Source: Candidatus Levyibacteriota bacterium | GTDB lineage: Bacteria; Patescibacteriota; Microgenomatia; Levybacterales; UBA12049 | Length of the DNA stretch: 64,000 bases | Reading direction: 5' to 3' | NCBI GenBank assembly: GCA_041906785.1 | Contig: JAYRIM010000014.1 | Span: 3,215 to 67,214 of the forward strand | Shown: one piece after another, positions 1 to 64,000 of the stretch | Layout: each line of letters begins with the position of its first letter | Numbering within the stretch: the first letter of the stretch is position 1 | Notes under the pieces: generated by a model | Seen by the model: the letters and a program-made list of their open reading frames with translations, nothing else | Told to the model about the DNA's origin: nothing | The model's database searches: none | Made by a program: the position numbers and the translations under genes

Positions 1-12
1 TATAATACCTCT

Positions 13-852
13 ATGGATAATGTACTAAAAACTGCGTTACTTCTCGGGCTTCTGAGTGTTATTTTAGTTTCCCTTGGGGGTTTGTTTGGTGGTCGGGATG
101 GGCTTCTTTTTGCATTCGTTTTTTCACTCATCATGAATGTCGGGGCGTATTTTTACTCTGATAAACTTGCGTTATCGATGAGTAGAGCAAGGCCACTTGA
201 GAAAGGTGAGTTACCGGTCGTACAAATCGTCGTGGCAGAGTTAGCTGAAAAAATGAATATGCCTATGCCGAAACTTTATGTAACTCCTGATCGACAAGCA
301 AATGCTTTCGCTACTGGCCGTGATCCACAACATGCTTCAGTCGCTGTAACTTCAGGAATCGTTGAATTACTGAATAAGGATGAATTACGAGGAGTTCTCG
401 CGCATGAGCTCGCGCATGTAAAAAATAGAGACATTCTCGTCGCGACAATTGCTGCGGTTCTCGCATCTACTATCTCATATATGGCGAATATGGCTATGTG
501 GTCTGGAATGGGAAGAAGTAATGATGATGAAGATCGAGGAAGTGGTGTTCTCGGTTTACTAGCAATCATTTTCGTTCCTATCGCAGCATCGTTAATTCAA
601 CTGGCTATATCACGCCAGAGAGAATTCGGAGCTGATGAATCAGGTGCGAAAACGATAGGTAATGGTGAACCGCTTGCGAAAGCCCTGATCGCTATCAGCC
701 AATCGACAACTCGACATCCGATGAGGACAAACCCGGCATTATCTTCTCTGTATATAGAAAATCCTTTAGGAAAGCTTGGTAGCGGCATGCTTCAACTTTT
801 CTCTACCCACCCTCCAGTAGAAGAGAGAGTGAAGAGATTGAGAGAAATATAA
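13..852 (+). CDS. htpX: Zn-dependent protease HtpX (peptidase M48)
   Basis: N-terminal TM helices, HELAHVKNRD zinc motif (HEXXH), second hydrophobic pair, C-terminal ...STHPPVEERV typical of HtpX. Confidence 0.85.
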   Translation: MDNVLKTALLLGLLSVILVSLGGLFGGRDGLLFAFVFSLIMNVGAYFYSDKLALSMSRARPLEKGELPVVQIVVAELAEKMNMPMPKLYVTPDRQANAFATGRDPQHASVAVTSGIVELLNKDELRGVLAHELAHVKNRDILVATIAAVLASTISYMANMAMWSGMGRSNDDEDRGSGVLGLLAIIFVPIAASLIQLAISRQREFGADESGAKTIGNGEPLAKALIAISQSTTRHPMRTNPALSSLYIENPLGKLGSGMLQLFSTHPPVEERVKRLREI

Positions 853-975
853 CTCTGCTGTCATCCCGTACTTGCCTCGCCTTGTGAAGCCTTAGCGAAG
901 TTGGAATGCGGGTTCTATTTAACTATAAAGCAAATTTATCTTGTTCTTTTGTGCAGACAAAAGAACCAAAAACTC

Positions 976-1116
976 GTGAGCTAGTGAGAAAATCAGCTAA
1001 AATTGTTTCACTCGTATCGGGAGACTGTCCGCCCCCTTCCTTCATTCGCTTTGCTCTGAAGGGATTCCCCCTGATACTCATTCCACAATTTCTTCACGCA
1101 TTTTCTCAACGCTCAC
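976..1116. repeat. MITE-like element, family 1, copy A (carries an internal ~60-nt insertion)
   Basis: GTGAGCTAGTGAGAAAAT...CATTTTCTCAACGCTCAC terminal inverted repeats; near-identical to 22454-22536. Confidence 0.6.
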
Positions 1117-1266
1117 CTAAATATTTGATTCGTGGATCTTTGATACTTCGGGTAAAAGTGCTATACTTAGGGGATAGAAGAATTGGAAAAAGAAAAACGA
1201 GCGAGGTAGGACTCGTATCCACTTTTCTTATAATTTTACTTCGGCTAGTTTGGATAGTATTTAAAT

Positions 1267-2079
1267 ATGGTTGGTACAATTTATCCTATTGCTTATATTG
1301 TGTTATATGAAAACGGTAAATTTCTTCTCACACAGAGAAGGATAGATGCCGAGGATGATCCTGCTTTCGATGGAAAATGGCAGTTACCAGGTGGAGGATT
1401 AGAAATAGGGGAACATATATCAGCAGTTATACGCAGAGAGGCGAAAGAAGAACTCGGTATTGACGTCGATTTAAAAAGAACGCTCGCACTTACTGAAGTT
1501 ATTAGCCATGGAGATTCCTGGCATGGTCTCTCAATGGCATTTCTTTGTAAACGAGTTGACCCGACCCAGAATATTGTCGTAAATAGTGAAGCACACTCGT
1601 ACGGATGGTACTCGTTAGAGGAAGCTGAAAATTTAGATTTAATGCCGAATATGCTAAAGATTCTTCAGTATATCGCCCGCAATTATCGGTTATTTAAAGT
1701 TGGTGTCTTAGGAGTAATAAAAAAAGATGATAAGTTTCTACTTACGAAAATTCACGCACCAGGTAAAGATAAAGCGCATGGAAAATGGAGTTGTATGATG
1801 GGAACATGTGACATAAATGAAAGTATGACAGATGCATTAATACGTGAGGTTAAAGAGGAAACAGGTCTCGATGTTTCAATTGTCCGTCCGCTCACTCATG
1901 TGGTTGAGATGTATGATTTAAAAATTTTCTCCTTTTTAGTTACCCCTAACGATGATGGTCAGGAAATTAAGCTTAACTATGAGGCGAGTGATTCGGGATG
2001 GTATACGTACGATGAGGCATTAACATTAGATTTATATGGTGATACGAAAGCGATTCTCGAAGAAGCGAATTCTATTTAA
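1267..2079 (+). CDS. tandem Nudix hydrolase (two Nudix domains)
   Basis: Two Nudix boxes (GGGLEIGEHISAVIRREAKEELGI and GTCDINESMTDALIREVKEETGL), each GX5EX7REUXEEXGU-like. Confidence 0.75.
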   Translation: MVGTIYPIAYIVLYENGKFLLTQRRIDAEDDPAFDGKWQLPGGGLEIGEHISAVIRREAKEELGIDVDLKRTLALTEVISHGDSWHGLSMAFLCKRVDPTQNIVVNSEAHSYGWYSLEEAENLDLMPNMLKILQYIARNYRLFKVGVLGVIKKDDKFLLTKIHAPGKDKAHGKWSCMMGTCDINESMTDALIREVKEETGLDVSIVRPLTHVVEMYDLKIFSFLVTPNDDGQEIKLNYEASDSGWYTYDEALTLDLYGDTKAILEEANSI

Positions 2080-2147
2080 TCTTATTTTCCCTCTTGAATT
2101 TACCTCCATATTTTTTTACGATTATATCGAACGACCGTTCTCAATTT

Positions 2148-2215
2148 GTCATGTTGAGCGTAGCGAAACATCTTATGAAAGATCCTTCTCCGCCAGCTGG
2201 CGGATCAGGATGACA
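2148..2215. repeat. family-2 structured repeat (GTCATGYTGAGC...CAGGATGACA), copy 1
   Basis: Shares ends and internal hairpins with 2819-2882 and 47304-47364; the loop carries the perfect palindrome CCGCCAGCTGGCGG. Confidence 0.55.
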
Positions 2216-2236
2216 GACAAATTTTGATTTCCCATT

Positions 2237-2797
2237 ATGACGACACAAGAAAAAATTCTCAAATATATTATTAAACTATATGCCAATGGGGGATTCGAAG
2301 GAATGAGTATGAGACAGCTTGCAAGTAAAGTCGGTATTGTTCAGTCAGTACTCTACCATTATTTCCCAGATAAAGACAGAATGCTTCGATACATGTACGA
2401 TACTATACAAAATAATCTAGAAATAGAACGAACGAAACTACCAATTAAAAAGAATACCTTTGATTTCTTAAAGCAGCGTATTGAATTCCAATTCGATCAT
2501 GCAGAAGAGATAGTAGCTGCTATGAAATACTTCTACAATTATCGTAGAACTTTTAAACGTAATAATATTGGTTTTTTCCCTAAAGAAATGTATGCGTCGT
2601 TTCAGGAAGCTCTTGAGTATGGTATTGACCAAGGAGATATTCCGAACATTGATGTAAAAAGGAAAGCAAAAATCATGACGCATCTAGTCAATAGTATTAT
2701 TCTCGAGTATTTTCCAACGATTCCAAAAGGTTCAGAAAGAGCGAACATCATGCAATCACTGCTTACTATTTTTAAAAAAGATCTTCTAACAAAGTAG
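2237..2797 (+). CDS. TetR-like HTH transcriptional regulator
   Basis: N-terminal HTH-like segment MSMRQLASKVGIVQSVLYHYFPDKD, ~185 aa helical protein. Confidence 0.5.
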   Translation: MTTQEKILKYIIKLYANGGFEGMSMRQLASKVGIVQSVLYHYFPDKDRMLRYMYDTIQNNLEIERTKLPIKKNTFDFLKQRIEFQFDHAEEIVAAMKYFYNYRRTFKRNNIGFFPKEMYASFQEALEYGIDQGDIPNIDVKRKAKIMTHLVNSIILEYFPTIPKGSERANIMQSLLTIFKKDLLTK

Positions 2798-2818
2798 ACC
2801 ATTATCAAAATTGTTGGT

Positions 2819-2882
2819 GTCATGCTGAGCTATAGGCGAAGCATCTTTTCTAAGATCCTTCACATTTCGTTCAGGATGACAG
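2819..2882. repeat. family-2 structured repeat, copy 2 (followed by a T-run)
   Basis: GTCATGCTGAGC..GCGAAGCATC...AAGATCCTT...CAGGATGACA + TTTTTTT. Confidence 0.55.
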
Positions 2883-2971
2883 TTTTTTTCTCTTTCATAT
2901 CTATTACAGGGTTTTTAAGCGTATTTAACGCCATAAAGGTATTATTTCCATATAAACGGAGGATATTCTGT

Positions 2972-3772
2972 ATGGTAAGAAAAAAACAAGTGGTTGGCTT
3001 AAAAATGATCAGTTTACAAGATGGGAAAGAAGTTGGGGAAGTAAAAGATGTGATATATGATCCTAAAAAGAAAAAAGTTGAAGCTCTTATAGCTGAAGAA
3101 AAAGGAATTGTTAAAGGATCAAAAGTCGTTCCATTAGATGAAGTTCATACAATCGGCGATGATGCAGTAACTATCGATTCTGAAGAGCGAATGAAACCCT
3201 TATCGAAAGCGCCAGAGCCAGTAACTAAAGCAGCGAAGTTAAGCCAGAAGGTTGAAGAAACAACAATTGTGACTACTGATGGAAAAGAACTGGGAAATAT
3301 AAAAGATGTGTATTTTAATCCTTTAACAGGTGAAGTTGAAGAGTTTGAAATGCTTAAGGTTAACGAGAAAGGAGGCAAATCAAAAAAAAAGAAAGTCATC
3401 CTTTCTGAGGTATTAACAATTGGTGAAGAAGTTACAGTAGTACGAGGATATGGAGAAAATATTTTTCCTTCTCAGTCCGAGGATGTTTCTCAAACAAAAA
3501 AGAACAATCTATTAGAAGGTACTGACACATCGATAACCACTATTAAAAATTTTGAGAGTCTTGTAAATAAATCTCACGATATACAACCCCACTTCACAGA
3601 AGAAGATAAAAAACTTTATGAAAAAATTGTCGCTCCTAGTACAGCTTCTAGTAGTTCTTCTCTTCAAACTTCATCAGGAAAGGGAATTTGGAGAACATTC
3701 CATGATTGGCTAATCGGTCCTACAATTCAAGAGGCTATCAGTCAAATAACAGGCATTCCAAGAAAAATATAA
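2972..3772 (+). CDS. PRC-barrel domain protein (two PRC-like repeats)
   Basis: Repeated ...DGKEVGEVKDVIYDPKKKKVEALI... / ...DGKELGNIKDVYFNPLTGEVEEFEM... motifs; start moved to ATG 2972 which has a GGAGG RBS; the upstream part of the six-frame ORF 2822..2971 is translation of a repeat element. Confidence 0.5.
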   Translation: MVRKKQVVGLKMISLQDGKEVGEVKDVIYDPKKKKVEALIAEEKGIVKGSKVVPLDEVHTIGDDAVTIDSEERMKPLSKAPEPVTKAAKLSQKVEETTIVTTDGKELGNIKDVYFNPLTGEVEEFEMLKVNEKGGKSKKKKVILSEVLTIGEEVTVVRGYGENIFPSQSEDVSQTKKNNLLEGTDTSITTIKNFESLVNKSHDIQPHFTEEDKKLYEKIVAPSTASSSSSLQTSSGKGIWRTFHDWLIGPTIQEAISQITGIPRKI

Positions 3773-3880
3773 CCTGAGCAGCCACGTCCGTCGGTGTAAA
3801 TATTTGTTTTTACGTTAACCTGACCATTCGCTTAAAAGCGAAGACTTTCTCCTGAAAGGAGAATTTTATTAGGAGATTTG

Positions 3881-5035
3881 CTATTTTATTGGTAGTTCTA
3901 CAGTAAATTCTGATCCTTTATTTTCTTTGCTTTTAATCCGTATTTTTCCTCCATGGGCTATGACTATTTGATTTGATATATATAAGCCAATTCCTAATCC
4001 TTTAATATCACCATTTTGTCCGCCTCTCTCAAATAGGTTAAAGATTTTTTCCTGTTGGTTCTTCGGTATTCCCAATCCTTGATCCTTAACACTAATTCTA
4101 GCGACTGAACCTTCTTTCTGCAGGGAAACATGTATTGGTTTTCCCTGACCGTATTTCATCGCGTTTGAAATAAGATTTGCAATAACTTGCTCAATACGGA
4201 CCCTATCAACTTTCACAACTATTGAAGTTTTTGCATCAGATGTAATTTTCGTATGCTCATTTTCAGCTTTTTCTATAAAACGTTTGACGACATCTTGCAT
4301 GATTTCTTTTAAATCATGCTTATCCAATTCAAGTTCTAATCGACCTGTTCTCATTAATGAAACATTTAATAAATCATTTATCATTTTCGATAGCCGTTTG
4401 GTTTGGGTCTCAGCACTTTCTAACATATCCAGAAGGTTTTGGACAGAAAAATTTGCTAGTGAAACGTGACGGACATTATGTAATGCTGTTTGTAATTTTA
4501 ATAGCGTGGTAGTTAGTGGTGTTTTTAATTCGTGAGATGCTATTGATATGAATTCATCTCTAGCTCGAATTTCCTTTTCTGCTTGTCTTTTTTCACGTAT
4601 GAGACGTTCGATTTCTTCTTCAAATTCTTTTTCTCTTTTATTAAATAACGAAATTAATTTCGTTTTTTTACTGGTTGAAATAATCCATGTAATCACAAAT
4701 CCTGTGATTGAAAACACAATTAGTTCTATAATTGCCAGTATAGTTGTGTTTAAAAGAGGATAAGAAAAAAGTATCAAAAAAATTATTGCGTATATTGTTA
4801 GAAATATGCCAGTTTTTTTATTTCCTAAAAATGTAGCAAAAGCGATTGAAATAAGAAAAAGAAGTAAGAGTAGGTGATAAAACTGAATTTCTCTAAAAAC
4901 CGAACTGATAATTACCATAAATATACTAATGAAGAGAGTGAAACCGTATTGGAAAAGATAGCTATCAAACTTTTCACGAGGAAACCAAATATATGAGGAG
5001 AAATATTTTTGGATGGTATTTTCTTTTTTTACCAT
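3881..5035 (-). CDS. membrane sensor histidine kinase
   Basis: Multi-TM N-terminus, H-box SIASHELKTPLTT, HATPase_c G-boxes (GLGIGLYISNQIV). Confidence 0.8.
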   Translation of the reverse strand: MVKKENTIQKYFSSYIWFPREKFDSYLFQYGFTLFISIFMVIISSVFREIQFYHLLLLLFLISIAFATFLGNKKTGIFLTIYAIIFLILFSYPLLNTTILAIIELIVFSITGFVITWIISTSKKTKLISLFNKREKEFEEEIERLIREKRQAEKEIRARDEFISIASHELKTPLTTTLLKLQTALHNVRHVSLANFSVQNLLDMLESAETQTKRLSKMINDLLNVSLMRTGRLELELDKHDLKEIMQDVVKRFIEKAENEHTKITSDAKTSIVVKVDRVRIEQVIANLISNAMKYGQGKPIHVSLQKEGSVARISVKDQGLGIPKNQQEKIFNLFERGGQNGDIKGLGIGLYISNQIVIAHGGKIRIKSKENKGSEFTVELPIK

Positions 5036-5267
5036 TTAGCAATTTGACGATAGTATAACTCGTCACTATGAAGATGGCAAATGGAAAATAAAAGAATTTT
5101 TAATTTGAAATTTTTAATTTTTATTCAACTTAAAATGTCTTAATTTTAAAATTTAAATATTAATTACAAATTTAAAATTATAAATTAAAAATTAATCTTA
5201 TACTCTGTATTTTCTTACCTATTTCTAACATGCCAATTGCTATAGTTTTATATATCATATTTGCAAT

Positions 5268-8021
5268 ATGGCTTCTTTTCGTAAAGAAAAAAATCCGCTT
5301 GTGTCAGATATAACTTTTTTTCAAAAAATCGCTCATGCTGTTCCTGCAATGGTTGCTGTCTATGATATTAGAACAGGGAAATATCTTTTCGTTAATGATG
5401 GAATAAAAAAGATCCTTGGATATACAGCAGAAGATTTTCTAAATAAAGGCGTGCCATTTGCTATAAGTCTCGTACATCCCGATGATTTGCCTCTTATAAT
5501 GGAAAAAAATCAGCAAGCATTAGAAAGAGCAAATAAGGATCCCTTTGCGCGCAAGAGTAAGCCGATTGTTTCTTTCGAATATCGGATGCGACATAAAAAT
5601 GGTGAATATATTTGGTTACTTACAGAAGGTACGGTATTTACAAGAGATCAAAGACAAAAAGTTGCATCTGTTTTAAATACATCGATAGATATATCAGAAC
5701 AGAAAAGTGCAGAGGAAGACCTCATAAATTTTAATAGAACGTTGCAAGAGAAAATTTCACTGCACACGGGTGAGCTAAAAAAAAGTGAAGAAAAACTTAG
5801 GGAAAGTGAAGAACGTTATAAACAGTTTATTTATCAAAGTAATGATGGCATCTGGAGATTTGAAGTAGAAAAGCCTATTTCTACGAAGTTATCCGTTAAA
5901 AAACAGGTAGATTTGTGCTTTGCGAATGCTTATTTAGCAGAGTGCAACGATGCAATGGCGCGCATGTATGGATATAAAAAAGGTTCAGATCTTATAGGTG
6001 CTCGGTTACCAGCATTATTAGTTCCCACGGATAAAAAAAATAGAGATTTTTTAAAGGTTTTTATTCAAAACGGTTATAAAATTGTTAATGCTGAATCACA
6101 CGAAAAAGATAAGCAGGGAAAGGATAAATACTTTCTCAATAACTTTATAGGAGTTATAGAAAATAATCATATAGTCCGAGCCTGGGGTATTCAGAAAGAT
6201 ATCACTAAAGAGAGAGAAATACAGGAAGCAGTAAAAGCATACCATCAGAAAATAGAGGAAGTTTTAGAAAGTATTAATGATGGGTTTTACTCTGTTGATT
6301 ATTCATGGAAATTACAATATGTAAATGCTCATATTCTTAAACTCTGGAATAAGAAACGTGAAGAAGTACTTGGTAGAAGTATATGGGATGTTTTCCCGAA
6401 TGCGGTGGGATCAACAGTTTATAAGGAGCTAGCAAAGGCTGCAAAGACTAAAAAAGCGAGAAAGTTCGAATGGTTTTCAACAGTAGTAAATAGATGGGTC
6501 GAGTTACGTATCTATCCTACAAAAACAGGTATTTCAGTTTACTCTCGTGATATTTCAGAGCTAAAAGAACAAAAAAAACAACTAGAAGTAATTTTAAAAA
6601 ATATTTCAGATGGTATTACAGTTCAAGATGAAAACGGTAAAGTAATTTATGCAAATGATGCAGCTGCTAAACTCATAGGATTTAGGTCAGTAAATACATT
6701 TCTCAAAATACCCATTACGAAAATAATGGACAAATATGAAATGCTTGACGAAGCAGGTAGTCCATTACCGATAGATAAGTTGCCCGGGAGGGTGGCATTG
6801 CAAGGCAAAAAAAGTTCAGCAAAAATAATTCGATTTCGTATTAAGGAGACTGGGGATGAGCATTGGTCTATAGTCAGTGCTACACCTGTTTTCGATGCCA
6901 GGGGAAAAGTATCACTTGTAATAAATGTTATTCATGATATTACTGAATTTAAACAAGCTGAAGAGAAAGTAAAACAAAGTGAACGATACTTTCGATCTCT
7001 CACTGAAAAAAGTTGGGATGCAATTTTAAAGACTGATCTAGAAGGCATAATAACCTATGTCAGTCCTTCAGTAGAGCGCATTCTTGGATACTCGCCTCGT
7101 CACATTCTAGGTAAGAAAGCTATAGATTTCCTTCATCCGGATGATCTAGAACGAATAATGAAAGCAGGTATGGAGCTATTGAAGCGTGGTGGTACTATTA
7201 CTGTTCAAGCACGTTACCGACATATAAATGGGAAATGGTTATGGTTGGAAAGTAATGTAACAAATCTTATTAATGACCCGAATATACAGGGATTTGTATC
7301 TAATTTTCGTGATATAACAGAAAGGCAGCGTCTCGAGAGTCTGAAAGATGAATTTATCGGGCTCGCATCACATGAACTAAAAACTCCATTAACAAGTATG
7401 AAAGCGTACACGCAAGTGCTTCACCGATCGTTTCAGAAAAAAGGTGATAGTGAATCTGCATTGTTATTAGGGAAAATGGATCTTCAAATAAATAAGTTGA
7501 CAAACCTCATTTCAGATCTTCTTGATATAACAAGGATTCAAGAAGGAAAATTGGCCTTTATAAGGGAAACATTTGATGCAAATACACTAATCTCGGAAAT
7601 TGCTGAAGAGCTTCAGAGAACGACAGATATGCATACTATTGAGCTGCAACTTGATAAAACAATTTCTTTAATAGGAGATCGTGATAGGTATAGCCAGGTG
7701 CTATTAAACTTGCTTTCAAATGCGTTAAAATATTCTCCGACAGCAGGAAAAATAATTATAATTTCTAAGAACAATAAAACATGTATTCAAGTCTCCGTTA
7801 AAGATTTTGGTATAGGTATACCGAAAGAGAAGCAACAGTTTATTTTTGATAGGTTTTATCGTGTTCAAGGAGAGAATTCTAAAACATATACAGGGCTCGG
7901 ATTAGGATTATATATCTCAAAAGAAATTGTAGAGAGACAAGGTGGAAAATTATGGTTTGAAAGTATTGAAGGGAAGGGCTCGACTTTTCATTTTACAATA
8001 CCGCTGACATCAGGCTCCTAG
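5268..8021 (+). CDS. multi-PAS domain sensor histidine kinase (cytoplasmic)
   Basis: Several PAS/PAC-like segments, coiled-coil linkers, H-box GLASHELKTPLTSMKAY, HATPase_c (GLGLGLYISKEIVERQGG). Confidence 0.85.
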   Translation: MASFRKEKNPLVSDITFFQKIAHAVPAMVAVYDIRTGKYLFVNDGIKKILGYTAEDFLNKGVPFAISLVHPDDLPLIMEKNQQALERANKDPFARKSKPIVSFEYRMRHKNGEYIWLLTEGTVFTRDQRQKVASVLNTSIDISEQKSAEEDLINFNRTLQEKISLHTGELKKSEEKLRESEERYKQFIYQSNDGIWRFEVEKPISTKLSVKKQVDLCFANAYLAECNDAMARMYGYKKGSDLIGARLPALLVPTDKKNRDFLKVFIQNGYKIVNAESHEKDKQGKDKYFLNNFIGVIENNHIVRAWGIQKDITKEREIQEAVKAYHQKIEEVLESINDGFYSVDYSWKLQYVNAHILKLWNKKREEVLGRSIWDVFPNAVGSTVYKELAKAAKTKKARKFEWFSTVVNRWVELRIYPTKTGISVYSRDISELKEQKKQLEVILKNISDGITVQDENGKVIYANDAAAKLIGFRSVNTFLKIPITKIMDKYEMLDEAGSPLPIDKLPGRVALQGKKSSAKIIRFRIKETGDEHWSIVSATPVFDARGKVSLVINVIHDITEFKQAEEKVKQSERYFRSLTEKSWDAILKTDLEGIITYVSPSVERILGYSPRHILGKKAIDFLHPDDLERIMKAGMELLKRGGTITVQARYRHINGKWLWLESNVTNLINDPNIQGFVSNFRDITERQRLESLKDEFIGLASHELKTPLTSMKAYTQVLHRSFQKKGDSESALLLGKMDLQINKLTNLISDLLDITRIQEGKLAFIRETFDANTLISEIAEELQRTTDMHTIELQLDKTISLIGDRDRYSQVLLNLLSNALKYSPTAGKIIIISKNNKTCIQVSVKDFGIGIPKEKQQFIFDRFYRVQGENSKTYTGLGLGLYISKEIVERQGGKLWFESIEGKGSTFHFTIPLTSGS

Positions 8022-8119
8022 CTACTTGCTCTTAGCCTTTTAATTTTAATTCTTTGAATATCTAGAAGCTATAAGCTATTTTACTATTACATTCTTATAA
8101 CACTTCTCTGCTTGCCTTC

Positions 8120-8215
8120 ACACAACCGTTTTGTAGAAAGTAGTATGTAGCATGTAGTACGTATTAATCACACATTGTATTTTTTATACTTACTACTTAA
8201 TACTTGCTACATAAT
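8120..8215. repeat. family-3 promoter-proximal repeat (AAGTAGTATGTA ... TACTTGCTAC ... TACTTAATACT)
   Basis: Shares three motifs and an inverted-repeat arrangement with 49095-49185; both lie directly upstream of + strand genes. Confidence 0.45.
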
Positions 8216-8239
8216 ACACGTTGGGAGGGGGGTGAGAAA

Positions 8240-8989
8240 ATGACAAAAACAATTTTCGCTACATTTTCAGAGCGAACAGATGCTGAAGAGGCAATTAATA
8301 AGCTCAAAACTGATGGATTTAATCCCAAAGACATTTCTATTGTTATGAAAAATAGAAAAGAGGGAGAACAATTCGCAGAAGATACCGGTACTGATGTCGC
8401 CGGTGGAGCCGTATCAGGTGCAACGACAGGTGCAGTGTTGGGTGGATTAGCAGGATTACTCGCTAGTTTTGTAATTCCCGGACTTGGGGCGTTCTTTATC
8501 GGAGGCCCTATCGCATCAGCGCTAGGATTAACTGGTGCAGCAGCATCTACTGTATCTGGAGCAGCAACAGGAGCTGTAGCAGGAGGATTACTCGGAGCGT
8601 TAATGGGTCTTGGTCTATCTGAAGACGAAGCTCGAACATATGAAGAAAGTATTAACGAAGGAGCAATTCTTCTTGCGATTCCTGCAACTGATGCAATGGA
8701 ATCCAGAGTGACCGATATCTTAAACGAGTGTGATGCAGATAATATTAAATCTGTTGTCACACAGGAAGATCGGATTGAACGAACGACAAGTAGAACAAGC
8801 ATGGCAAATGAAAACAGAGACTATTCTGATCTACCAACACGTTCATATGCATATGCTGGGGCAAAGGGAGGAAAGACAAAAACGAAAGGACGATCTTCTG
8901 GTAAAAAAGGAGGACGTTCATCGAGTTCTAACAGAGGATGGCATGGTGATTCAGAAGGCCATTCACGAGCAGCAAAAAGAGGAAGGTAA
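8240..8989 (+). CDS. general-stress-protein-like (YflT/17M-like N-domain, Gly/Ala zipper, C-terminal KGG-type basic repeats)
   Basis: Start chosen at ATG 8240 after the G-rich RBS gggagggggg; N-terminus resembles Bacillus general stress protein 17M; central G/A-rich glycine-zipper; C-terminal GGKTKTKGRSSGKKGGRSS repeat. Confidence 0.5.
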   Translation: MTKTIFATFSERTDAEEAINKLKTDGFNPKDISIVMKNRKEGEQFAEDTGTDVAGGAVSGATTGAVLGGLAGLLASFVIPGLGAFFIGGPIASALGLTGAAASTVSGAATGAVAGGLLGALMGLGLSEDEARTYEESINEGAILLAIPATDAMESRVTDILNECDADNIKSVVTQEDRIERTTSRTSMANENRDYSDLPTRSYAYAGAKGGKTKTKGRSSGKKGGRSSSSNRGWHGDSEGHSRAAKRGR

Positions 8990-9010
8990 AAGGTTTTTAA
9001 TGTTTCTCTG

Positions 9011-9055
9011 AACAGGACAGGCGTATACACCTGTCCTGTTGTATGTTTTATTCTC
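9011..9055 (+). terminator. Rho-independent terminator after the stress-protein gene
   Basis: AACAGGACAGG-cgtatacac-CCTGTCCTGTT followed by a T-rich tract. Confidence 0.6.
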
Positions 9056-9120
9056 TCATTAATACATCAGATTGCTGTATATTTATGATTAATGGTTCTA
9101 AATCGGAAGATAATGGGTTT

Positions 9121-9148
9121 ATGTCCAGTATATTAGTATACTGGACAT
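9121..9148. promoter_or_regulatory. perfect 12-bp-arm palindrome (candidate operator) upstream of 9180 gene
   Basis: ATGTCCAGTATA-ttag-TATACTGGACAT. Confidence 0.4.
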
Positions 9149-9179
9149 AACAGATAACTCTTTTTGTTATAATTACTAT

Positions 9180-9728
9180 ATGGTTAAATGGATTACAATT
9201 TTTGGCTGTATATTGCTTATTATTACTCTCATTGGAGGATTAATACTTAGACAGAAAAAGGATGAAAGAATCAAAGAGCAGAAGACCATAACGTCCTTTG
9301 AGGAATGTGAGAAGGCGGAAGGTTCGATGATCCAAGAAAGCTATCCGCCTACGTGCGTTACAGCAGATAAACGCTCTTTTACCCAGGATATCGGAAATGA
9401 ATTAGAATATACTGATCTTATTCAGGTCGACAATCCACGTCCAAACCAACAAATCTCTTCGCCATTAAAAATTACCGGTAGAGCGCGTGGTACATGGTTC
9501 TTCGAAGCGACATTTCCGATCGAACTACTTGATGAGAGTGGAAAATCACTTGGAACTAGTGTTGCGACTGCAAAACGAGAATGGATGACTGAAGAATTTG
9601 TTCCATTTACAGCAGAATTGCAATTTGAGAAACCGTCGACTAAAAAAGGGAAATTAGTTATTAAAAACGCAAATCCTTCCGGTCTTCCTGAAAATGAAAA
9701 AGTTCTCAGTATGCCAGTTGAGTTTTAA
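9180..9728 (+). CDS. membrane-anchored hypothetical protein (Gmad2 Ig-like domain-like)
   Basis: N-terminal TM helix; PLKITGRARGTWFFEATFPIEL resembles Gmad2/GerM-associated Ig-like domain. Confidence 0.35.
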   Translation: MVKWITIFGCILLIITLIGGLILRQKKDERIKEQKTITSFEECEKAEGSMIQESYPPTCVTADKRSFTQDIGNELEYTDLIQVDNPRPNQQISSPLKITGRARGTWFFEATFPIELLDESGKSLGTSVATAKREWMTEEFVPFTAELQFEKPSTKKGKLVIKNANPSGLPENEKVLSMPVEF

Positions 9729-9828
9729 TCTCTCATAGGTTACTTAAGTAAATTAGGTAAGTTGAAATACTTCCTTTTTCGTAACTACTTTACAAAGTAA
9801 AGTTATTGAGATACACTTTTGAAGTTAC

Positions 9829-10779
9829 ATGTTACAAGTTATGAGAGCAGCACAAATACAGAATTACGGTGGGCCTGAAAGTATTACTATTACAGATACT
9901 GTAGAAAAGCCTTCATTAAAGCCAGGACAGATTCTTGTAGAAGTTCATGCATCGGCATTAAATCCATTCGATTCAAAACTTCGTTCTGGAGTATATAAAG
10001 AGATGATACCGCTCCAGTTTCCTTTTATACTTGGTGGAGATTTTTCCGGTGTGATAAATGAAATAGGAGAAGGGGTAACAGAGTATGCTCTGGGAGATGA
10101 AGTATTCGGCACAGCACTAGGTCTAACTGGTGGATCGGGAGCATTTGCAGAGTTTGCGACAGCGAACACAAAAAATATTTCAAAAAAACCAACAAATGTA
10201 TCTCATGTTGAAGCTGCAGCGCTAGTGCTGGTTGGAGTAAGCGCAATCCAAGCTATTGAACAACATATCAACTTGCAACCTAAGCAGCGAATTCTTCTTC
10301 ATGGTGGAGCGGGAGGTATTGGATCCGTTGCTATTCAATTAGCGAAGTCGAAAGGAGCTTATGTTGCTACTACTGTAAGTTTAGACAGTAAATCATTTGT
10401 TCAGCAGTTAGGAGCAGATGAAGTGATTGATTATAAGAATCAGAAATTTGAAGAACTGCTACACGATTATGATGCCGTGTATGATACTGTAGGTGGAGAT
10501 ACAACTGATCGGTCTTTTGCAGTTTTAAAAAGAGGTGGTGTGATTGTGTCAATGCTTGGGAAACCGAATCAGGAGCGGGCGAAAGAACTCGGTATAACTG
10601 CCATTGGCCAAATGACAAACACAAATGCAGAACATCTTTCTCGACTGAAAACATTGATTGAAACAAATGTGATTAAACCCCAGATTGATAAAACATTTCC
10701 ATTTTTTCAAGTGAGAGAATCTTTTACATACTTAGAGACAGGTCATCCTCGAGGGAAGGTTGTCCTCACTGTAAGATAA
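9829..10779 (+). CDS. NADPH:quinone oxidoreductase / Zn-independent MDR alcohol dehydrogenase family
   Basis: HASALNPFDSKLRSG, GGAGGIGSVAIQLAK Rossmann motif, typical MDR length. Confidence 0.75.
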   Translation: MLQVMRAAQIQNYGGPESITITDTVEKPSLKPGQILVEVHASALNPFDSKLRSGVYKEMIPLQFPFILGGDFSGVINEIGEGVTEYALGDEVFGTALGLTGGSGAFAEFATANTKNISKKPTNVSHVEAAALVLVGVSAIQAIEQHINLQPKQRILLHGGAGGIGSVAIQLAKSKGAYVATTVSLDSKSFVQQLGADEVIDYKNQKFEELLHDYDAVYDTVGGDTTDRSFAVLKRGGVIVSMLGKPNQERAKELGITAIGQMTNTNAEHLSRLKTLIETNVIKPQIDKTFPFFQVRESFTYLETGHPRGKVVLTVR

Positions 10780-10819
10780 CAGGTTGTAACCTAATTTCAG
10801 GTGTTTTATACTACTTTTT

Positions 10820-11950
10820 ATGCCCGAAAATGATCTTGATATACAAGCTTCTGATATTTCATCCGTACAGAATAATCCAGCTAAGAAAAAAAGAATAAGC
10901 AGTGGTTGGATTGTTTTTCTGACAGTATGTCTTTTCACGTTAGTGGTTTTTTTGGGTTTTTTCCGATTTTTTCCTCCAACTGTGAGTAATTCTGTTAGTA
11001 GAAAACTTAATTCTGTAGAAACCGTATCTCCAACACCGATGCCTTTTAGAGAACTGACGATTCCATATCTGCGAGAAAGAGAGTATACAAGTTCCTTCGA
11101 AGAAGAAACGTTACTTTCAGAAAATGAGTCGTATACAACGTATCTTACAGAGTATACCTCTGATGGTTTACGAATAAACGCATTACTGACAAAGCCGAGA
11201 GATGAAATACCAGAAGGTGGATGGCCGGCGATTATATTTGTTCATGGGTATATTCCTCCGTCTACCTATGAAACAAATGGCCAGGCGTATTCGTCATATG
11301 TTGATTATCTCGCACGTAATGGATTTGTAGTGCTTAAAATTGATTTACGTGGCCATGGAGAGTCTGAAGGGGAAGCGGGGGGAGGATACTATGGTTCTGA
11401 TTATGTCATAGATACGCTTAATGCATATGCAGCTTTACAAAACACTGCATTTGTAAATCCGAGAAAAATAGGAATGTGGGGGCACAGTATGGCAGGAAAT
11501 ATATTGATGAGGAGTTTTGCTGCGAAACCTACAATCCCAGCAATCGTTATATGGGCTGGAGCTGTATATTCATATACAGATATGCAGAAATATGGTATTC
11601 AGGATACGAGTTACCGGCCGCCAATGCCTACGACGAACACGAGAAGTCAAAACATGAGACGTAAAATGTTTGAAACGTATGGTAGTCCGAGTGCTACAAG
11701 CCCGTTTTGGAAACAAGTTGCGCCTATAAATTATCTAGATGACCTTAAAGGTGCCATTCAGATTCATCATGCTGTTGACGATTCAGTAGTCAATATCGGT
11801 TATAGCAGAGATTTAGTAACATTATTAAACGAAACTCAAGTAGAACATGAGTTCTATGAGTATACAAGTGGAGGGCATAATATTTCAGGAGAAAATTTTA
11901 CCATAGCAATGGACAGAACTGTAGATTTCTATAAAGCCTATCTTCAATAG
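10820..11950 (+). CDS. alpha/beta hydrolase (S9 prolyl-oligopeptidase / dienelactone-hydrolase-like), membrane anchored
   Basis: N-terminal TM, nucleophile elbow GMWGHSMAG (GxSxG), C-terminal ...HHAVDDSVV... and GGH. Confidence 0.65.
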   Translation: MPENDLDIQASDISSVQNNPAKKKRISSGWIVFLTVCLFTLVVFLGFFRFFPPTVSNSVSRKLNSVETVSPTPMPFRELTIPYLREREYTSSFEEETLLSENESYTTYLTEYTSDGLRINALLTKPRDEIPEGGWPAIIFVHGYIPPSTYETNGQAYSSYVDYLARNGFVVLKIDLRGHGESEGEAGGGYYGSDYVIDTLNAYAALQNTAFVNPRKIGMWGHSMAGNILMRSFAAKPTIPAIVIWAGAVYSYTDMQKYGIQDTSYRPPMPTTNTRSQNMRRKMFETYGSPSATSPFWKQVAPINYLDDLKGAIQIHHAVDDSVVNIGYSRDLVTLLNETQVEHEFYEYTSGGHNISGENFTIAMDRTVDFYKAYLQ

Positions 11951-11980
11951 TTTCTACAATGAATGGTGGCGAGTACACAA

Positions 11981-12727
11981 TTAATCTAAATAAGGGAGTT
12001 CTCCAGGAGAGTCTGGATGCTTTCTTAAAAAAAGCAAACCTTTTTTTAGATAATTCTGTAAAGGAGAAACGATTGCTTTATGTTCTATTCCTTTTCTGTT
12101 TAGATTATTCATCCACCCATCGACTGGAACATTAAAATGAGTTTGTAAATAATCAAATGAAGGTGTCTCTAAAAGGATCATGCCACCTTCAGGGTGTAGC
12201 ATTCTCCACATTCTGGCTAGTGTGATTCTATAATACCAGTTATTTACAGGTATGTGGTACATCCCAGCATCGCTTCGAGACATAATAAGATGTGCGTGAT
12301 CAGGATGTAACAAATCATCAATTTTTCTAAAAGAATCTGGTTTATTCATATCAAGTGGTAGCATGTCTATTCCTAAAGATTTATCAGCAATTTTATCTTC
12401 CTCTATGCGAGTATCTTCATAACCTATCGCGATGCCTCGTTTGGTCTGTTGGGGTAATCTTTTTAAGAGAGATCGGACAGCATAAGTTGGGGAAAGGAAA
12501 TCCATCACTACAGGTTTTTGTTGTGCAGCTAAATAATACATTATACTTTCTTGAGGTATCAGTTCTTTAAATTCATTCATATAATCATCAAAGGAACTAT
12601 AAAAAGTGGCCCAGTGTGCATCAAGGACTCCACGCCTTGGTTTTTTGCCTTTAGCTTCATATGCTGCGAGCTGTCTTTGAGCGTCGTGAATGTGATACCG
12701 TAATCGCGAGGTAAGGCTTTGTGACAT
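11981..12727 (-). CDS. hypothetical protein
   Basis: Long ORF with no motif I can assign. Confidence 0.4.
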   Translation of the reverse strand: MSQSLTSRLRYHIHDAQRQLAAYEAKGKKPRRGVLDAHWATFYSSFDDYMNEFKELIPQESIMYYLAAQQKPVVMDFLSPTYAVRSLLKRLPQQTKRGIAIGYEDTRIEEDKIADKSLGIDMLPLDMNKPDSFRKIDDLLHPDHAHLIMSRSDAGMYHIPVNNWYYRITLARMWRMLHPEGGMILLETPSFDYLQTHFNVPVDGWMNNLNRKGIEHKAIVSPLQNYLKKGLLFLRKHPDSPGELPYLD

Positions 12728-12902
12728 AGAAAATTAAGTTCAACAGATATATTATAGGATGTCAATGTAATGCATAAAAAGTAGAGTTTTATACAAATTA
12801 TTTATTAGTAGAAAAAAGTACATATCAGGTATTAAATTGGAAATTACTAACTGCTTTTTTTATAAAATTTTCAGCTGATTTTCAGCTCTCCTGGTATAAT
12901 CT

Positions 12903-13583
12903 GTGCATATGAGAATACTCGTGGTAGAAGATGAACATAAAATCGCTCATGCAATTAAAAAAGGATTAGAACAGGAACGGTATGCAGTAGATGTCGTATA
13001 TGATGGCGTTGATGGTCTCGACTATGCTTCGACTGAAGAGTATGACCTTATTATTCTCGATGTTATGTTGCCTGGAATGGATGGTATAGAATTTACAAAA
13101 CAGCTTCGCGGTATGCAGAAACATACGCCCGTTCTTATGCTTACAGCGAGGGGACAGACTGAAGATAAAATAAAAGGGTTAGATACAGGTGCAGATGATT
13201 ATATAACGAAACCTTTTGCTTTTACAGAGCTTGTGGCCAGAGTACGAGCTTTACAACGACGTCCGAGAAAAACAACAGGAACACAACTTTTTATAAAGGA
13301 TTTAGCATTAGATCCTGTGAAATTTGAAGTTACCCGAAATGGAGAATATATAAAGTTATCACAAAAGGAATTTGCTCTATTGGAGTATTTAATGAGACAT
13401 GCAAATCGTATTATTACAAAAGACCAAATTATCCAACATGTGTGGAATTATGATGCGAACGTTCTACCGAACTCTGTTGAGGTATATATCAAACATTTAC
13501 GAGATAAAATCGATAAACCCTTTTCTAACAAACCGAACTTAATCCATACAGTACGGGGATTTGGATATAAAATAGGTAATTAA
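12903..13583 (+). CDS. OmpR-family response regulator
   Basis: REC domain (ILVVEDE ... DLIILDVMLPGMDG ... LMLTARG) plus winged-helix C-terminus. Confidence 0.85.
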   Translation: MHMRILVVEDEHKIAHAIKKGLEQERYAVDVVYDGVDGLDYASTEEYDLIILDVMLPGMDGIEFTKQLRGMQKHTPVLMLTARGQTEDKIKGLDTGADDYITKPFAFTELVARVRALQRRPRKTTGTQLFIKDLALDPVKFEVTRNGEYIKLSQKEFALLEYLMRHANRIITKDQIIQHVWNYDANVLPNSVEVYIKHLRDKIDKPFSNKPNLIHTVRGFGYKIGN

Positions 13584-13683
13584 AAAATAAAATATAAAAA
13601 TGAAAAAAGATAAGGATTATATTTATAAAAATAATTCCTTATAACATTTTTGACTTTTCACTTTTCTTTTTTATTTTTTTACA

Positions 13684-14694
13684 ATGTTTCATTCTGCACG
13701 ACTTACATTAACTGCCTGGTATTTGGCTATCATCATGGCCATCAGTATACTATTCAGCTTAGTAATTTATGTGAATGTTAATAATGAATACCGCCAGCTA
13801 GAGCATTTAGAAGATATTATTGCAGAGCGAAGAATGCATGGTTTGCCAATTCCTCGCCAGCTTAATCGTTCCTGGATAGATCCACAATTAATTACTGAAG
13901 CACGTTCACGTTTCATTTCTCGTCTCATCTTAGTTAATGTATTTATTTTTGGTGTTTCTGGGGTTGCAGGATATTTTCTCGCTGGCAGAACATTACGTCC
14001 TATTCAAGAAATGGTTGATGAACAGCAGCGTTTTATTGCAGATGCATCTCATGAATTACGTACACCTTTAACATCTTTACGGTCTGAAATAGAGGTGGGG
14101 TTACGGAATAAGAAATTAACCACACATGAATCAAAAGCCTTATTAGAAAGTAATTTAGAGGAAGTAATACAGTTGCAGAGATTATCAGATAGTTTATTGG
14201 AGCTGGCTCAGGCGGAAAAACGTTCTAGTAGGTTACAGTTTGTGAAAATTTCGTTATATGATTGCATAGATGTAGCCATTAAAACATTACATGGGTCATT
14301 AAAAAAGAAACAGATAACTGTTGAGAAAAAAGGGACTAATGTATCTTTCGTCGCAGATTATGCTAGGTTAGTGGAGCTTTTCGTTATTCTTCTGGATAAT
14401 GCTTTGAAATATAGCGCAGAGAAGAGTGTGATTAAAGTGGAAGGGAAATATGTAAAAGACCATGTTGAAATGTATGTCATAGATGAGGGATATGGTATAG
14501 AAGATTCTGAATTACCACATATTTTCGACAGATTTTATCGTTCCAATAAATCGCGTTCAAAGGAACAGATTTCAGGATATGGGTTAGGATTAGCGATCGC
14601 AAAGAAAATAGTCGAAGATCATAATGGACAGATATCAGCTAAAAGTACGATTAATAAGGGAAGTACATTTATTATAAAATTACCTAGAAAGTAA
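13684..14694 (+). CDS. sensor histidine kinase (partner of the 12903 regulator)
   Basis: Two TM helices, H-box ADASHELRTPLTSL, G-boxes; the gene follows the regulator gene. Confidence 0.8.
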   Translation: MFHSARLTLTAWYLAIIMAISILFSLVIYVNVNNEYRQLEHLEDIIAERRMHGLPIPRQLNRSWIDPQLITEARSRFISRLILVNVFIFGVSGVAGYFLAGRTLRPIQEMVDEQQRFIADASHELRTPLTSLRSEIEVGLRNKKLTTHESKALLESNLEEVIQLQRLSDSLLELAQAEKRSSRLQFVKISLYDCIDVAIKTLHGSLKKKQITVEKKGTNVSFVADYARLVELFVILLDNALKYSAEKSVIKVEGKYVKDHVEMYVIDEGYGIEDSELPHIFDRFYRSNKSRSKEQISGYGLGLAIAKKIVEDHNGQISAKSTINKGSTFIIKLPRK

Positions 14695-14745
14695 AAAAAA
14701 GATTCCCTATAGACATTCTGTTTTTTTTGCTATACTGAAGTACAC

Positions 14746-15309
14746 ATGGCCGCATACCATTTCGTCAGCGATACACACCAACGATTAAAGGTGCTTATTA
14801 TTGAGCGTTTACCATGGTTGCTTTTGGGATTAGTAGGTGGGACAGCTGCTTCATTCCTCGTATCTCATTTCGAAGAAATTCTCCAGCAGAATATTCAGCT
14901 CGCATTTTTCGTTCCTATGATCGTCTATATGTCAGATGCAGTAGGGACACAAACAGAAACAATTTTCGTTAGAGATCTTACAGAACACAGAGCGAATTTT
15001 TATAAGTATTTATGGAAGGAATTTTATATTGGTTTATCATTGGGGGTTATTTTGGGTGTACTTATTGGTTTGATTGCATATCTGTGGCTTCGTGATAGTT
15101 TAATTGCCTTAACTGTTGGAGTCGCTATGCTTGTAAATGTCGCTATCGCACCTATGCTTGCGATTATAATCCCAGAAGCATTATTTAAAGAGCACCGGGA
15201 TCCTGCATTAGGTGCGGGTCCGTTTACGACAGTCGTTCAAGACTTTGTCAGTTTACTCGTGTATTTTGTGGTGGCGACAGTTATTATCTGGCATAGAGTT
15301 ATTTTTTAA
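14746..15309 (+). CDS. MgtE-type divalent cation transporter membrane domain protein
   Basis: MIVYMSDAVGTQTETIF motif and 5 TM helices characteristic of the MgtE C-terminal domain; no CBS/N domain. Confidence 0.5.
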   Translation: MAAYHFVSDTHQRLKVLIIERLPWLLLGLVGGTAASFLVSHFEEILQQNIQLAFFVPMIVYMSDAVGTQTETIFVRDLTEHRANFYKYLWKEFYIGLSLGVILGVLIGLIAYLWLRDSLIALTVGVAMLVNVAIAPMLAIIIPEALFKEHRDPALGAGPFTTVVQDFVSLLVYFVVATVIIWHRVIF

Positions 15310-15631
15310 TCGGTTTCTTCTTTGGTTTCCATTGGGAGATTGTTAGATCAACCCGATCTTGAATAAATGTTACTCCTTCTTCTATTAGTATTTTCTTTTT
15401 TTTGCGAACTCCTCCAAATGCATAGCCTGCGAGTTTTCCGTTTGCAGCGACGACTCGATGACAGGGAATGATTTCATTATCGGGATTTTCTTTCATACAG
15501 AGACCGACAGCTCGTGCGGCTCCTGGATGACCTATGAGATTTGCTATTTGGCTATAGGTAGCTACTTTTCCCGCAGGGATGTTTTTAGCAAGAGCATAGA
15601 CTTTATAGCGAAAAGTATATTGGATTGTCAT
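15299..15631 (-). CDS. ogt: methylated-DNA-protein-cysteine methyltransferase (MGMT/Ogt DNA-binding domain protein)
   Basis: Active-site IPCHRVV motif, HTH ...YSQIANLIGHPGAARAVG... Confidence 0.7.
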   Translation of the reverse strand: MTIQYTFRYKVYALAKNIPAGKVATYSQIANLIGHPGAARAVGLCMKENPDNEIIPCHRVVAANGKLAGYAFGGVRKKKKILIEEGVTFIQDRVDLTISQWKPKKKPIKK

Positions 15632-15864
15632 GCTTTAGTTTAATTCGGGTTCTGTCATTCGTTTGGTATACAGTGCTCGTTCTAGTCTCGCATTTTTTAA
15701 AAATTTAAGGAGGCAGCGAACGAACTGCGCGCTGTATACCTTCACTTCATGCCACCGGAATTTTTATATTTACCTTGAGTATAAAAAAAGAAACAGACTT
15801 TGTCTAATCTATAGTAGGAGATACATATTTTAAGCATTTTTTCAGATAGCTTTTATAGAGTATA

Positions 15865-15956
15865 CATTGGAGAAAGCGAAGACCGCTTTCGCTAAAGCTA
15901 TAGCGACCGAAGAGTGCCTTCGTTAAAACTATGGCACTCGAAGGAGGTGAATAAAT
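15865..15956 (+). promoter_or_regulatory. conserved 5'-leader hairpin/anti-RBS element, copy 1 (two tandem CGAAGA..GC.TTCG hairpins)
   Basis: GACCGAAGAGTGCCTTCGTTAAAACTATGGCACTCGAAGGAGGTGA immediately precedes ATG 15957; homologous to 24827-24882 with compensatory changes. Confidence 0.5.
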
Positions 15957-16433
15957 ATGAAGAAGCAATTGTTAGTTCCCATATTAGCAGTGACTACAGC
16001 AGGTACCGTTCTGTTTGGCGTTCATACTCTCTATGCGCAAACTCCTGAGACATCGTCGCTCGTCTCGAGAATAGCACAAAAATTTGGTTTAAAGGAAAGT
16101 GATGTTCAGTCAGTTTTCGATGAGTATCGAGATGAGCGTCATAAAGAAATGGAAGCGCGCTTTGAAGATAAACTGACTCAAGATGTAACAGATGGAAAGA
16201 TCACAGAATCGCAAAAACAGGCTATTTTATCGAAAATGAAAGAGCTGCAAGAGAAGAAACAATCGAACATCGATGCATGGAAAGATATGACTCCTGAGCA
16301 GCGAAGAGATGCGATGAAGAAAGAACGTGATGAACTAAAGAAGTGGGCAGATGATCAAGGAATTGATCTAAGCCTCATACATTTCGGGATGAAAGTTCAC
16401 GGAATGAGAATGATGGGTAAAATGATGAATTAA
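15957..16433 (+). CDS. secreted hypothetical protein (signal peptide, charged helical body)
   Basis: N-terminal signal-peptide-like MKKQLLVPILAVTTAGTVLFGVHTLYAQT; strong RBS; terminator downstream. Confidence 0.5.
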   Translation: MKKQLLVPILAVTTAGTVLFGVHTLYAQTPETSSLVSRIAQKFGLKESDVQSVFDEYRDERHKEMEARFEDKLTQDVTDGKITESQKQAILSKMKELQEKKQSNIDAWKDMTPEQRRDAMKKERDELKKWADDQGIDLSLIHFGMKVHGMRMMGKMMN

Positions 16434-16448
16434 GTTTGTCTGGTTTTA

Positions 16449-16481
16449 GAAAACACCCTCGATTCGTTCGGGGTGTTTTCG
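16449..16481 (+). terminator. Rho-independent terminator
   Basis: AAAACACCC-tcgattcgttc-GGGGTGTTTT. Confidence 0.65.
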
Positions 16482-16519
16482 TAGAAAAACATGCAATATA
16501 ATTTGGTACTATAATATTT

Positions 16520-16804
16520 ATGCAATTCTACGTATATATAGTGGAGTGCAATGATGGTACTTACTATATAGGAAAAACTTCAGATCTTCGAAAAAGGTTG
16601 TTAAAACATAATAAAAAACTACCTGGGGGAGCTAAATATACTCGAACAAGAAATCCTGTAATACTTGTATATTACGAACAATATATATTACATAAATTTG
16701 CAATGCAGCGGGAGTTCAGATTAAAACAATTCTCAAGAAAGAAGAAAGAGGAACTCGTCAATGGTTTTACTGCTTGTTTTTTAGATTTTAATTCTTATTC
16801 GTGA
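16520..16804 (+). CDS. GIY-YIG nuclease family protein (UPF0213/YhbQ-like)
   Basis: FYVYIVECNDGTYYIGKTSDLRKRLLKHN = GIY...YIG...R motif. Confidence 0.7.
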   Translation: MQFYVYIVECNDGTYYIGKTSDLRKRLLKHNKKLPGGAKYTRTRNPVILVYYEQYILHKFAMQREFRLKQFSRKKKEELVNGFTACFLDFNSYS

Positions 16805-17184
16805 AGTACTTCTGGTAGGGGTTGGTCTTTTGGGATAAATTTGATTGATAGAGAATTTACACAGTGACGTGTGTTCTTATCTGTTAAATATTCACCCCCG
16901 AACACATGGCCGAGGTGGCCTCCACAATTCGCGCATTGGATCTCAGTTCTTCGTCCGTCTAGATCAGCTAAACGTTTTACTGCATCGGGAAAATTTTCAT
17001 CGAACGCTGGCCAGCCGCAATGAGCTTCGAACTTGGCCTTCGATGAAAAAAGAGGATTATTACATTGTCTACAGATAAATGTACCGTCGACAAAGAAGTT
17101 ATCATATTCACCAGAGAAAGGAGGCTCTGTGCCTTTGCCTTTTACTACCATCATTTCTTCCTGGTTCAGTTTGTTATATGGCAT
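16795..17184 (-). CDS. msrB: peptide-methionine (R)-S-oxide reductase MsrB (cytoplasmic copy)
   Basis: CxxC...CxxC zinc site, CGWPAF, RTEIQCANCGGHLGHVF. Confidence 0.85.
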   Translation of the reverse strand: MPYNKLNQEEMMVVKGKGTEPPFSGEYDNFFVDGTFICRQCNNPLFSSKAKFEAHCGWPAFDENFPDAVKRLADLDGRRTEIQCANCGGHLGHVFGGEYLTDKNTRHCVNSLSIKFIPKDQPLPEVLHE

Positions 17185-17189
17185 AAAGA

Positions 17190-17549
17190 TTAAGCGACAG
17201 TGGAAATACTAAGTTGTTTTTCTATTCGGCCCAGGCGTTTCCGTTGATCCATTTGTTCTCGGTCGAGCAAATCAAGCATACTATCTTGGTCCTTTTTTAG
17301 TGATTTCAACATTTTACTGTGACCTTCAAGCGTTCTGGTATGACCTTCAAGTATTCTGGTGTGACTTTCCAATATTCTCGTATGACTTTCAAGTGTTCTT
17401 GTATGGCTTTCAAGTAACTTAGTATGGTTTCCAAGGATTTTAGTATGACTTTCAAGAATTTTTCCATGATTTTCTAGCTGTTTATGAATAGGCGCTAATT
17501 TTTCGTCAAGTAATTCTGAAATTTGTTGGAGATCATTGGTGTTTCTCAT
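17190..17549 (-). CDS. coiled-coil protein with ~7-8 tandem heptad repeats (LESHTRI)
   Basis: Protein contains ILESHTKILGNHTKLLESHTRTLESHTRILESHTRILEGHTRTLEGHSKML; the DNA has a 21-nt tandem repeat. Confidence 0.5.
   Translation of the reverse strand: MRNTNDLQQISELLDEKLAPIHKQLENHGKILESHTKILGNHTKLLESHTRTLESHTRILESHTRILEGHTRTLEGHSKMLKSLKKDQDSMLDLLDREQMDQRKRLGRIEKQLSISTVA
17305..17470. repeat. intragenic 21-nt tandem repeat (~7-8 units) encoding LESHTRI heptads
   Basis: ttcaagtattctggtgtgactttccaatattctcgtatgactttcaagtgttcttgtatggctttcaag... Confidence 0.75.
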
Positions 17550-17867
17550 TGTTTACTAGTTGTAGCATAGATTCTTATATTTTGTCTATAAGGATGTTAA
17601 GCTTTTGAGCTTTATTCTTATTGATTCTATGTCCCATAGTTTGACAAGCGCTTAAGAGTTTGATATTCTTCACATGACATTTGAAGAGATATAAGGCGTT
17701 TGCGCTGAAATATCTTTTCTTATGTTATTTTTTTCTCTTGCACATTGATAGTTCGTTACTGTAATACCGCCAGTTAGGAAAACAATAAGCTTTTTGATAA
17801 CTTGTTTCTCTTACGGGCGGTATTATTAACATGGGCTCAAGGAGCCCTCTCACGAAAGGAGTTCGCG

Positions 17868-18494
17868 ATGTTGTCTTCAGCTTTCTCGCTCGTAAGTCAT
17901 CTCAAGGAGAAGGCTCGGCGGGTCCGTAAGACGTCCTGGCACTTCAAGGTCGTCGAGAGCCTTTGGGGCCACCGAGTGTGGCATACAAAGGCATGCAAGT
18001 ACTGGTGGATAATGGTGCCGACGTCACTCTTCGTCCTGGGACTGGTGTACCTGATCGGCGGCATCATGTACACGGTAGGCTTTCTCCTCGGCTACGCGCC
18101 GAGGCCGGAAAGCAAGAAGTACAGCTCGAGCGACGATCGGATGTTCATGCCGCACGGCGAGTTGCCTAGTGGCCGGAAATGGCCGTGGTATATCCAGCCG
18201 TGGTTTATGCTGGCTGTCTTCGCGGTTTTCTGGTTTGCCGTGAGTTTCCCGGAAACCTTCTGGTGGACAGTTGGCTGGATCGTGAAGATTGTGGTCGTGG
18301 TCGTCCTGGTCGGCTTCGTCGTCTACTTGCTCGGGAAGGGCTGGAACCTTCCTGGCTTCCGCGCCGGCCGACGGACGGTCCGCCGGCAGATCTCGGGAGT
18401 CTGGGACAAGGTCTGTCCCAGTCTAGTCGTCGTTCAGAACGGCGACGATCGAGTAAACGATACTCACGCCGAAGAGTACGACTACGACGACTAG
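17868..18494 (+). CDS. hypothetical membrane protein encoded on a GC-rich segment
   Basis: ATG 17868 preceded by an aaaggag RBS (the six-frame ORF starts at TTG 17802); 3-4 TM helices; GC visibly far above flanks; own terminator. Confidence 0.45.
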   Translation: MLSSAFSLVSHLKEKARRVRKTSWHFKVVESLWGHRVWHTKACKYWWIMVPTSLFVLGLVYLIGGIMYTVGFLLGYAPRPESKKYSSSDDRMFMPHGELPSGRKWPWYIQPWFMLAVFAVFWFAVSFPETFWWTVGWIVKIVVVVVLVGFVVYLLGKGWNLPGFRAGRRTVRRQISGVWDKVCPSLVVVQNGDDRVNDTHAEEYDYDD

Positions 18495-18542
18495 CGTCTG
18501 GCTCACAAGTAACGAACAACATCATATGTCCGCAAGAGAACG

Positions 18543-18580
18543 CCCCGGCAGTACCCACTGACCGGGGCTTTCTCGTTTTA
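18543..18580 (+). terminator. GC-rich hairpin + T-tract terminating the GC-rich segment-1 gene
   Basis: CCCCGG-cagtacccactga-CCGGGG-ctttctcgtttt. Confidence 0.5.
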
Positions 18581-18589
18581 TGTGTAGTT

Positions 18590-19114
18590 CTATTTATCTG
18601 GGATAAATTTGAGTGCTATAGAATTCATGCAATACCGTTTTCCTGTCGGCGTAGGACCATCATCAAAAACATGACCTAGATGATTACCGCATTTGTCGAG
18701 TACTTCAATTCTTGTTAAGCCCAGTGTCGTATCTTCACGCAGAACCAACGCGTCTTCTGTAATAGGTGCCCAGAAACTCGGCCAGCCAGTTCCAGAATCA
18801 AATTTCTGTTCAGAGCGGAAAACTGGTTCATTACAGCCAACACTATAATATGTCCCTTTTCTTTTTTCATGATTTAATTCTCCAGTAAAAGGAATTTCAG
18901 TTCCTTGCTCCCGAAGAATATGATATTGTTCTGGAGTTAATAGCTTCTTCCATTCTTCATCAGTTTTTATTTTCGTTTTATCGAAAGAGCCAGAGATTAT
19001 TTTTCCTTCTTGTATTGATGAATCTGAGATTGTTTGCTTATCTTTTTTTATGAATATAAAAGATAGAATAGAAAGTATACAGATAAAACCTACTAGAAGT
19101 AATTTTTTATTCAT
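18590..19114 (-). CDS. msrB: MsrB, exported/membrane-anchored copy
   Basis: N-terminal TM/signal MNKKLLLVGFICILSILSFIF, then GCNEPVF...GWPSF...RIEVLDKCGNHLGHVF. Confidence 0.8.
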   Translation of the reverse strand: MNKKLLLVGFICILSILSFIFIKKDKQTISDSSIQEGKIISGSFDKTKIKTDEEWKKLLTPEQYHILREQGTEIPFTGELNHEKRKGTYYSVGCNEPVFRSEQKFDSGTGWPSFWAPITEDALVLREDTTLGLTRIEVLDKCGNHLGHVFDDGPTPTGKRYCMNSIALKFIPDK

Positions 19115-19937
19115 ATAGTAATAGTTTAAGTTTACTTATTTAAAGAGAATTATACCTCTCCGCTTCAGATTTGCAATTAGTTTTGGATAAATCTGAAGCT
19201 ACGGGTATAATACGCTATTTGTAAATCTAAGTAAAAGGAGTATAGTCAAAACTTTATTGCTACTCTCTTTAGATTTATTTATAATCCAATTGCTGAAAAG
19301 AATAACGGAGAATGTTTGCATTCTTAATCGTTGTTTGATCGGCATTACCTTACTTGTAAACTATTCGAGAAGTGAAGGGGAGAGAGAGGAGAGATATGAT
19401 TTCTTTTCTCTTTCCCTCACTTCTCACTCGGGGAAGTGAGTATAAGAAAGAGGACTTCCGATGGCACGTACGAAGCTTCAACTCACTGATGAGCAGCTTT
19501 GGGCTCTGCGCTTCTGGTTTCCAGAAGCTAAAGACAAACGTGAGATGCAGGTTTTAAGGGTTACAAGATCCAGACGGAAGAATACCGAGCAGACACATCT
19601 GAGAGTAGTGATGGCGAAGCCAGAAGGAGTAATACTCTATCTGAATACTTTAACATTAGCTGTCTCTGAAGTGCCAGCATGACTCTATCGCGAGTAAGGA
19701 TAGGCACCCGTCCCCGGGTGCCTTCGTCGTTTTCTACCTTTTTCCTCTTGCATCTCCGATATATAATACGCCTAAGGTAAATCCATTATCATTCGTCAAA
19801 GTCTGGGACGAGGGCGTTCCAGATCGAAGACGAAAGATCTTTGACAAGGAAGGAGAGATATCCCCACAACCACACAATTGAATACGCTTCTATCAACTGA
19901 GTAAGTCGTTAACTTAGTCCAACAGGAGAGGACACTA

Positions 19938-20648
19938 ATGTCTACTATAACTGTCGAGCACGGCACACAGGAACTCCATATCTATCGGTTTGGAACGCAG
20001 GGCAAAGCGAAGCCTGTCCAGCAGTACTTTCCCGTTGAAGCAGAAACGGAGTTGAGACTTCATACTGGTCCCGGTACCGCTCGGACAGCTACGTTCAGTC
20101 TCACACCAGAGGCTGACTTTGCGAGATTGGTACTCAAGAAACGTATCGGTCGCACACCCGTGGCCGAAAGGAAAGTTCAAAAGGAGGAACTGGATGCAGG
20201 GGTAACGTCAGTAACAGTGAGGTTTGAAACTCAGCCGACTGAGAGAGGGCAAGTAGCTCAACCGATCACTAGCGTCAGATCAGTTCCTAAGAAGGGGGAC
20301 CCCTTCAGATTGGTCAGCATTCGAACACTCGCCGGCCTGCTTCAAAGAGCAGATGTTGATGGGGGTGAATATCGGGAAGTACAGGTTATTGACCTCGTGG
20401 CGCGGAACGTTGATGCCGAAGAGGATGACAGCATTGAGGCACAAGTGCGTCGTTTTGCCGAAGCAGGCGGAAGCCTGGCAGAACTAGCGCGCCGTGTAGT
20501 TCGGTATGCCACGCGGGGTCGCTCGGTTGACTCAGCGACCTTTGAGACAGAAGTAGGTGCCTTCGAAAAAACACTCACAGCTATGGTGGCACCAGAACAG
20601 CCGTCACTCGTCAAATCAGTACTGCGGCGCTTCAAGATTGGCAAGTAG
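19938..20648 (+). CDS. hypothetical protein encoded on a GC-rich segment
   Basis: 236-aa ORF, GC-rich codon usage unlike neighbours, no recognisable motif. Confidence 0.4.
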   Translation: MSTITVEHGTQELHIYRFGTQGKAKPVQQYFPVEAETELRLHTGPGTARTATFSLTPEADFARLVLKKRIGRTPVAERKVQKEELDAGVTSVTVRFETQPTERGQVAQPITSVRSVPKKGDPFRLVSIRTLAGLLQRADVDGGEYREVQVIDLVARNVDAEEDDSIEAQVRRFAEAGGSLAELARRVVRYATRGRSVDSATFETEVGAFEKTLTAMVAPEQPSLVKSVLRRFKIGK

Positions 20649-20716
20649 TCAGTGACCGGGGTTTGGGACTGTTGATTCATGATGTGGGTGGGAGATAGAA
20701 CTCCTTCTTTTTCTTA

Positions 20717-20812
20717 CCTACACTCATGAATCTTTGTGATTATACGCGCTAAACTACGCAGAACTATACGCGTAAATACGCTGAATCAATCACAGAGATT
20801 CTGAGTGTAGGG
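20717..20812. repeat. ~25-bp imperfect inverted repeat flanking TACGCG direct repeats, at the edge of GC-rich segment 2
   Basis: CCTACACTCATGAATCTTTGTGATT ... AATCACAGAGATTCTGAGTGTAGG; centre atacgcgctaaactacgcagaactatacgcgtaaatacgctg. Confidence 0.45.
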
Positions 20813-20833
20813 ACATACTTTACCCTACGGAAA

Positions 20834-20888
20834 CCTGTTGGCTGAACATATGCGTTCATAACCAGCAGGTTTTTTTGTTTTTTTTCAC
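20834..20888 (+). terminator. hairpin + long T-tract at the right edge of GC-rich segment 2
   Basis: CCTGTTGGCTGAAC...GTTCATAACCAGCAGG + TTTTTTTGTTTTTTTT. Confidence 0.45.
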
Positions 20889-21066
20889 ATCAATAGATAC
20901 GTCCTTAGTGTTTTTTGTTTTACTTTGCTATAATTTACAGTAGAGTTATATACTAATTTCTACGAATTATATCCAAATTAATCCAAATAATTGTTTTATT
21001 CGTAATAATTAGGATTAAATAATCTTTTTTATTCGGATCAATTTGTAGGGAGAGGTGGTGATAAGA

Positions 21067-21489
21067 ATGAATGTTGAAGTAAATTTTCTCGCAGTTCTTC
21101 TCGCAGCTGTTGCTTCTATGGCACTTGGTTTTCTATGGTATAGTCCGACAATGTTCGGAAAACCCTGGATGAAACTCATGGGTTTGACAAATGAAAGTTT
21201 AAAAAAAGCGCAAAAAGAAATGGGAAAACTGTACGGTGTTAGTTTCGTCCTCGCTCTCGTCACTGCATATGTTTTATCACATGTCATGACATTATCTGGA
21301 AATTTTTATAACTATACGAGAGTGATGACTGGACTAACGACTGCTTTCTGGATGTGGCTCGGTTTTATCATGCCAGTTCAGCTTACTGACCAGATCTTCG
21401 GCGCAAAAAAGTGGAAACTGTTCGGGATAAATACAGGATACCAACTTGCATCATTAGTCGTGATGGCAGTAGTGCTGGGGTTTTTATAA
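21067..21489 (+). CDS. DUF1761-like small membrane protein
   Basis: MNVEVNFLAVLLAAVASMALGFLWYSP... pattern, 4 TM helices; ATG 21067 after RBS ggagaggtgg. Confidence 0.45.
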   Translation: MNVEVNFLAVLLAAVASMALGFLWYSPTMFGKPWMKLMGLTNESLKKAQKEMGKLYGVSFVLALVTAYVLSHVMTLSGNFYNYTRVMTGLTTAFWMWLGFIMPVQLTDQIFGAKKWKLFGINTGYQLASLVVMAVVLGFL

Positions 21490-21674
21490 TCAGTTAGTTT
21501 TTACTTCTTTTAAACTTATTCTGTTATAACAGAATTTATTTTAGTGGGATTTTAAGTCTCCAATTTCGAGTTTCCAGTTTCCATTTAGTAACGATTTATC
21601 AATTTATTATGAAAATAATTGGAAAATGGAAATTGGCAATTCGAAAATTTAATTACGTGCTATACTAGGCGCGT

Positions 21675-21932
21675 ATGCATGACACCTATATCTCTGCAAG
21701 TGAACTAGCTGAATATGTGTATTGCCAGTGCTGCTGGATGGATAAACTTGAAGGCTTACAGAAAGAAACTCTAGAAATGGAGAAAGGAAAAAGTGCACAT
21801 GATTCTATCTACCGCTGGGTATTTCTTTTCCTTCGAGCTCGATTAGCTATCATTTTTCTCATATTAGTTAGTGCCATTATTTTCTTAGCACAATTTATTT
21901 TAGTATTTATCTATCATACAAGCCTATGGTAA
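21675..21932 (+). CDS. Cas4-like nuclease N-terminal fragment (Cys motif) fused to a hydrophobic segment
   Basis: ISASELAEYVYCQCCW resembles the Cas4/DUF83 N-terminus; overlaps the next ORF by 7 nt in another frame. Confidence 0.4.
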   Translation: MHDTYISASELAEYVYCQCCWMDKLEGLQKETLEMEKGKSAHDSIYRWVFLFLRARLAIIFLILVSAIIFLAQFILVFIYHTSLW

Positions 21933-22414
21933 TACTTATAGTTTTTTTCATATTATTTATCCTGGGAATTAGTGCACTTTTTACTATTACTTTCGCAAGG
22001 AGAAATTTCCTTCCTGAAGGAGAAATCATGTATGCTGACTCATCAGCCAAACCTGCTGGCATTCTGCATTCGACTACCATTCCTATAATGGGAAGACCAG
22101 ACTATGTGTTAAAGAAAGATGAATTTTATATTCCAGTAGAAGTGAAAACGGGGAAGACTCCGAAAACACCATACCCGAATCACGTCGCACAGCTATATGC
22201 ATATTGTTTTCTCGTCGAAGAACGATATCATGTTCGTCCGCCATATGGCGTTATCCGGGACCCTGAGAAAGAATTTATGCTGGCATTTCCTGAGCAGACT
22301 GAGAATTACTTAATTCACACGGTTAATGAGATTATAGAAAAGAAAAAAGGAGAATTGTCGAGAAAAGAATTAAAAAGGATGTGTAAGGAATGTAGGGAAC
22401 ATATAAAAGAATAA
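21926..22414 (+). CDS. Cas4/RecB-like PD-(D/E)XK nuclease core with N-terminal TM helix
   Basis: GRPDYV...IPVEVKTGK (D...EVK), QLYAYCFLVEE (QxxxY), C-terminal CKEC. Confidence 0.55.
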   Translation: MVILIVFFILFILGISALFTITFARRNFLPEGEIMYADSSAKPAGILHSTTIPIMGRPDYVLKKDEFYIPVEVKTGKTPKTPYPNHVAQLYAYCFLVEERYHVRPPYGVIRDPEKEFMLAFPEQTENYLIHTVNEIIEKKKGELSRKELKRMCKECREHIKE

Positions 22415-22453
22415 TTTTTCTTCTTACTTTTGTTGGCAAAAGTAACAAAACCA

Positions 22454-22536
22454 GTGAGCTAGTGAGAAAATGAGCTAAAATTGTTTCATTCTGACACTCA
22501 TTCAACAATTTCTTCACGCATTTTCTCAACGCTCAC
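22454..22536. repeat. MITE-like element, family 1, copy B (83 nt)
   Basis: Same ~19-bp terminal inverted repeats and internal sequence as 976-1116. Confidence 0.6.
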
Positions 22537-22676
22537 AGATATAATTGTTTTTGTAATAGTCCTGTAGTATAATCCTCTGGCTTATCTGTATCTTATAGAT
22601 TTTATCTAAAAAGATTGCTTTTAAGCGCACTTTTACAAGCTAGTGCGTATTACGTGGCCGTTAGGAATATAGTTAT

Positions 22677-22702
22677 GAGTTGTCAGTTGTCGGCTGTCAG
22701 TT
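22677..22702. repeat. CAGTTnTC(A/G)G decamer-family repeat, short intergenic copy
   Basis: GAGTTGTCAGTTGTCGGCTGTCAGTT. Confidence 0.5.
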
Positions 22703-22709
22703 AAGACAA

Positions 22710-23700
22710 TTTGCTCATTACTATATTGCTAGCGGTCACTAGCACTTCTCATATCAGAACAAGACTCGAAACACAGGAGTTACTACTATGCGAGATCCAG
22801 AGCGTGATCCATTCGAAATCGTTGATAAGACGCTTGCGTTTGCTCAACGAATCATATCAGCGTCCGGCCAGAAAGGGTTGTTCACGACAGTGCTTGTCGT
22901 AGATCCTCGGGGCCGAGAACTGGTCGGTAAGAAAGCATGGGCGGGTAGCCCACCCACAGATCCGAAGCCGCGTCCACCGCACATCGGCCCGGCCAAGTTG
23001 GCGGAGATTCTGCTATATGGCGACCTTGACTTGCCGCTAGAGATGAGTCCTATAAGTGGGTTACTGTCAACCGGCTTCATGGGCGGTGTTCGACGACTCG
23101 TCCATGACTACCTCGTGGACATCCACTTTCTCACATCGTGCAGTGGGTGGTCGCAGGAGAGCGACGCGATGATGGCGCTCCTTCTCAACTACTGCATGAC
23201 ATACCCGATCCAACTGCACCACGTAGGATTTGGGTACAAGACAGAGGAGGATGCGCGGGCCGCTATCGAGGCCGACGAGAGGTACTACGGTGTCACGGGT
23301 CTCTATCATCCCGTGGATGACCATCACCGGGTTTACATTCTCACACCCGCTGGTCATTATCGCGAACACCAGTGGGGCGAGGACGTTAAGCCTGGCAACG
23401 TCCACTGGGACTTTTGGACACCAGACATCTCGCCTGAGTTCGTTATCAACTTCATTGCCCGGCAATTGGGGAGGCGTGTCCTGGAGACCAACATGTGGGA
23501 CCACTCTCCCAATTCGCCTGTTGGCGTCGTATGGACAGACAACGACGGGAGACCCTTCGGCGTGATGACCAGGAAAGAGTGGTGGAACGTTTCCACCGCG
23601 TAAGTATCAACCTGAGAAGTGTGACCGCACTAGCTTGCGGGATGGGGCGAGTTTAGGTGTAACAGCCTAGCTCGTCCCTCCCAACAGCTAAACTATAGAG
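22710..23700. other. GC-rich segment 3 (putative acquired cassette)
   Basis: Elevated GC over the 271-aa ORF; a family-1 MITE and decamer repeats lie at its left edge. Confidence 0.45.
22788..23603 (+). CDS. hypothetical protein encoded on a GC-rich segment
   Basis: 271-aa ORF with GC-rich codon usage, no recognisable motif. Confidence 0.4.
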   Translation: MRDPERDPFEIVDKTLAFAQRIISASGQKGLFTTVLVVDPRGRELVGKKAWAGSPPTDPKPRPPHIGPAKLAEILLYGDLDLPLEMSPISGLLSTGFMGGVRRLVHDYLVDIHFLTSCSGWSQESDAMMALLLNYCMTYPIQLHHVGFGYKTEEDARAAIEADERYYGVTGLYHPVDDHHRVYILTPAGHYREHQWGEDVKPGNVHWDFWTPDISPEFVINFIARQLGRRVLETNMWDHSPNSPVGVVWTDNDGRPFGVMTRKEWWNVSTA

Positions 23701-23715
23701 TGAAATAATGTGAAT

Positions 23716-24777
23716 TTACTTCTTCTCGCCCTCTTCATTTTTATGGAGTTCTCCATCTTCACGAAGAAATTTTATAATACTTGGAATACTGGCAGCAGTC
23801 GGAAGTGCTAGGAATGCGCCAATAACGCCGAATAACGATGCGCCGATAATAAGTGCTATAAATCCGAGAGCTGGAGATATGTGTAACGCTTTATTATAAA
23901 TAGTCGGCGCGAGAATTCCCCCTTCGATTTGTTGATAAATCAGATAGAGTAACGCTATTAATAGAGCAGTAAACGGTGAAATACTTAACCCAATTAAAAT
24001 TGCAGGAATCATCGCGAGTGTTAATCCCACAAGCGGAAATAAATCGAGGAGTGCAGTGAAAATAGCTAAAGGTGCTGCGAAGGGAATATTCATAAGCGTT
24101 AGTCCGATAAAGATAGTTAAACCGCAAAATGTTGAAATAAATAATCCACCTCGAACATATTGTCCATTCACATGAGCGAGTTCATGGAGTAATCGTGCGA
24201 TTCGTTTTTGTCGCGGGCTGGGAAGAACAGAGAGAAACATCTCTACTAATCGTTTTCCATCCAGAAGGAAATAAAATGTTAAGAAAAATAATGTTAGTAA
24301 AGAAGTAAAAATACTTGTAATAAATGTTGTCGATAATAAAACGTAACTGGCTGCATTTTCGGCATACTGTGAAAGATCTACTTTTCTCGCTGCAGGTGGA
24401 ATAATAGGAGACTTATTTAATAACCCATCAATAGTTGTTAATACATCCGGGAGTTGATTAATAAAACTCGGAATAATTGTAAGACCAAGAATAATAAAAG
24501 GAATAAGCAGTAGACAAACCACAAGCATCGCTGAAATGATCATGGGAAGATGTTTATCCAGTTTTTTAGCCAAAGGATAGAGTGCAGTTGAAAGCATCGC
24601 CGAAATCAGAATTAGAATGAGTATCGGTAATGCTTTCCATACGAAAAGAAGAATTAACCCGGCAGTGATAATGCGTCCAAGTGCATTCCAACTAAAAGGG
24701 TGTTCGTATTTCTGCATATAAATATTGTACGGTATAAATCTATGTGTTACAACACATCTTGCAAAACGTATTCTCAT
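23716..24777 (-). CDS. AI-2E family transporter (PerM/UPF0118)
   Basis: 8 TM helices with the characteristic AI-2E pattern; true start may be the internal Met (MQKYEH, ~24717). Confidence 0.75.
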   Translation of the reverse strand: MRIRFARCVVTHRFIPYNIYMQKYEHPFSWNALGRIITAGLILLFVWKALPILILILISAMLSTALYPLAKKLDKHLPMIISAMLVVCLLLIPFIILGLTIIPSFINQLPDVLTTIDGLLNKSPIIPPAARKVDLSQYAENAASYVLLSTTFITSIFTSLLTLFFLTFYFLLDGKRLVEMFLSVLPSPRQKRIARLLHELAHVNGQYVRGGLFISTFCGLTIFIGLTLMNIPFAAPLAIFTALLDLFPLVGLTLAMIPAILIGLSISPFTALLIALLYLIYQQIEGGILAPTIYNKALHISPALGFIALIIGASLFGVIGAFLALPTAASIPSIIKFLREDGELHKNEEGEKK

Positions 24778-24826
24778 CCTTCTATAGTAAAGATAGATGA
24801 GTAAATTCGGTCAAACAATATATTCT

Positions 24827-24882
24827 GGGTGACCGAAGACCGCCTTCGTTGAAATTTCGGCGGTCGAGGGAGGTGAGGAGAA
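24827..24882 (+). promoter_or_regulatory. conserved 5'-leader hairpin/anti-RBS element, copy 2
   Basis: GACCGAAGACCGCCTTCGTTGAAATTTCGGCGGTCGAGGGAGGTGA immediately precedes GTG 24883. Confidence 0.5.
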
Positions 24883-25125
24883 GTGGAAGAACAGAGCGTG
24901 CAAAGCAATACTGCGGTTACATCGAAAAGCAATTCTAATCTAGGTTTATTTATTGTTGTTTTTCTGGCAGTCGTGGCTGGGTTTGTGGGAGGTTTTTTCG
25001 TTGCTAGAGACCGCTACATTATGCGAATAGGTGAGATCAGTAGAATGCATATGGAGAAAGCTGTAGCTGTAGATTCATTACGACAGGAACTCCGTGTCTT
25101 AGGAGCAAGTACAAAGGCTAAATAG
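24883..25125 (+). CDS. small membrane protein (GTG start)
   Basis: GTG start after a GAGGGAGGTGAGG RBS; single TM helix; conserved 5' leader shared with 15957 gene. Confidence 0.4.
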   Translation: MEEQSVQSNTAVTSKSNSNLGLFIVVFLAVVAGFVGGFFVARDRYIMRIGEISRMHMEKAVAVDSLRQELRVLGASTKAK

Positions 25126-25196
25126 TCTTATTGCAATTAAGACACAGCTGTACTGTTTCGTCTTTCCTTGCTTCAAAAGATTAGCTTTGCTATCAT

Positions 25197-26132
25197 TTGC
25201 GAATGGCAGAGCGATTATCATATTATTCTTGGAGTGTTAGTTCGGCAAGTAATCCTTCAAATATAGAAACAACGTTTGCTGTTGCAAGGCAACTGTCAAA
25301 TGAAGATAGACCGTTTCATGTCCTCGTTTATCCATTTAAAGATTCTCTCGGTTTTGGGCTTCGACAAGCAGCTCAAATATATGGATATGATCCTCAACCA
25401 GTGACAGTAGCAGATACCATGAAAGCAGTAGAAAAATACGGAATACAAGTTAGCAGCGTTCATGGAGAGTTTGACTATAATGAAGCAGATAAACATGAAC
25501 AAGTTAATAGACATAGTAAGTGGTTTACACGTCAACGAGAAGATCGTGTGTGGCCACAGGTATTAGGTTATGCAGAATCAGGTCATGCCCTTGATTTCAC
25601 GTTGCGATTAAGAGATGAACAAATGAAAAGACGACAAGGAAATGATCCGATAGCACCATCAATCGGCTATCATCTGAATATCTTTGCACATATGAGCGAT
25701 GCCCTTGCAGCACGACTTGAGAAAAGCGGATTACAGCTAATGGTTGAAACGACTGGATATGTTTCTGATAGGGAAGGAACTCCACCAGAAGAATTAGCAT
25801 TGCAGTTTCTTGAAAGATTTCCAAATGGGGAAATTATTTTCGCTGCAGATCATCATCCTGAAGAGCAAAAACCAATATACGAAAATAGAGTGTTTATTGA
25901 CCGAGTAGCGATGGTGCATGTTGACCATAGTGGAGTTGCGTTAGCAGCTCAAGGAGATAAGCGTAATCGTGATCTCTATGGCCCTATTGCGCAAGGAGTT
26001 TTACTACCCGGAACTGAACTTGTTCTTGAGCATCGTAATCCTCGATTTAATAAATTATCAGTAGCGAAACAAGCAGACGAACATAGAAAAGTTATTGAAT
26101 TTTTCCGAGTACCAGAGCGTATCGCTGCATAA
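25197..26132 (+). CDS. hypothetical protein
   Basis: 311-aa ORF, no confident motif. Confidence 0.4.
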   Translation: MRMAERLSYYSWSVSSASNPSNIETTFAVARQLSNEDRPFHVLVYPFKDSLGFGLRQAAQIYGYDPQPVTVADTMKAVEKYGIQVSSVHGEFDYNEADKHEQVNRHSKWFTRQREDRVWPQVLGYAESGHALDFTLRLRDEQMKRRQGNDPIAPSIGYHLNIFAHMSDALAARLEKSGLQLMVETTGYVSDREGTPPEELALQFLERFPNGEIIFAADHHPEEQKPIYENRVFIDRVAMVHVDHSGVALAAQGDKRNRDLYGPIAQGVLLPGTELVLEHRNPRFNKLSVAKQADEHRKVIEFFRVPERIAA

Positions 26133-26201
26133 GATGGTTATTGACTTTCTATCGCTAACGTTATAACATGTTATAACCCTTCGACAAGCTCAGGGCAAGC
26201 T

Positions 26202-26450
26202 ATGAAGACAAAAATAAGAAAAATCGGAAATTCGATGGGCGTCATAATTCCTAAAGAAGTTCAGAAAGAGGCTGAATTAAAATTAGGAGACAATGTTGCT
26301 GTTTTATATTCTCCCTCAGAAAGTACAGTAGTTATTGGAAAGGAAGAAGATATGAAAGTAAAATCTCCTATCACGCCTGAATTTTATAATTGGTTAAAAA
26401 ACTTCAATAAAAAATATAAAAAAGCGCTTACTGAGCTTGCAAAAAAGTGA
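26202..26450 (+). CDS. AbrB/MazE-type antitoxin
   Basis: MKTKIRKIGNSMGVIIPKEV swapped-hairpin motif; overlaps doc by 4 nt. Confidence 0.65.
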   Translation: MKTKIRKIGNSMGVIIPKEVQKEAELKLGDNVAVLYSPSESTVVIGKEEDMKVKSPITPEFYNWLKNFNKKYKKALTELAKK

Positions 26451-26845
26451 AAATACACTATCTTACATTAGATGAAGTGCTTGCTATTCATGATAGTATG
26501 ATTGAAGAATATGGGGGTAGTTCTGGAATTCGAGATGTTGGTTTAATCCAATCTGCAATCGCAAGGCCACAAGCATCCTTCGGAGGTGAAGATCTTTATA
26601 AGAATATTTTTGACAAAGCTGCTGCTTTTTTTCATTCTTTGATGTTTAATCATGCATTTGTCGATGGGAATAAACGAACGACGATTACATCAACAGCACG
26701 ATTTTTATATAAAAATGGATATGAGCTAGCGGTCAATGAGAAAGAATTTGTTGCATTTCCTTTACGAGTAGAAAATAATCATTTAGATATAGAAGAAATT
26801 TCTGCTTGGTTGAAAAAGAATACAAAAAAATTAACAGATCTATGA
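26447..26845 (+). CDS. doc: Doc toxin (Fic/Doc family death-on-curing kinase)
   Basis: HAFVDGNKRTTI = Doc HxFx(D/N)GNKR motif. Confidence 0.8.
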   Translation: MKIHYLTLDEVLAIHDSMIEEYGGSSGIRDVGLIQSAIARPQASFGGEDLYKNIFDKAAAFFHSLMFNHAFVDGNKRTTITSTARFLYKNGYELAVNEKEFVAFPLRVENNHLDIEEISAWLKKNTKKLTDL

Positions 26846-27567
26846 GTAAAGTGATTATCATTGAGGGTCGAAACATGGTTCATGATGCATTAACTTCAGA
26901 TAAAAAACTGAAGAAAGTGGTTATCAGTAGAGAAAGTATCGGTGATCCAAAAATTGAAGAGATTATTCAGCTCACAAAGAAGAAAAATGTTTCTTTTTCT
27001 ATTCTTCCTTCTCATGAAATTCGAGGTATAGCACAATCACAAAATCCTCAAAATATCATCGCTGAAATGGAAATAGAAATTCCTTCATTGAAGAAGATTT
27101 TAGATTCTAAAGAAAATCCTTTAATTCTTCTATTTAACCGTTTAGATTATGAACAGAATCTAGGTGCTATTTTACGAACTTCGTGGGGTGCAGGTGTAGA
27201 CGCTGTCATCGCATCACCCAGCGGTGTTCATGAATTAACTCCTGTTGTGACAAAAGTATCCATGGGAGGAGCGGCACATGTTCCACTTCTCGGCGAAAGT
27301 CTTTTCCCCGCGCTAAAACTGATAAAAGATTATGGAATTCCTGTTGTGGGTGTAGAGGAAGATTTAGGTGAGCCATATTTTAGTCAAGAACTTCGTGGGC
27401 CTGTAGCATTCGTTTTTGGAGGAGAGGATTCAGGTTTGTCAGAACCTTTAAGAAAATACTGTGATATATTTATTCACATTCCTATGAAATCAGGATTGTC
27501 TTCTCTTAATGTCAGTGTAGCTACAGCGTTAATTGTTTTTGAGAAAATGAGACAAGAAAGAGAATAA
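26842..27567 (+). CDS. SpoU/TrmH-family RNA 2'-O-methyltransferase (RlmB-like)
   Basis: SPOUT motifs LDYEQNLGAILRTSWGAGVDAVI, FVFGGEDSGLS, SLNVSVATAL; ATG overlaps the doc stop (ATGA). Confidence 0.75.
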   Translation: MSKVIIIEGRNMVHDALTSDKKLKKVVISRESIGDPKIEEIIQLTKKKNVSFSILPSHEIRGIAQSQNPQNIIAEMEIEIPSLKKILDSKENPLILLFNRLDYEQNLGAILRTSWGAGVDAVIASPSGVHELTPVVTKVSMGGAAHVPLLGESLFPALKLIKDYGIPVVGVEEDLGEPYFSQELRGPVAFVFGGEDSGLSEPLRKYCDIFIHIPMKSGLSSLNVSVATALIVFEKMRQERE

Positions 27568-27570
27568 AAT

Positions 27571-28038
27571 ATGCCGCATATTCATGAAGACATAGATTTT
27601 ACAGTGGATGTCTACGTCGTGTATAAAAATAAAGTTCTCCTACGTATGCATGAAAAGTATAATATGTGGCTTGCAGTAGGAGGGCATGTAGAATTGACTG
27701 AAGATGTGAATGAAGCTGCTATTCGTGAAGTAAAAGAAGAAGTTGGTTTAGATGTCGTATTAGATAATCATTTACAGACATTCCATTTGGACAATAAAAA
27801 CTTTAAAGAGCTTATCCCACCATACCATTTTAATATTCACACTATTAATGAACGACATAGACATTCATCGTTAGTTTATTTTGCTCGTTCGAATAGTGAT
27901 TTCATCATCCAACCTGAAGGAGAAGAGAAAAGTAGTGCTTGTGTGTGGTTTACGAAAGAAGAAATAGAGAAACATCCTGATTTAAACCCAGAGATCAGAT
28001 ATTATGCACTTCATGCCCTTACAGTTCTAGGTGAATAA
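27571..28038 (+). CDS. Nudix hydrolase
   Basis: Nudix box GGHVELTEDVNEAAIREVKEEVGL. Confidence 0.7.
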   Translation: MPHIHEDIDFTVDVYVVYKNKVLLRMHEKYNMWLAVGGHVELTEDVNEAAIREVKEEVGLDVVLDNHLQTFHLDNKNFKELIPPYHFNIHTINERHRHSSLVYFARSNSDFIIQPEGEEKSSACVWFTKEEIEKHPDLNPEIRYYALHALTVLGE

Positions 28039-29625
28039 TTATCTTTTTCTTTGTTTAAGTTTCTTCGCGATAAACCATGTAAAAACTACAATAATAGCAA
28101 TTATAGGAATCGAAAAGACGATTATTTCCGGCGCAAAATACTTATACAATTCTGAAGCATTCCGTACTTGGGGTTCTCGTTTTTCTTCAGGTAGGGCTGC
28201 TGACGAAATAATAATAGTATTTTTTTTCCACATATCAGGTTGTCCTTTTTTTGAAACCCGCCACAATACTCCGCTGCCAGGTACATATTTCACGCCATCT
28301 GTACCTATTGTCGTTGCACCCCAATCCACAATATAAAGACTATTATCTGGTCCGAATACTACATCTGACGGTCGGTTTAATCCTCCTGATTGATTTATAT
28401 ATGATGGACCTGGTAAGAAATTTGATGCGAATGAAGTCACTTCCTTTGTTTCCATGTTCACTTTCGATACACGAAAACCATTTGGCGTTATATTAAATCC
28501 AGCTGTCGGAACTGTATATGTTCCGAACTCAGCGACGAATAGATCGCCTTTATAACCGAAATCATCACTATTTGAGAAGGCTATGCCATTTGTCCCGCTA
28601 TGGGTAGGAAAAGTGAGAATTGGTTCTTTTAATTCAGGATGTTTCTGCCAAAGAAATTCCGGTTTCGGTTTACTCGGTTCATGGAACCGTTCATCAGTAA
28701 CAGGTGCGCTATCGAAATATTCAGGCCATCCATACCATGCGTCTTGTTTAACCTCGACAAGATAATCAACATCATTAAATACCGGTCTACTGCCGCGGAC
28801 ATCTGCACCGTGGAATGTAGACCAAAGAGTGTTATTTGCATCAAATGTTAAACCAAACGGATTTCGTAAACCCCACGCAACTAATTCGATTTCAGAACCA
28901 TCAGGATTAAACCGGATAATAGATCCGCCACATTTTACATTACCTTTTATTATTTCACCTGGTTTACTTGACGTCCCCAAAGGTTTATACGCACCCGTGG
29001 TAACTTTTTCACCTTTTTTTAAAGGATTGTCAGTTGTGAAATTTTTTCCGGTAAGTGTTATATCTTTACATGGAACCTCGTGTGCCTCTGGAGATTTATC
29101 CAGCCAACCAAAAAGATAATTATCTTCGCCCACAACTCCAGTATTAGTTGTCGTTCCTTGTCCCACATATATTTTCCCATCAGGACCGCGAACGATTTTA
29201 TTATTTTGATGATCTCCTTGTGAAGGTAGTCCTGTTACGATATCTGTCAGCTTTCCGTTCTGAAGAAGAGAGATTTTTCCTTTGTGCGAAATATATAATT
29301 TCTTATCAAGCATTAAAAGACCAGTGACCGGACTCTCTAAACCTTTTTCCAGTAAAACCTCTACCTTTCCTTCAGGAGTAATCTTTAAAATGCGGGGTTT
29401 TGCAGTATTTTGAAATCCAGATTCTGCTATGAGGACATTTTTCCCATCAAAGATTGCGGTAGTAGGTACGCTTAGATTCGCTACTACTGCTTCGACTTCG
29501 TAACCATCAGGTACGTTAATTGCGTTTGGTTCAATCTTTCGTTTGAGTTCCTCAGCAGTAGCAGTACGGTTGAATGCTTGGGTTACAATGAAAAACCCAA
29601 GTAGACAACTCATAATTTTTTTCAT
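28039..29625 (-). CDS. exported beta-propeller protein (PQQ-dependent sugar dehydrogenase / NHL-like), C-terminal TM anchor
   Basis: Signal peptide, recurring GPDGKIYVG / GPDNSLYIVD blade motifs, C-terminal hydrophobic helix + KKLKQRKR. Confidence 0.4.
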   Translation of the reverse strand: MKKIMSCLLGFFIVTQAFNRTATAEELKRKIEPNAINVPDGYEVEAVVANLSVPTTAIFDGKNVLIAESGFQNTAKPRILKITPEGKVEVLLEKGLESPVTGLLMLDKKLYISHKGKISLLQNGKLTDIVTGLPSQGDHQNNKIVRGPDGKIYVGQGTTTNTGVVGEDNYLFGWLDKSPEAHEVPCKDITLTGKNFTTDNPLKKGEKVTTGAYKPLGTSSKPGEIIKGNVKCGGSIIRFNPDGSEIELVAWGLRNPFGLTFDANNTLWSTFHGADVRGSRPVFNDVDYLVEVKQDAWYGWPEYFDSAPVTDERFHEPSKPKPEFLWQKHPELKEPILTFPTHSGTNGIAFSNSDDFGYKGDLFVAEFGTYTVPTAGFNITPNGFRVSKVNMETKEVTSFASNFLPGPSYINQSGGLNRPSDVVFGPDNSLYIVDWGATTIGTDGVKYVPGSGVLWRVSKKGQPDMWKKNTIIISSAALPEEKREPQVRNASELYKYFAPEIIVFSIPIIAIIVVFTWFIAKKLKQRKR

Positions 29626-29707
29626 TGTCGTACATCTACCACAGCTACATTAAAGTTACGTAAGAATTTTGCTATTGTAGATACAACTATCGAAAGGAGG
29701 TGAACAT

Positions 29708-29890
29708 ATGAAAAAATGGCTTGTTGTTTTCGTTTTACTACTTCTGGGCATATATTGGTTATTCGACCATACAGCTCCTATGCCTTTAAATCATGAACAA
29801 TTCGGACTCTATAACCACGATATACATCGCATGATAGGAATTGTATTTTTCCTTAGCGCAGGATTAGTATGGTGGAAATGGAAAGTTTAG
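29708..29890 (+). CDS. small membrane protein
   Basis: 60 aa, two hydrophobic helices, RBS aaggagg. Confidence 0.3.
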   Translation: MKKWLVVFVLLLLGIYWLFDHTAPMPLNHEQFGLYNHDIHRMIGIVFFLSAGLVWWKWKV

Positions 29891-29956
29891 TAGGTATATA
29901 TTTATCTATAGCTTAAGTGTGTCTTTGCTGTGGAATTCTTGCTATAATATAACTTC

Positions 29957-31144
29957 ATGATTAAAAATAATCGGAATCTCCTTATTATCGCGTTGATCGC
30001 GCTTGTGAACATGCTCGGATATGGAATTATTATTCCTATTCTCTATGCATATTCTAAGAAATTTGGTCTTTCTGATTTCCAAAATGGCCTTCTTTTTGCT
30101 TCATTTTCAATTTGCCAATTTATCGCCACACCCATTATCGGCCGTTTATCAGATAAATATGGCCGAAGACCGATGCTTCTCATGTCAATTAGCGGAACTG
30201 CACTTTCTTTTTTCATTATGGCGTTTGCGCCGAATGCTTGGTTTTTATTTTTAGCTCGTGCTCTTGATGGTATCACTGCAGGGAACATACCTGTGGCGTT
30301 TGCAGTTATCTCTGATTCGACAAAGCCTGAAGATCGAGCAAAAGCATTCGGGCTTATCGGAGCTGCATTTAATTTCGGATTTGTATTTGGTCCGGCAGTG
30401 GCAGCTTTTACTGTAGGTTTCGGGGAAGCGATTCCATTTATCATCGCCGGCATTATAACCCTGATTGCAGTATTGTTAACAGCGATATATTTACCTGAAA
30501 CAAATAAGCATATGGGAGAAGTGAAACAAGGAAAGCTTTTCGATTTTCCGAAATTATGGCATACGCTTTTCGATCCGAATATCGGAGTAACATTCGTGAT
30601 CTCACTCATATTTTTCCTTGCATTTTCCTGTGCGATTATTTATGGTTTTCAGCCATTTACTATGCATGTGTTGCATATTTCACAATCACAGAATGCTGTG
30701 TTATTCACAGTGTTCGGAACTGTCGGTCTTATCTCACAAAGTTTCTTAGTGCAGCGGATATCAAAAGTGCTGGGTATGAAAAAGGCCTTTACAACAGCTA
30801 TATTCTTTACAGCGGTTTCATTTATTCTTATGTTCTTTTCTCATGCGCTTCCGTTATTTATCGCCGCATCTATTATCCTGGCGCTATTTAACAGTGTGGT
30901 ACAAACATTACTTCCAGCGATTCTCTCCCAAGAGGCAGATGCGAAATCCCAAGGATCTATAATGGGATTGAATGCTTCCTATCAAAGTATCGGCATGATA
31001 GTCGGGCCTATTCTCGGAGGAGCAGTAGCAGAAAAAATTAGTATTTCATCTCCATTTATTATCGGAAGCGTACTCGTACTTATTTGTTTTTTCCTTTCCT
31101 TCCAAGTTCTTCGCCCAGGAGTCAGAAAAGAATCTGCATTCTGA
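29957..31144 (+). CDS. MFS transporter
   Basis: 12 TM, GRLSDKYGRRP motif A. Confidence 0.8.
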   Translation: MIKNNRNLLIIALIALVNMLGYGIIIPILYAYSKKFGLSDFQNGLLFASFSICQFIATPIIGRLSDKYGRRPMLLMSISGTALSFFIMAFAPNAWFLFLARALDGITAGNIPVAFAVISDSTKPEDRAKAFGLIGAAFNFGFVFGPAVAAFTVGFGEAIPFIIAGIITLIAVLLTAIYLPETNKHMGEVKQGKLFDFPKLWHTLFDPNIGVTFVISLIFFLAFSCAIIYGFQPFTMHVLHISQSQNAVLFTVFGTVGLISQSFLVQRISKVLGMKKAFTTAIFFTAVSFILMFFSHALPLFIAASIILALFNSVVQTLLPAILSQEADAKSQGSIMGLNASYQSIGMIVGPILGGAVAEKISISSPFIIGSVLVLICFFLSFQVLRPGVRKESAF

Positions 31145-31189
31145 TTTTAATCAGAAAATTTGCTACAATAGCGCCCATAATGCTCTTCT

Positions 31190-31999
31190 ATGATTCGTAG
31201 TGAATTTGAAGGACCACTAGGTTTAAAACCGTCTTTAGCTCGTACTGTTTTTGAAGGTGCAAGAAAAATGAGTGGGTTAGAGATAAGCCAGGAAAGTAGA
31301 GAAAATCTCGCTAGAGTAAACGAGCGACTTGGAACAGGACCATTAGTAGTCTATGCAAATCACATATCCTTTCATGACGCCGGGGTCAGTATTCCGCTTG
31401 TACTTTCTCTACCAAACGCTAGACAAATACTCGGTCCAGTCGGATATAAATACTATGATTTACAACGTAATCCGGTTATGGGCGCATTCCTCCGATCATT
31501 GCCAGCAGTAGGGATTTATCCACTTCCAGTTGTTCAAGAAAATGATAGCTCTTCCTATCCAGGTGAGGTCCAAGAAAAGTTAGCACGTGCATATCTTCGT
31601 AGAACAAGAGAAACGCTTGATCAACCAGGTACACTCTTTGGTATTGCTCCTGAAGGAACAAGAAATTCGAAAGGAACTTTACAACGCGGACATCCTGGTT
31701 TAGGTTACCTTGAGAGGTTGGTGCGTAAACATGAATTATCATATGTGCCGATTGGTTTTGCATATCGGGAACATTCAGACCGACCAAGCATAACCGTTGG
31801 TGAACCGTTTACATTACGAGAGCTATTGCCTGAGGGATTTATGTTTGGAGAGCCTCAGAGAGAGCATGCACAGCAGCGCACAGATCTACTCATGGTAAAA
31901 CTTGCTGCACTACTGCCTCCGCATATGCGTGGGGATTATAGCGACCCTGAGCAGTATCTGGAACCCTTGGGTTTGCAAGTAGATGATATAGCGTTATAG
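31190..31999 (+). CDS. lysophospholipid acyltransferase (PlsC-like) family protein
   Basis: NHISFHD (HX4D), later ...GIAPEGTRN... block. Confidence 0.55.
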   Translation: MIRSEFEGPLGLKPSLARTVFEGARKMSGLEISQESRENLARVNERLGTGPLVVYANHISFHDAGVSIPLVLSLPNARQILGPVGYKYYDLQRNPVMGAFLRSLPAVGIYPLPVVQENDSSSYPGEVQEKLARAYLRRTRETLDQPGTLFGIAPEGTRNSKGTLQRGHPGLGYLERLVRKHELSYVPIGFAYREHSDRPSITVGEPFTLRELLPEGFMFGEPQREHAQQRTDLLMVKLAALLPPHMRGDYSDPEQYLEPLGLQVDDIAL

Positions 32000-32163
32000 T
32001 GACAGGACACCCTAAACATTCATAATTTTTCATGAGAGAAGAAGCATTTTTTCTATGTGGGTAGGTACATACTGTAGACATGAAGAAACCTGAACGAGAA
32101 ACATTTTCCACGAGAACGAGTAAGGTATTTGGTGGTATTGAGGTTGCAAATTAACTTTCCGAA

Positions 32164-32505
32164 CTATTCAAGCGGATATTTTTTAATTCGCCATGCAAGC
32201 AATCCGCTTTTCATATTGAAAACATTTGTATACCCTAGTTTCACCATAGTATCGACTGCAATTACGCTTCGAGATCCACTGAGACAATAAACTACTATTT
32301 TCGCATTTTTATCAGGGATTACATCATCTATATGTTGCTGGACTTGATCAACAGAAAGATTGATACTTGAAGAGATATGATTTTTACCATATTCTTCAGG
32401 GGTTCGTACATCCAGCACAGTTATATTCTCTTTAGCCTTTAGAGAGGTATATACTTCTTCAACTGAAATAGTGGGTACATCGGGCTCAAAAAATCCAAAT
32501 ATCAT
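32164..32505 (-). CDS. rhodanese-domain protein
   Basis: Active-site loop VVYCLSGSRS. Confidence 0.75.
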   Translation of the reverse strand: MIFGFFEPDVPTISVEEVYTSLKAKENITVLDVRTPEEYGKNHISSSINLSVDQVQQHIDDVIPDKNAKIVVYCLSGSRSVIAVDTMVKLGYTNVFNMKSGLLAWRIKKYPLE

Positions 32506-32506
32506 A

Positions 32507-33022
32507 TTATTTTTTTACCTTCCAAGTAAAAAACGCGATAAGGAGAAACGCTGTTAGACAGAGAGTTGCCTGTGTAATAAATCCGAAAAGATTAAAATAT
32601 TTTGTCGTGCATACGACGCTGGCAGAACATGCTTGCTGCGTAGCGTCGATAACATTCCAATGAATAAGCTGTTGATATGCTGCTGCAGGAATACCGAAGA
32701 GAAGGGAAGGAAAAACATATGCTGAAATGTTGCGGTCTTTTTTCAGAATTCCTACAGTAAGAATAAGAAGGGTCCCAAACATGAGCATTCGCTCAAACCA
32801 GCATAATGATGCAGCAGGGTTACCTTTTATTTCAATAAAGTACACACTGGCCAGTGTAGCGGCGAATGCAGTAACCCAAGATGCATATAGAAGAGTACTT
32901 CGTTCGCGCTCTTTCTCAGCATTCATATATTTATTATAGCGAAGAGAATATATCTGTCTGTGATTAAAATCGCAGAATGATTGTTCATAGGGATTCAAAA
33001 AAAATGCTGTGATAGAGATCAT
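32507..33022 (-). CDS. DsbB/BdbC-like membrane protein (degenerate first CxxC)
   Basis: 4 TM, SLCWFERM resembles the BdbC LCWYQR loop but the first Cys is absent; second pair QQACSASVVC. Confidence 0.45.
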   Translation of the reverse strand: MISITAFFLNPYEQSFCDFNHRQIYSLRYNKYMNAEKERERSTLLYASWVTAFAATLASVYFIEIKGNPAASLCWFERMLMFGTLLILTVGILKKDRNISAYVFPSLLFGIPAAAYQQLIHWNVIDATQQACSASVVCTTKYFNLFGFITQATLCLTAFLLIAFFTWKVKK

Positions 33023-33063
33023 ACCGAAGAATAATATGAGAACTTATAATTTTAATTTATCAT

Positions 33064-33594
33064 ATGCCGCATTGTGATACTTTAAACGGTCCGGTTGTTT
33101 TAGCAGCGAAAAAAGCGTTAGAAGCAGGAAATGTGAATTACGTTCTTATTTGGGTGCCGAAAGAAGCTGAAAGCGAACTAAAACATGCTTTCGAGAAAAC
33201 TCTTGCTGTTAGCAAATTGGGAAATGAAGCGAAGGAACTCGCAGAGTATTGGTTTTACGAAACAGCAGTGCGTTTACATCGTGCCGGTGAAGGAGAAGGT
33301 TTTACAGGATTAAAACCAGAAGGAAAACTTGATCCTATTGTTCAAAAAGCGGAACATGCTATTGAAGTTGACACTGCACATGAGTTTGTGGATATTATCA
33401 AGCGGGCTGTAGAGGTCGAGTTGAACGAGCGGTTTGAAAAAGTACTTCATACGAAAAATTATGAGGTGAATGATGTTGACGCTGGAAGAAAATTTATAGA
33501 GGCATACATAGGGTTTGTAATCTATGCTCACCATTTATTCGAAAGTCTATCAGCAAGTCATCATCTGGATGAAAAAAGTAAACACGAACACTAA
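33064..33594 (+). CDS. hypothetical protein
   Basis: 176 aa, helical, no motif. Confidence 0.4.
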   Translation: MPHCDTLNGPVVLAAKKALEAGNVNYVLIWVPKEAESELKHAFEKTLAVSKLGNEAKELAEYWFYETAVRLHRAGEGEGFTGLKPEGKLDPIVQKAEHAIEVDTAHEFVDIIKRAVEVELNERFEKVLHTKNYEVNDVDAGRKFIEAYIGFVIYAHHLFESLSASHHLDEKSKHEH

Positions 33595-33669
33595 TTTTTA
33601 TAGCTCTATCGTTGCTTTCTTTTCCATTTTTTAGCATACTAAATGTAATCCTCCTGCAGGAGAGATTAT

Positions 33670-36015
33670 ATGGTGTTTTTTAGAGTTTTTCAGAATTTTT
33701 GTATATTTCTTTTTTGTTTATATTCTTTGTTATTTCTACCTCGATTCGCTTTTGCTGCAAGTCAGGTGGTAACGAATAATAATAATTCAGGAGCAGGGTC
33801 ACTGCGTCAAGCAATTCTTGATATAGAGTCCAGCGGCTCTGATGGAGATACTATTACATTTAATCTCTCTGCAGGAAACGAGACTATTACTATTTCTTCA
33901 CAATTTGCGCTTATTTGGCAAAAGAATTTTACAATTGATGGTGACAATACTGCAGGAAGTGGTACGAATGTGACTATTCAAGTAACTACGCCGGGCAGTT
34001 CTTCATTCAGAATCTTTGAAATACGACCATATAGCGGAACCTATTTATTTAAAAACATGACTTTGTATGGAGGAAACGTTAGTACTGAGTACGGTGGAAC
34101 TATTAAAGTTTACTCTGGTGACAGTACAGGAAACTTAACACTTGATAATGTAATAATTGATGGATCAAAAGCTATGTATGGTGGTTGTGTCTATGCATGG
34201 GGAACAATGGGAACATTAACTATCACAAACAGCACCTTTACCAATTGTCAGGCTACCAATGCATCGCCTTATGGTGGTGGAGCATTATTTATGCGGTCTG
34301 TCGGTACGATAAATATCAGTAGTTCTTCATTTACTAATAACTCAAGCATTTACCAGGGAGGAGGTATCTATATGTTCGATCAAACATTTACTATGGATAA
34401 AATAACGGTTACCGGTAATTCAGCGAGTAACCAAGGTGGAGGAATATATTTAGATGGGGATAATGCTTTAGCAATTGCTACATTAACGAATTCTACCATA
34501 GCAAATAATACCTCTTCGTCTCATGGTGGTGGGCTTCTTTTATATTACGGAAGAGTGCAGATTACGAACAGTACAATAAGTAGTAATACTTCTTCAGGTG
34601 TGGGAGGAGGATTTTATTCGGGATATGGAAGCCCCTATTTAACTAATGTCACACTTGCAAATAATAATTCTACAGGAGGAACAGCTGATGGCGTGTATCA
34701 TGAAGGTGGCTCTACGCTGTATATGAAAAACACGATTCTTGCAAATAACGGTACAGGCTATGATATGACAAATAATGCTACTGTATCAGATAGCGGATAT
34801 AATATTGTAGAAAATTCTTCCGGAAAAACATTTAATGCGACAGGAGATATAGCTGGCAACCAAGCAAATTTGAACCTTGATAGCACACTGGCTGATAATA
34901 GTACTTTAAATGGGACACAAACATTAGCTCTTGCTTCTGGCAGTGTGGCAATTGATGCTGGAAATTCTACGACATATCAGTCAATAACAATACCTTCTAC
35001 AGATCAACGCGGTTTAAGTAGATCAGGAACATTGGATATAGGTGCTTATGAATATGCAGGAGGGGGAAGTACGCCTACTCCCACGCCTACAAATACACCA
35101 ACACCTACACCGACACCTACAAATACCCCGACGCCCACACCTGCTCCCACAAGCACGCCTACTCCCACGCCCACAAATACTCAAACTCCTACTCCAACAA
35201 ATACCCCTAGTCCTACCTCAACACCTACTCCCACTGTGGTGCAAACTACAAGTACATCTACATCAGAAACTTCTTCAAAAGGAACAGAAACATGTCCTTC
35301 AAGATATGTTGAATGTCCGAATACAGGACCAATATTCCAAAGAGCTCAGTTAGTAACATCAGATGGAGTCTACGCTAGCCATGGACAGTTTTTCCTAAAT
35401 CCGCTTCCAGGCAGTATGGATTTAGTCATAAAGATAGACCAACAGAATACGGTTAACCTTCTAACTAAACAGGTTGATGTGCCAGTGCCTTGGCAGCAGG
35501 GATACAACACAGCCGGAGAAATTTTTTCTTATAATGCTAAGTCAGCGTTTAACGGCTACCCTGTGACGACTATTGATTCTCCTGCGATTATTATCTTACC
35601 ATATGACCCGAATCGTCTGTTCGGTCGCACACCAGATGAATTACGAATAGGGTATTATAACCAAACACTGAAACGATGGGAGATTATTCAGGATAATACA
35701 GTTGTGGATACAGAAAAACATACAGTAGCCAATACGACACGTATAATGACGTATTATGCTGTAGTCTATCCTCGTACGAATATCATTCCGCCTGTTCTGA
35801 AGGCAGCTTCAAAAAAAACAAAAACCCTAGGGGTGAAAACGAAATGTGGAGAATATATAGTGGAAGCTGGAGATTCGTTATGGACTATTGCGGAAGAGTT
35901 TTTAGGAAAAGGGGAAAACTACAAATCAATAAGAGAAAAAAATAAAAAGCAATTTCCTTCCTTAGAGAAATCTACCATGATAAAACCTGGTTGGAAGTTA
36001 CAGGTAGGTTGTTAA
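33670..36015 (+). CDS. secreted right-handed beta-helix (pectate-lyase-like repeat) protein with Pro/Thr linker and C-terminal LysM domain
   Basis: Signal peptide; many NxT/GGG beta-helix rungs; PTPTPTNTPTPTP linker; C-terminal LysM (CGEYIVEAGDSLWTIAEEFLGKGENYKSIREKN). Confidence 0.65.
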   Translation: MVFFRVFQNFCIFLFCLYSLLFLPRFAFAASQVVTNNNNSGAGSLRQAILDIESSGSDGDTITFNLSAGNETITISSQFALIWQKNFTIDGDNTAGSGTNVTIQVTTPGSSSFRIFEIRPYSGTYLFKNMTLYGGNVSTEYGGTIKVYSGDSTGNLTLDNVIIDGSKAMYGGCVYAWGTMGTLTITNSTFTNCQATNASPYGGGALFMRSVGTINISSSSFTNNSSIYQGGGIYMFDQTFTMDKITVTGNSASNQGGGIYLDGDNALAIATLTNSTIANNTSSSHGGGLLLYYGRVQITNSTISSNTSSGVGGGFYSGYGSPYLTNVTLANNNSTGGTADGVYHEGGSTLYMKNTILANNGTGYDMTNNATVSDSGYNIVENSSGKTFNATGDIAGNQANLNLDSTLADNSTLNGTQTLALASGSVAIDAGNSTTYQSITIPSTDQRGLSRSGTLDIGAYEYAGGGSTPTPTPTNTPTPTPTPTNTPTPTPAPTSTPTPTPTNTQTPTPTNTPSPTSTPTPTVVQTTSTSTSETSSKGTETCPSRYVECPNTGPIFQRAQLVTSDGVYASHGQFFLNPLPGSMDLVIKIDQQNTVNLLTKQVDVPVPWQQGYNTAGEIFSYNAKSAFNGYPVTTIDSPAIIILPYDPNRLFGRTPDELRIGYYNQTLKRWEIIQDNTVVDTEKHTVANTTRIMTYYAVVYPRTNIIPPVLKAASKKTKTLGVKTKCGEYIVEAGDSLWTIAEEFLGKGENYKSIREKNKKQFPSLEKSTMIKPGWKLQVGC

Positions 36016-36052
36016 GTTATAGAAAAATATTCTTCATGCTATAATTAGCTTC

Positions 36053-37165
36053 ATGAATCTATCAGTCGGGATTGTAGGGTTGCCCAACGTTGGGAAGTCT
36101 ACGCTTTTTAATGCGCTTCTCAAAAAGCAGCAGGCGCTCGCTGCGAACTATCCGTTCGCGACTATAGAACCGAATGTCGGTGTCGTGCCAGTGCCTGATG
36201 CAAGGTTAAACAAATTGGCAGAGATTACGAAAGAGGAAGAAAAGATGAATGAACTGCCACCACTTAAGCCAGCGACGGTGGAGTTTGTGGATATTGCTGG
36301 ACTTGTGAAAGGTGCTTCAGAAGGAGCAGGCCTGGGAAATAAATTTCTCGCCAATATTCGTGAAGTGAATATCATTGCTCATGTAGTAAGGGCTTTTACC
36401 GATGAAAATGTTATACGCGAAGGAAGTGTCAGTCCTGAAGAAGATTATAGAACGATTCAGACAGAATTAGTTTTAGCAGATCTGGCGACGATTGAAAAGC
36501 AGCGCGAGAGCAAAACAGTGAAAACTGATCCCATGAAAAAGGAAGTCGTCGAAAAACTATATAAAGGATTAAATGCAGGTGTCTCGGCGAAAGATATACC
36601 ATTAACAGATGAAGAACGGGAAGTTGCAAGGGAATTTTTTCTTTTATCAAACAAACAGGAAGTAATTGTATTAAATGTCGTGGAAGGCGATTATAACCCT
36701 TCGGGTATTGAGGCCGCAATTGAGAAATATACGAATGAGATTGGGTCGTCTTCTGCTCGCAATGACAATATTGTTGTTATTTCTGCAAAAATCGAATCAG
36801 AACTTGCTGCATTGTCTGAAGAAGAGCAAAAAATATATTTGGCAGATTTAGGGCTTGAAGCATCGGGGTTGGAACGACTAATTCAGAAAGCATATGCGAC
36901 GCTCGGGTTGATTTCTTTTCTGACAGCTGGTGAGAAAGAAGTTCGTGCGTGGACTATTAAAAGAGGAACAAATGCGCAGAATGCAGCGGGAGAAATTCAT
37001 ACAGATTTTATTAAAAAGTTTATTAAAGCTGAGGTTGTTGCCTATGAAGATTTCATTACCCAAAAGGGTTGGAAAGGGAGTAGGGAAGCAGGAAAGGCGA
37101 GGTTAGAAGGAAAAGAGTATTTGATGCAAGACGGTGATGTGGTTGAATTTAAGATAGGCTCTTAA
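36053..37165 (+). CDS. ychF: ribosome-binding ATPase YchF
   Basis: GIVGLPNVGKSTLFNAL P-loop, TGS C-terminus, typical length. Confidence 0.9.
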   Translation: MNLSVGIVGLPNVGKSTLFNALLKKQQALAANYPFATIEPNVGVVPVPDARLNKLAEITKEEEKMNELPPLKPATVEFVDIAGLVKGASEGAGLGNKFLANIREVNIIAHVVRAFTDENVIREGSVSPEEDYRTIQTELVLADLATIEKQRESKTVKTDPMKKEVVEKLYKGLNAGVSAKDIPLTDEEREVAREFFLLSNKQEVIVLNVVEGDYNPSGIEAAIEKYTNEIGSSSARNDNIVVISAKIESELAALSEEEQKIYLADLGLEASGLERLIQKAYATLGLISFLTAGEKEVRAWTIKRGTNAQNAAGEIHTDFIKKFIKAEVVAYEDFITQKGWKGSREAGKARLEGKEYLMQDGDVVEFKIGS

Positions 37166-37195
37166 CACCAAACCACGCTAAAATTGAACGCGAAA

Positions 37196-37624
37196 CTACG
37201 CTTTTAGCCTAGCAGTATCATAAATCCTACGAATAATTTTTATTCCATTTGGTTCTCCAAAATTAATTAAATAGCCTAGTTTGTATTCTGAATTTTTTAA
37301 GTAGTACCAAAACTGTTTAACGTCATCCTTGTATAAAAATGGTTTAGCTTTTAGCTCAATAATAATAGAATTGTTTACCAGTAGGTCAGGAGTATAAACC
37401 CCAACTTTTGTTTCTAAGTGGTGAATTGGTAATTGTTTTTCTCGTTCAACAGTTAGTCCTTTATTTTTCAGCTCTACAAATAAAGCTTTTTGATAAATAG
37501 ATTCTTTTTGCGTGTTGCGAAATTTCTTATAAATAGAAAAGCATGCACCTTGAATTAAGAATGACTCTTGTGGAAAAAGTAGCGTGGTTTCGCGTAATGT
37601 TTTGCTTGGTTTTGCGATATCCAT
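37196..37624 (-). CDS. GxxExxY family protein (PD-(D/E)XK-like)
   Basis: GACFSIYKKF...ESIYQKAL matches the GxxExxY family signature. Confidence 0.6.
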   Translation of the reverse strand: MDIAKPSKTLRETTLLFPQESFLIQGACFSIYKKFRNTQKESIYQKALFVELKNKGLTVEREKQLPIHHLETKVGVYTPDLLVNNSIIIELKAKPFLYKDDVKQFWYYLKNSEYKLGYLINFGEPNGIKIIRRIYDTARLKA

Positions 37625-37636
37625 ACTAAAATTATA

Positions 37637-38623
37637 CTATTCTATAATCTCATAATAAACACCATTCGTAGTTCCGCGTTTTCTAATAAATCCCGTGTCT
37701 TGTAATTTCTTCAAGTCATACCGAAGAGTTCGTTCATTTATTTTCATGAACCGTCTTCGGATAATATCGAAATTGACAAGCTTATGATCCTTTATAATCT
37801 GCAAGATCTCTGCTCGTCGGGGTAGAAGGTAATCTTCAGCTTCACTTTTTTGTTTCGTCAGAACAATTTTTTTCGCAGCATCAGCAGTTTCAGCAATCGC
37901 ATCAAGCATAAATTCCACATAATCAGTAGCATCTTTTTCAGGTTCTTCAAGTGCTCTGTAATATTTACTTCTATTTTCATCCAAATATTCCTCAACAGGT
38001 AATAATTGTTTCATGCCGTATCCTCCTTTTTCTAGGATTGCTTGGAGGAACAGCCGGCCGACTCTACCGTTTCCATCTAAAAATGGATGAATTTTTTCAA
38101 AGGAATAATGTGCAAGAACAGCTCTAATCGGAATAAATACTTCTTTATCGCTATTTGCATATTTTATTAAACGTTCTATTAATAATGGCACTTGTTTTGG
38201 TGGAGGAGGAAGATAAATAGCAATTCCTGCTGCGTTATATATCGCTTCTGCTTGTTTTCTAAATTGTCCCAGGTTATCTTTATCTGTTAAATTTGCCATA
38301 ACTTTTTCATGCATTTGTAATAGGACAGCTGTACTGATATCTCTGGCACCACGCTCATGAATAAACTGCAAGCCTTTCAGGACATTAAAAACTTCAACTT
38401 TTTTCTGGTCACTAGATGGTTTGTGATTTAACTCTTCTAACGTGAGTGGATTTCCTTCAATTCGGGCTGAATAAAGCGAGCTTTTTAACACAGATACTCT
38501 TCGAATATTTGTTTCTATTTCTGGCGGGATCTGTATTGTATTCACAATTTCCCGCGCTGCTTCTATATGCTGTAATAATTGCGTTATTCGGGGTGTAAGT
38601 GAATATTTAGGTGGAATTAACAT
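37637..38623 (-). CDS. fic: Fic family protein (AMPylator-type) with C-terminal wHTH
   Basis: HPFLDGNGRVGRLF = Fic motif HPFx(D/E)GNGRxxR. Confidence 0.85.
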   Translation of the reverse strand: MLIPPKYSLTPRITQLLQHIEAAREIVNTIQIPPEIETNIRRVSVLKSSLYSARIEGNPLTLEELNHKPSSDQKKVEVFNVLKGLQFIHERGARDISTAVLLQMHEKVMANLTDKDNLGQFRKQAEAIYNAAGIAIYLPPPPKQVPLLIERLIKYANSDKEVFIPIRAVLAHYSFEKIHPFLDGNGRVGRLFLQAILEKGGYGMKQLLPVEEYLDENRSKYYRALEEPEKDATDYVEFMLDAIAETADAAKKIVLTKQKSEAEDYLLPRRAEILQIIKDHKLVNFDIIRRRFMKINERTLRYDLKKLQDTGFIRKRGTTNGVYYEIIE

Positions 38624-38634
38624 ATAATTTTGAA

Positions 38635-38682
38635 GTTACAAGTTACAAGTTACAAGTTACAAGTTACAAGTTACAAGTTATG
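38635..38682. repeat. GTTACAA heptamer microsatellite (~6.5 units) in the fic/rpsF divergent intergenic region
   Basis: gttacaagttacaagttacaagttacaagttacaagttacaagtta. Confidence 0.8.
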
Positions 38683-38836
38683 GATTATGAGAAATTTAAC
38701 TAACAGACAACCCAAAACTTACTTTATTCCAAATATTACCTTATATTACCAAATGCTTCCGAATATTTCCATATGTAGTAATTCTTATTTCGCGCTTGCA
38801 ATATTGCTTCAGCTACGGTAAAATTACAACTTAAGT

Positions 38837-39136
38837 ATGAGATCTTATGAATTAGTATTAGTGCTGAGGCCTTCCTTAAATGAAAAGGACCGAGAGAAAC
38901 TTCTTAAAACCGTTAAAGATTGGTTAAAGGATGTTAAAATTAGTAAAGAAGATGTCTGGGGACAAAAGCCTCTTGCGTATAAAATAAAAAGAGAGGTAGC
39001 AGGATATTATGTTAAATATGATTTAGAGGCAGATCCTTCGGCAAGCTCAGGACAAGGAACCATTTCTTCAGAATTTGAAAAAAGATTAATTAACGATGAA
39101 AATATCATTAGACATTTATTGTTAAGAACGAAGTAA
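38837..39136 (+). CDS. rpsF: 30S ribosomal protein S6
   Basis: MRSYELVLVLRPSL... S6 N-terminus. Confidence 0.9.
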   Translation: MRSYELVLVLRPSLNEKDREKLLKTVKDWLKDVKISKEDVWGQKPLAYKIKREVAGYYVKYDLEADPSASSGQGTISSEFEKRLINDENIIRHLLLRTK

Positions 39137-39141
39137 GCATT

Positions 39142-39654
39142 ATGGCACGAAGTTTAAATAAGGTACAGTTGATCGGGAATCTTACACGAGATCCAGAATT
39201 GCGTTATACACCAAGTGGAGCAGCTGTTTGTACCTTTGGTATCGCGACAAACCGTTCATGGACAACTGAAACCGGAGAGAAGCATGAAGAGACAGAGTTC
39301 CATAATATCGTCGCTTGGAATAAGTTAGCAGAACTCTGCAGCCAGTTTCTCGTCAAGGGACGAAAAATTTATGTTGAAGGTCGTTTAGCAACAAGAAATT
39401 GGCAAGGCCAGGATGGTCAGCAGAAATCAAGGACTGAAATAGTCATCGATGATATGATTTTACTTGATAGTATGCGAGGCGGAGCAGCACACGCTGAAGG
39501 AGACAGAGCGAAAACTGCACCAGCTGCGAAAAGTGTACCAGCGAAGCCAGAAAAAGAGCAAAGTCAGAAAGAGGAAACAAAGCCAGATACGAAAGAAGAG
39601 TATCAAGACCAAGGGAACGTTATAGATGTTCCGCCAGATGATATTCCATTCTAG
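39142..39654 (+). CDS. ssb: single-stranded DNA-binding protein
   Basis: OB-fold N-terminus (NKVQLIGNLTRDPELRYTPSGAAV), acidic C-terminal DDIPF tail. Confidence 0.9.
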   Translation: MARSLNKVQLIGNLTRDPELRYTPSGAAVCTFGIATNRSWTTETGEKHEETEFHNIVAWNKLAELCSQFLVKGRKIYVEGRLATRNWQGQDGQQKSRTEIVIDDMILLDSMRGGAAHAEGDRAKTAPAAKSVPAKPEKEQSQKEETKPDTKEEYQDQGNVIDVPPDDIPF

Positions 39655-39770
39655 GTCGCGAAAAATGCGAAGATTAAGAAAATAATATTTCTATCACGAA
39701 TATCGCGAAAAATAAGATTCGTGAAGTTCGCAAACTATTCGCAACTTTCGTGAGAATGGAGCTATAAAAA
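39655..39770. repeat. family-4 repeat built from TCGCGAA / TTCGTG / TCGCAAA units
   Basis: ..ATATCGCGAAAAAT..ATTCGTGAAGTTCGCAAAC..TTCGTGAGAATGG; related to 60755-60900. Confidence 0.4.
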
Positions 39771-39796
39771 TAAATTATTAAGTTTAGGAGAACAAA

Positions 39797-40039
39797 ATGA
39801 AAAGAAAAATTACAAGGATTAAAAAACAACAACCAGTAAATTTGGAATGTTTTTTCTGTACTGAAAAGAAAGAACCTTCCTATGTAAATACGAGTGAACT
39901 GATGAAGTTTGTTTCAGATAGAGGAAAGATCATGTCTCGAAGCAGGAACGGTTTGTGTGCTGTTCACCAACGAAGAGTATCAGATGCAGTAAAATATGCC
40001 CGTCATCTCGCACTTCTTCCATTCGTCGTCAGAGACTGA
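39797..40039 (+). CDS. rpsR: 30S ribosomal protein S18
   Basis: ...SRSRNGLCAVHQRRVSDAVKYARHLALLPF. Confidence 0.9.
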   Translation: MKRKITRIKKQQPVNLECFFCTEKKEPSYVNTSELMKFVSDRGKIMSRSRNGLCAVHQRRVSDAVKYARHLALLPFVVRD

Positions 40040-40135
40040 TAGGAATTGAGAATTGAAAGTTGAGAATTGAGAAATTTATAAGGAATTTTTCAATAACTCT
40101 CAACTCTCCTTTCTCAACTCTCAATTCTTGCCATG
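40040..40135. repeat. long imperfect palindrome of TTGAGAAT units between rpsR and the following gene
   Basis: GAGAATTGAAAGTTGAGAATTGAGAAAT ... CTCTCAACTCTCCTTTCTCAACTCTCAATTC. Confidence 0.5.
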
Positions 40136-40900
40136 TCTTTTCTGCCTTTAGTATTACCTCAAGGATTTATTCCTATCATTAAGCAAAGCGATTCAGTAAA
40201 GATTGGGCAAGTCTTAGCCCAAAAAACAACATCTTCAGAAGTTTCCTTAGCACTTACAAAAGAACTCGGCATTAAAGCGAAAGAAGTCGCAAAATTTCTA
40301 AAAAAACAACCAGGAGAGAAAATAACTCCAGGTGAAATTATCGCTCAAAAAAAGAATGTATTTGGTAGAATAACTGCGAAAGTTGTAAGTAAAACTATTG
40401 GGACAATAACGCGGTTTGAGCGTGATACGGGAGAGTTATTCATACTCATCGAGCAGCAGGAAAACAATACGCCTGAAACATTTATTTCGCCTATTGAAGG
40501 TACCATTTTAGTATGTAATAATGAGAAAATTGTCATTCAGACAGAAAAGAATGCAGTAGTTGGCACAAAAGGTTTCGGACCCCAAGTTTTTGCATCATTA
40601 TATATTTTAGAAGATGTAGAAACAGTTGATCCATACCATATTCAGTCTGATGCCATTGGAGGAATAGTAGTCGGTAGGTTTTTCCCAAGAGAAGTATTAG
40701 TAAAAAGTGTAAGTATCGGTGTAAAAGCAGTAATAGCATCTAAAGTACTTGATACGGACATATACTTTCTGACAGAAAAAAAATTACAACTTCCTCTTAT
40801 AGAAGTCGATCCAAACAATTTAGGAAAAATTCGCGAATGGCACGGAAGAAACGTTTTTTTAGATGGAGAGACAAAGACAATAATATTATTGCATAACTAA
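40133..40900 (+). CDS. hypothetical protein (occupies the position usually held by rplI)
   Basis: 255 aa, no similarity to L9 that I can see. Confidence 0.45.
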   Translation: MSFLPLVLPQGFIPIIKQSDSVKIGQVLAQKTTSSEVSLALTKELGIKAKEVAKFLKKQPGEKITPGEIIAQKKNVFGRITAKVVSKTIGTITRFERDTGELFILIEQQENNTPETFISPIEGTILVCNNEKIVIQTEKNAVVGTKGFGPQVFASLYILEDVETVDPYHIQSDAIGGIVVGRFFPREVLVKSVSIGVKAVIASKVLDTDIYFLTEKKLQLPLIEVDPNNLGKIREWHGRNVFLDGETKTIILLHN

Positions 40901-41037
40901 ATCCGAAATACGAATATTGAAATACAAAACAAATTTGAATAATTGAATACAATAAATAATAATGTTTTAAACATTTGAAAATTCAAGTTTTAGATTTGTT
41001 TCGAGTTTCGAAATTATATATTCAATTTTAATATTCC

Positions 41038-42303
41038 ATGCGTAGACAAAAATTTTATTTCATTATTGCGATACTTTTTTCTGGATTTGTCGGATATATC
41101 ATTGGTACGAGTAAAATTAAAGCTGATTGGAAGAATTTCCAACCACATTTAGAAATCACAAGTAAACAACCTCCAGCCTCTATTTCGCATATCGATTTTT
41201 CACCAATGTGGGTAGTTCTTCAGCACTTAGAGAGTGAATATTATGATAAACAGGCATTAAATCCTCAAAAAGTCCTGAACGGTGCTATTTCAGGAATGGT
41301 TTCAAGTTTAGATGATCCCTATACAGTCTATCTTCCTCCAGCAGAAAACAATGATTTTAAAGAAGTCATGGCAGGTAAATTTGAAGGAATAGGAGCAGAG
41401 TTAGGAATGAAAGAAAAACAAATAATAGTCGTAGCTCCTCTTGATGGAAGTCCTGCGAAACAGGCTGGTATTCGTGGAGGCGATGCGATTATAAAAGTTG
41501 ACAACCAGACGACTTATGGATGGACTATCGCAGAAGCTGTCGATAAAATTCGGGGTCCAAAAGGTTCGAAGGTTACACTTCTTATAGCACGGGAAGGAGA
41601 AAAAGAAGCAAAAACTATTACCATAATGCGGGATACAATAACTATCAAAAGTATCACTTCATGGGTTAAACCAGTGAAAGATGTGGAGAATATCAAAATG
41701 ACTTCGACCTTACAATCAAATAAAGATAAGAAAGTTGCATATATCCGTTTATCACAGTTTGGTGATAGCACAAATCAAGAATGGGTAAATGTGACTAATG
41801 AAGTTAGTCTCGCGATGAAAAGAGATCCAGATATACAAGGTGTTATTTTCGATTTACGTAATAATCCTGGTGGGTATTTAAATGATGCAGTATTTATCGC
41901 ATCTGAGTTTCTAAAAGATGGAACTGTGGTCATGCAGGAAGACAGGGAAGGTAACCGAATGAAGATGGATGTGACACGACAAGGATTGTTAACCTCAGTT
42001 CCAGTGTATGTATTAATAAATAAAGGATCAGCATCTGCTTCAGAAATAGTGGCTGGTGCATTATCAGATCATGGCCGAGCGAAATTAATAGGAGAAGTTT
42101 CATTCGGAAAAGGAACTGTCCAGGCAGCAGAAGAACTTGGTGGTGGTTCAGGTTTGCATGTTACTATAGCGAAATGGTTAACGCCGAACGGAACATGGGT
42201 ACATCAAAAAGGCTTAACGCCGCAGATAGAAGTAAAACTTGATGATAAAGATCCCTCACATGATACGCAATTGGAAAGGGCTGTGGAGGAACTCGTTAGA
42301 TAG
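41038..42303 (+). CDS. ctpA: carboxyl-terminal processing protease (S41, CtpA-like)
   Basis: N-terminal TM, PDZ, S41 catalytic region GSASASEIVAGAL and ...VSFGKGTVQ. Confidence 0.8.
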   Translation: MRRQKFYFIIAILFSGFVGYIIGTSKIKADWKNFQPHLEITSKQPPASISHIDFSPMWVVLQHLESEYYDKQALNPQKVLNGAISGMVSSLDDPYTVYLPPAENNDFKEVMAGKFEGIGAELGMKEKQIIVVAPLDGSPAKQAGIRGGDAIIKVDNQTTYGWTIAEAVDKIRGPKGSKVTLLIAREGEKEAKTITIMRDTITIKSITSWVKPVKDVENIKMTSTLQSNKDKKVAYIRLSQFGDSTNQEWVNVTNEVSLAMKRDPDIQGVIFDLRNNPGGYLNDAVFIASEFLKDGTVVMQEDREGNRMKMDVTRQGLLTSVPVYVLINKGSASASEIVAGALSDHGRAKLIGEVSFGKGTVQAAEELGGGSGLHVTIAKWLTPNGTWVHQKGLTPQIEVKLDDKDPSHDTQLERAVEELVR

Positions 42304-42481
42304 GGGCAAATGAGACAAAAGAGCCAGAGGTACCAAATGTTCACTTGTTCTAAATTCTATTGTTTTTTCTCTTATATCCCCTTTGTCTCATTTGTCTCCT
42401 TGGTCCCTTCTGTAAGCTGATTGTAATCTTCTTATAAAGGTGTTCTTTACTTTTTTTAGTATACTCGGCTATAGTAAAAGT

Positions 42482-44839
42482 ATGGCCGAAGATACTGAAG
42501 GACAAGGTGATAAAGCAGGAGCAGAAGGTTTTAAAGCCAGAGCTGGAGGAGTGGAACAAGGTAGAGATCGCACACCTAAATTAGTAAAAGAAGAAGTTTC
42601 ATTTGTTGAACAACGAGCATATTGGGATCGGGAAACAGTCACTGAAGTAGTAGACGGACAGGATGTTACACGACAATTAACAGATGACGAGAGATTGGAG
42701 CTTGCTGAAATTGCGTATAGAAGATTTGCTTATGAACGATTTGAAGAATTTGAAAAGGATCAAGGTGGTAAATTTAGAGATCGTGGAGACAGTGTAGAGT
42801 ATTCATTCTTAAAAGCATTAGGCATAGATCTTCGCGATTTTGATTTTGAAAGTTTTCATAGAGCTCATTTCCTTCGAGAAAAAGGTGGAAAAACTATTTA
42901 TACAAGAGATATAGTACCCTTTGTACGATTTGTTGCAGATAAGTTTCCACTTGATGAAAATCAAAGAAGTTTCGCACTCCATCCGAGAAATCAACAAGCT
43001 TTAAGAATGTGGGGACAGTTATGGGGACAGAGGGAAGCAAAGCTACTTCCAGATTATGTAAGAATGGCCATTCAGGAACCAAGGAAATTTGAAGAACTCG
43101 TTAGACAAAGAGACGAAAAAGCTGAAGCTGCAGATAGAGACGATGTAGCTGCACAAATAACAGTAGGCCAGCCAGAAGTTGCAGTAGATGTTAGCGATGA
43201 TGATGAAACCGGAAGGAGGGGTATTGCGGTCGTAAGAGCTATTGAGCGACCTACACAAACAATTGCAGTCGAGAGGCCACTAAATGCGTCAAGCCCAATT
43301 AATTTAATAGCCTTACGGAGACCTGAAACCTTAAATACAGTAGCAAATCAATTACGAGAACATGGGTCTGTACAGATAGTGATACAAGATAGGACGCCAC
43401 GTGAGAATGCAAGAGAAAAAATCGAAGCAGGCATAGTCGATCGGCTTGGAACGGTGGGAGATTTGCATAATCTCAATGTTGAAGTTCGTCGTGTATCTGC
43501 TGGTTCCGTCCGTGGACAGACAAGTTGGGTATATGAAGTCCGTTTAAAAGATACTGGACAGGAAATAGTTGGAGGGGCAGAAGTAGTTGCTCCAGCGGAG
43601 CCTGAAGAAAATTTAGATACGAGAGTGGAGAGAGTTAGGAGAGAAGTGTTTAAGAGTCGAGAGGAATGGACAGAAGAAGATATGATAGCTCTCTCTGATA
43701 AAGTGACAGGAATTCTACAAAGGGATAAGGCACAGGGTGCGGAAGTGGTTAAAACATTAGGTAACGCAGATCCAACCGAAATTACATACCATGACAGAGC
43801 TGTATTTATACCGAAAAGAGAAAGAAAAATTTTCATAGCGCATGATATTCATGGTGATTCTACTGCCTTAGGAAATATTTCAGAAGCTTTTATTAGGGAG
43901 ATGCTGGATCCGAATGTTTCCGAGGATAAAAAACCACTTCTTATTATTAGCGGTACGAAATTTAATCGAGGAAATGCGAACGTTTCAACGATGGGTGCAG
44001 GTTTAAAACTAAAAGAACTTTTTAGACAGAACGTCCAATTCAGTCAGGGTCTTTATGATACTACCGAGGATCAACATACGGAAAGGAAGAAATTCGTTCC
44101 TGCAGACGGCGTGGAAGAAGTATATGGTTGGCATGCAGGACAACCTATAGATAAAGCGAAAACTATTTTACGAGGAATAAAAAATACAAATCTAAGAGCA
44201 ATTCTAGAATTAGATGCTGAAGCAGATGTACAAGAACAAAATGTTTTACAAAAAGAATTAGTGATACTGCTTTCGGAAGCATTACAAGGAAGAAAAGTAT
44301 CTTCTTATTTAGAAACCCAGATGTCACAACGGGGTTTAAAAAGACGTAAAGACCTCCCTGGAATTGCTAAGTTATCTGCAGAAGATCGTGATCGACTCCG
44401 TGGAGCCATTGGTAGAGTTACCAGAGAATTAGGAACAGAATTAGAGGTGACGCAAGCATTTAACAGAGTGTTTGCTGCAATGCCAGAGTCAGTTGTTTGC
44501 CAAAATGGTTTAATAATTTCTTCAGTTTCAGGTGGTTATTCAGATGATGAGTTATTACGTAATACAGCAGAAATTGGTCTTTCAACTATTATAACTTCTT
44601 TAACAGCTGATCAGGATAAAGAGAAAAGTTATGAACCTGAATCAGGGAAAAAGATTATGAGATTTCGATCTACCGGAGGGTATCGTTCTGGCAAAGATCC
44701 GTGGGATAATAAAGATAGCGGATTTGCACATCGAGAACATAGACCGAAATATATGGTTCTTAATGGAAATGAAGATGTTACAGAGTTTAAGCCTGAATAT
44801 TTTAAAGATGTATTTCCAGAATTAGCGGAAGCAGCTTGA
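42482..44839 (+). CDS. large (785 aa) hypothetical cytoplasmic protein
   Basis: Start moved to ATG 42482 (MAEDTEG); acidic, no signal peptide; one HDIHGD segment but no full phosphoesterase motif set. Confidence 0.5.
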   Translation: MAEDTEGQGDKAGAEGFKARAGGVEQGRDRTPKLVKEEVSFVEQRAYWDRETVTEVVDGQDVTRQLTDDERLELAEIAYRRFAYERFEEFEKDQGGKFRDRGDSVEYSFLKALGIDLRDFDFESFHRAHFLREKGGKTIYTRDIVPFVRFVADKFPLDENQRSFALHPRNQQALRMWGQLWGQREAKLLPDYVRMAIQEPRKFEELVRQRDEKAEAADRDDVAAQITVGQPEVAVDVSDDDETGRRGIAVVRAIERPTQTIAVERPLNASSPINLIALRRPETLNTVANQLREHGSVQIVIQDRTPRENAREKIEAGIVDRLGTVGDLHNLNVEVRRVSAGSVRGQTSWVYEVRLKDTGQEIVGGAEVVAPAEPEENLDTRVERVRREVFKSREEWTEEDMIALSDKVTGILQRDKAQGAEVVKTLGNADPTEITYHDRAVFIPKRERKIFIAHDIHGDSTALGNISEAFIREMLDPNVSEDKKPLLIISGTKFNRGNANVSTMGAGLKLKELFRQNVQFSQGLYDTTEDQHTERKKFVPADGVEEVYGWHAGQPIDKAKTILRGIKNTNLRAILELDAEADVQEQNVLQKELVILLSEALQGRKVSSYLETQMSQRGLKRRKDLPGIAKLSAEDRDRLRGAIGRVTRELGTELEVTQAFNRVFAAMPESVVCQNGLIISSVSGGYSDDELLRNTAEIGLSTIITSLTADQDKEKSYEPESGKKIMRFRSTGGYRSGKDPWDNKDSGFAHREHRPKYMVLNGNEDVTEFKPEYFKDVFPELAEAA

Positions 44840-44905
44840 AGATAGACTACAATTTTTCAGCGAAAATTATTGCATTTCTTACAAATCAGTACTAGAATAT
44901 TTTTT

Positions 44906-46057
44906 ATGCGTAAACTCATAGGTTTAGTTATTTTACTTCTTGGTATTCTTGCTCTTTTAAATGGAGCATCCGATTCATTTCCTCAACTTCGAAATTTTAC
45001 CCAAAAACTAGAACAGCCTCAAGTTACGAAAGAAAATGTTAAAGTTGTGACAGAAGAGTCAGTTGTTATTAATGTTGTTAAGAATTCAGGTCCTTCTGTA
45101 GTCACAATTGCGGCACAATCAGGCCAACGATCAACCTTCGAGGATGATCCCTTCTCAATTTTCGGTACACCCAGACGTTCTACAGAGCCACAAAATATCG
45201 GTTCTGGATTTGTCGTTTCTTCAGACGGCTTAATCGTTACTAATAAGCACGTAGTGAGCCAAACAGGGGTGAATTATTCTGTTATTACCACCGGAGAAAA
45301 GCGGTATAAAGTGGAAAAAATTTATCGTGACCCATTAAATGATATTGCAATAGTAAAAATTAATCCAAAAGAAAATAGCCAAGAATTAAAACCTCTTGAG
45401 CTTGGTGATTCTTCAAAACTACAAGTTGGACAATTAGTTATCGCTATAGGTACAGCATTGGGAGAATTTAATAATACAGTAACAACAGGTGTTATATCAG
45501 GGCTCGGTCGAGGAATTGTCGCAGGATCATATTTCGAAGGTTTTGCTGAAAAACTAGATGATGTTATTCAGACAGATGCAGCTATTAACCCGGGAAATAG
45601 TGGTGGTCCATTATTAAATTCAGCAGGGCAGGTGATAGGAGTAAATACAGCAGTCTCACAAAGCGGACAGAATATTGGTTTTGCGTTACCAATTAATGTC
45701 ATAAAAGATTCATTAAAGAACTTCAATGAAACAGGCCAGTTTAATCGGCCATACCTAGGGATCTCATATCAAATGGTTACCAGGGAAGCTGCTCTACAGA
45801 ACGATATTCCAGAGGGTGCGTATATACGTGGTGTTATTGAAGATTCAGCAGCATCAAAAGCTGGTTTGGAAGTAGGGGATATCGTTACAAAAGTAAATGG
45901 CCAGAAACTTCAAGCAGAGACAAATGAACTTGCGAAAGTTATCAGTCAAAAGAAGGTCGGCGATAAACTGATACTTACTGTCTGGAGAGAAAACGAAGAG
46001 GGAAAAGGAGAAACGTTTGATACAACTGTTACATTGGAAGCCGCCCCGGAGGAATAG
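44906..46057 (+). CDS. htrA: HtrA/DegP-family serine protease with PDZ
   Basis: TNKHVV (His), D, GNSGGPLLN (Ser) triad blocks, C-terminal PDZ. Confidence 0.85.
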   Translation: MRKLIGLVILLLGILALLNGASDSFPQLRNFTQKLEQPQVTKENVKVVTEESVVINVVKNSGPSVVTIAAQSGQRSTFEDDPFSIFGTPRRSTEPQNIGSGFVVSSDGLIVTNKHVVSQTGVNYSVITTGEKRYKVEKIYRDPLNDIAIVKINPKENSQELKPLELGDSSKLQVGQLVIAIGTALGEFNNTVTTGVISGLGRGIVAGSYFEGFAEKLDDVIQTDAAINPGNSGGPLLNSAGQVIGVNTAVSQSGQNIGFALPINVIKDSLKNFNETGQFNRPYLGISYQMVTREAALQNDIPEGAYIRGVIEDSAASKAGLEVGDIVTKVNGQKLQAETNELAKVISQKKVGDKLILTVWRENEEGKGETFDTTVTLEAAPEE

Positions 46058-46200
46058 TCAGTTCTCAGTTTTCAGTTGTCGGTTTTCAGATTGCAGTTTA
46101 TCGGTTATTAGTCTTTCAGTTTTTAAATATCTGACAAACTGAAAATGGATAGACTGGTAGCTGACGCTGATAACCGAAAACTGATTACGGATTCTGCCTC
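46057..46200. repeat. CAGTTnTC(A/G)G decamer-family element arranged as a long imperfect palindrome
   Basis: Direct decamer variants (CAGTTCTCAG TTTTCAGTTGTCGG TTTTCAG...) followed by the inverted set (CTGATAACCGAAAACTGA). Confidence 0.55.
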
Positions 46201-46266
46201 TTGCGTAGTCTTTTTTTCTTCTATATAATACTATAAAGTACATATACATACTGTATACTTTTAGCC

Positions 46267-47007
46267 ATGCCAGAAAAGAAAACACAGAAAACTACTGCTA
46301 AACCTACTAAGACAAAAACTCCATCACGAGCCAGAAAGTCATCTGTAAAAACTCAAGCTGTACAGTCAGAAAAAACCGTGAACAAAGAAAATGCATCTTC
46401 ACCTCGTCTTGCTTCTTTACGTTCAGTTCGCGTAAGAAGAACGTATATAATTATCGCAGCAGTTATTCTTCTCCTTGTAGCAGGAATTTTTCTCGCTAGA
46501 AATTATCTTATCGCCGCTATGGTTAATGGACAGCCTATTAGCCGTTTAAGTGTCATTAGCGAACTGGAGCGACAGGGTGGGAAACAAACACTCGATACAA
46601 TCATTACTAAGACGCTTATCGCTCAAGAAGCGAAAAAAAGAAATGTTACGGTATCACAAAAAGATATTGATAATGAATTAAAAAGACTTGAACAACAATA
46701 TTCGACTCAAGGTCAAAAGTTAGATCAAGTTCTCGCGATGAACGGTATGACAAAAGATCAGCTCGTCGAACTTATTGAAACTCAGAAAAGAATTGAAAAA
46801 ATGGTTGGAGAACAGAAAGTGACAGATAAAGAAGTCGATGAGTATATTGAAAGGAACAGAGAATCTCTTCCTCAAGATCAGGATGAAGCGGTATTAAAGA
46901 AAAATACGAAAGAGCGATTACAGCAACAAAAACTGAATGAGAAAGCACAGACATTTCTCGATGACTTACGCAAAAATGCAAAGATTGATTACTACGTCCA
47001 GTACTAA
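46267..47007 (+). CDS. SurA-N-terminal-domain-like membrane-anchored chaperone
   Basis: Lys-rich N-terminus, single TM, helical domain resembling the SurA/PrsA N-domain; no PPIase domain. Confidence 0.45.
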   Translation: MPEKKTQKTTAKPTKTKTPSRARKSSVKTQAVQSEKTVNKENASSPRLASLRSVRVRRTYIIIAAVILLLVAGIFLARNYLIAAMVNGQPISRLSVISELERQGGKQTLDTIITKTLIAQEAKKRNVTVSQKDIDNELKRLEQQYSTQGQKLDQVLAMNGMTKDQLVELIETQKRIEKMVGEQKVTDKEVDEYIERNRESLPQDQDEAVLKKNTKERLQQQKLNEKAQTFLDDLRKNAKIDYYVQY

Positions 47008-47138
47008 ATTCATTCATTACCTCTTATTTATATCCTATTGACAAACACAGCCATTCTCTTTCAGAATATATATATGCGCTAGATGTAACCTGCAACAGGT
47101 TACAAGTCACTTGTGACATAATTTGGGAGGTGATATTC

Positions 47139-47276
47139 ATGGCTAAGAGGAAAAAAACTACATCAAAAAAGGTACGAAAAAGTTATAATTTAGTAGAAGG
47201 GAATAGTAATGAGTTTTTGCTTATTGTCGGGGCAGTTTGTTTTGTAATCATGTCAGTATTATACTTAACGTTCTAG
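47139..47276 (+). CDS. small (45 aa) tail-anchored membrane protein, not in the six-frame track
   Basis: ATG 47139 preceded by gggaggtga RBS and a TTGACA-containing promoter-like sequence; MAKRKKTTSKKVRK + C-terminal TM; followed by repeat-family-2 hairpin. Confidence 0.35.
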   Translation: MAKRKKTTSKKVRKSYNLVEGNSNEFLLIVGAVCFVIMSVLYLTF

Positions 47277-47303
47277 TGTTTTCATTAGAAGTCATTTTAA
47301 AAC

Positions 47304-47364
47304 CTGTCATGCTGAGCGACAGCGAAGCATCTTGCGTTAAGATCCTTCACTTCGTTCAGGATGA
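47304..47364. repeat. family-2 structured repeat, copy 3
   Basis: Same element downstream of the 45-aa ORF. Confidence 0.55.
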
Positions 47365-47387
47365 CAAAGAAGGTTTTGAAATAAACT

Positions 47388-49070
47388 CTACGTAAGATAT
47401 TGAGAGCTACTCGTATATATTTTTACTATATCTGCATCTGACAATAAACGTATCTTCTTCATGTTTTTCGTGTCCTTAAGATATCGATGGATAATTTTAT
47501 ACATATCGAGGTCAAAAGTATAATTAGTCGATAAATCCGAAGTGCGTAACCCGAAGTTCGAAAAAGAATCTAACTTTGAATTTTGTGCACTTAAAACGTT
47601 TTGATCATTCGGCATTGCTTCGAGTTTCGATAGTATAATTTCTGATGTATCTTCGTTACCTTCTTGATCGATTTTAACACTACCTATAAAGCACCATTTA
47701 TCGATGATAAAATGTTCTGTTATGCCTGTGATTTCATTTTTTTCATCGATAATAATTGGGCCAGTGAATGGCCAAGGTTTTATTTTCGTTTTACTAAATG
47801 CAGTGACGAATCTCGTATTGTAGAACAATGCTGATTCTTTACCAACGCATGCCCCTTTACATTTGTTTAGTCTGTAAGCGAAACAGGCGGTTGACGTTTT
47901 TTCTAGTCCGATTAGTTTCTCACACAATTGATATTCTTTCGAAACATCAGCCAAAAAATTCTTGGCTTGTTTTCTGGATTTAAAGAGGCCTAGTATTGTT
48001 CCTATTTCTCCTGAAGTTATTGTTTGTACAGGAAATAGTTCTATTCCATCATATCCTTTCGTGTTCGTTACTTTTCTTAAAGCGATAAGCTCATGTTTTA
48101 CCCTCAACATCCTATTATAGATAGGAAGTTTTTGCTTTATAAGGGTTGCTTCGAGAAAGAGTGCTCCAAGTTCGCCTGCAGTAACGATAGTTTCAATATG
48201 TTCAACTTGTTGCGCTATAGACATTTCTTTCGTTGATCGAATATCTCCTGAAAAATGTGATAAAACACGATCACGAATGTTTTTACTTTTACCGATATAT
48301 AAAGGAACAGGTTGTAAGTTGTCAGTTCTAGGTTGTGGGTTATCAGTAACAGAACTTTGACTGGTTATTCCATTTACATACTGATGACTGATGACTGACG
48401 ACTGACTACCATACATAATATACACCCCTGGCAATTCGGGAAGAGAATCTATGAGTGACCAAGACAATTTAGTAGGTACGGTTGGTCTTCGTAATGCTAG
48501 ATTTACAGCTTTAAGAAACTCATCTTCAGAAAAGGTTTTTTTTGCATATTGGTAAAAATGCCATAACGCTGACGCATCGTCAAAAGCACGATGTCGCTGT
48601 TCACAGTGAATCCCGCAGCGTTGAATAACAGCATCCAGATTATGATGAGATGCCGTAGGGAAGAGAGAACGAGAAAGTTTCACTGTACAGAGTTGCCTTG
48701 CCTGAAATGGTATATTTTCTCGAAGGAAGGAATGTTTTAAAAAACTATAATCAAATCGTGCATTATGCGCGACAAAAATGCATTCATTGAGAAGTGTGCG
48801 TATTTCATCAGCTACTTCTTGAAATGTAGGTTTATTTTCGAGATCGCGTTGAGTTATACCTGTCAACAGTTCGATTTCAGGAGGGAGATGAGTTTGGGGG
48901 TTAATAAGTGATTGGTATGTCTGTACAAGCTTATTTCCTTCAACTCGGAGAATTCCTATTTCGATAATCCTTCCGTAGGAAGCAGAAGTACCAGTAGTCT
49001 CAATATCGACAAAAGCAAGTCTATCAGGCAGCATGTGTTTGATTTTAACAAGCTTGATTTTGTCCTGCAA
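47388..49070 (-). CDS. DnaQ-like 3'-5' exonuclease fused to a GIY-YIG (UvrC/Cho-like) nuclease domain
   Basis: FVDIETTG exo I motif, HNARFD, later GVYIMYG...LYIGKSKNIRDRVLSHF GIY-YIG motif interrupted by ~28 extra residues. Confidence 0.7.
   Translation of the reverse strand: MQDKIKLVKIKHMLPDRLAFVDIETTGTSASYGRIIEIGILRVEGNKLVQTYQSLINPQTHLPPEIELLTGITQRDLENKPTFQEVADEIRTLLNECIFVAHNARFDYSFLKHSFLRENIPFQARQLCTVKLSRSLFPTASHHNLDAVIQRCGIHCEQRHRAFDDASALWHFYQYAKKTFSEDEFLKAVNLALRRPTVPTKLSWSLIDSLPELPGVYIMYGSQSSVISHQYVNGITSQSSVTDNPQPRTDNLQPVPLYIGKSKNIRDRVLSHFSGDIRSTKEMSIAQQVEHIETIVTAGELGALFLEATLIKQKLPIYNRMLRVKHELIALRKVTNTKGYDGIELFPVQTITSGEIGTILGLFKSRKQAKNFLADVSKEYQLCEKLIGLEKTSTACFAYRLNKCKGACVGKESALFYNTRFVTAFSKTKIKPWPFTGPIIIDEKNEITGITEHFIIDKWCFIGSVKIDQEGNEDTSEIILSKLEAMPNDQNVLSAQNSKLDSFSNFGLRTSDLSTNYTFDLDMYKIIHRYLKDTKNMKKIRLLSDADIVKIYTSSSQYLT
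48311..48410. repeat. decamer-family repeat embedded in frame in the exonuclease/GIY-YIG gene
   Basis: GTTGTCAGTTCTAGGTTGTGGGTTATCAGTAACAG ... CTGATGACTGATGACTGACGACTGAC; encodes the extra residues between the GIY and YIG motifs. Confidence 0.5.
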
Positions 49071-49094
49071 GCTCTACTTTTCACTTTGGTTTTT

Positions 49095-49185
49095 CAGTTA
49101 TGAATTGTATTATGTATTAAGTAGTATGTATTATGAGAGTATGCAGTTTATTACTTGCTACTTAGTACATTCTACTTAATACTAT
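49095..49185. repeat. family-3 promoter-proximal repeat, second copy
   Basis: AAGTAGTATGTA...TACATTCTACTT inverted pair plus TACTTGCTAC. Confidence 0.45.
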
Positions 49186-49189
49186 TATC

Positions 49190-50875
49190 ATGGAAGGGAT
49201 TTTTCTTGAAATCACTATTATTATTTGTTTGGCTGCTGCATTATCAATAATTTTCCGTATTCTTCGCCAGCCAACCATTACCGCATATCTTCTGACCGGT
49301 ATTTTGCTTGGACCTGTAGGATTATTCCATTTAGAAAATCATCTTACACTTGAGTCATTGGGCAAACTTGGCGTCACGTTTTTACTTTTCATGCTGGGTT
49401 TAGAATTAAAACTTCGTGAGTTAAAATCCATAGGTCTCCCAGCAGTCATCATAGGTACATTGCAAATGTGGTTTACTTTTTTTCTCGGATTTTATATTTC
49501 GCTATTTCTGGGTTACAGCACGATGGCAAGTGTATATGTAGGTATCGCACTGTCGTTTTCAAGCACGATCCTTATCGTTAAAAACTTATCAGATCGAAAG
49601 GATCTTAATAGTCTCCATGGAAAGTTAAGCATAGGCATTCTCTTAATGCAGGATTTCTTTGCGGTATTTACCATGTTACTCTTTAACGGTATTTCCGGAG
49701 GATCTTCACAGGCTTCAATTCCAATGAGTATTATAACGATCCTTATTAAAGCAGCTTTATTATTCGGGCTTATCATTTTCGCAAGTATGACTATCATTCC
49801 AAAAATCATACGATATGTTGCACGGTCTGCTGAAGTCCTTTTTCTTTTCTGCCTCGCATGGGTTTTTCTTTTAACTGCGATTGTTGCATCACCATTCGTG
49901 GGATTTTCTTCTGAAATAGGAGGATTTTTAGCTGGTTTGGCTTTAGCAAATAGTGCTGAAAACTTCCAAATCGTCGCACGTATGAAAGCATTACGGGATT
50001 TCTTTATAACCATTTTTTTCGTTATGGTTGGGTTGAGCATCTCGTTTGATAATTTTTTGGCTGTCTTGTTTCCATCCTTCGTATTTCTCCTTTTCGTGGC
50101 AATTATTAAACCAATTCTGATTATGCTTTTAGTACGCGCATTAAAGTACAGAAAACGGACCTCATTTTTTATTGGTAACAGCATGGGTCAAATATCTGAA
50201 TTCAGTTTCCTTATTCTTTTCTTAGGTCAACAACTTGGCCATGTTGAAAGTACGCTGGTCACAACAGTTCTTTTCGTCGGAATTGTGAGCTTTTTAACCT
50301 CTTCTTATGTTATCCAGCGTGCAGATCACGTGTATAAATATTTACAAAAACGATTTGTTTTCCTACAGAAAGATGACACACATGAGAAAAATTTCGGACG
50401 TTCACCAATCTCTGTTATAAAAAACCATATTGTTATAGTTGGAGGACACCAGATGGGGCAGCGGTTGTTACATGAATTAGAAGATCAGAAAACAGATATT
50501 GTCGTTGTCGATTTCGATCCAGATATTGTTAGAAAGTTGGAAACAAAACATGAGCCTGTTGTATTCGGAGATATAGCGGATCCTGATATCCAAGAACATG
50601 TCCATTTAGATAAAGCCAAGCTTGTTATTTCTACAGCGCCTGACTTAGAGGATAATCTGTTACTACTTGAAAGCGTTAGAAAAACGAATGAAAAAGCGAA
50701 AGTAATTGTTATGGCTTTAGAAAACGAAGATGCGAAGGCTCTTTATCATTCTGGGGCAGATTATGTGGTATTACCTCATCTAGCAGGTGGAAGATATCTC
50801 GCGAAGCTTTTAAAAGATAATCATTTAGAAACTATTGAGTGGCATAAAGCGAGAGATCTCGTGTATATTAGCTAA
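49190..50875 (+). CDS. Kef-type K+/H+ antiporter (CPA2) with C-terminal TrkA-N/RCK domain
   Basis: 12-13 TM Na+/H+ exchanger core; IVGGHQMGQR Rossmann RCK domain. Confidence 0.8.
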   Translation: MEGIFLEITIIICLAAALSIIFRILRQPTITAYLLTGILLGPVGLFHLENHLTLESLGKLGVTFLLFMLGLELKLRELKSIGLPAVIIGTLQMWFTFFLGFYISLFLGYSTMASVYVGIALSFSSTILIVKNLSDRKDLNSLHGKLSIGILLMQDFFAVFTMLLFNGISGGSSQASIPMSIITILIKAALLFGLIIFASMTIIPKIIRYVARSAEVLFLFCLAWVFLLTAIVASPFVGFSSEIGGFLAGLALANSAENFQIVARMKALRDFFITIFFVMVGLSISFDNFLAVLFPSFVFLLFVAIIKPILIMLLVRALKYRKRTSFFIGNSMGQISEFSFLILFLGQQLGHVESTLVTTVLFVGIVSFLTSSYVIQRADHVYKYLQKRFVFLQKDDTHEKNFGRSPISVIKNHIVIVGGHQMGQRLLHELEDQKTDIVVVDFDPDIVRKLETKHEPVVFGDIADPDIQEHVHLDKAKLVISTAPDLEDNLLLLESVRKTNEKAKVIVMALENEDAKALYHSGADYVVLPHLAGGRYLAKLLKDNHLETIEWHKARDLVYIS

Positions 50876-50910
50876 TTGACATTTTTGTCCTATAAAGATA
50901 TATTCAGCGG

Positions 50911-51222
50911 ATGTTACAAACAGAATCTGAATTATATTTAATAATGCAAGCATATGATTCTCCGGAAGAAATAGAACGAGTAGTTCGCGAACAGACAGTT
51001 TTTCAGGCAACTATGGAGACTAAAACTTCTGAAGATGCTGTTGCTGCTTCCAGACAGGCTAATCAAGTCGTTTGGGATTTAGTTGTCCGAACTTCAGCAC
51101 GGGCTGAGTTAAGTGGAAAAACAAGTTGGATTGAAGAGGCGAGAGCATTACGTCAATGGAATAGAATAGCTCGAAGACATGAGGTCTTGTTTGATGCTAA
51201 CCAGTTAAATGGTACTCCTTAG
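50911..51222 (+). CDS. hypothetical protein
   Basis: 103 aa ORF, no motif. Confidence 0.3.
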   Translation: MLQTESELYLIMQAYDSPEEIERVVREQTVFQATMETKTSEDAVAASRQANQVVWDLVVRTSARAELSGKTSWIEEARALRQWNRIARRHEVLFDANQLNGTP

Positions 51223-51225
51223 TTT

Positions 51226-52167
51226 TTACTCAGTTTCTTCGAGTTTCTTTTTTGTTGCTTCAATAACTTCAGTTAAACCGTCTCCATCAAGAATATTCGG
51301 AAGGTTATGCCATGACTGACCAATTCTATGATCTGTTAAACGATCTTGAGGAAAATTATAAGTTCGTATTTTTTCAGCTCGCATTCCACGACCAACTTGT
51401 GTAGATTTAAGAGAACTTATTTCAAGATGTTGTTTTTCTACTTCTATTTCCCACAATTTAGCTCTGAGAAGCTTCATAGCTATTTCACGATTCTGTATTT
51501 GAGATCTTTCTGACTGAGATGTTACGACAATTCCGCTCGGCTTATGTGTAATTCTCACTGCACTTGAAACTTTATTTACATTTTGACCACCATGTCCGCC
51601 TGCACGGAATGCTGAGAATTCTATATCATCAGGATTTACATGCAGATCTATATCTTCAAGTTCAGGGAGCATTGAGACTGTAGCCGTCGATGTGTGAATA
51701 CGGCCGCGTTTTTCAGTTGTCGGAATTCGTTGTACACGGTGTACTCCTGCTTCAAATTTCAGCTTACCAAAAGCACCTTTTCCTGCGATTTTAATGACAT
51801 TCTCGTCTACATTCTCTACACGGAATCCTTGGGATTCAGCATAACGGCGGTACATTCTCACTAATTCTTCTCCCCATAATTTCGCTTCGTCTCCACCTGC
51901 TGCTCCTTGCAACTCTAAAATAATATTCCTGGTATCTAGATCATTTTTTTCTTCTGCACTAGATGCAGATAGAGAATCTTCAAGTAGTTTTTTTTGTGCT
52001 TCTAGATCTATAATCTCTGCTTGTGCGAGTTCAATCATCGCAGGATCTGTAAGCAGCTGTTGCGTCTCAGCGATTTTCTGTTCTAACTCTTGGATTTGGA
52101 TCAGTCGGTAATCGTTCATATTGAGGTTTTTGATTGAACGCAGAGGATTTGGTGAAGTATTGTACAC
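51226..52167 (-). CDS. prfA: peptide chain release factor 1
   Basis: GGQ motif RAGGHGGQNVNKV; tripeptide region RIPTTE (PxT-type, RF1) rather than SPF; RTYNFPQDRLTDHRI; start may be the internal MNDYRL (~52119). Confidence 0.7.
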   Translation of the reverse strand: MYNTSPNPLRSIKNLNMNDYRLIQIQELEQKIAETQQLLTDPAMIELAQAEIIDLEAQKKLLEDSLSASSAEEKNDLDTRNIILELQGAAGGDEAKLWGEELVRMYRRYAESQGFRVENVDENVIKIAGKGAFGKLKFEAGVHRVQRIPTTEKRGRIHTSTATVSMLPELEDIDLHVNPDDIEFSAFRAGGHGGQNVNKVSSAVRITHKPSGIVVTSQSERSQIQNREIAMKLLRAKLWEIEVEKQHLEISSLKSTQVGRGMRAEKIRTYNFPQDRLTDHRIGQSWHNLPNILDGDGLTEVIEATKKKLEETE

Positions 52168-52218
52168 CCTTGTCTCGCTTTGCTTGCAAGCGGACTCCTT
52201 CGCTGCGCTCAGTCCGTC

Positions 52219-52515
52219 CTATTTCATGCCTAAAAGCATATCGCGAAGTGACTTAGGGGCTTCGTCTTTCTTTTTCTGTTCTTCAACTTTCTTTTTCTGT
52301 GTAGCTTGGTATGTTGCAGCTTTCTGGCGTGCATCTTCAAACCGTTTTATAGAAGAGCGAGTATCGACAAATTTTTGCTCTCCTGTATAAAATGGATGGC
52401 AGTTATAGCATAACTCGACCTGGATAGTTTGCTGTGTTGAGCCTACGGTAAATCTGTTACCGCATACGCAGATGACTTGAGCGTCATAATATTGTGGATG
52501 GATATTTGCTTTCAT
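52219..52515 (-). CDS. rpmE: 50S ribosomal protein L31
   Basis: MKANIHPQYY...CxC...CxxCHPFYTG. Confidence 0.9.
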   Translation of the reverse strand: MKANIHPQYYDAQVICVCGNRFTVGSTQQTIQVELCYNCHPFYTGEQKFVDTRSSIKRFEDARQKAATYQATQKKKVEEQKKKDEAPKSLRDMLLGMK

Positions 52516-52680
52516 AGTTCGATAATTATACTAAATTAGCATAGAGGAAACAAGTATTTGTCTGAAAAGAGTAAAGATATAAACAGTTTTCTGGTTTGTT
52601 TGTTATCTAGTTGTCTAGTTGTTTTAACCAGAAAACAAGCAAAAAAGTAAACTAGACAACTCGGGTTTCTTAGATACTTC

Positions 52681-53670
52681 TCAAATAATGGACTTTAGTC
52701 CTTCAGAAAGTTTAGTTATTGTTTGATAATGCAGCCTTCCTTCAGCCACGAAAAGGCCTAAAAAAACGAGAGTAGAGCCGAGGAGATAGGTAAAGGTAAT
52801 TGTTTCATCTAATAAAGGAATGGCTATAAGCACTGCAATAATTGGATCCATATAAGAGAAAATCCCAATCTCACTAGCGTCTAAATATTTCATAGCGATA
52901 CAGGATAAGCTATACGCTAAAGCAGAAGAAAGACATGCGCCAAAAATAATACCGACAACTCCTGGAAAACCGATGTTGGTTAAAAAGCCTTTTGTCGATA
53001 TTTCAGAAAGCATAAAAGGGAGAAAAGTTATAGAACCGATAAGGAATGTCCAAAACGTGAGTACAAGAGGGTCATAATATGTAACTAATTTTTTTAAATA
53101 CACTGTGTGTACTACTCCACCAATGGTTGCCAGGAGAAAGTAAAGGTTTCCTATAAATGATGTATCTAATCCCTGTTCTATAAGGGGGCGTATAATAATG
53201 ATCGTTACACCTGCCAAGCTAAGAAACATGCCATAAATAACTTTTTTTTTCGGTTTTTCTTTTAAAAATAATATTGCAGCCAGTAAAATAAGAACTGGTC
53301 CTGACGAACCAATAATAGGAGCATTAACACTTGAAGCGTACTCTAATCCTAGAAAGAAAAAGGTGATATTTATCGTTATACCTGCAATAGCACCGAATAT
53401 GATATGCCCGAAATGTTCCTTTCTTATTGTTACATTTTTATATACAAGTGGTAGTAGTAGATAGGTAGCAAGAAAAAAACGAAGAAAAGCTAACGTAAAC
53501 GGTTCTATATCTAATAAAGACCATTTAAAGACTGGCGCAGCAGCTCCCCAAATAAAATTTGCAATTATGAGAGCTAAAATGGCGCGGCGTGTTTTCGGCA
53601 GGGTCATGGGTATTAATAATAATTGCTGTATTGCTATATTATTATATTGTTGAGAAAAACAATTTAGCAA
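52681..53670 (-). CDS. EamA/DMT-family transporter
   Basis: 10 TM, duplicated EamA halves. Confidence 0.7.
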   Translation of the reverse strand: MLNCFSQQYNNIAIQQLLLIPMTLPKTRRAILALIIANFIWGAAAPVFKWSLLDIEPFTLAFLRFFLATYLLLPLVYKNVTIRKEHFGHIIFGAIAGITINITFFFLGLEYASSVNAPIIGSSGPVLILLAAILFLKEKPKKKVIYGMFLSLAGVTIIIIRPLIEQGLDTSFIGNLYFLLATIGGVVHTVYLKKLVTYYDPLVLTFWTFLIGSITFLPFMLSEISTKGFLTNIGFPGVVGIIFGACLSSALAYSLSCIAMKYLDASEIGIFSYMDPIIAVLIAIPLLDETITFTYLLGSTLVFLGLFVAEGRLHYQTITKLSEGLKSII

Positions 53671-53699
53671 TATAACAATAAAACAATTAGTAGAAGATA

Positions 53700-54917
53700 C
53701 TAAATAAGTGAAAATTTGAATTCACTCAGAAATTGCTCAAGCGGCATTTCTTTCTGCTCTCTTTTCACCATGTTCTTTAATAGTATAGCATTTTTACTAG
53801 CCTCTTCAGAGCCAATAATAATGACATAAGGGATCCCTTTCTTATCTGCATATTTCAATTGTTTTTCCATTTTCGCATTTTCATCAAGATATAATTCTGT
53901 ATTTATATTATTCGAGCGAAGCCGAGAACTAATTTCCAACGAAATATTCTTTAATTCTGGCGAAAAAATCGTTACGAGTACTTTTGTCGTTGTTTTTGTT
54001 TTTGGTAGCAACCCAAATTGTTCGGCTGCTTCCAGTGTCCTTTCAAAGCCTAAACCAAAACCTGTGCCTGGTATATCCTGTCCAGCAATTTTTGTCGTTA
54101 ATGAATCATATCTTTCTCCACCTAATACTGATCCTGCTTCATAACCAGGTACAACAATTTCCCAGATAGGACCGTCGGAATAAGCGAAAGATCGTGCTAT
54201 TGTCGGATCAAATTCATACCATGTTTCATCAAAACCATATTGTTTTAATGATGTGAGAATAGTTGTAATTCTTTCATTTGGTTGTAAGTTTATAATCGTT
54301 TCTAAATATTCTTTTGCTTTTTCGGTTGGTATTCCTTTCATTTCCATATCTTTTATTACACCTTCAGGACCAATCTTTTTAAGTTTATCTATTGCTACTA
54401 CTGCCTCATAAGGAAACTCTTTTAATAACTTACGATCGTTTATTTTTACGATTACTTGTTTAAACCCAAGCTTTTTATAAATATCGAGTGAGAGAGCTAT
54501 GGTTTCAGCGTCAGCGACAGGTGAGGGGAGGCCCCATATATCTGCATCACAGGAAAGAAATTCACGGTAGCGTCCTTTCTGTGGATTTTCAGATCTAAAT
54601 ACAGACTGGATTTGATATCGTTTAAATGGCATGGGAAGATCATTTTGATATTGTGCCACAAATCTGCACGAAGGAACTGTTTGATCATACCGAAGCGCTA
54701 CATTTCTTCCACCACGATCCTCAAACTGAAAAAATAATTTTTCATCTTCACCAATAACACCTTGAAAAAGTTCGAGATATTCAAGAGTTGGTGTTTCTAT
54801 AGGATCATACCCCCATAGCTCGAATACCTCCCGGATTTTATCACGAAGAAAATTACGCTTTATAGCGTCTTCTGGTAAAAAATCCCGAAATCCTTTTAAT
54901 GTTTGTGGTTGATTCAT
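53700..54917 (-). CDS. hisS: histidine--tRNA ligase
   Basis: Class II aaRS motifs, LKGFRDFLPED N-terminus, anticodon-binding C-terminus. Confidence 0.85.
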   Translation of the reverse strand: MNQPQTLKGFRDFLPEDAIKRNFLRDKIREVFELWGYDPIETPTLEYLELFQGVIGEDEKLFFQFEDRGGRNVALRYDQTVPSCRFVAQYQNDLPMPFKRYQIQSVFRSENPQKGRYREFLSCDADIWGLPSPVADAETIALSLDIYKKLGFKQVIVKINDRKLLKEFPYEAVVAIDKLKKIGPEGVIKDMEMKGIPTEKAKEYLETIINLQPNERITTILTSLKQYGFDETWYEFDPTIARSFAYSDGPIWEIVVPGYEAGSVLGGERYDSLTTKIAGQDIPGTGFGLGFERTLEAAEQFGLLPKTKTTTKVLVTIFSPELKNISLEISSRLRSNNINTELYLDENAKMEKQLKYADKKGIPYVIIIGSEEASKNAILLKNMVKREQKEMPLEQFLSEFKFSLI

Positions 54918-54938
54918 ATATATTATTCTTCCGTAATT

Positions 54939-55970
54939 TTACAATAGAACTTGTTCATATTGAAGCCCCAATTGTTGGGGGCTAAATAACTTCCTACCTT
55001 TTCTAGTTCTCCAAATCGGGACTGCTTTTTTTGCAAAAATCATAACTTTTTTGTTGCTATTTTTATTAAAATTATTAATTCCTTGTATTCTATCTGTATC
55101 CATAAGAAGAATCGAATCAGGTGCCGTTACTACTACCTTATCATTTTTGAGTAAGATAATATTTTCATTTTTATACACTACTTTCCAGATACAACTTTTA
55201 GATTTGATAGTATATTCACCAGATTCAAATCCTTTTGTTTGAGTTGTACTATTACTGGTAATTATGCCAGTATCGTAATAAATTAAATCTAACATCGTAC
55301 AAAGTTCCTCAACAGTTTTTTTCTTACTTCTTATTTCTCGTAAAAATTCTCCAGCTTGTTCAGCAAGGATTAGACTATTTTGAGGAGTGGCATTTCTTAT
55401 CTGTTTTATTTGCATAGGATAACCAGCTATATAAGCATCACCACCTGCAGCAACAGCGAAACTTCTCAAAAGTAATTCAAGATGTTGAATCGATGCCGTG
55501 TTCCATAGGACAGCAGTGTTGTTTTTATCATCAGCGATAACACAGGGAGTTCTACTTACATTGATTAAGCTAATAAGTTCTAAATACACTTCTGGTGCGG
55601 AACGTAATCCGACTAAGTCACTATTTAAGACAGGTACTCCAAGTGTATTTGCTGCAAAAAGTGCTGTAGCGATAGACTCTGCTCCTAGTTCCACAGGGAC
55701 TATAGCAGTGATAGGTCTCTTATTTATTTCCATGAACACGGATAACGCAGAACGGACTGCTTTTACAGGATCAATTGTTTGTTTTCCTCCGATACCAAAA
55801 ACAGTGCAAACAAGATCTGTCTCTATAAGTTCATTAAAATTAATAAGGTCTACTCTTTCAATCTTTTTGAGTAAAGGCTCAGCATCGGCGATTGTTCCAC
55901 CACCACCAGTTCCTAGAAAGTTAGCGCCTTCAATAATATTATTTATTTTTGTTTTAGTGAGTGTTTTCAT
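54939..55970 (-). CDS. DUF917-like protein
   Basis: N-terminal ANFLGTGGGGT glycine loop typical of DUF917; start overlaps the stop of the upstream gene by 4 nt. Confidence 0.5.
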   Translation of the reverse strand: MKTLTKTKINNIIEGANFLGTGGGGTIADAEPLLKKIERVDLINFNELIETDLVCTVFGIGGKQTIDPVKAVRSALSVFMEINKRPITAIVPVELGAESIATALFAANTLGVPVLNSDLVGLRSAPEVYLELISLINVSRTPCVIADDKNNTAVLWNTASIQHLELLLRSFAVAAGGDAYIAGYPMQIKQIRNATPQNSLILAEQAGEFLREIRSKKKTVEELCTMLDLIYYDTGIITSNSTTQTKGFESGEYTIKSKSCIWKVVYKNENIILLKNDKVVVTAPDSILLMDTDRIQGINNFNKNSNKKVMIFAKKAVPIWRTRKGRKLFSPQQLGLQYEQVLL

Positions 55971-57373
55971 ACTTCAATTCCTTCTGTTATATAAGAAAAA
56001 AAAGCTCTGAGATCCCGGGCAAGTAAAAAATTTCTTTCTCTTACTTGATCAATTAATTCAGCTTTCAATGTCTCAGTTTTCTGCTGCATTCTTCCTCTTG
56101 CTGAAGGATCTGCCCCTTTTCCATTTGTCATAAATTGTGTACTCAGTCGTGTCTTTTCATCTCTGAATATTTGTTGTATGTCTGCGAGTTCTAATAATAC
56201 TCTTTGTGTTGATCCAAGTGGTAGAAAGTTGACACCCCACAGATAAAGATTATTATCTGCTGGGTTTAGTACACAGTTTCTTTCTGGATCAAGTATACCA
56301 TTGGTTTGTAGCATTGAATTCCAATTGGAAATGTTTGGAACCTGGCCGGCTGCTAACTCTTTTCGAACATTCCTACCATTTCCTGTCAGACATTCAATAT
56401 ATGCGATAAACCCTGTATCGTTATTAAATCCCCTTTGATCCATGTATTTTCCTTTATCCCAGTAAATAGCCCGCCCCATTTCTTTTTCTGCTTCACTTTC
56501 TAATGCTGCATGCATAGCAGGTTCTACGACAAATGCCTTTTGATTTTGTATGTAGCCTTTTTGCCTTAGCATATCCAGATATGGTTGTGAATACATAGCC
56601 CAAACGAGAGAAGAAGATTGTAGAGTATTTTTTTGTCGTGGATTGGATGTTTCAAGTTTCTCGACAGTTAATCCTACTTGTCGTAGCATATCGTCTCGTG
56701 CTTTTTCTAAATCCTCCCAAATATCATCATCTACTACTCGTTGAAATATGACTCGATCTTTTCCAGTAACATATTCAATATATCGGGCAGTTAATTCTGC
56801 TTTTATTCTTTCTGCTGTCTCGACTGATAGTTCAAGTTCGTCTCTCTCTTCTGATGATAATTTTCCAAGAATTGCTTCCACTTTATCACTAAGTCGTTGA
56901 CTCCATAAACGGCGTTCTGAAATGACAGCATATTCCCGTGCGTTTACCGCTCCGACGCTTTCAATGATTTGATCGAATGCGATAGCTCGGGGAATCCAGT
57001 CTGCAACTTGACTAACGCTGCTCACTTTTTCTAGTTCTCCAGTTACCGGATTCATAATAACTCCTGCATTGGATATATTTTCGACATCTTTTGTTCTAAT
57101 TGCACACCACCCACCAGCCACAGCTAACTGTTCAGGGACAAGTGAACATCCACTATTCGGGTTAGATGCTATAAGTACTTTTGGTGCGAATTCACCTAGT
57201 AGAGTAGAGAACTCGCATTCATCACCTTCGAGTAGCGGTAGTTCTTTTCCATCTGGAAGCATACCGCGTTTTGCTAGATCAATTTTTCTTTGTAATAAGT
57301 TTTCTCCGCCAAGTGGTTGCCAAAGTCTTCTTTGGACATCGCTTGATGAGTATATTTTGTTATTTCTTTCCAT
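55967..57373 (-). CDS. hypothetical 469-aa protein co-transcribed with the DUF917-like gene
   Basis: Start set at ATG 57373 (MERNNK), which has a ggtgaaaa RBS; no motif recognised. Confidence 0.45.
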   Translation of the reverse strand: MERNNKIYSSSDVQRRLWQPLGGENLLQRKIDLAKRGMLPDGKELPLLEGDECEFSTLLGEFAPKVLIASNPNSGCSLVPEQLAVAGGWCAIRTKDVENISNAGVIMNPVTGELEKVSSVSQVADWIPRAIAFDQIIESVGAVNAREYAVISERRLWSQRLSDKVEAILGKLSSEERDELELSVETAERIKAELTARYIEYVTGKDRVIFQRVVDDDIWEDLEKARDDMLRQVGLTVEKLETSNPRQKNTLQSSSLVWAMYSQPYLDMLRQKGYIQNQKAFVVEPAMHAALESEAEKEMGRAIYWDKGKYMDQRGFNNDTGFIAYIECLTGNGRNVRKELAAGQVPNISNWNSMLQTNGILDPERNCVLNPADNNLYLWGVNFLPLGSTQRVLLELADIQQIFRDEKTRLSTQFMTNGKGADPSARGRMQQKTETLKAELIDQVRERNFLLARDLRAFFSYITEGIEV

Positions 57374-57596
57374 AGTTTTCACCACAAAAAAACCGCCTTT
57401 CAGCGGTGGTATTTTTGGTTTACGAACGTAAACACGATAAAACACACCGCCTAAGAGGAGGTATGCTTGTGTCCGTTTTTGTTAGTAATGCTATATGTCA
57501 TATTTCAGCCATTCTACTATAAGATGATAATGATGTCAACAGTATACATAAAGAAGAGCTTGACAGACAAGTGAAGAATAGAACTATAATAAGTTA

Positions 57597-58376
57597 ATGT
57601 CAAAGATCATATTTTTCCTGTCTGCATTAATCTCTCTTCTTTTTGTTCCGATTAGTTATGCGTATGCACAAAAAGGTGTTGATGATCTTCCAGAAGTAGC
57701 AGGGGATTATGCAGTTGAAGGGAAAAAGGACCTTCGAGTTCGTGTATTTGTTCATCCTCATAAAGAAAAAGACGCGTTTAAAAGTTCACCTGTAACGTTG
57801 GCTGCTTGTACGCCTGATGTAGAATCAAGCGCAACAGTCGGTCTTGCTGGTTGGCATTTACCAAGTGGTGCAACAGCGTATAGAGTAAATTACTCTACAG
57901 TGCCATCGAGCGTTGGTACTCTTTCAGCGAAAACAGCAATAGCTAATGTATTTTCTACATGGGATAATGAAATTGTTGCTGTGTCTTTTACAGAAGGTTC
58001 GCAGACATCGGTAACTCGAGCGAAATTAGATGGACAAAATGCAGTTTTTTGGAACAGGCTTTCTTCATCCACTCTTGCAGTTACATATGTTTGGTATAAC
58101 ACAACCTCACAAGAAGCAGTAGAGATAGACATGGTGTATAACAAACGTCATCCCTGGAAATATACACCATACACGAATAGCGCTTGCGGTGATTTAAATT
58201 CATATGATGTTCAAAATATCGGTACGCATGAGGTAGGGCATTGGATGGGTTTGGATGATATGTATGGATCTTCAGATGTCGATGTGACTATGTATGGATA
58301 TGGTGAAAAAGGTGAGTTAAAGAAAGATACATTAACGACAGGTGATATAAACGCTGTGAAAGTGTTGTATCCTTGA
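57597..58376 (+). CDS. secreted metzincin-like zinc metalloprotease (snapalysin/M7-like HEXXHXXGXXD)
   Basis: Signal peptide; HEVGHWMGLDD zinc-binding motif. Confidence 0.55.
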   Translation: MSKIIFFLSALISLLFVPISYAYAQKGVDDLPEVAGDYAVEGKKDLRVRVFVHPHKEKDAFKSSPVTLAACTPDVESSATVGLAGWHLPSGATAYRVNYSTVPSSVGTLSAKTAIANVFSTWDNEIVAVSFTEGSQTSVTRAKLDGQNAVFWNRLSSSTLAVTYVWYNTTSQEAVEIDMVYNKRHPWKYTPYTNSACGDLNSYDVQNIGTHEVGHWMGLDDMYGSSDVDVTMYGYGEKGELKKDTLTTGDINAVKVLYP

Positions 58377-58383
58377 ACTTATG

Positions 58384-59499
58384 CTATAACTCCTTAAAAT
58401 CCCTTGGGGTATCTGTTAACTGTTTAAGTGTATTATTTTCTATTACAAATAAGTCTTCAATTCTCACTCCTCCATAGTTTGGAATATAGATTCCCGGTTC
58501 TATAGAAAACACCATTCCTTCAGTTAGTATTTGTTTTGACACAGGTGAAAGAGTAGGGGCTTCATGAACTTGTAACCCAATACCATGACCTAGAGAATGG
58601 GGGATGGAGGGGTAGTCTTGGGAGAGAATATGATTTCTTGCGGCGGCATCTATATTTGATGCTATTATCTCCTTAGCTCCAGAGTTGTCGGTTATCAGTT
58701 GTCGGTTGTCAGCTAGATGCAAATGAATATAATCAATTGCTTTTTGTTGGGCTTCTCGAACAACATTATATATGCGTTTTTGTTCATCAGTTGCTTTGCC
58801 AAAAAATAGTGTTCTCGTCATATCTGAACAATAAGATTCAACTTTCACGCCAAAATCCAGTAACACCAGGTCGCTAGTCGCAAGTCGTTTGTCGCCTGTT
58901 TGGTGGTGGGGGATGGCGGCGTTTGATCCAAATGCCACAATTGGATCGAACGATAGTTCTGCTCCTTGTTCTAAAATAAAGATTTTCAGTTTTTTTGCTA
59001 ACTCTTTTTCAGTTATACCAGGTTTTATTTTTGTAAGAATGAAATTAAATCCCAAATCTCCAATACGACATGCTTCTGCTATTTTTTCAATTTCTTTATG
59101 TTCTTTCTGGATGCGAAGCGTGTGTAATTCTGCTGGTTTAGTATCAAGTACTATTTCTTGAATTTTCTTTAATTCATAAACAGTTATATCTTTTTCTTCT
59201 ATCCCTAATGTTTGTATATTGTTTTGTTCGCATAATTCAGTAAACACTTTCTGAAACTGATTTGTTGAAGATAGCTCGATAAGCTTTAAATGTCCTAAAG
59301 CATGTATTGCTGTTGTATATCGGCCGTCAGTGAGAACATATGCTTCTTTTGCTGTTATAACGAGATATGCTTCTCGTTCTTCAACAGAAAAGTTTGTATA
59401 TCCACTTAGATACGATATATTCGCAACAGAGGTGATAAGAAACGCATCAAGTTTCTGTTTGTCTAATAAGCGACGAACTTTTTCGATTCTATTATGCAT
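58384..59499 (-). CDS. pepP: Xaa-Pro aminopeptidase (M24B)
   Basis: Pita-bread fold metal ligands ...DFG..., HSLGHGIGLQVHE, C-terminal ...GVRIEDL. Confidence 0.85.
   Translation of the reverse strand: MHNRIEKVRRLLDKQKLDAFLITSVANISYLSGYTNFSVEEREAYLVITAKEAYVLTDGRYTTAIHALGHLKLIELSSTNQFQKVFTELCEQNNIQTLGIEEKDITVYELKKIQEIVLDTKPAELHTLRIQKEHKEIEKIAEACRIGDLGFNFILTKIKPGITEKELAKKLKIFILEQGAELSFDPIVAFGSNAAIPHHQTGDKRLATSDLVLLDFGVKVESYCSDMTRTLFFGKATDEQKRIYNVVREAQQKAIDYIHLHLADNRQLITDNSGAKEIIASNIDAAARNHILSQDYPSIPHSLGHGIGLQVHEAPTLSPVSKQILTEGMVFSIEPGIYIPNYGGVRIEDLFVIENNTLKQLTDTPRDFKEL
58679..58712. repeat. decamer-family repeat embedded in frame in pepP
   Basis: AGTTGTCGGTTATCAGTTGTCGGTTGTCAG encodes ...ADNRQLITDN... 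Confidence 0.45.
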
Positions 59500-59504
59500 G
59501 GCAG

Positions 59505-60320
59505 TTATCGTGGTGAAGGTTTTGGTGTAGAACTTTTTGGAGCAGAGTTATTTACTGGTGTAGAAGTGGGCTGAGTTTCCTGGAATTCTATTTTCGGGTT
59601 TCCTGGAAGTTCAGGAAAAATAATAAATCTGGAAGCTGTTATTCTATTCTTTTCCGTTTTACTGGAGAATCCTACGACATACACTCTACTTCCGGTTTCA
59701 ATACGAGAAAATCCTGATCGTTTAATATTGTCGTCCTCAGTATATGTAGATGTTTTTGTAACATTTTCGATGTCGATAGTGTACGATTTATCATTCTCAG
59801 ATAAAATCGTCACTGTAAAATTTGCCTTATCTACTGATTTAACAATACCTGTGATGAATACAGGTCCATTAGCGACGTCGATAAACCGTGCGAGAATCCT
59901 TTTCGATTGCTTATTATATAAGCCAATTGTACTGATTGTCATACCTTCTTTTATGTCAGAGATTCCGAATGATTTGGCTGTAGGGGATGAGAATTTTGTT
60001 AATTCGTCAACGTCTATTATGCGCACTTTCTGTCCTAGATCTTCTCCTGTGATTTTATTACCAGCAACTTCTTTAACGACTATAATAATTCCTCTTTTTT
60101 CTACTAACCGTAACTCTGCAACTTTTGAAGCGACTTTCTCTTTCAGATTATTTATTTGTTCTATTAGTTTTTCTTCTTTTTCCGCTTCTGTAGCCTTCGG
60201 TTCCGCAGTAGGCGTTGCAGCGTAGATGGGGCGTAGAGCTAAGAGCATAGAGCTTAGAGAAAATATAAGTAAGAAAGATAGCAATTTATGAATATTGATT
60301 TTTGATTTTTGATTTTTCAT
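59505..60320 (-). CDS. secreted hypothetical protein
   Basis: Signal peptide, coiled-coil, C-terminal Pro/Ser/Thr tail. Confidence 0.4.
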   Translation of the reverse strand: MKNQKSKINIHKLLSFLLIFSLSSMLLALRPIYAATPTAEPKATEAEKEEKLIEQINNLKEKVASKVAELRLVEKRGIIIVVKEVAGNKITGEDLGQKVRIIDVDELTKFSSPTAKSFGISDIKEGMTISTIGLYNKQSKRILARFIDVANGPVFITGIVKSVDKANFTVTILSENDKSYTIDIENVTKTSTYTEDDNIKRSGFSRIETGSRVYVVGFSSKTEKNRITASRFIIFPELPGNPKIEFQETQPTSTPVNNSAPKSSTPKPSPR

Positions 60321-60751
60321 TAGAATTCTTCAGTTGTGCTTGTTACTGTTCGTGTTTGTGTTTCTTCTTCGCCATTACTAAATATAGCAGTTACATGTAA
60401 GACATTTACGCCATCTTCCAGTGTATGCGTTAAAGTAAAATCTCCTTTTGTATTTGGAGTTACGACTTGATCTGATGATTGTGTAGAAATAATGACCAAT
60501 GTTCCTGGTGAAGTTTTTCCCGTAATCGTTATTAATCTTTTATCAAATACCTCTTCATCTTTAGGGTTTTCTACGATAAGGAAATTTGAGTCATTACTCA
60601 CAGATTTAGTTGGCTGAACAACTGTTGATTCCTTTTGTGTTTCAGGCTCGCTAATTGTTCTTGTCATTTGATAAATATAAAATGCGCCTCCGGCAACAAA
60701 AAGGCCAAGAATAATTGCTATAAATGACAAAATAATTTTTTCTTTACTCAT
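60320..60751 (-). CDS. membrane-anchored hypothetical protein
   Basis: N-terminal TM, Thr-rich; stop/start adjacent to the downstream gene. Confidence 0.4.
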   Translation of the reverse strand: MSKEKIILSFIAIILGLFVAGGAFYIYQMTRTISEPETQKESTVVQPTKSVSNDSNFLIVENPKDEEVFDKRLITITGKTSPGTLVIISTQSSDQVVTPNTKGDFTLTHTLEDGVNVLHVTAIFSNGEEETQTRTVTSTTEEF

Positions 60752-60754
60752 GTG

Positions 60755-60900
60755 AAGATGCGAAAATCGCGAATACGCATTTCCTTATTGTGCAATTCGT
60801 GTATTTCGCAAAGATTTCGTGTTTTTAGTGATAAATTCCCTGCTCGCAAATATCGCGAAACATAGCAGTAGAATGGAATTTATCGTAGCTGAATGATAAG
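60755..60900. repeat. family-4 repeat, second copy (in a divergent promoter region)
   Basis: ..CGAAAATCGCGAATACG..TATTTCGCAAAGATTTCGTG..TCGCAAATATCGCGAAACA..GAATGG. Confidence 0.4.
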
Positions 60901-60941
60901 GTATAATCATCCTATTGTCAAGAAATTAAGCATGTGTTAGG

Positions 60942-61469
60942 ATGTACGTTATGGAAATCTCCTTAGTATCTCCACATAGCATCAGAATAAAAAATAGACA
61001 AGGTTCTTTACTGATAAATCCTGGTGGTAAATCTATAGTAGCAAATGGTATTATCATCATGAAAAATGCTTCATTCGACTTGAAAAGCTTGGAGGAAGGA
61101 ACAGTTGTTATCCAAGGTGCTGGAGAATACGAATTTGCTGGAATAAAAATATCAGGTTTTAGAAATGGAGAGGACATTCTGTATAGTATCCGTACAGATA
61201 GAATAGAAATCCTTTTCGGTTCAATTAAAACATTGGAAAAAGATTATGCGAAATTGAAAGAACATCATATCGTTATCGCATTTGCTGATAGTGAGGCGGA
61301 TCCCTCATTTCTTACATCAGTCGCATCAAATGTGATTATATTTGTTGGTGAGAAAGCCGAAGGAACAATCAGTAAAATTGCTAAAGATGGATATAGAAAA
61401 GAATCTAAATACTCTATAACATTTGAAAAATTACCACAGGAGATAGAAGAGATACTACTAACTTCTTGA
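60942..61469 (+). CDS. hypothetical protein (possibly degenerate MBL-fold, UPF0173-like)
   Basis: LLINPGG...VVIQGAGEYEF pattern but no HxHxDH. Confidence 0.35.
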   Translation: MYVMEISLVSPHSIRIKNRQGSLLINPGGKSIVANGIIIMKNASFDLKSLEEGTVVIQGAGEYEFAGIKISGFRNGEDILYSIRTDRIEILFGSIKTLEKDYAKLKEHHIVIAFADSEADPSFLTSVASNVIIFVGEKAEGTISKIAKDGYRKESKYSITFEKLPQEIEEILLTS

Positions 61470-61470
61470 T

Positions 61471-61600
61471 ATTCAGTTATCAGTTTTCGGTTATCAGTTA
61501 TCGGAATTTAGGTCACCAGTTATCAGGTTGCCAGTCTGATAAACAGAAAACCGTTCAACTAGTATCTGAAAACAGACAACTGAAGACTGATAACTGAACT
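61471..61600. repeat. CAGTTnTC(A/G)G decamer-family element (direct then inverted units) upstream of dnaB
   Basis: CAGTTATCAGTTTTCGGTTATCAGTTATCGG ... CTGAAAACAGACAACTGAAGACTGATAACTGAAC. Confidence 0.55.
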
Positions 61601-62914
61601 ATGGCAACTCGAACCTTACCTCATAATGAAGAAGCAGAAAAAAGCGTTTTAGGTGCAGTTCTTATAGATAAAGATGCTATGATAACCGTTTCCGAGCTTC
61701 TTGTTCCTGAATGTTTTTATAATTCCACAAATGCAATTATTTATGAATGTATGTTAGTACTCTACGAGCAGAGGAAACCAATAGATTTATTAACAATAAC
61801 AGCAGAATTAAAGAAAAAAAAAGCGAATACAATAGACAGTGAATATTTTACAAGTCTTGTTGAAGCTGTACCGACAGCAGCAAATGTAGAACACTATGCA
61901 AGTATTGTCCGAGAAGCATACACAAAACGATCATTAATACGTGCAGGAACAGAAATCGCAGATTCAGCCTATGAAGATGGAAAAGATGTTAAAGAGGTAC
62001 TCGATAAAGCTGAATCAGCAGTTTTTTCTATTTCGCAACGTTTTATAACACGTGGTTTTATTCCGATAAAAGATACACTAACAGCAAGTTTCGATAAAAT
62101 TGACGAGCTTCATAGAAAAGGTGCAGGACTTCGTGGTATTAAAACTGGATTTGGAGACCTAGACACTGTTTTATCCGGGATGCAGAAATCAAATCTTATC
62201 ATATTGGCCGCACGCCCTGGGCAGGGAAAAACTGCAATTATGTTAAACATGGCTCAATACGTTGCAGTACATGAAAAAACTCCGATAGGCGTTTTTTCCC
62301 TCGAAATGAGTAAAGAAGAATTAGTAGATAGACTTTTAGTCGGACAGGCAGATGTCGATGCTTGGAGATTGAAAACCGGAAAATTATCAGAAGATGACTT
62401 TACTAAAATTTCAGAAGCGATGGGACAGTTAGCTGATGCGCCAATTTTTATTGATGATACTCCTGGATTATCTATCATGGAAATGCGTAGTAAAGCGAGA
62501 CGTTTACAGCTTGAACATAATATTGGATTAATTGTTGTTGATTATTTACAGCTTGTTGATCCTGGGAGACATTATGAGAGTAGAGTACAAGAAGTTTCTG
62601 CGGTTTCTCAATCATTGAAAAATTTAGCTCGTGAGCTAAATGTACCAGTTCTCGCCGCATCTCAGCTTTCTCGTGCAGTAGAACATAGAGGAGAAAGAAG
62701 ACCACAATTAGCAGATCTTCGTGAGTCAGGTGCAATAGAACAAGATGCAGATGTAGTGATGTTTCTCTACAGACCTGATGTAGAGGTGACAGGACCGACA
62801 ATACCAACCAAATTACTTGTTGCGAAACATCGTAACGGCCCAACTGATGAGATCGATTTGTTATTTAGGGGAGATAGAATAAAATTCTATAGTATAGATA
62901 AAAAGAGGGAATGA
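61601..62914 (+). CDS. dnaB: replicative DNA helicase DnaB
   Basis: N-terminal domain, Walker A GARPGQGKTA, ...IVVDYLQL..., ...ASQLSRAVE..., ...EQDADVV... Confidence 0.9.
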   Translation: MATRTLPHNEEAEKSVLGAVLIDKDAMITVSELLVPECFYNSTNAIIYECMLVLYEQRKPIDLLTITAELKKKKANTIDSEYFTSLVEAVPTAANVEHYASIVREAYTKRSLIRAGTEIADSAYEDGKDVKEVLDKAESAVFSISQRFITRGFIPIKDTLTASFDKIDELHRKGAGLRGIKTGFGDLDTVLSGMQKSNLIILAARPGQGKTAIMLNMAQYVAVHEKTPIGVFSLEMSKEELVDRLLVGQADVDAWRLKTGKLSEDDFTKISEAMGQLADAPIFIDDTPGLSIMEMRSKARRLQLEHNIGLIVVDYLQLVDPGRHYESRVQEVSAVSQSLKNLARELNVPVLAASQLSRAVEHRGERRPQLADLRESGAIEQDADVVMFLYRPDVEVTGPTIPTKLLVAKHRNGPTDEIDLLFRGDRIKFYSIDKKRE

Positions 62915-62917
62915 AAA

Positions 62918-64000
62918 CTAACGGTTAATTACTCGTTTCGTTGTGGGATGTATATGGACTAATAATTCATAAGGGATCACATCACATATTTTAGAAGCGT
63001 TGACTATAGAATTTTTATCATTTGATTGACTTGAAAATATAACGGCTTCATCTCCAATTTCTGCTTGTTTAATATCCGTAATATCAATAGTTGTTATATT
63101 CATGCTTACTTTTCCAATTATTCTGCAGTATATCCCGCGGACCTGGACATAGCCTTTATTTGATAACCTTCTATCAACGCCATCATTATATCCGATGGGG
63201 AGAACAGCGATAGTCATATCTTTAGTTGCAGTAAACGTAAAATCATATCCAATTTTTTCTCCTTTTTTTACTATTTTAATTTGAACTATTGTTGATCTGA
63301 GTTTAAGTACTGGTAAAAGATTTTTGTCTCTACCTTCAGGATCAATGCCGTACAAAGCAATACCTGCTCGCGCCACATTACTTAATGTTTGATACTCTTT
63401 ATTATATAAAATACCTAGCGAAGCGGGTAAATGAATGTATGTTGGGTTTACTCCTAATGTATGGAGTATCTTTTGGGCTTTAAGAAAATTTGTCACTTGC
63501 TCTTTGGTTTCTTTCTTACGTGGTTGATTTGCCATTCCAAAATGAGACATAAGACCTTCTATTTTTAGAGATAAAGATTGCGTCTTTTTTATAAATATAG
63601 GCAGTTCTTCAAGTGATACACCTTCCCTATGAAGGCCGGTATCAACGAAAATATGCACACCTGCATGAGGCTGATATTTTTTTATTCCTTCAAGCATCTC
63701 ATACTCGTATACAGCGAAAGAGAAGGGCAGCTTTTTAACACGAAGATTCTCAGGATTCACGTATCCCATTATCAGAATTGGTGTGCGAATATTTGCCTTT
63801 AACAGTTGATAGCCTTCATAAATACTATCCACACAGAAGAAAGGCGCCTGTAGATGATCAAGTATGTTTGCAATTAATGATATGCCATGTCCATATGCAT
63901 TGCTTTTTAAAACAGGAGCTATTTTTTTACCACTACTCATCTGTGTAAGGTATGAATAATTTTCTACGAGATTTTTTTCTGCAATTTCTACAGTATTTAA
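62918..64000 (-). CDS. alr: alanine racemase (5' end runs off the window)
   Basis: PVLKSNAYGHG PLP-lysine motif; reading frame stays open upstream of the annotated Met to position 64000 (…LNTVEIAEKNLVENYSYLTQ…). Confidence 0.8.
   Translation of the reverse strand, partial: LNTVEIAEKNLVENYSYLTQMSSGKKIAPVLKSNAYGHGISLIANILDHLQAPFFCVDSIYEGYQLLKANIRTPILIMGYVNPENLRVKKLPFSFAVYEYEMLEGIKKYQPHAGVHIFVDTGLHREGVSLEELPIFIKKTQSLSLKIEGLMSHFGMANQPRKKETKEQVTNFLKAQKILHTLGVNPTYIHLPASLGILYNKEYQTLSNVARAGIALYGIDPEGRDKNLLPVLKLRSTIVQIKIVKKGEKIGYDFTFTATKDMTIAVLPIGYNDGVDRRLSNKGYVQVRGIYCRIIGKVSMNITTIDITDIKQAEIGDEAVIFSSQSNDKNSIVNASKICDVIPYELLVHIHPTTKRVINR

Follow-up and report, generated by a model that had tools for sequence, protein, structure and literature searches.

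The closest described relatives of the repeat considered here are the CGTC-tagged REP (repetitive extragenic palindrome) sequences, a superfamily in which the tag is often TGTC and the stem starts with AT (Di Nocera, De Gregorio, Rocco, BMC Genomics 2013; PMC3733652). In that study the stems measure 8-9 bp and the loops 4-5 nt, a 3-nt tail with the consensus CCA follows, and the elements occur mostly as dimers, with heterodimers predominating in the CGTC-2 and CGTC-3 families. The intragenic dimers given in its supplement are head-out. The ends of the spacers are complementary. The paper names the Proteobacteria, Chlorobi, Bacteroidetes, Spirochaetes and Thermotogae as the phyla carrying these repeats, states that no association with a transposase is known, includes Neisseria dRS3 and Rickettsia RPE-6 and RPE-4 as CGTC-1 and CGTC-4 members, and describes a pipeline from which repeats with more than one mismatch were dropped.

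The REP and BIME sequences of E. coli and Pseudomonas and the REPIN-RAYT systems form a second group for comparison. Like them, the repeat is extragenic and short, forms a hairpin whose 5' tag is left unpaired, occurs as inverted doublets and presumably serves as a single-strand DNA substrate. They differ from it in that their tag is GT[AG]G and the RAYT gene has REPs of its own on both sides; furthermore, their sequences are species-specific, whereas the unit described below is nearly invariant across phyla.

In the window, by which is meant the whole stretch of 64,000 nucleotides that was analysed, three copies of the repeat are present, and all three are paired inverted units of one TGTC-tagged REP-type hairpin DNA repeat. 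These dimers most probably represent the CGTC/TGTC-tagged REP superfamily or a close variant of it, namely a G.A-containing variant, which the published families may already include. As a genomic repeat it is of an ordinary kind; its spread, which includes viral contigs, is unusually wide.

Architecture of the unit and of its dimers

The sequence-only reading had proposed a structured element in three copies, each composed of two different hairpins between inverted complementary ends. The three copies were recovered with their boundaries moved by 1-2 nt and with sizes of 62-69 bp (Table 1). The sequence GTCATGYTGAGC is matched exactly three times in the window, once at each copy, and TCAGGATGACA has five matches at up to one mismatch against 1.2 expected, five being reached by none of 100 shuffles. 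A covariance-model search, which had been suggested as a check, was run over the 64 kb using a model built from 75 viral-contig units and two window units; exactly six units were found, each with E <= 1e-4 and the best with 9e-9. The supposed two different hairpins proved to be two inverted copies of one unit, GTCAT-NN-TGA..GAA-N'N'-ATC. Both halves being one unit on opposite strands, each copy is therefore a REP dimer and not a single bipartite RNA.

Table 1. Repeat units and associated features in the window
Feature	Position	Strand	Basis
Copy 1 (dimer 1)	2147..2215
Dimer 1 unit A, type GT: TGTC head; stem AT-GT-T / A-AC-AT; tandem G.A; apex GC-GTA-GC; tail CTT	2147..2174	+	Sequence; model 43.5 bits, E 9e-9
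Dimer 1 unit B, type CC, apical stem enlarged by palindrome CCGCCAGCTGGCGG	2179..2215	-	Regex unit; model 27.4 bits, E 1e-4
Palindrome of 14 nt inside the apex of dimer 1 unit B	2190..2203
Copy 2 (dimer 2)	2818..2881
Dimer 2 unit A, type GC, apex GC-TATAG-GC	2818..2847	+	Model 36.1 bits, E 7e-7
Dimer 2 unit B, type CC, apex AC-GAAAT-GT (G-C pair replaced by A-T)	2852..2881	-	Model 33.9 bits, E 2e-6
T7 run, one base (G) past dimer 2	2883..2889	+	Direct reading
Copy 3 (dimer 3)	47305..47366
Dimer 3 unit A, type GC, apex GC-GACA-GC	47305..47333	+	Model 37.9 bits, E 2e-7
Dimer 3 unit B, type CC, apex AC-GAA-GT	47339..47366	-	Model 43.2 bits, E 1e-8
Possible seventh, head-less relative: hairpin GGACU-GA-GC-GCA-GC-GA-(AGG)-AGUCC	52190..52215	-	Partial model match 17.4 bits, E 0.034

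The unit is about 25 nt long, or about 40 nt with an expanded apex, and folds on its own strand. Its general pattern, TGTC-AT-NN-T-GA-(short G+C stem, GNA-type loop)-GA-A-N'N'-AT-C, takes the form TGTC-AT-GC-T-GA-GC-(loop)-GC-GA-A-GC-AT-C on the + strand of the window and TGTC-AT-CC-T-GA-AC-(loop)-GT-GA-A-GG-AT-C on the - strand. An unpaired TGTC head, with which all the six window units begin, is followed by a basal stem of 5 bp (A-T, T-A, two freely covarying pairs and T-A), the third and fourth pairs of which set the stem type, GC or GT on the + strand and CC on the - strand. Above the basal stem are placed a conserved tandem G.A/A.G mismatch and then a short G+C apical stem of variable length, topped by a GNA-type loop, and the unit ends at its 3' side in a C-rich tail; the window units have CTT here, the family consensus CTC.

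The window loops are GTA, GACA, TATAG, GAA, GAAAT and one 12-nt palindromic expansion. Across the family, most loops are GNA (3 nt) and stand on a G+C stem of 2 bp, which can expand to 16 nt; with the top C-G pair assigned to the loop, its length becomes 5 nt (CGNAG). The apical pair covaries in the window, with G-C in the first units and A-T in two of the second units, while the second unit of copy 1 carries T-A and C-G pairs on a longer palindromic stem. Two details of the sequence-only reading were reproduced in this region and in the basal stem: the alignment contains the tolerated apical expansion with its palindrome in copy 1, and the double change from ATGCT..AGCAT to ATGTT..AACAT in the same copy is real, being one case of a family-wide covariation.

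In the dimers, two units of unlike stem type lie head-outward on opposite strands, 8-9 nt apart. The ends of the dimer, GTCATGCTGA and TCAGGATGAC, which had been taken for inverted complements, are indeed inverted; their complementarity extends to only 9 of 10 positions, with a G.G clash at the stem-type position, because the halves are different stem types of one unit. Alternatively, the whole dimer can form a single long hairpin in which the type positions clash as G.G and C.C.

As RNA, the dimers are predicted to fold into a long imperfect hairpin at -25 to -32 kcal/mol with z-scores of -2.8 to -6.1 (-26 kcal/mol and z -5.1 for dimer 2), and their DNA folds have z-scores of -3.2 to -4.6. 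Five of the six single strands are no stabler than shuffled sequences under a nearest-neighbour DNA model (z -0.04 to -0.7), which may not credit sheared G.A pairs; the sole outlier is the expanded unit B of dimer 1 (-9.5 kcal/mol, z -3.6). Pairing within the unit is supported by covariation, since most of the units on viral contigs are without a partner.

GCGNAGC is known as a very stable DNA mini-hairpin and 5'-Y-GA-R-3' as the context of sheared tandem G.A pairs. The conserved apex of the repeat, GAGC-GNA-GCGA, contains GCGNAGC, and both of its G.A steps are of the form pyrimidine-GA-purine (T-GA-G and C-GA-A). These are biophysical motifs and not a genomic repeat family; their presence would fit the folding of single-strand DNA, is compatible with RNA too and may be relevant to the repeat in that way.

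Covariation, distribution and occupancy of sites

Viral contigs were scanned with the pattern GTCATNNTGAGC-N(3-9)-CGAANNATC, in which the type positions NN are free, and at least 120 loci were obtained. Among the matches listed, NN and N'N' are Watson-Crick complementary in 150 of 162, with eight dinucleotide types represented. In 77 distinct units of 28 nt, 97.6% of the cells pair, and the first free pair (7-23) is UA in 29, CG in 28, GC in 16, AU in three and UG in one, with none unpaired. The observed covariation score was reached by none of 500 shuffles, nor did any slid register come near it.

The A-T, T-A start of the stem was imposed by the pattern in the 75 viral units; it is also present in all six window units and in the second units of the genome dimers, where only the 3' eight bases were specified by the pattern and the 5' arm was left free. 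Among the matches listed, CC-T-GA occurs in this free 5' arm in 95 of 107 second units, the pair above the G.A tandem is G-C in 78 units, A-T in 10, C-G in eight and T-A in one, and the length of the second unit varies from 20 to 49 nt through apical expansion. As these un-imposed features are conserved, the tandem G.A and the variable apex are properties of the family, and the apical expansion of copy 1 is a normal variant.

The full heterodimer pattern, consisting of a GC- or GT-type unit, a spacer and a CC-type unit, yielded at least 120 rows in the genome collection, and the matches listed belong to at least 11 phyla. They include Acidobacteriota and Planctomycetota; Chloroflexota, with the isolate Nitrolancea hollandica; Bacteroidota, with many loci in Sphingobacterium tenebrionis; Bacillota and Clostridia MAGs; Alpha- and Gammaproteobacteria and Desulfuromonadales; and Nitrospinota, Fibrobacter, Latescibacteria and Longimicrobiales. 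Over 60 nt, dimer 3 as a whole matches a Nitrolancea hollandica copy with 92% identity, and the window beyond this dimer bears no resemblance to any fetched repeat locus. A few intergenic copies, none of them annotated, were found on Bacteroidota plasmids, and no match to the repeat pattern was found in isolate phages.

The units are intergenic; only three of the 125 genome heterodimers among the matches listed lie within genes. The orientation statistics, which rest on crude longest-ORF gene calls, indicate no bias of single units relative to the flanking ORFs (31 same/same against 27 opp/opp). Heterodimers among the matches listed are distributed over 24 same, 30 opposite, 23 convergent and 22 divergent contexts with three intragenic; their gap types are near background and the divergent intergenic regions are not depleted. 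The proposal that the element sits downstream of a + strand gene in the manner of a terminator thus describes the three window copies correctly and does not extend to the family. An unbiased dimer scan of the viral contigs (36 loci) gave 33 distinct dimers, of which 22 are heterodimers and 11 homodimers. Head-out arrangements outnumber head-in ones by 11 to 5 in the viral sample, and the window copies are head-out heterodimers in three cases out of three.

A comparison of syntenic phage contigs at the same gene junction revealed a unit or a dimer in six and an empty junction in seven, counting as empty one contig (L029) that carries a single reversed unit missed by the strict scan; other junctions of these contigs are occupied sporadically. 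The occurrence of filled and empty orthologous junctions is direct evidence of gain and loss, and this presence and absence suggests that the repeat may be mobile.

Relation to known repeats and competing explanations

The unit agrees with the superfamily of the 2013 study (PMC3733652), and especially with the family CGTC-2, in its unpaired CGTC/TGTC head, its A-T, T-A stem start and its 21-nt geometry (8+5+8). Further shared features are a short 3' tail starting with C, head-out dimers and heterodimers, an intergenic location, a multi-phylum distribution, spacer ends that are often complementary and the lack of a linked transposase. It differs in that stem positions 6-7 are a tandem G.A/A.G and not Watson-Crick pairs, in its mostly 3-nt GNA loop on an expandable 2-bp stem, in its CTC or CTT tail as against the CCA consensus, and in its range, which takes in viral contigs as well as at least 11 phyla, as against the five phyla reported; Firmicutes are not among the five phyla listed there, whereas Bacillota MAGs match the repeat. 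With nine stacked positions per arm the unit retains the 21-nt geometry of CGTC-2, although its non-Watson-Crick positions 6-7 put it outside a strict definition of 8-9 bp and no more than one mismatch. Since the pipeline discards repeats with more than one mismatch, it may have passed over the G.A family. The fetched loci also contain canonical CGTC REPs with perfect stems, such as GTC-ATGCTGAA-CTTGT-TTCAGCAT.

The elements dRS3, RPE-6 and RPE-4 have the GTC-AT...AT-C frame in common with the present unit and differ from it in their perfect stems of 8-9 bp, other inner sequence and lineage-restricted spread. The peptides VIPAKAGI and SFPRKRES, reported for intragenic Rickettsia CGTC-1 repeats (PMC3733652), back-translate to GTCATTCCCGCGAAAGCGGGAATC, and the published intragenic dimers given there start with V-I (GTC ATC) and end with H-D (CAT GAC), which is the head-out arrangement of the window copies. 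By the same approach, the Sulfurovum CGTC-2 peptide RHSELVSGS would correspond approximately to CGTCATTCTGAG-CTTGT-CTCAGGATC, and the sequence so obtained would be the present unit in which Watson-Crick pairs replace the G.A mismatches.

The motif is absent from RepRanger (PMC12306157) and from the REP table of the HUH survey (PMC6006769), and literature searches with DNA strings and typical spurious peptides returned nothing relevant. The sequence-only reading had named a match to a known tRNA-derived or annotated RNA family, or a want of further copies, as outcomes that would speak against it. Very many further copies exist elsewhere; Rfam 15 has no match over the window at the gathering score, the matches around each copy at E <= 10 are at chance level (E 0.27-3.4, far below the gathering scores), and no tRNA or tmRNA was found in the window by ARAGORN. 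A hammerhead reading of CUGA...GAA was rejected, as the core is three nucleotides short and no ribozyme family appears even at E <= 10.

In the favoured explanation, a factor acting in trans would recognise the single-stranded head together with the hairpin and place new copies of the unit in intergenic DNA, by analogy with the HUH/Y1 enzymes that act on REPs and on IS200/IS605 ends. That the putative mobilising factor is itself an HUH/Y1-type enzyme is a tentative suggestion drawn from this analogy, possible and on balance rather doubtful.

It is quite unlikely that a cis-acting structured RNA, such as a terminator, a 3'-end stabiliser or a processing site, is the selected function and that the DNA repeat merely serves as its template. 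Such a function would agree with the position of all the window copies 20-67 nt past + strand stops, with the T7 run after copy 2 and with the RNA folding of the dimers noted above. An RNA-level role is also possible in the syntenic phage group, in which 11 of 11 single units are sense-oriented, the events not being independent, and where the units at a conserved junction immediately precede a ribosome-binding site; on the phage contig L024, moreover, dimers flank the capsid gene on both sides. The family-wide lack of orientation bias and of any depletion in divergent gaps, however, argues against it, as does the fact that in a given transcript only one unit of a dimer presents the G.A strand while the other presents U.C/C.U. 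The G.T and A.C exceptions are about equal among the genome second units listed (4 versus 3), no Rfam family corresponds to the element, a U-run is present at one copy of three and a terminator scan was empty. A different objection applies to a strict REPIN, that is, a REP doublet moved by a dedicated single-copy RAYT (Y1/HUH) transposase located elsewhere in the genome, which appears distinctly improbable in spite of the doublet architecture, the single-strand hairpin and the unpaired 5' tag that recall REP/REPIN elements. The tag is TGTC/CGTC and not GT[AG]G, the motif is absent from the survey's REP table, and near-identical units in more than ten phyla and in viral contigs do not fit a lineage-specific co-evolution of RAYT and REP. 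The same HUH survey does record Y1 classes with 'atypical secondary structures' in Bacteroidetes, Planctomycetes and Acidobacteria (PMC6006769), where the repeat is common; the 2013 study, on the other hand, describes the CGTC REPs as having no association with a transposase (PMC3733652). A Pfam scan that covered the window ORFs apart from ORF 8197-8802 (-), the six beginning at 59.5 kb and a number of short ones detected neither a transposase nor a Y1 domain, and the genes recurring beside copies elsewhere include no transposase or Y1 domain, only generic families and phage structural genes.

The sequence-only reading had offered a small MITE as the counterpart to a REP-type structured element. 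A MITE whose halves are terminal inverted repeats moved by a DDE transposase could account for the inverted TGTCAT...ATGACA ends, the length of 62-69 bp and the intergenic location. No target-site duplication was found in 153 dimers, however, and boundary direct repeats are at chance for k = 2-5; the conserved boundary is a T (73%) or a C (21%) before GTC in these dimers. Furthermore, single units on viral contigs far outnumber the dimers there, with more than 120 loci versus 36, and the halves usually differ in stem type, each with its own covarying hairpin. The MITE interpretation is thus highly improbable; the REP-type interpretation is upheld.

Beyond the preferred reading as REP-type dimers, it may be speculated that the TGTC head and the G.A/GNA hairpin constitute the recognition module of a putative system, distinct from RAYTs and active across most bacterial phyla and on phage genomes, which might be an enzyme that mobilises the unit or else a factor that binds or processes nucleic acid. 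This proposal is unlikely; if true, it would explain the identity of 80-92% of the 25-nt unit, and even of 60-nt heterodimers, across phyla including Chloroflexota, as well as the preference for heterodimers despite the spoiled palindrome. The origin and spread of CGTC-type REPs are the wider question, for which the G.A-containing family would be a good handle because its unit is near-invariant across phyla and easily found by a small covariance model, and because it occurs on phage contigs with filled and empty orthologous sites. With these properties, the missing factor could be sought by phylogenetic profiling and the insertion boundaries could be mapped exactly.

Neighbouring genes and local consequences

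The copies begin 67, 20 and 28 nt past the stops of + strand ORFs (copies 1, 2 and 3, respectively). Copy 1 has a NUDIX gene on one side and a TetR gene on the other and lies 21 nt before the TetR start; the TetR-family gene (2237-2797) is in turn upstream of copy 2. Copy 3 is situated in a convergent gap of 111 nt (47277-47387), bordered by an ORF of 45 codons on one side and by a DnaQ/GIY-YIG exonuclease gene on the other. The nearest homologue of the TetR protein is 40-43% identical. Other contents of the window include YflT and Gmad2 domains, a CtpB-like protease and a ychF...rpsF-ssb-rpsR neighbourhood.

The sequence-only reading had regarded ORF 2036..2227 and the 5' extension of ORF 2822..3772 as spurious, and both were found as described. 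Since the copies are non-coding repeats, ORF 2036-2227 is an artefact, and so are the initial 47-50 codons of ORF 2822-3772; the gene of the latter starts at window position 2972 according to the gene call of a Logan contig (L001). For annotation purposes, the three copies are to be treated as non-coding repeats.

A transcribed copy may act incidentally as a 3' hairpin. The T-run reported earlier after one copy is present at copy 2, where a G and then T7 follow the dimer, and is missing at copies 1 and 3. To judge from its sequence, copy 2 with T7 is shaped like an intrinsic terminator of the TetR gene and probably marks the end of the transcript, where it would form a terminator-like structure. 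Behind the NUDIX gene, and likewise within the convergent gap, the element may provide a 3'-end protecting structure or a bidirectional stop, and copy 3 could in this manner stop or protect both of the convergent transcripts. A simple consensus terminator scan gave no site at any copy and 0 sites in 1900-3100. A promoter-like site using the ATGACA end of the element as its -35 box was rejected, being within chance expectation; such a site would start transcription inside the TetR gene.

Two weaker matches to the covariance model were also considered. The one at 39034-39052 is antisense within rpsF and is probably due to chance. The other is the head-less hairpin in the last row of Table 1, the membership of which in the repeat family is uncertain; it directly follows the rpmE stop, carries the 15-nt core CTGAGCGCAGCGAAG without the GTCAT head, and is flanked by the genes for L31 and a release factor.

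Repeats around genes of the window

In the window, the hairpin repeat flanks the TetR-family gene as a single gene, with a dimer (two inverted TGTC-tagged, REP-type hairpin units, head-out) on either side; both dimers have the same orientation and lie 671 nt apart within 2147-2881.

A similar hairpin is found directly 3' of the rpmE stop. It has an exact 15-nt core, CTGAGCGCAGCGAAG, in common with the TGTC repeat unit, but its basal stem, GGACT/AGTCC, is unlike that of the unit and the GTCAT head is absent. It could be a relic, a relative or a product of convergence. In the neighbouring release-factor ORF, which carries PCRF and RF-1 domains, the start falls at position 39 of the PCRF profile, and the N-terminus appears to be absent from the ORF. 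A programmed +1 frameshift is known in prfB/RF2, and a frameshift of this type might account for the missing N-terminus.

Positions of the features (coordinates on the window unless a contig is named; L numbers denote contigs from other collections)
Feature	Position	Strand
TetR-family gene	2237-2797	
Head-less hairpin	52190-52215	-
Release-factor ORF	51226-52167, upstream to 52218	-
Inverted-flank dimers, Sphingobacterium	L126, L130, L138, L157, L163, L189, L198, L199, L214, L222	
Tandem dimer clusters	L244 8571-8969; L254 8924-9287; L252 2252-2499	
Junction in L027/L242	between '...YQG..E*' gene and 'MSKSKIEEGLP' gene	
7-nt-period repeats	38633-38680; 46058-46123; 58683-58712; 61472-61504	
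Further 7-nt-period repeats	22671-22703; 48310-48342; 9798-9841	
Repeat families D5 and D8	969-1130; 22447-22550	
21-nt tandem repeat	17304-17471	
Thr/Pro-rich tract	35067-35258	

Dimer surroundings in other contigs

The Sphingobacterium dimers carry additional conserved, mutually inverted flanks outside the dimer, ATCTTYCCGCAT ... AAAGNNCAAAGA, which suggest a larger, lineage-specific composite element. In viral contigs, 3-5 dimers are clustered in tandem with a spacing of ~80-100 nt inside each cluster, apart from one wider gap of 234 nt in L254; clusters have been described as rare for the CGTC/TGTC-tagged REP superfamily. At one gene junction, two related phage contigs (L027 and L242) lack the hairpin unit and have in its place a different short repeat, with inverted arrays of the type AATCTCAA... 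/ ...GAGATT.

Other repeats of the window

A second intergenic repeat family of the window has a periodicity of 7 nt. Its members include a perfect AAGTTAC array (6.9 copies) 5' of rpsF and nine copies of TCAGTTT immediately 3' of an HtrA-like gene, and other sites hold 14-nt units of the AGTTGTCGGTTATC type. Segments of 45 and 60 nt (families D5 and D8) are repeated ~21.4 kb apart with 88-91% identity. Repeats also occur within coding regions, namely the 21-nt tandem repeat (6.7 copies) in the minus-strand ORF 17190-17549 and the Thr/Pro-rich tract, made of 18-30-nt repeats, in a 781-aa LysM-domain protein.

Follow-up and report, generated by a model that had tools for sequence, protein, structure and literature searches.

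Two related leader hairpins, probably structural, beside the Shine-Dalgarno sequences of two unrelated small envelope-protein genes in a CPR genome

The described systems closest to the element reported here are the Shine-Dalgarno (SD)-occluding RNA thermometers (ROSE and fourU) and translational leader hairpins, the stabilizing stem-loops of 5' untranslated regions (5' UTRs), the small, dispersed palindromic repeats found within transcripts (REP/BIME, Correia/CREE elements, and MITEs), and the guanidine-II/mini-ykkC and preQ1-I elements. Stabilizing stem-loops are known from the leaders of Escherichia coli ompA and of Bacillus subtilis aprE and ermC, where a stable 5' hairpin combined with a strong SD sequence protects mRNAs from 5'-end-dependent decay.

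The element occurs twice in the window, which is the whole 64,000-nucleotide stretch of DNA that was analyzed. Its copies (copy 1 in leader 1 and copy 2 in leader 2) lie immediately 5' of two genes.

15957..16433, plus strand: gene 1, encoding a secreted, all-helical protein of 158 aa from a CPR-specific family.
24883..25125, plus strand: gene 2, an ORF with a GTG start and one hydrophobic helix, encoding an 80-aa single-pass membrane protein.

Compared to ROSE and fourU thermometers and translational leader hairpins, the element is similar in that the base of a 5'-UTR hairpin touches the SD sequence. It further resembles them in the internal loops that weaken the lower stem and in its position ahead of stress- or envelope-type genes. 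It differs from them in lacking a UYGCU or UUUU anti-SD signature, in an SD sequence that lies for the most part beyond the stable stem and that, in one leader of the two, is as accessible as in shuffled sequences, and in having no Rfam match and no conservation in any of the relatives searched. Like the 5'-UTR stabilizers, both leaders combine a strong SD sequence with a hairpin within ~10 nt of the predicted 5' end (a tandem unit, U1, in leader 1 and an 8-bp stem in leader 2), but the covarying hairpin that they share is SD proximal and not 5' terminal. The presence of a short hairpin repeat in more than one intergenic region and its absence from orthologous sites are features shared with REP/BIME, Correia/CREE elements, and MITEs, and this absence suggests a gain by insertion or duplication. 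Unlike those repeats, the element occupies just two loci in the 64 kb. Both copies face the same way and keep an exact register with the SD sequence, and they have no terminal inverted repeats or target-site duplication; the tandem unit points to slippage rather than transposition. Within the 64 kb, a mobile repeat of the MITE or REP type was rejected after inspection and a repeat search. Guanidine-II/mini-ykkC and preQ1-I elements are likewise very small and immediately 5' of the SD sequence, and leader 1 similarly holds tandem hairpins. However, the pentaloops ACCGC and AGUGC are not ACGR tetraloops, an A-rich pseudoknot tail is missing, and the downstream genes do not encode transporters or biosynthetic enzymes for a plausible ligand, with no Rfam match and no phylogenetic spread. 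We class the element broadly among 5'-UTR stem-loops adjoining the SD sequence, as a new member private to the genome at hand.

The reading that we prefer, at a probability of roughly 0.45, is that of a lineage-restricted, structure-maintained 5'-UTR hairpin module that was spread by duplication and may modestly tune translation and/or mRNA stability in cis.

Both downstream products had been described in the initial annotation as small exported or membrane proteins, and inspection agreed, given the signal peptide of gene 1 and the hydrophobic helix of gene 2. The signal peptide is of the Sec type and ends in YAQ. The organism is an uncultivated CPR/Patescibacteria bacterium of the Microgenomates type. 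All gene 1 homologs (n = 51) were from CPR bacteria, in Levy-, Woese-, Roizman-, Gottesman-, and Shapirobacteria-like metagenome-assembled genomes or under other or evidently wrong taxon labels. The only Pfam match of gene 1 was to OmpH (20.8 bits, below the cutoff), no sequence relative was found in the PDB, and the all-alpha AF2 model (pLDDT, 78) had no fold match in the PDB; on these results, assignment as a Spy/CpxP/Skp-like chaperone was not supported. Gene 2 had two distant homologs only and no Pfam match, and an apparent gene 2 paralog at positions 1703 to 1735 was a chance match inside a Nudix-like ORF. A gene with an MgtE domain adjoins the gene 1 locus (positions 14746 to 15309, a short 187-aa form) and also the gene 2 ortholog in locus L050 (positions 2913 to 3896, 327 aa); this adjacency may be a coincidence or may tie small envelope proteins to divalent-cation transport.

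The promoters of the two genes were predicted at the following positions.

15830..15845, plus strand: direct-repeat box TTAAGC-N5-TTCAG (11-bp period), with the same box and distance in orthologs.
15856..15861, plus strand: -10 hexamer TAGAGT of the gene 1 promoter, with a 10-nt spacing from the box that is identical to that in orthologs.
24759..24788, plus strand: sigma-70-type promoter of gene 2, TTGCAA-N18-TATAGT, closely similar to that in L050.

The box at positions 15830 to 15845 is presumed to be the site of the neighboring OmpR-type response regulator and would drive gene 1. A TTAAG[C/T]-N5-T[T/C][C/A]AG box, followed after 10 nt by a TAnAGT -10 hexamer, was found 5' of ~20 gene 1 orthologs, and in L002-L044 the box lies about 60 nt 5' of the match. 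The same box precedes response-regulator genes in L006 (L006:1064) and L016 (L016:2726), and a variant, TTCAGC-N5-TTCAG (positions 12870 to 12885), together with TATAAT, lies 5' of the window's own OmpR-type regulator (positions 12870 to 12900). These boxes look like an autoregulated two-component regulon, in which the gene 1 family of CPR proteins would be the conserved target of the adjacent two-component system. No response-regulator box is present 5' of gene 2, where the promoter is an ordinary TTGCAA-N18-TATAGT.

Based on comparison with orthologous promoters, transcription of gene 1 was predicted to start at about positions 15866 to 15869, which gives a leader of ~90 nt and coincides with the start of the element as placed in the initial annotation. 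The predicted start for gene 2 was at about positions 24795 to 24797 (leader, ~87 nt). Because promoters conserved with orthologs lie upstream, the element is transcribed leader sequence, and both copies are predicted to sit inside 5' UTRs of ~90 nt each. Box and start codon are 111 nt apart in the window, as against a median of 49 nt in the orthologs. No terminator-like site was found in either leader and the neighboring genes are divergent, so the elements are not terminators; an intrinsic terminator or attenuator was also rejected from the sequence after the hairpins, which is GAAGGAGG and contains no T-run. A conserved upstream ORF was rejected as well, as copy 1 contains ATGGCACTCGAAGGAGGTGAATAA (7 codons), with no counterpart in copy 2.

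Alignment of the two leaders was gap free (positions 15901 to 15959 versus 24827 to 24885), and the conserved block comprised positions 15905 to 15950 and 24831 to 24876 (columns 5 to 50 of the pairwise alignment), with the consensus GACCGAAGA[GT/CC]GCCTTCGTT[A/G]AAA[CTAT/TTTC]GGC[AC/GG]TCGA[A/G]GGAGGTGA. Written as a pattern, the element is CGAAGNNNNNCTTCG-N8-24-TCGARGGAGG. The near base-for-base agreement of the leaders, which had been reported from reading the sequence, was confirmed by this alignment, which contains a covarying 7-bp hairpin. The block was divided as follows.

15908..15938, plus strand: unit U2, the core module of copy 1, from alignment, fold, and repeat analysis.
15939..15950, plus strand: CGAAGGAGGTGA, the extended SD sequence of gene 1, which begins with CGAAG like each unit.
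24831..24876, plus strand: copy 2 of the module and its SD sequence (unit U3), from alignment and fold.

In a search of the 64 kb that tolerated up to 3 mismatches, the 5' half of the element (18 specified bases) had no match besides the two leaders (expected by chance, 0.03). The last ~11 shared bases, GAAGGAGGTGA, are an extended SD sequence, which is ubiquitous in the phylum, is expected to be complementary to the 3' tail of 16S rRNA, and is present 5' of nearly all gene 1 orthologs as GAAAGGAGGTGA. Since these ~11 bases are explained by the SD sequence, the informative similarity is reduced to ~38 nt, with 76% identity (24% divergence); judged by sequence, identity of this extent is homology far beyond chance. 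The SD sequence of copy 2, GGAGGTGA, is at positions 24869 to 24876, and the distance from the SD sequence to the start codon (ATG at position 15957 and GTG at position 24883) is identical in both copies. In the minimum free energy (MFE) fold, the first two G residues of CGAAGGAGGTGA pair with C15907-C15908. The upstream flanks and coding sequences of the two loci are unrelated to each other, so the copies did not arise by a segmental gene duplication, which the initial annotation had named as an outcome that would speak against it.

The same annotation had called the element conserved and proposed a covariance-model search of the genome and its relatives; no additional homologs were recovered, an outcome that it had likewise named as speaking against it, and the term did not hold. 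In Rfam 15, the whole window gave 0 matches at the gathering thresholds, and at an E value of ≤10, leader 1 gave none and leader 2 gave only noise (IRES_c-myc at 13.6 bits, with a threshold of 40, and rli32 at 11.3 bits, with a threshold of 100). A covariance model built from both copies (R1) returned the two inputs and SD-only noise from the 64-kb window with filters off, with no third locus, and no further copy from 274 kb of 50 related CPR loci. In the gene 1 orthologs with readable upstream DNA (40 or more), the same promoters are followed by short leaders that lack the element. The closest gene 1 homologs (L002, L074, and L075, with about 50 to 55% identity) have leaders of ~25 nt. The only gene 2 ortholog with readable upstream DNA (L050, 63% identity) also lacks the element, and its promoter (TTGCAA, a 17-nt spacer, and TATAGT) is followed by a leader of ~20 nt. 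Compared to these relatives, the window genome has gained ~65 to 70 nt in both leaders, and the element is an insertion relative to the short orthologous leaders.

A scan of JGI metagenomes with the exact 5' half, GACCGAAGANNGCCTTCGTT, returned 20 matches, 18 in DNA of 49 to 67% GC and 2 in DNA of ~40% GC; none had the 3' half, and all were rejected as chance. Two viral scans gave one chance match and none, respectively, and BLAST searches gave weak partial matches only against phages and nothing against plasmids. A riboswitch or other conserved class of cis-regulatory RNA was rejected, with no recurrence in the window, in the 274 kb of relatives, or in orthologs. Within the sequences searched, the element appears private to the genome at hand. 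Orthologs whose leaders exceed the usual ~25 nt (L020/L025, L026, L038, L004/L009, L018, and L042) each have a different, unrelated stable hairpin that stops a few bases short of the SD sequence. Such hairpins, acquired independently in six other ortholog lineages, suggest that the gain of a hairpin in the gene 1 leader is a recurrent solution and lend circumstantial support to a functional theme.

The initial annotation had noted an additional hairpin upstream of copy 1. This hairpin, AGCGAAGACCGCTTTCGCT (positions 15875 to 15893), is present, but it is not a separate feature; it belongs to a degenerate duplicate of the 31-nt module.

15877..15907, plus strand: unit U1, a degenerate upstream copy of the module and a 31-nt direct repeat of U2.

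Units U1 and U2 are arranged head to tail and are identical at 22 of 31 positions (71%). They were detected by a separate repeat search, the 31-nt tandem unit being below the threshold of TRF at this divergence. U1 folds as an extended 7-bp form of a hairpin termed hairpin A (AGCGAAG-ACCGC-TTTCGCT, positions 15875 to 15893), and the core of this hairpin, CGAAGACCGCTTTCG, is identical to the copy 2 core at 14 of 15 positions. The sequence CGAAG recurs at positions 15877, 15908, and 15939, the last being the start of the SD block, so that the head-to-tail units are bounded by short direct repeats, as in a tandem duplication. Slippage between the CGAAG repeats would explain this arrangement.

Folding of the leaders placed a 7-bp GC-rich helix, stem B, in both copies. 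In copy 1 it is GAGTGCC/GGCACTC (positions 15912 to 15918 and 15933 to 15939), and in copy 2 it is GACCGCC/GGCGGTC (positions 24838 to 24844 and 24859 to 24865), with two adjacent pairs changed on both sides between the copies. The helix was predicted by RNAfold and by RNAalifold; the latter returned exactly stem B, with 2 pairs changed on both sides, and thereby verified the central stem and the two fully compensatory pairs that had been read from the sequence. The fold of leader 1 had a z score of -3.8 relative to shuffles. Both full copies preserve intact hairpin A (positions 15908 to 15912 and 15918 to 15922 in copy 1 and 24834 to 24838 and 24844 to 24848 in copy 2), stem B, and a lower helix. 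One further stem was specific to copy 2, where it sequesters the module's 5' flank.

24806..24837, plus strand: copy-2-specific 8-bp stem, TTCGGTCA (24806 to 24813) paired with TGACCGAA (24830 to 24837), from MFE folds.

Unit U1 breaks 2 of the 7 stem B pairs and adds a third double-sided change (C-G to U-A) in this stem. In the three-unit alignment, 3 pairs were changed on both sides, a number reached by 18 of 500 column shuffles, while slid-register controls had 0 to 1 double-sided changes each; this covariation comes from three related sequences of one genome, with the stem picked post hoc. When 9 random substitutions were simulated over the 38 nt, 3.9% of trials left the stem unbroken, and 0.17% left it unbroken and also yielded at least 2 compensatory pairs (P ~ 0.002), again for a stem picked post hoc. 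The initial annotation had argued from the compensatory changes for selection on RNA structure. That argument applies to stem B; the A helix and the anti-SD helix described below (C) never vary between the copies, so covariation backs stem B alone. The evidence for selection on structure is suggestive but thin, given three related sequences from one genome, a stem chosen post hoc, and the possibility of template switching.

Template switching in DNA quasi-palindromes creates and maintains hairpins and can leave adjacent compensatory changes without selection (PMC8794818). An alternative explanation is a functionless, neutrally duplicated quasi-palindrome, which would have been formed by tandem slippage and carried into the second leader by illegitimate recombination or gene conversion, with its compensatory changes left by intrastrand template switching. 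The changed pairs are adjacent, as would be expected from a single templated event, the tandem 31-nt unit is bordered by CGAAG direct repeats, and other short dispersed repeats are present in the genome. The absence of conservation outside the genome at hand (Rfam, R1, metagenome, viral, phage, and plasmid searches) and the function of orthologs with ~25-nt leaders are also consistent with neutrality. However, both full copies keep stem B, the lower helix, and hairpin A unbroken despite 24% divergence outside the SD sequence (the 3.9% chance simulated above is that of an intact stem), and the copies share their orientation and their exact distance to the SD sequence and start codon. CPR genomes are, moreover, small and compact. 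On balance, a neutral origin of the element is considered unlikely, though it is to be taken seriously.

Other repeats were observed in the window. Two intergenic segments (positions 969 to 1130 and 22447 to 22550) have ~105 nt in common, ~90% identical and divided into two blocks, between which the first copy has a 58-nt insertion; their outer arms, GTGAGCTAGTGAGAAAAT and ATTTTCTCAACGCTCAC, are inverted repeats, and the segments, which had no Rfam match, may be MITE-like or a structured noncoding RNA. Dispersed arrays with a 7-nt period were found at positions 22671 to 22703, 46060 to 46092, 48310 to 48342, 58683 to 58715, and 61468 to 61514, as well as at 9798 to 9841 and 38609 to 38680, with (GTTGTCA/GTTATCA) repeated 4 to 5 times in one family and (AAGTTAC)n in the other. 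Repeats in tandem, with a period of 21 nt (positions 17304 to 17471), lie inside an ORF on the minus strand (positions 17190 to 17549), and repeats at positions 35067 to 35258, with start-to-start spacings of 12 to 30 nt (multiples of 6), are apparently coding; both would encode repetitive, possibly surface, proteins.

The leaders had also been interpreted as a translational riboregulator or thermosensor. In that model, CCUUCG has two alternative partners, the upstream CGAAG and the SD-adjacent CGARGG, and the choice between them opens or closes the ribosome-binding site. The CGAAG:CTTCG pairing (hairpin A) and the CCTTCG:CGA(A/G)GG pairing (anti-SD pairing C) are possible and preserved in both copies, as is stem B. 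Predicted energies in copies 1 and 2, respectively, were -4.6 and -4.6 kcal/mol for hairpin A, -7.0 and -6.7 kcal/mol for pairing C, and -12.1 and -12.9 kcal/mol for stem B. The best fold of leader 1 with stem B had an energy of -29.4 kcal/mol, versus -19.3 kcal/mol without stem B and with the SD sequence sequestered, and stem B beat every SD-sequestering alternative by ~10 kcal/mol. The two states of leader 2 were nearly isoenergetic (-26.4 kcal/mol for the best fold with stem B versus -27.3 kcal/mol for the SD-sequestered fold); the sequestering pairing, CGCCUUC:GGAGGUG, was within 1 kcal/mol of the stem B fold, and the MFE structure switched between 45 and 55°C. This near-bistability depends on the extra upstream stem that is absent from copy 1. 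The mutually exclusive pairings claimed for the ribosome-binding site therefore exist, but they are of comparable energy in leader 2 alone, and a bistable translational switch in all members was rejected.

SD accessibility was compared with that of leaders whose upstream sequence had been shuffled. Leader 1, in which the SD sequence is largely outside the stable stem, was at quantiles of 0.39 to 0.55, i.e., no lower than shuffled leaders, and leader 2 was marginally less accessible, at quantiles of 0.07 to 0.08 (below 92 to 93% of shuffles). Between 5 and 55°C, accessibility rose gradually, as for any structure. The ensemble cost of opening GGAGGUGA was 1.5 to 4.9 kcal/mol, which is small beside an 8- to 10-nt SD:anti-SD duplex and, in these models, would fit tuning and not on/off switching. 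By sequence and predicted fold, an RNA thermometer of the ROSE or fourU type was rejected, as there is no U-rich or UYGCU anti-SD motif and the SD sequence of leader 1 has the same accessibility as in shuffles. Pairing of the loop UUCG with the 3' CGAA as an H-type pseudoknot was rejected on geometry, since both linkers would be of zero length. The near-balance and lower accessibility of leader 2 and the preserved pairings favor a switch, but leader 1 sits at the shuffle median with stem B strongly preferred, helices A and C show no covariation, and an Rfam match and sensor-like conservation are lacking. The folding models do not support a shared bistable or thermosensing mechanism, although one may apply to leader 2, and a switch operated by temperature or by a ligand is not thought likely; riboregulation of this kind is considered improbable.

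The same module precedes nonhomologous, functionally related genes with different promoters, one regulator dependent and one of the sigma-70 type. This distribution would be expected of a shared operator through which a trans-acting RNA-binding protein or small RNA coregulates two envelope proteins after transcription. The target could be the hairpin, the conserved loop (UUCGUU.AAA), or the repeated CGAAG-N5-CUUCG hairpins. There are three such hairpins, all with A..GC as the spacer pattern, and the three units have the 5' half of the loop in common. On the other side, no antisense partner was found in the window, searches with R1 and with the complement returned only the elements themselves, and no candidate RNA-binding protein was identified. 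The factor would, moreover, need to be as lineage specific as the element, which is absent from relatives. A trans-acting operator is accordingly rated as doubtful at best. In its most elaborate form, the element would be the operator of a CPR-lineage-specific posttranscriptional regulon, in which a trans factor displaces stem B and CCUUC then closes the SD sequence, coupling a constitutive membrane-protein gene to a two-component-controlled secreted protein in an envelope-stress circuit of minimal-genome bacteria; this scenario is speculative, and we hold it to have little chance of being correct.

The palindromes could alternatively act in DNA, with a dimeric transcription factor bound to CGAAG-N5-CTTCG sites downstream of the promoters and blocking transcription. 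Three palindromic sites are present, with a spacing of 31 bp (three helical turns) between two of them, and their position is similar in both leaders (about +40 to +55). This explanation is highly improbable. The similarity between the leaders spans ~46 nt and not just 15, and the compensatory changes link spacer positions with bases outside the palindrome, a link for which a binding site in DNA offers no explanation. The pattern, with up to 1 mismatch, was found 5 times in the window versus 1.35 expected, and two of the matches (positions 17028 and 18019) are outside the leaders, which contain the other 3.

Returning to the cis-acting module, we envisage that a unit of ~31 nt was duplicated twice, once in tandem in the gene 1 leader (U1-U2) and once between unrelated leaders (U2/U3), in each case with or directly next to an extended SD sequence. 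In the mRNA, it would fold into a stable GC-rich hairpin, 7 bp in length and with a loop of 14 nt, that stops 3 nt short of the SD sequence. A weak helix below it (CC:GG, beyond a GAA/GAR internal loop) would touch the first SD bases. We infer that its structure is under selection and that it serves as a cis structural leader element, which would set the local fold beside a very strong SD sequence, with modest tuning of translation initiation and/or protection of the 5' region of the mRNA as the proposed effect. The predicted SD accessibility of leader 1, which is the same as that of shuffles, lends no support to a tuning effect, and the occurrence of two loci and one degenerate tandem unit, all in one genome, argues against the reading as a module. 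The element is real and probably structural.

To our knowledge, regulation in CPR/Patescibacteria is almost unknown. If the hairpin is functional, it would be among very few candidate posttranscriptional control elements described in these bacteria, and it would show that a leader cassette of hairpin and SD sequence can be copied between unrelated genes. On present evidence, it is a genome-specific element with a modest predicted effect, and it serves as a caution that compensatory changes between two copies are not enough to establish a conserved riboregulator. The promoter box may be more useful, as it links a CPR two-component system both with its own operon and, across about 20 genomes, with a conserved secreted helical protein, which together constitute a testable regulon.

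Follow-up and report, generated by a model that had tools for sequence, protein, structure and literature searches.

We analysed a 64-kb window from the low-GC (38%) chromosome of an ultra-small bacterium of the Patescibacteria, with 37.8% GC over its whole length against a background of 37%. Outside positions 17500–23800, windows of 300 nt had a mean GC content of 0.372 (sd 0.040) and a maximum of 0.497; those with a GC content above 0.5 numbered 41 inside this interval and none outside it. Two-state segmentation delimited three stretches, 17833–18568 (GC 0.583), 19951–20694 (0.539) and 22858–23688 (0.573), which are the only ones in the window above 50% GC. The abrupt GC-rich segments described in a sequence-only reading of this DNA were thus borne out, except that the second, given there as 19445–20880, is only of intermediate GC content (about 0.46) over 19445–19950.

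Each GC-rich stretch is co-extensive with one ORF and its 3′ hairpin, with a Shine-Dalgarno site and codon periodicity. These ORFs, designated A, B and C (Table 1), have open frames exceeding those of 2000 shuffles (p ≤ 0.001). Compared with 32 host genes, whose GC3 is 0.28 ± 0.05, they deviated by 4–10 sd in third-position GC, codon usage and tetranucleotide composition, in agreement with the GC-rich codon usage claimed before and on the codon and tetranucleotide measures then proposed as a check. A, B and C are real genes that code for proteins; they stand out by a foreign, GC-rich composition among neighbours of native composition. Unrelated Patescibacteria loci totalling about 590 kb contained two comparable islets, as against three in 6 kb here.

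Table 1. Features of the 17.7–23.7-kb region (positions in the window).
Feature	Positions	Strand	Properties
5′ arm of inverted repeat flanking cassette A (TTCTCTTGCACATTGATAGTTCGTTACT)	17733–17760	+	local alignment
Leader hairpin of A, 24-nt arms	17762–17825	+	inverted repeat, 83% complementary
ORF A, 208 aa	17868–18494	+	GC1/GC2/GC3.55/.42/.78; GC3 z +10.3; tetranucleotide distance z 8.6; open frame vs shuffles p = 0.001
3′ arm of inverted repeat flanking A	18508–18540	+	local alignment
Intrinsic terminator of A, GCCCCGG...CCGGGGC hairpin, then U-rich tail	18536–18585	+	fold z = −3.9
msrB2, N-terminal signal/TM segment, between A and B0/B	18590–19114	−	Pfam SelR E = 4e-46; GC3 0.24
Leader hairpin upstream of B0	19367–19425	+	inverted repeat; fold −45.7 kcal/mol, z = −4.4
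ORF B0, 73 aa, basic	19461–19682	+	GC 0.46 (intermediate)
Terminator hairpin of B0	19702–19733		
5′ arm of inverted repeat flanking cassette B	19843–19883	+	local alignment z = 4.2–5.1
ORF B, 236 aa, soluble	19938–20648	+	GC1/GC2/GC3.65/.46/.49; GC3 z +4.3; tetranucleotide distance z 6.1; open frame p < 0.0005
3′ arm of inverted repeat flanking B	20675–20713	+	contains weak hairpin and U-run
Long palindrome between B and strong terminator	20717–20812	+	~30-bp stem; fold −43.1 kcal/mol, z = −8.9
Strong intrinsic terminator	20829–20885	+	13-bp stem, U7GU8; z = −4.7
DUF1761 membrane protein, native composition	21055–21489	+	Pfam E = 8e-33
Cas4-like nuclease, native composition	21675–22414	+	two overlapping ORFs (21675–21932, 21926–22414); Pfam Cas_Cas4, PDDEXK_1
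MITE-like repeat copy, terminal inverted repeats	22454–22536	+	blastn
Promoter-like box CCTGTAGTATAAT	22561–22575	+	common to C-family locus L057
Leader of C: outer arm CAAGCTAGTGCG (22636–22647) and long hairpin (22654–22739)	22636–22745	+	fold −50.6 kcal/mol, z = −5.1
ORF C, 271 aa	22788–23603	+	predicted GlcG/DUF336-like and VOC domains; GC1/GC2/GC3.61/.43/.65; GC3 z +7.7; tetranucleotide distance z 7.6
Conserved 3′ element GTGTGACCGCACTAGCTTGCGG	23619–23640	+	complementary to leader
GC-rich 3′ hairpin of C, no U-run	23639–23690	+	z = −3.6

The ATG of ORF A is preceded, 6 nt upstream, by AAGGAG, and the leader (17725–17867) folds with −39 kcal/mol (z = −3.1). The product is hydrophobic; inspection by eye points to several probable membrane-spanning segments, and the C-terminal tail is acidic. 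Alignment of the 180 nt upstream of A with the reverse complement of the 180 nt downstream gave the two arms a score of 32 (z = 7.1–7.2 against shuffles). In cassette B, the 5′ arm also forms, on the minus strand, a hairpin that resembles a terminator. The leader of B0 folds much better on the sense strand (−53.5) than on the antisense strand (−35.5), and the B0 gene call was reproduced independently on a Logan contig. The hairpin terminators previously assigned to two cassettes were confirmed after A and B, with an additional one after B0; the palindrome reported beyond B also folds strongly, and no second copy of it was found within the window.

For B0, profile searches gave no family match. 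For ORF A, no match in Pfam, PHROG, NCBIfam or PADLOC reached the curated cut-off, and phage records and PDB sequences gave none. For ORF B, Pfam gave no match above threshold, and there was none in PHROG, NCBIfam, PADLOC, phages, plasmids or PDB. In a word-filtered search, a type that missed the relatives of C as well, A and B each matched only themselves.

The low-GC genes between the cassettes encode, as previously proposed, SelR/MsrB, DUF1761 and Cas4 proteins. The Cas4 gene is split: of the PADLOC Cas4, the N-terminal part matched the upstream ORF and the C-terminal part the downstream one, with a hydrophobic insert between the two halves. The MITE noticed earlier is an internally deleted copy of 976–1116, about 96% identical to it (95.7–97.1% in two blastn pieces).

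The description of all three ORFs as orphans with no recognisable domain does not fit C; for A and B it agrees with the word-filtered and domain searches above. A full HMMER search gave C about 100 relatives or clusters, constituting an unannotated family, and a confident model predicts a GlcG/DUF336-like domain at the N terminus, fused to a VOC domain (glyoxalase/dioxygenase-type) at the C terminus. The product probably acts in stress or detoxification, as an enzyme or sensor that depends on a metal or haem; the abundance of msrA/msrB, AhpC, NUDIX, cupin and glyoxalase genes in the neighbourhoods is in keeping with such a role. The window C protein is 41–42% identical to its homologue at L057, yet the two loci have the promoter box, leader hairpin and 3′ motif in common. 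An exact 13-mer of the box recurs at L057 position 9873, upstream of the homologue. The leader hairpin has conserved counterparts at L056 and L057 (19 pairs, 4 of them with compensatory changes, and invariant G.U pairs), and its apical loop carries host-type GTTGTCRGYT repeats, a motif enriched to 7 occurrences against 0.37 expected. The element GTGTGACCGCACTAGCTTGCGG is complementary to the leader segments GCGGTCAC (22732–22739) and CAAGCTAGTGCG; this motif, too, is common to L057 and L056, and both ends co-vary (GGTCAC/GTGACC versus GGTCAAA/TTTGACC). Only 26 nt separate the 3′ hairpin, at which the GC-rich segment of C ends, from the stop codon of a convergent AI-2E-type permease gene.

The GC content of the C-family gene exceeded that of its flanks at all nine loci examined, in the window and elsewhere. 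Gene and flank values were.562 and.372 in the window,.567 and.389 at L057,.581 and.416 at L065,.521 and.364 at L069,.487 and.403 at L062,.477 and.424 at L067,.453 and.368 at L068, and.589 and about.50 at L060, a mosaic contig. Among the eight other loci, L060 alone is GC-rich and the remaining seven lie on low-GC contigs; one context is labelled Patescibacteria, and none is actinobacterial in composition. The sampled copies are 26–45% identical to one another, and their GC3 ranges from.41 to.66, a spread expected from different residence times. In amino-acid composition, about 90 full-length family members centre where the sampled low-GC-context copies do. Near the C gene, L057 has Fic (65.5% identity) and YchF (57%) counterparts of window genes, and L067 has S9 peptidase (59%) and msrB (57%) counterparts; these lie within a few kb of C there and 5–15 kb from C in the window. 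Orthologues with the same GC anomaly at this locus across the clade had been named as evidence against acquisition: the anomaly does recur in all C homologues examined, but the immediate neighbours differ every time.

The 5′ leader forms an inverted repeat with the 3′ trailer in all three cassettes (z = 7.2, 5.1 and 4.0 for A, B and C), as against 3 of 63 other genes. Such repeats were also found at five of the eight C-family loci, with a different sequence at each; none was found around the GC-rich genes of L060.

Taking these observations jointly, we favour, with moderate confidence, the reading that the cassettes are moron-like transcription units which were acquired horizontally, from donors of moderately high GC content, and lie in a variable region. 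The 17.7–23.7-kb region would then be a variable part of an ordinary low-GC Patescibacteria chromosome, in which the foreign single-gene units A, B and C, each self-contained, and the small intermediate-GC unit B0 lie between the native msrB2, DUF1761 and Cas4-like genes. Each unit is laid out like a phage moron, with an AT-rich promoter region followed by a long structured leader, then a Shine-Dalgarno site and a single ORF, and at the end a 3′ hairpin or terminator of its own. Horizontal acquisition, separately for each unit, is most likely; for A and B, it is composition that points to horizontal transfer. GC3 suggests donors of roughly 55–65% GC, and GC1, GC2 and GC3 of C all correspond to a donor presumably of about 55–60% by the Muto-Osawa/Lawrence-Ochman regressions. 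Such donors probably belonged to a gene pool common to Patescibacteria, rather than being an actinobacterial host of 70% GC. Single-gene transfer is reported to be frequent and to occur mostly among Patescibacteria themselves (PMC12455944). Of the repeated acquisition at an integration hotspot proposed earlier, the separate single-gene units stand, clustered far above the base rate, but no integration machinery or att-like site was seen: about 50 window proteins scanned included no integrase, transposase or phage gene, and no tRNA, attC or Rfam match was found in the window. No dedicated recombinase is present, and insertion may have occurred by recombination after DNA uptake. No close relative of the window genome was found, and hence no empty site for comparison. 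The C family, which would travel or persist in GC-rich islets of one gene along with its conserved non-coding flanks, is an exception to ordinary piecemeal acquisition in being GC-rich in every AT-rich genome where it was found. Against acquisition, the sampled C copies are too dissimilar to demonstrate a recent transfer, and a GC-rich reservoir has to be postulated when L060 alone of the other contexts is GC-rich.

That GC-rich fragments of another organism were mis-joined into this metagenome-derived contig is extremely unlikely, although the two junctions of C found no support in the independent assembly. A second assembler (Logan, run SRR26835457) gave sequence 100% identical over 11445–19237 and with one mismatch over 19215–22274; its contigs run through A, B0 and B and the native genes around them and cross each of the four junctions at A and B, showing these two to be contiguous with their surroundings. 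Three joins each excising exactly one intact gene with its Shine-Dalgarno site and terminator are implausible, and gene-versus-flank contrast recurs for C homologues in eight other assemblies. The chimera once raised as the trivial alternative is largely excluded. The suggestion that a high-GC host was the donor also fared poorly. Many cultured Saccharibacteria live on Actinomycetota, GC3 is highest in A, and A and B, lacking relatives, might have such a source. Nevertheless, Actinomycetota loci examined for comparison have 70–72% GC and a GC3 of 0.92–0.98, against 0.53–0.58 and 0.49–0.78 in the cassettes; the C contexts are not actinobacterial in composition; and no match was found in 50,697 phage records, many actinobacteriophages included, or in IMG/VR. 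Direct capture from the genome or phage of an actinobacterial host of an episymbiont is thus not supported and has very little probability.

Alternatively, the cassettes, or at least C, may be long-term residents whose high GC content is kept by a gene-specific force. This force might be selection acting on the structure or stability of the mRNA, with which the pairing of leader and trailer is consistent; alternatively, it might be escape from nucleases or silencers that target AT-rich DNA, or a GC bias of repair at a site of frequent recombination. We regard such long residence as unlikely, although the GC excess persists at every C locus despite the divergence of the proteins, the non-coding elements of leader and trailer are conserved or co-varying, and the composition of the full-length members agrees with it. 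The loose linkage to Fic/YchF and S9 peptidase/msrB keeps C near orthologues of window genes and makes long residence possible; over such a time an acquired GC excess should have been erased, which counts against acquisition. Set against residence are the anomaly of three unrelated genes within 6 kb, for which a foreign origin is the simpler explanation, the GC3 spread within the family, as amelioration predicts, and the changing neighbours. Moreover, a GC3 excess of 20–50 points is far above the reported effects of biased gene conversion. Each cassette could also be a non-autonomous mobile element served by a transposase encoded elsewhere, with either terminal inverted repeats around a passenger gene, as in a mobile insertion cassette or a MITE with cargo, or single-strand hairpin ends, as in IS200/IS605 PATEs. 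The bracketing repeats, the co-varying end motifs common to the window, L057 and L056, the MITE-like elements in this genome and the differing sites between genomes would fit, but the repeats are wholly different among cassettes and loci, so that one transposase cannot recognise all of them. The arms are not accompanied by a visible target-site duplication, each cassette and each arm occurs only once in the window, and the scanned proteins include no transposase. In addition, the GC-rich DNA of A, terminator included, runs past its right arm, the arms of C do not enclose its conserved promoter box, and the G.U-rich hairpins fold well on the sense strand only, which indicates RNA. We judge a mobile element to be distinctly improbable.

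Within the favoured reading of acquired transcription units, the leader-trailer repeats may tentatively be read as RNA-level pairing between the 5′ and 3′ UTRs, serving mRNA closure, processing or regulation. Structured leaders are widespread in the window genome generally.

The GC content of the whole window is 37.8%. In 300-nt windows outside the 17500–23800 region, the mean GC was 0.372 (sd 0.040) and the maximum 0.497; GC above 0.5 was reached by 41 windows within this region and by none outside it. We delimited the GC-rich segments by two-state segmentation, which gave three long ones, each coinciding with a single ORF and a hairpin 3′ of it (3/3). They are the sole long GC-rich segments, and the abrupt compositional switches described in the sequence-only reading were thus borne out. 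The middle segment, which had been placed at 19445–20880, is indeed GC-rich from 19951, but 19445–19950 is of intermediate composition and holds a separate small ORF, B0, ahead of B. The segmentation also gave two ~200-nt GC-rich stretches within ordinary genes (8385–8599 and 35056–35242), the latter overlapping imperfect tandem repeats of 18–30 nt in the gene of a 781-aa LysM protein. We refer to the three single-ORF units, which lie between native genes, as cassettes A, B and C.

Coordinates and properties of the cassette features
Feature	Position	Product	GC	GC at codon positions 1/2/3	z of flank test
GC-rich segment 1 (two-state segmentation)	17833–18568		0.583
GC-rich segment 2 (two-state segmentation)	19951–20694		0.539
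GC-rich segment 3 (two-state segmentation)	22858–23688		0.573
ORF A	17868–18494	208 aa		.55/.42/.78
ORF B0	within 19445–19950	73 aa	~0.46
ORF B	19938–20648	236 aa		.65/.46/.49
ORF C	22788–23603	271 aa		.61/.43/.65
Inverted repeat of A	arms 17733–17760 and 18508–18540				7.2
Inverted repeat of B	arms 19843–19883 and 20675–20713				5.1
Inverted repeat of C	arms 22636–22647 and 23626–23637, plus GCGGTCAC and GTGACCGC				4.0

A, B and C are protein-coding genes. Their open frames are longer than those found in 2000 shuffles (p ≤ 0.001), a Shine-Dalgarno sequence lies 6–9 nt 5′ of each ATG, and the protein status of C is confirmed by family conservation and a confident structure model. Structured RNA genes were ruled out by the codon periodicity in all three and by the conserved protein family of C; Rfam gave no match at the gathering score and miRNA-like hairpin noise only at E < 1, and no tRNA or tmRNA was found in the window. 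As the reference for composition, we used 32 host genes, whose GC at the third codon position (GC3) was 0.28 ± 0.05 with a maximum of 0.39. GC3 of A, B and C deviated from these genes by +10.3, +4.3 and +7.7 sd, respectively, the host-trained codon index by −9.3, −5.2 and −8.3 sd, and the tetranucleotide distance by +8.6, +6.1 and +7.6 sd. A promoter-like sequence, TATAATACGC..(N6)..TAAATC, occurs 5′ of both B0 (19206–19227) and B (19762–19783), with 17 of 22 bases identical.

An assembly chimera, previously named as the alternative to acquisition, would explain the GC-rich segments. In an independent Logan assembly (run SRR26835457), one contig is identical to window 11445–19237 and a second corresponds to 19215–22274 with a single mismatch at 22259. 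Jointly, they cover the two junctions of A and the two of B0/B, plus the native neighbours, and in eight further assemblies the homologues of C show the same GC contrast to the flanking DNA. A chimera is therefore very unlikely. The Logan contigs overlap at 19215–19237, so that the break between them falls inside the promoter-like copy 5′ of B0.

The three proteins had been described as orphans with no recognisable domain, and a word-filtered protein search returned self matches alone for A, B and C. This result was misleading, since HMMER, run in full against 1.84 billion representatives, yielded 100 relatives of C, 68 of them with E ≤ 1e-10; the closest are 45–49% identical and the majority are ~260 aa long. 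The family alignment features the near-invariant motifs LHHVGF, DHxR, ExQ, HWD, DPxG and MARxxWW, and the near-invariant residues H144, H145, E193, H206 and D208 are candidate metal ligands. AlphaFold was uninformative with the single sequence of C (pLDDT 45), and with the family alignment it gave a model of pLDDT 95.5 and pTM 0.92. A Foldseek search of this model against the PDB matched enzymes of the VOC (glyoxalase/bleomycin-resistance/extradiol dioxygenase) superfamily with probability 1.0, namely methylmalonyl-CoA epimerase, the C–As lyase ArsI and HPPD/hydroxymandelate synthase. The C-terminal half is predicted to consist of paired βαβββ modules, the metal-binding cup fold of VOC proteins as in methylmalonyl-CoA epimerase, glyoxalase I, ArsI and HPPD, and protein C also has a conserved His/Glu-rich motif set. 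The N-terminal half is modelled as the GlcG/DUF336 fold seen in HbpS, EfgA and PduO-C. In contrast to known members of either group, neither domain was detected by Pfam or NCBIfam models, and their fusion is not known from any annotated example. C thus defines a widespread unannotated family in which, according to the model, a GlcG/DUF336 domain is fused to a VOC domain, and its description as an orphan fails.

Protein A is hydrophobic and probably membrane-spanning, and protein B is soluble. Neither matched a family above the curated cut-off in Pfam, PHROGs, NCBIfam or PADLOC, nor any sequence in phage records or the PDB; B had no match in plasmids either. A and B are orphans only by the word-filtered search, which likewise missed the relatives of C. 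A phage, plasmid or defence origin was rejected on the phage and plasmid tblastn searches (no match of A, B or C in phage records, or of B in plasmids), the PADLOC search (no match for the cassette proteins), the weakness of the PHROG matches, and IMG/VR, which held no loci for C or P0007. The LTDEQ motif of B0 had suggested the N-terminal remnant of an IS5-type transposase, a guess for which Pfam gave nothing at cut-offs as loose as E ≤ 5.

To compare genomic contexts, we retrieved contigs for eight more members of the C family (L056 to L069). In all eight, as in the window, the C-family gene was richer in GC than its surroundings, with GC3 ranging across the family from.41 to.66.

GC content of C-family genes and of their flanks
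Locus	C gene	Flank	Remark
Window	.562	.372
L057	.567	.389	sole islet in 20.8 kb
L065	.581	.416
L069	.521	.364
L062/L063	.487	.40	MAG labelled Patescibacteria
L067	.477	.424
L068	.453	.368
L056	.526	.456	965-bp contig
L060	.589	about.50	mosaic contig

The immediate neighbours of the C-family gene vary from locus to locus, and stress genes recur nearby (msrA, msrB, AhpC/redoxin, NUDIX, cupin, glyoxalase). The proximity of the family to methionine-sulfoxide-reductase, peroxiredoxin and NUDIX genes provides a lead for the handling of oxidative or electrophile stress in Patescibacteria. Comparable islets numbered three within 6 kb here, as against two in ~590 kb of unrelated Patescibacteria/Saccharibacteria loci that had been fetched through another gene. 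In L060 (1–12660, 12.7 kb, Logan SRR29761459), the majority of genes have ~0.58 GC and a minority ~0.42. Its GC-rich genes (0.55–0.62) are mostly small and unannotated and alternate with genes of 0.40–0.45 GC encoding NYN, an ECF sigma factor, an acetyltransferase and DUF7768, a mosaic like that of the window except that GC-rich DNA predominates; its C-family protein is the most central among those sampled. L069 (contig GC 0.35) has further moderately GC-enriched segments at 12519–13087, 14256–15181 and 19044–19566, among small unannotated genes.

We then aligned the 180 nt 5′ of each of 66 window genes with the reverse complement of the 180 nt 3′ of it. A z-score above 3 was obtained for 3/3 cassettes versus 3/63 other genes, one of which is a TetR gene between two palindromic MITE copies. 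These MITE-like copies (2147–2228 and 2804–2881, TGTCATCCTGA...TCAGGATGACA) flank the TetR-family gene at 2237–2797. Among the C-family loci, five of the eight showed complementarity between the leader (the 5′ stretch before the ORF) and the trailer (the 3′ stretch after it), with a different sequence at each. A long leader hairpin with the conserved base UGGYCG...YGGUCA and a 3′ motif, GU(G/U)UGACCGCA, 11–19 nt past the stop codon, are common to the window, L057 and L056; a 13-nt promoter-like box, CCTGTAGTATAAT, is present in the window and L057 only. Despite these common flank elements, the three C proteins are only 41–45% identical. The C leader hairpin has kept 19 pairs, with four compensatory changes and invariant G·U pairs, and its much better folding on the sense strand suggests an RNA element rather than one of duplex DNA. 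In these loci, the two ends co-vary, GGTCAC occurring with GTGACC and GGTCAAA with TTTGACC.

Because of the end co-variation, the conserved leader hairpin and the sense-strand folding, we lean toward the flanking repeats representing 5′UTR–3′UTR pairing of the mRNA. The complementary stretches lie before the start codon and just past the stop codon and could form a stem of 12–33 bp. Base-pairing between the 5′UTR and 3′UTR occurs in the bacterial mRNAs of B. subtilis hbs and S. aureus icaR; in the cassettes, by contrast, it is deduced entirely from complementarity and its recurrence with different sequences. The RNase III processing stems flanking rRNAs likewise close a transcript by 5′/3′ complementarity. 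Several features speak against transposon ends: each cassette has repeats of its own, these fall within the transcription unit, and no target-site duplications accompany them. In leader–trailer RNA duplex energy the cassettes rank high, with modest z-scores in a noisy measure, and this ranking carries no weight in our reading. Such co-varying complementarity is a candidate regulatory architecture. Three further candidate traits were rejected: leader hairpins are not cassette-specific, many native genes having strongly structured upstream regions too; flanking repeats are not general to GC-rich genes, being absent around those of L060; and GTGACCG/TGACCGS is not significantly enriched as a common cassette signal.

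Several short repeats also occur in or near the leaders. The 8-mer GTTAGGAA, preceded by CCG, lies in the left leader-hairpin arm of A (17773–17780) and of C (22660–22667); over the window as a whole it shows no enrichment (3 found, 2.6 expected), so that its co-occurrence may be coincidence. GTTGTCRGYT is strongly over-represented in the window (7 found, 0.37 expected), all on the + strand, at 22679–22695, 46075, 48318 and 58684–58714, with related tandem arrays at 46058–46123 and 61472–61504. The hairpin of the C leader contains two copies in its apical loop; the leader of L057 has none. Another MITE-like element, with GTGAGCTAGTGAGAAAAT / ATTTTCTCAACGCTCAC as its terminal inverted repeats, has copies at 976–1116 and, upstream of C, at 22454–22536, the latter without the central 60 nt.

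A Pfam scan of ~50 window proteins identified no integrase, transposase or phage gene, and the window is ordinary chromosome (DnaB, HisRS, PrfB, SSB, YchF, two-component systems, proteases and transporters). Since no mobility machinery was found, we infer the route of insertion, of which recombination following DNA uptake would be the likeliest. Among known kinds, moron-like insertions and hotspots of horizontal gene transfer (HGT) without a recombinase come closest. A phage moron, in the concept of Hendrix and Juhala, is an extra gene of deviant composition, with its own promoter and terminator, between two genes. Each cassette similarly has a single ORF between unrelated genes, putative promoter sites and an intrinsic terminator around it, and composition z-scores of 4–10. 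Unlike morons, the cassettes lie in an ordinary chromosome rather than a prophage: their neighbours are chromosomal housekeeping and stress genes, no phage genes lie nearby, and no phage homologues or significant PHROG or phage matches were found. Chromosomal HGT hotspots and genomic islets without mobility genes have reportedly been described by Oliveira and colleagues. The cassettes resemble these in that accessory genes of foreign composition are packed between native genes without an integrase; they differ in that the foreign genes alternate singly with native genes and that the C family keeps its GC excess over many deeply diverged genomes.

Other kinds of element fit less closely. Against a classical genomic island or integrative element, the window holds no tRNA or tmRNA, no integrase was found, and no direct repeats bracket the segments. 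As in mobile insertion cassettes (MICs) or cargo MITEs, inverted repeats bracket each passenger ORF with no transposase inside; in contrast to them, the repeats are cassette-specific, with arms internal to the transcribed unit. No target-site duplication was visible beside the arms, and no further copies of any arm were found in the window. Integron gene cassettes are mostly promoter-poor, carry an imperfect palindrome after the ORF and are often of unknown function. Integron cassettes or CALINs share with our units the small single ORF, varied composition and a 3′ palindrome, whereas native genes intervene between our units, which possess promoter-like boxes and U-run terminators of their own. 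We rejected an integron or CALIN because IntI was not found among the ~50 proteins scanned and the hairpins 3′ of A, B0, B and C resemble neither one another nor attC, lacking the boxes RYYYAAC / GTTRRRY; attC-like repeated sites or common palindromes were found neither in the window nor in L060. In the leader hairpins of A and C, GTTAGGA occurs in the left arm, the wrong one for attC, and its last base is not a pyrimidine. What is unusual here is the family-wide GC excess of C, the conserved non-coding flanks of C and the leader–trailer complementarity in 3/3 cassettes.

The sequence-only reading had proposed repeated acquisition at one hotspot, with a high-GC host as the candidate donor. Single-gene units of foreign composition do cluster in a variable region, in agreement with the first part; integrase, tRNA and att-type repeats, by which a hotspot might be marked, were not found. 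The genomes nearest by the flanking permease are only 62–64% identical and have no neighbours in common with the window. Composition argues against an actinobacterial host as donor: the Actinomycetota loci compared have 70–72% GC and GC3 of.92–.98, well above the 0.49–0.78 of the cassettes, and the fetched contexts of C relatives, low-GC contigs in 7/8 cases, include none of actinobacterial composition. Regressions of genome GC against codon-position GC have reportedly been published by Muto and Osawa and by Lawrence and Ochman. By these regressions, all three codon positions of C indicate a genome of ~55–60% GC, an agreement that leaves little sign of amelioration, and GC3 of A indicates ~65%. 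For B, GC3 indicates ~48% and GC1 and GC2 >60%, a discordance that fits an older arrival. In 125 Patescibacteria genomes, many individually transferred genes were found, exchanged mostly among Patescibacteria themselves (PMC12455944). Given this exchange pattern, the composition and the codon-position estimates, a donor of moderately high GC within the Patescibacteria gene pool is the most economical idea; L060 shows that moderately GC-rich contexts for a C gene exist. If the genes were simply acquired, the locus is a clean, well-delimited case of single stress-related gene gain without mobile-element machinery in ultra-small episymbionts, and it also argues against the obvious donor, the high-GC host, as the source.

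The sampled C proteins are mutually 26–45% identical in a star-like pattern, with no recent exchange visible. The L057 and L067 C genes lie near genes that are also found near C in the window. L057 has, 0.8 kb from its C gene, a Fic gene product 65.5% identical to that of window 37637–38623, and also a YchF 57% identical to the window's; in L067, the 3 kb around the C gene hold an S9 peptidase (59%) and an msrB (57%). These two contigs appear to derive from relatives of the window organism, and by our rough estimate either coincidence would arise by chance with a probability of a few percent for ~1-Mb genomes. C may be a long resident of this broad neighbourhood that has kept its GC excess, or the neighbourhood may be a conserved hotspot where C-type genes get replaced. 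Long residence is the basis for a further idea, which we regard as rather improbable: that AT-rich Patescibacteria harbour a class of autonomous gene units not recognised so far, of which the C-type cassette is one and A and B perhaps others, with a GC content kept 10–20 points above that of the genome over long evolutionary periods. Such a unit would bring a promoter box of its own and a conserved hairpin in the leader, to which an element at its 3′ end would be complementary; its mRNA might be closed or processed by 5′–3′ pairing, or the unit might be moved by a hairpin- or repeat-dependent mechanism. Its high GC would be maintained, rather than the fading trace of a transfer. If the GC excess of the C family is truly persistent, the routine use of composition as a transfer clock would be challenged, and selection on, or repair of, individual genes would be indicated for AT-rich genomes.

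Other genes of the window deserve brief description. At 21675–22414, a solitary Cas4-like nuclease of the PD-(D/E)XK type is divided between two ORFs with a 7-nt overlap (ATGGTAA), and a hydrophobic TM-like segment separates its nuclease core from the Cys motif at the N-terminus; no cas genes were found among the window proteins scanned, and no CRISPR-like array by Tandem Repeats Finder. Between msrB1 and A, 17190–17549 on the − strand encodes a 119-aa protein with ~7 tandem 21-nt (7-aa) repeats, HT(K/R)xLES, at 17304–17471 and no family match. A MazE/AbrB-type antitoxin and Doc/Fic toxin pair lies at 26202–26845, 1.4 kb past the permease gene that is convergent with C, and the larger second Fic gene (37637–38623) adjoins a PDDEXK_3 nuclease gene.
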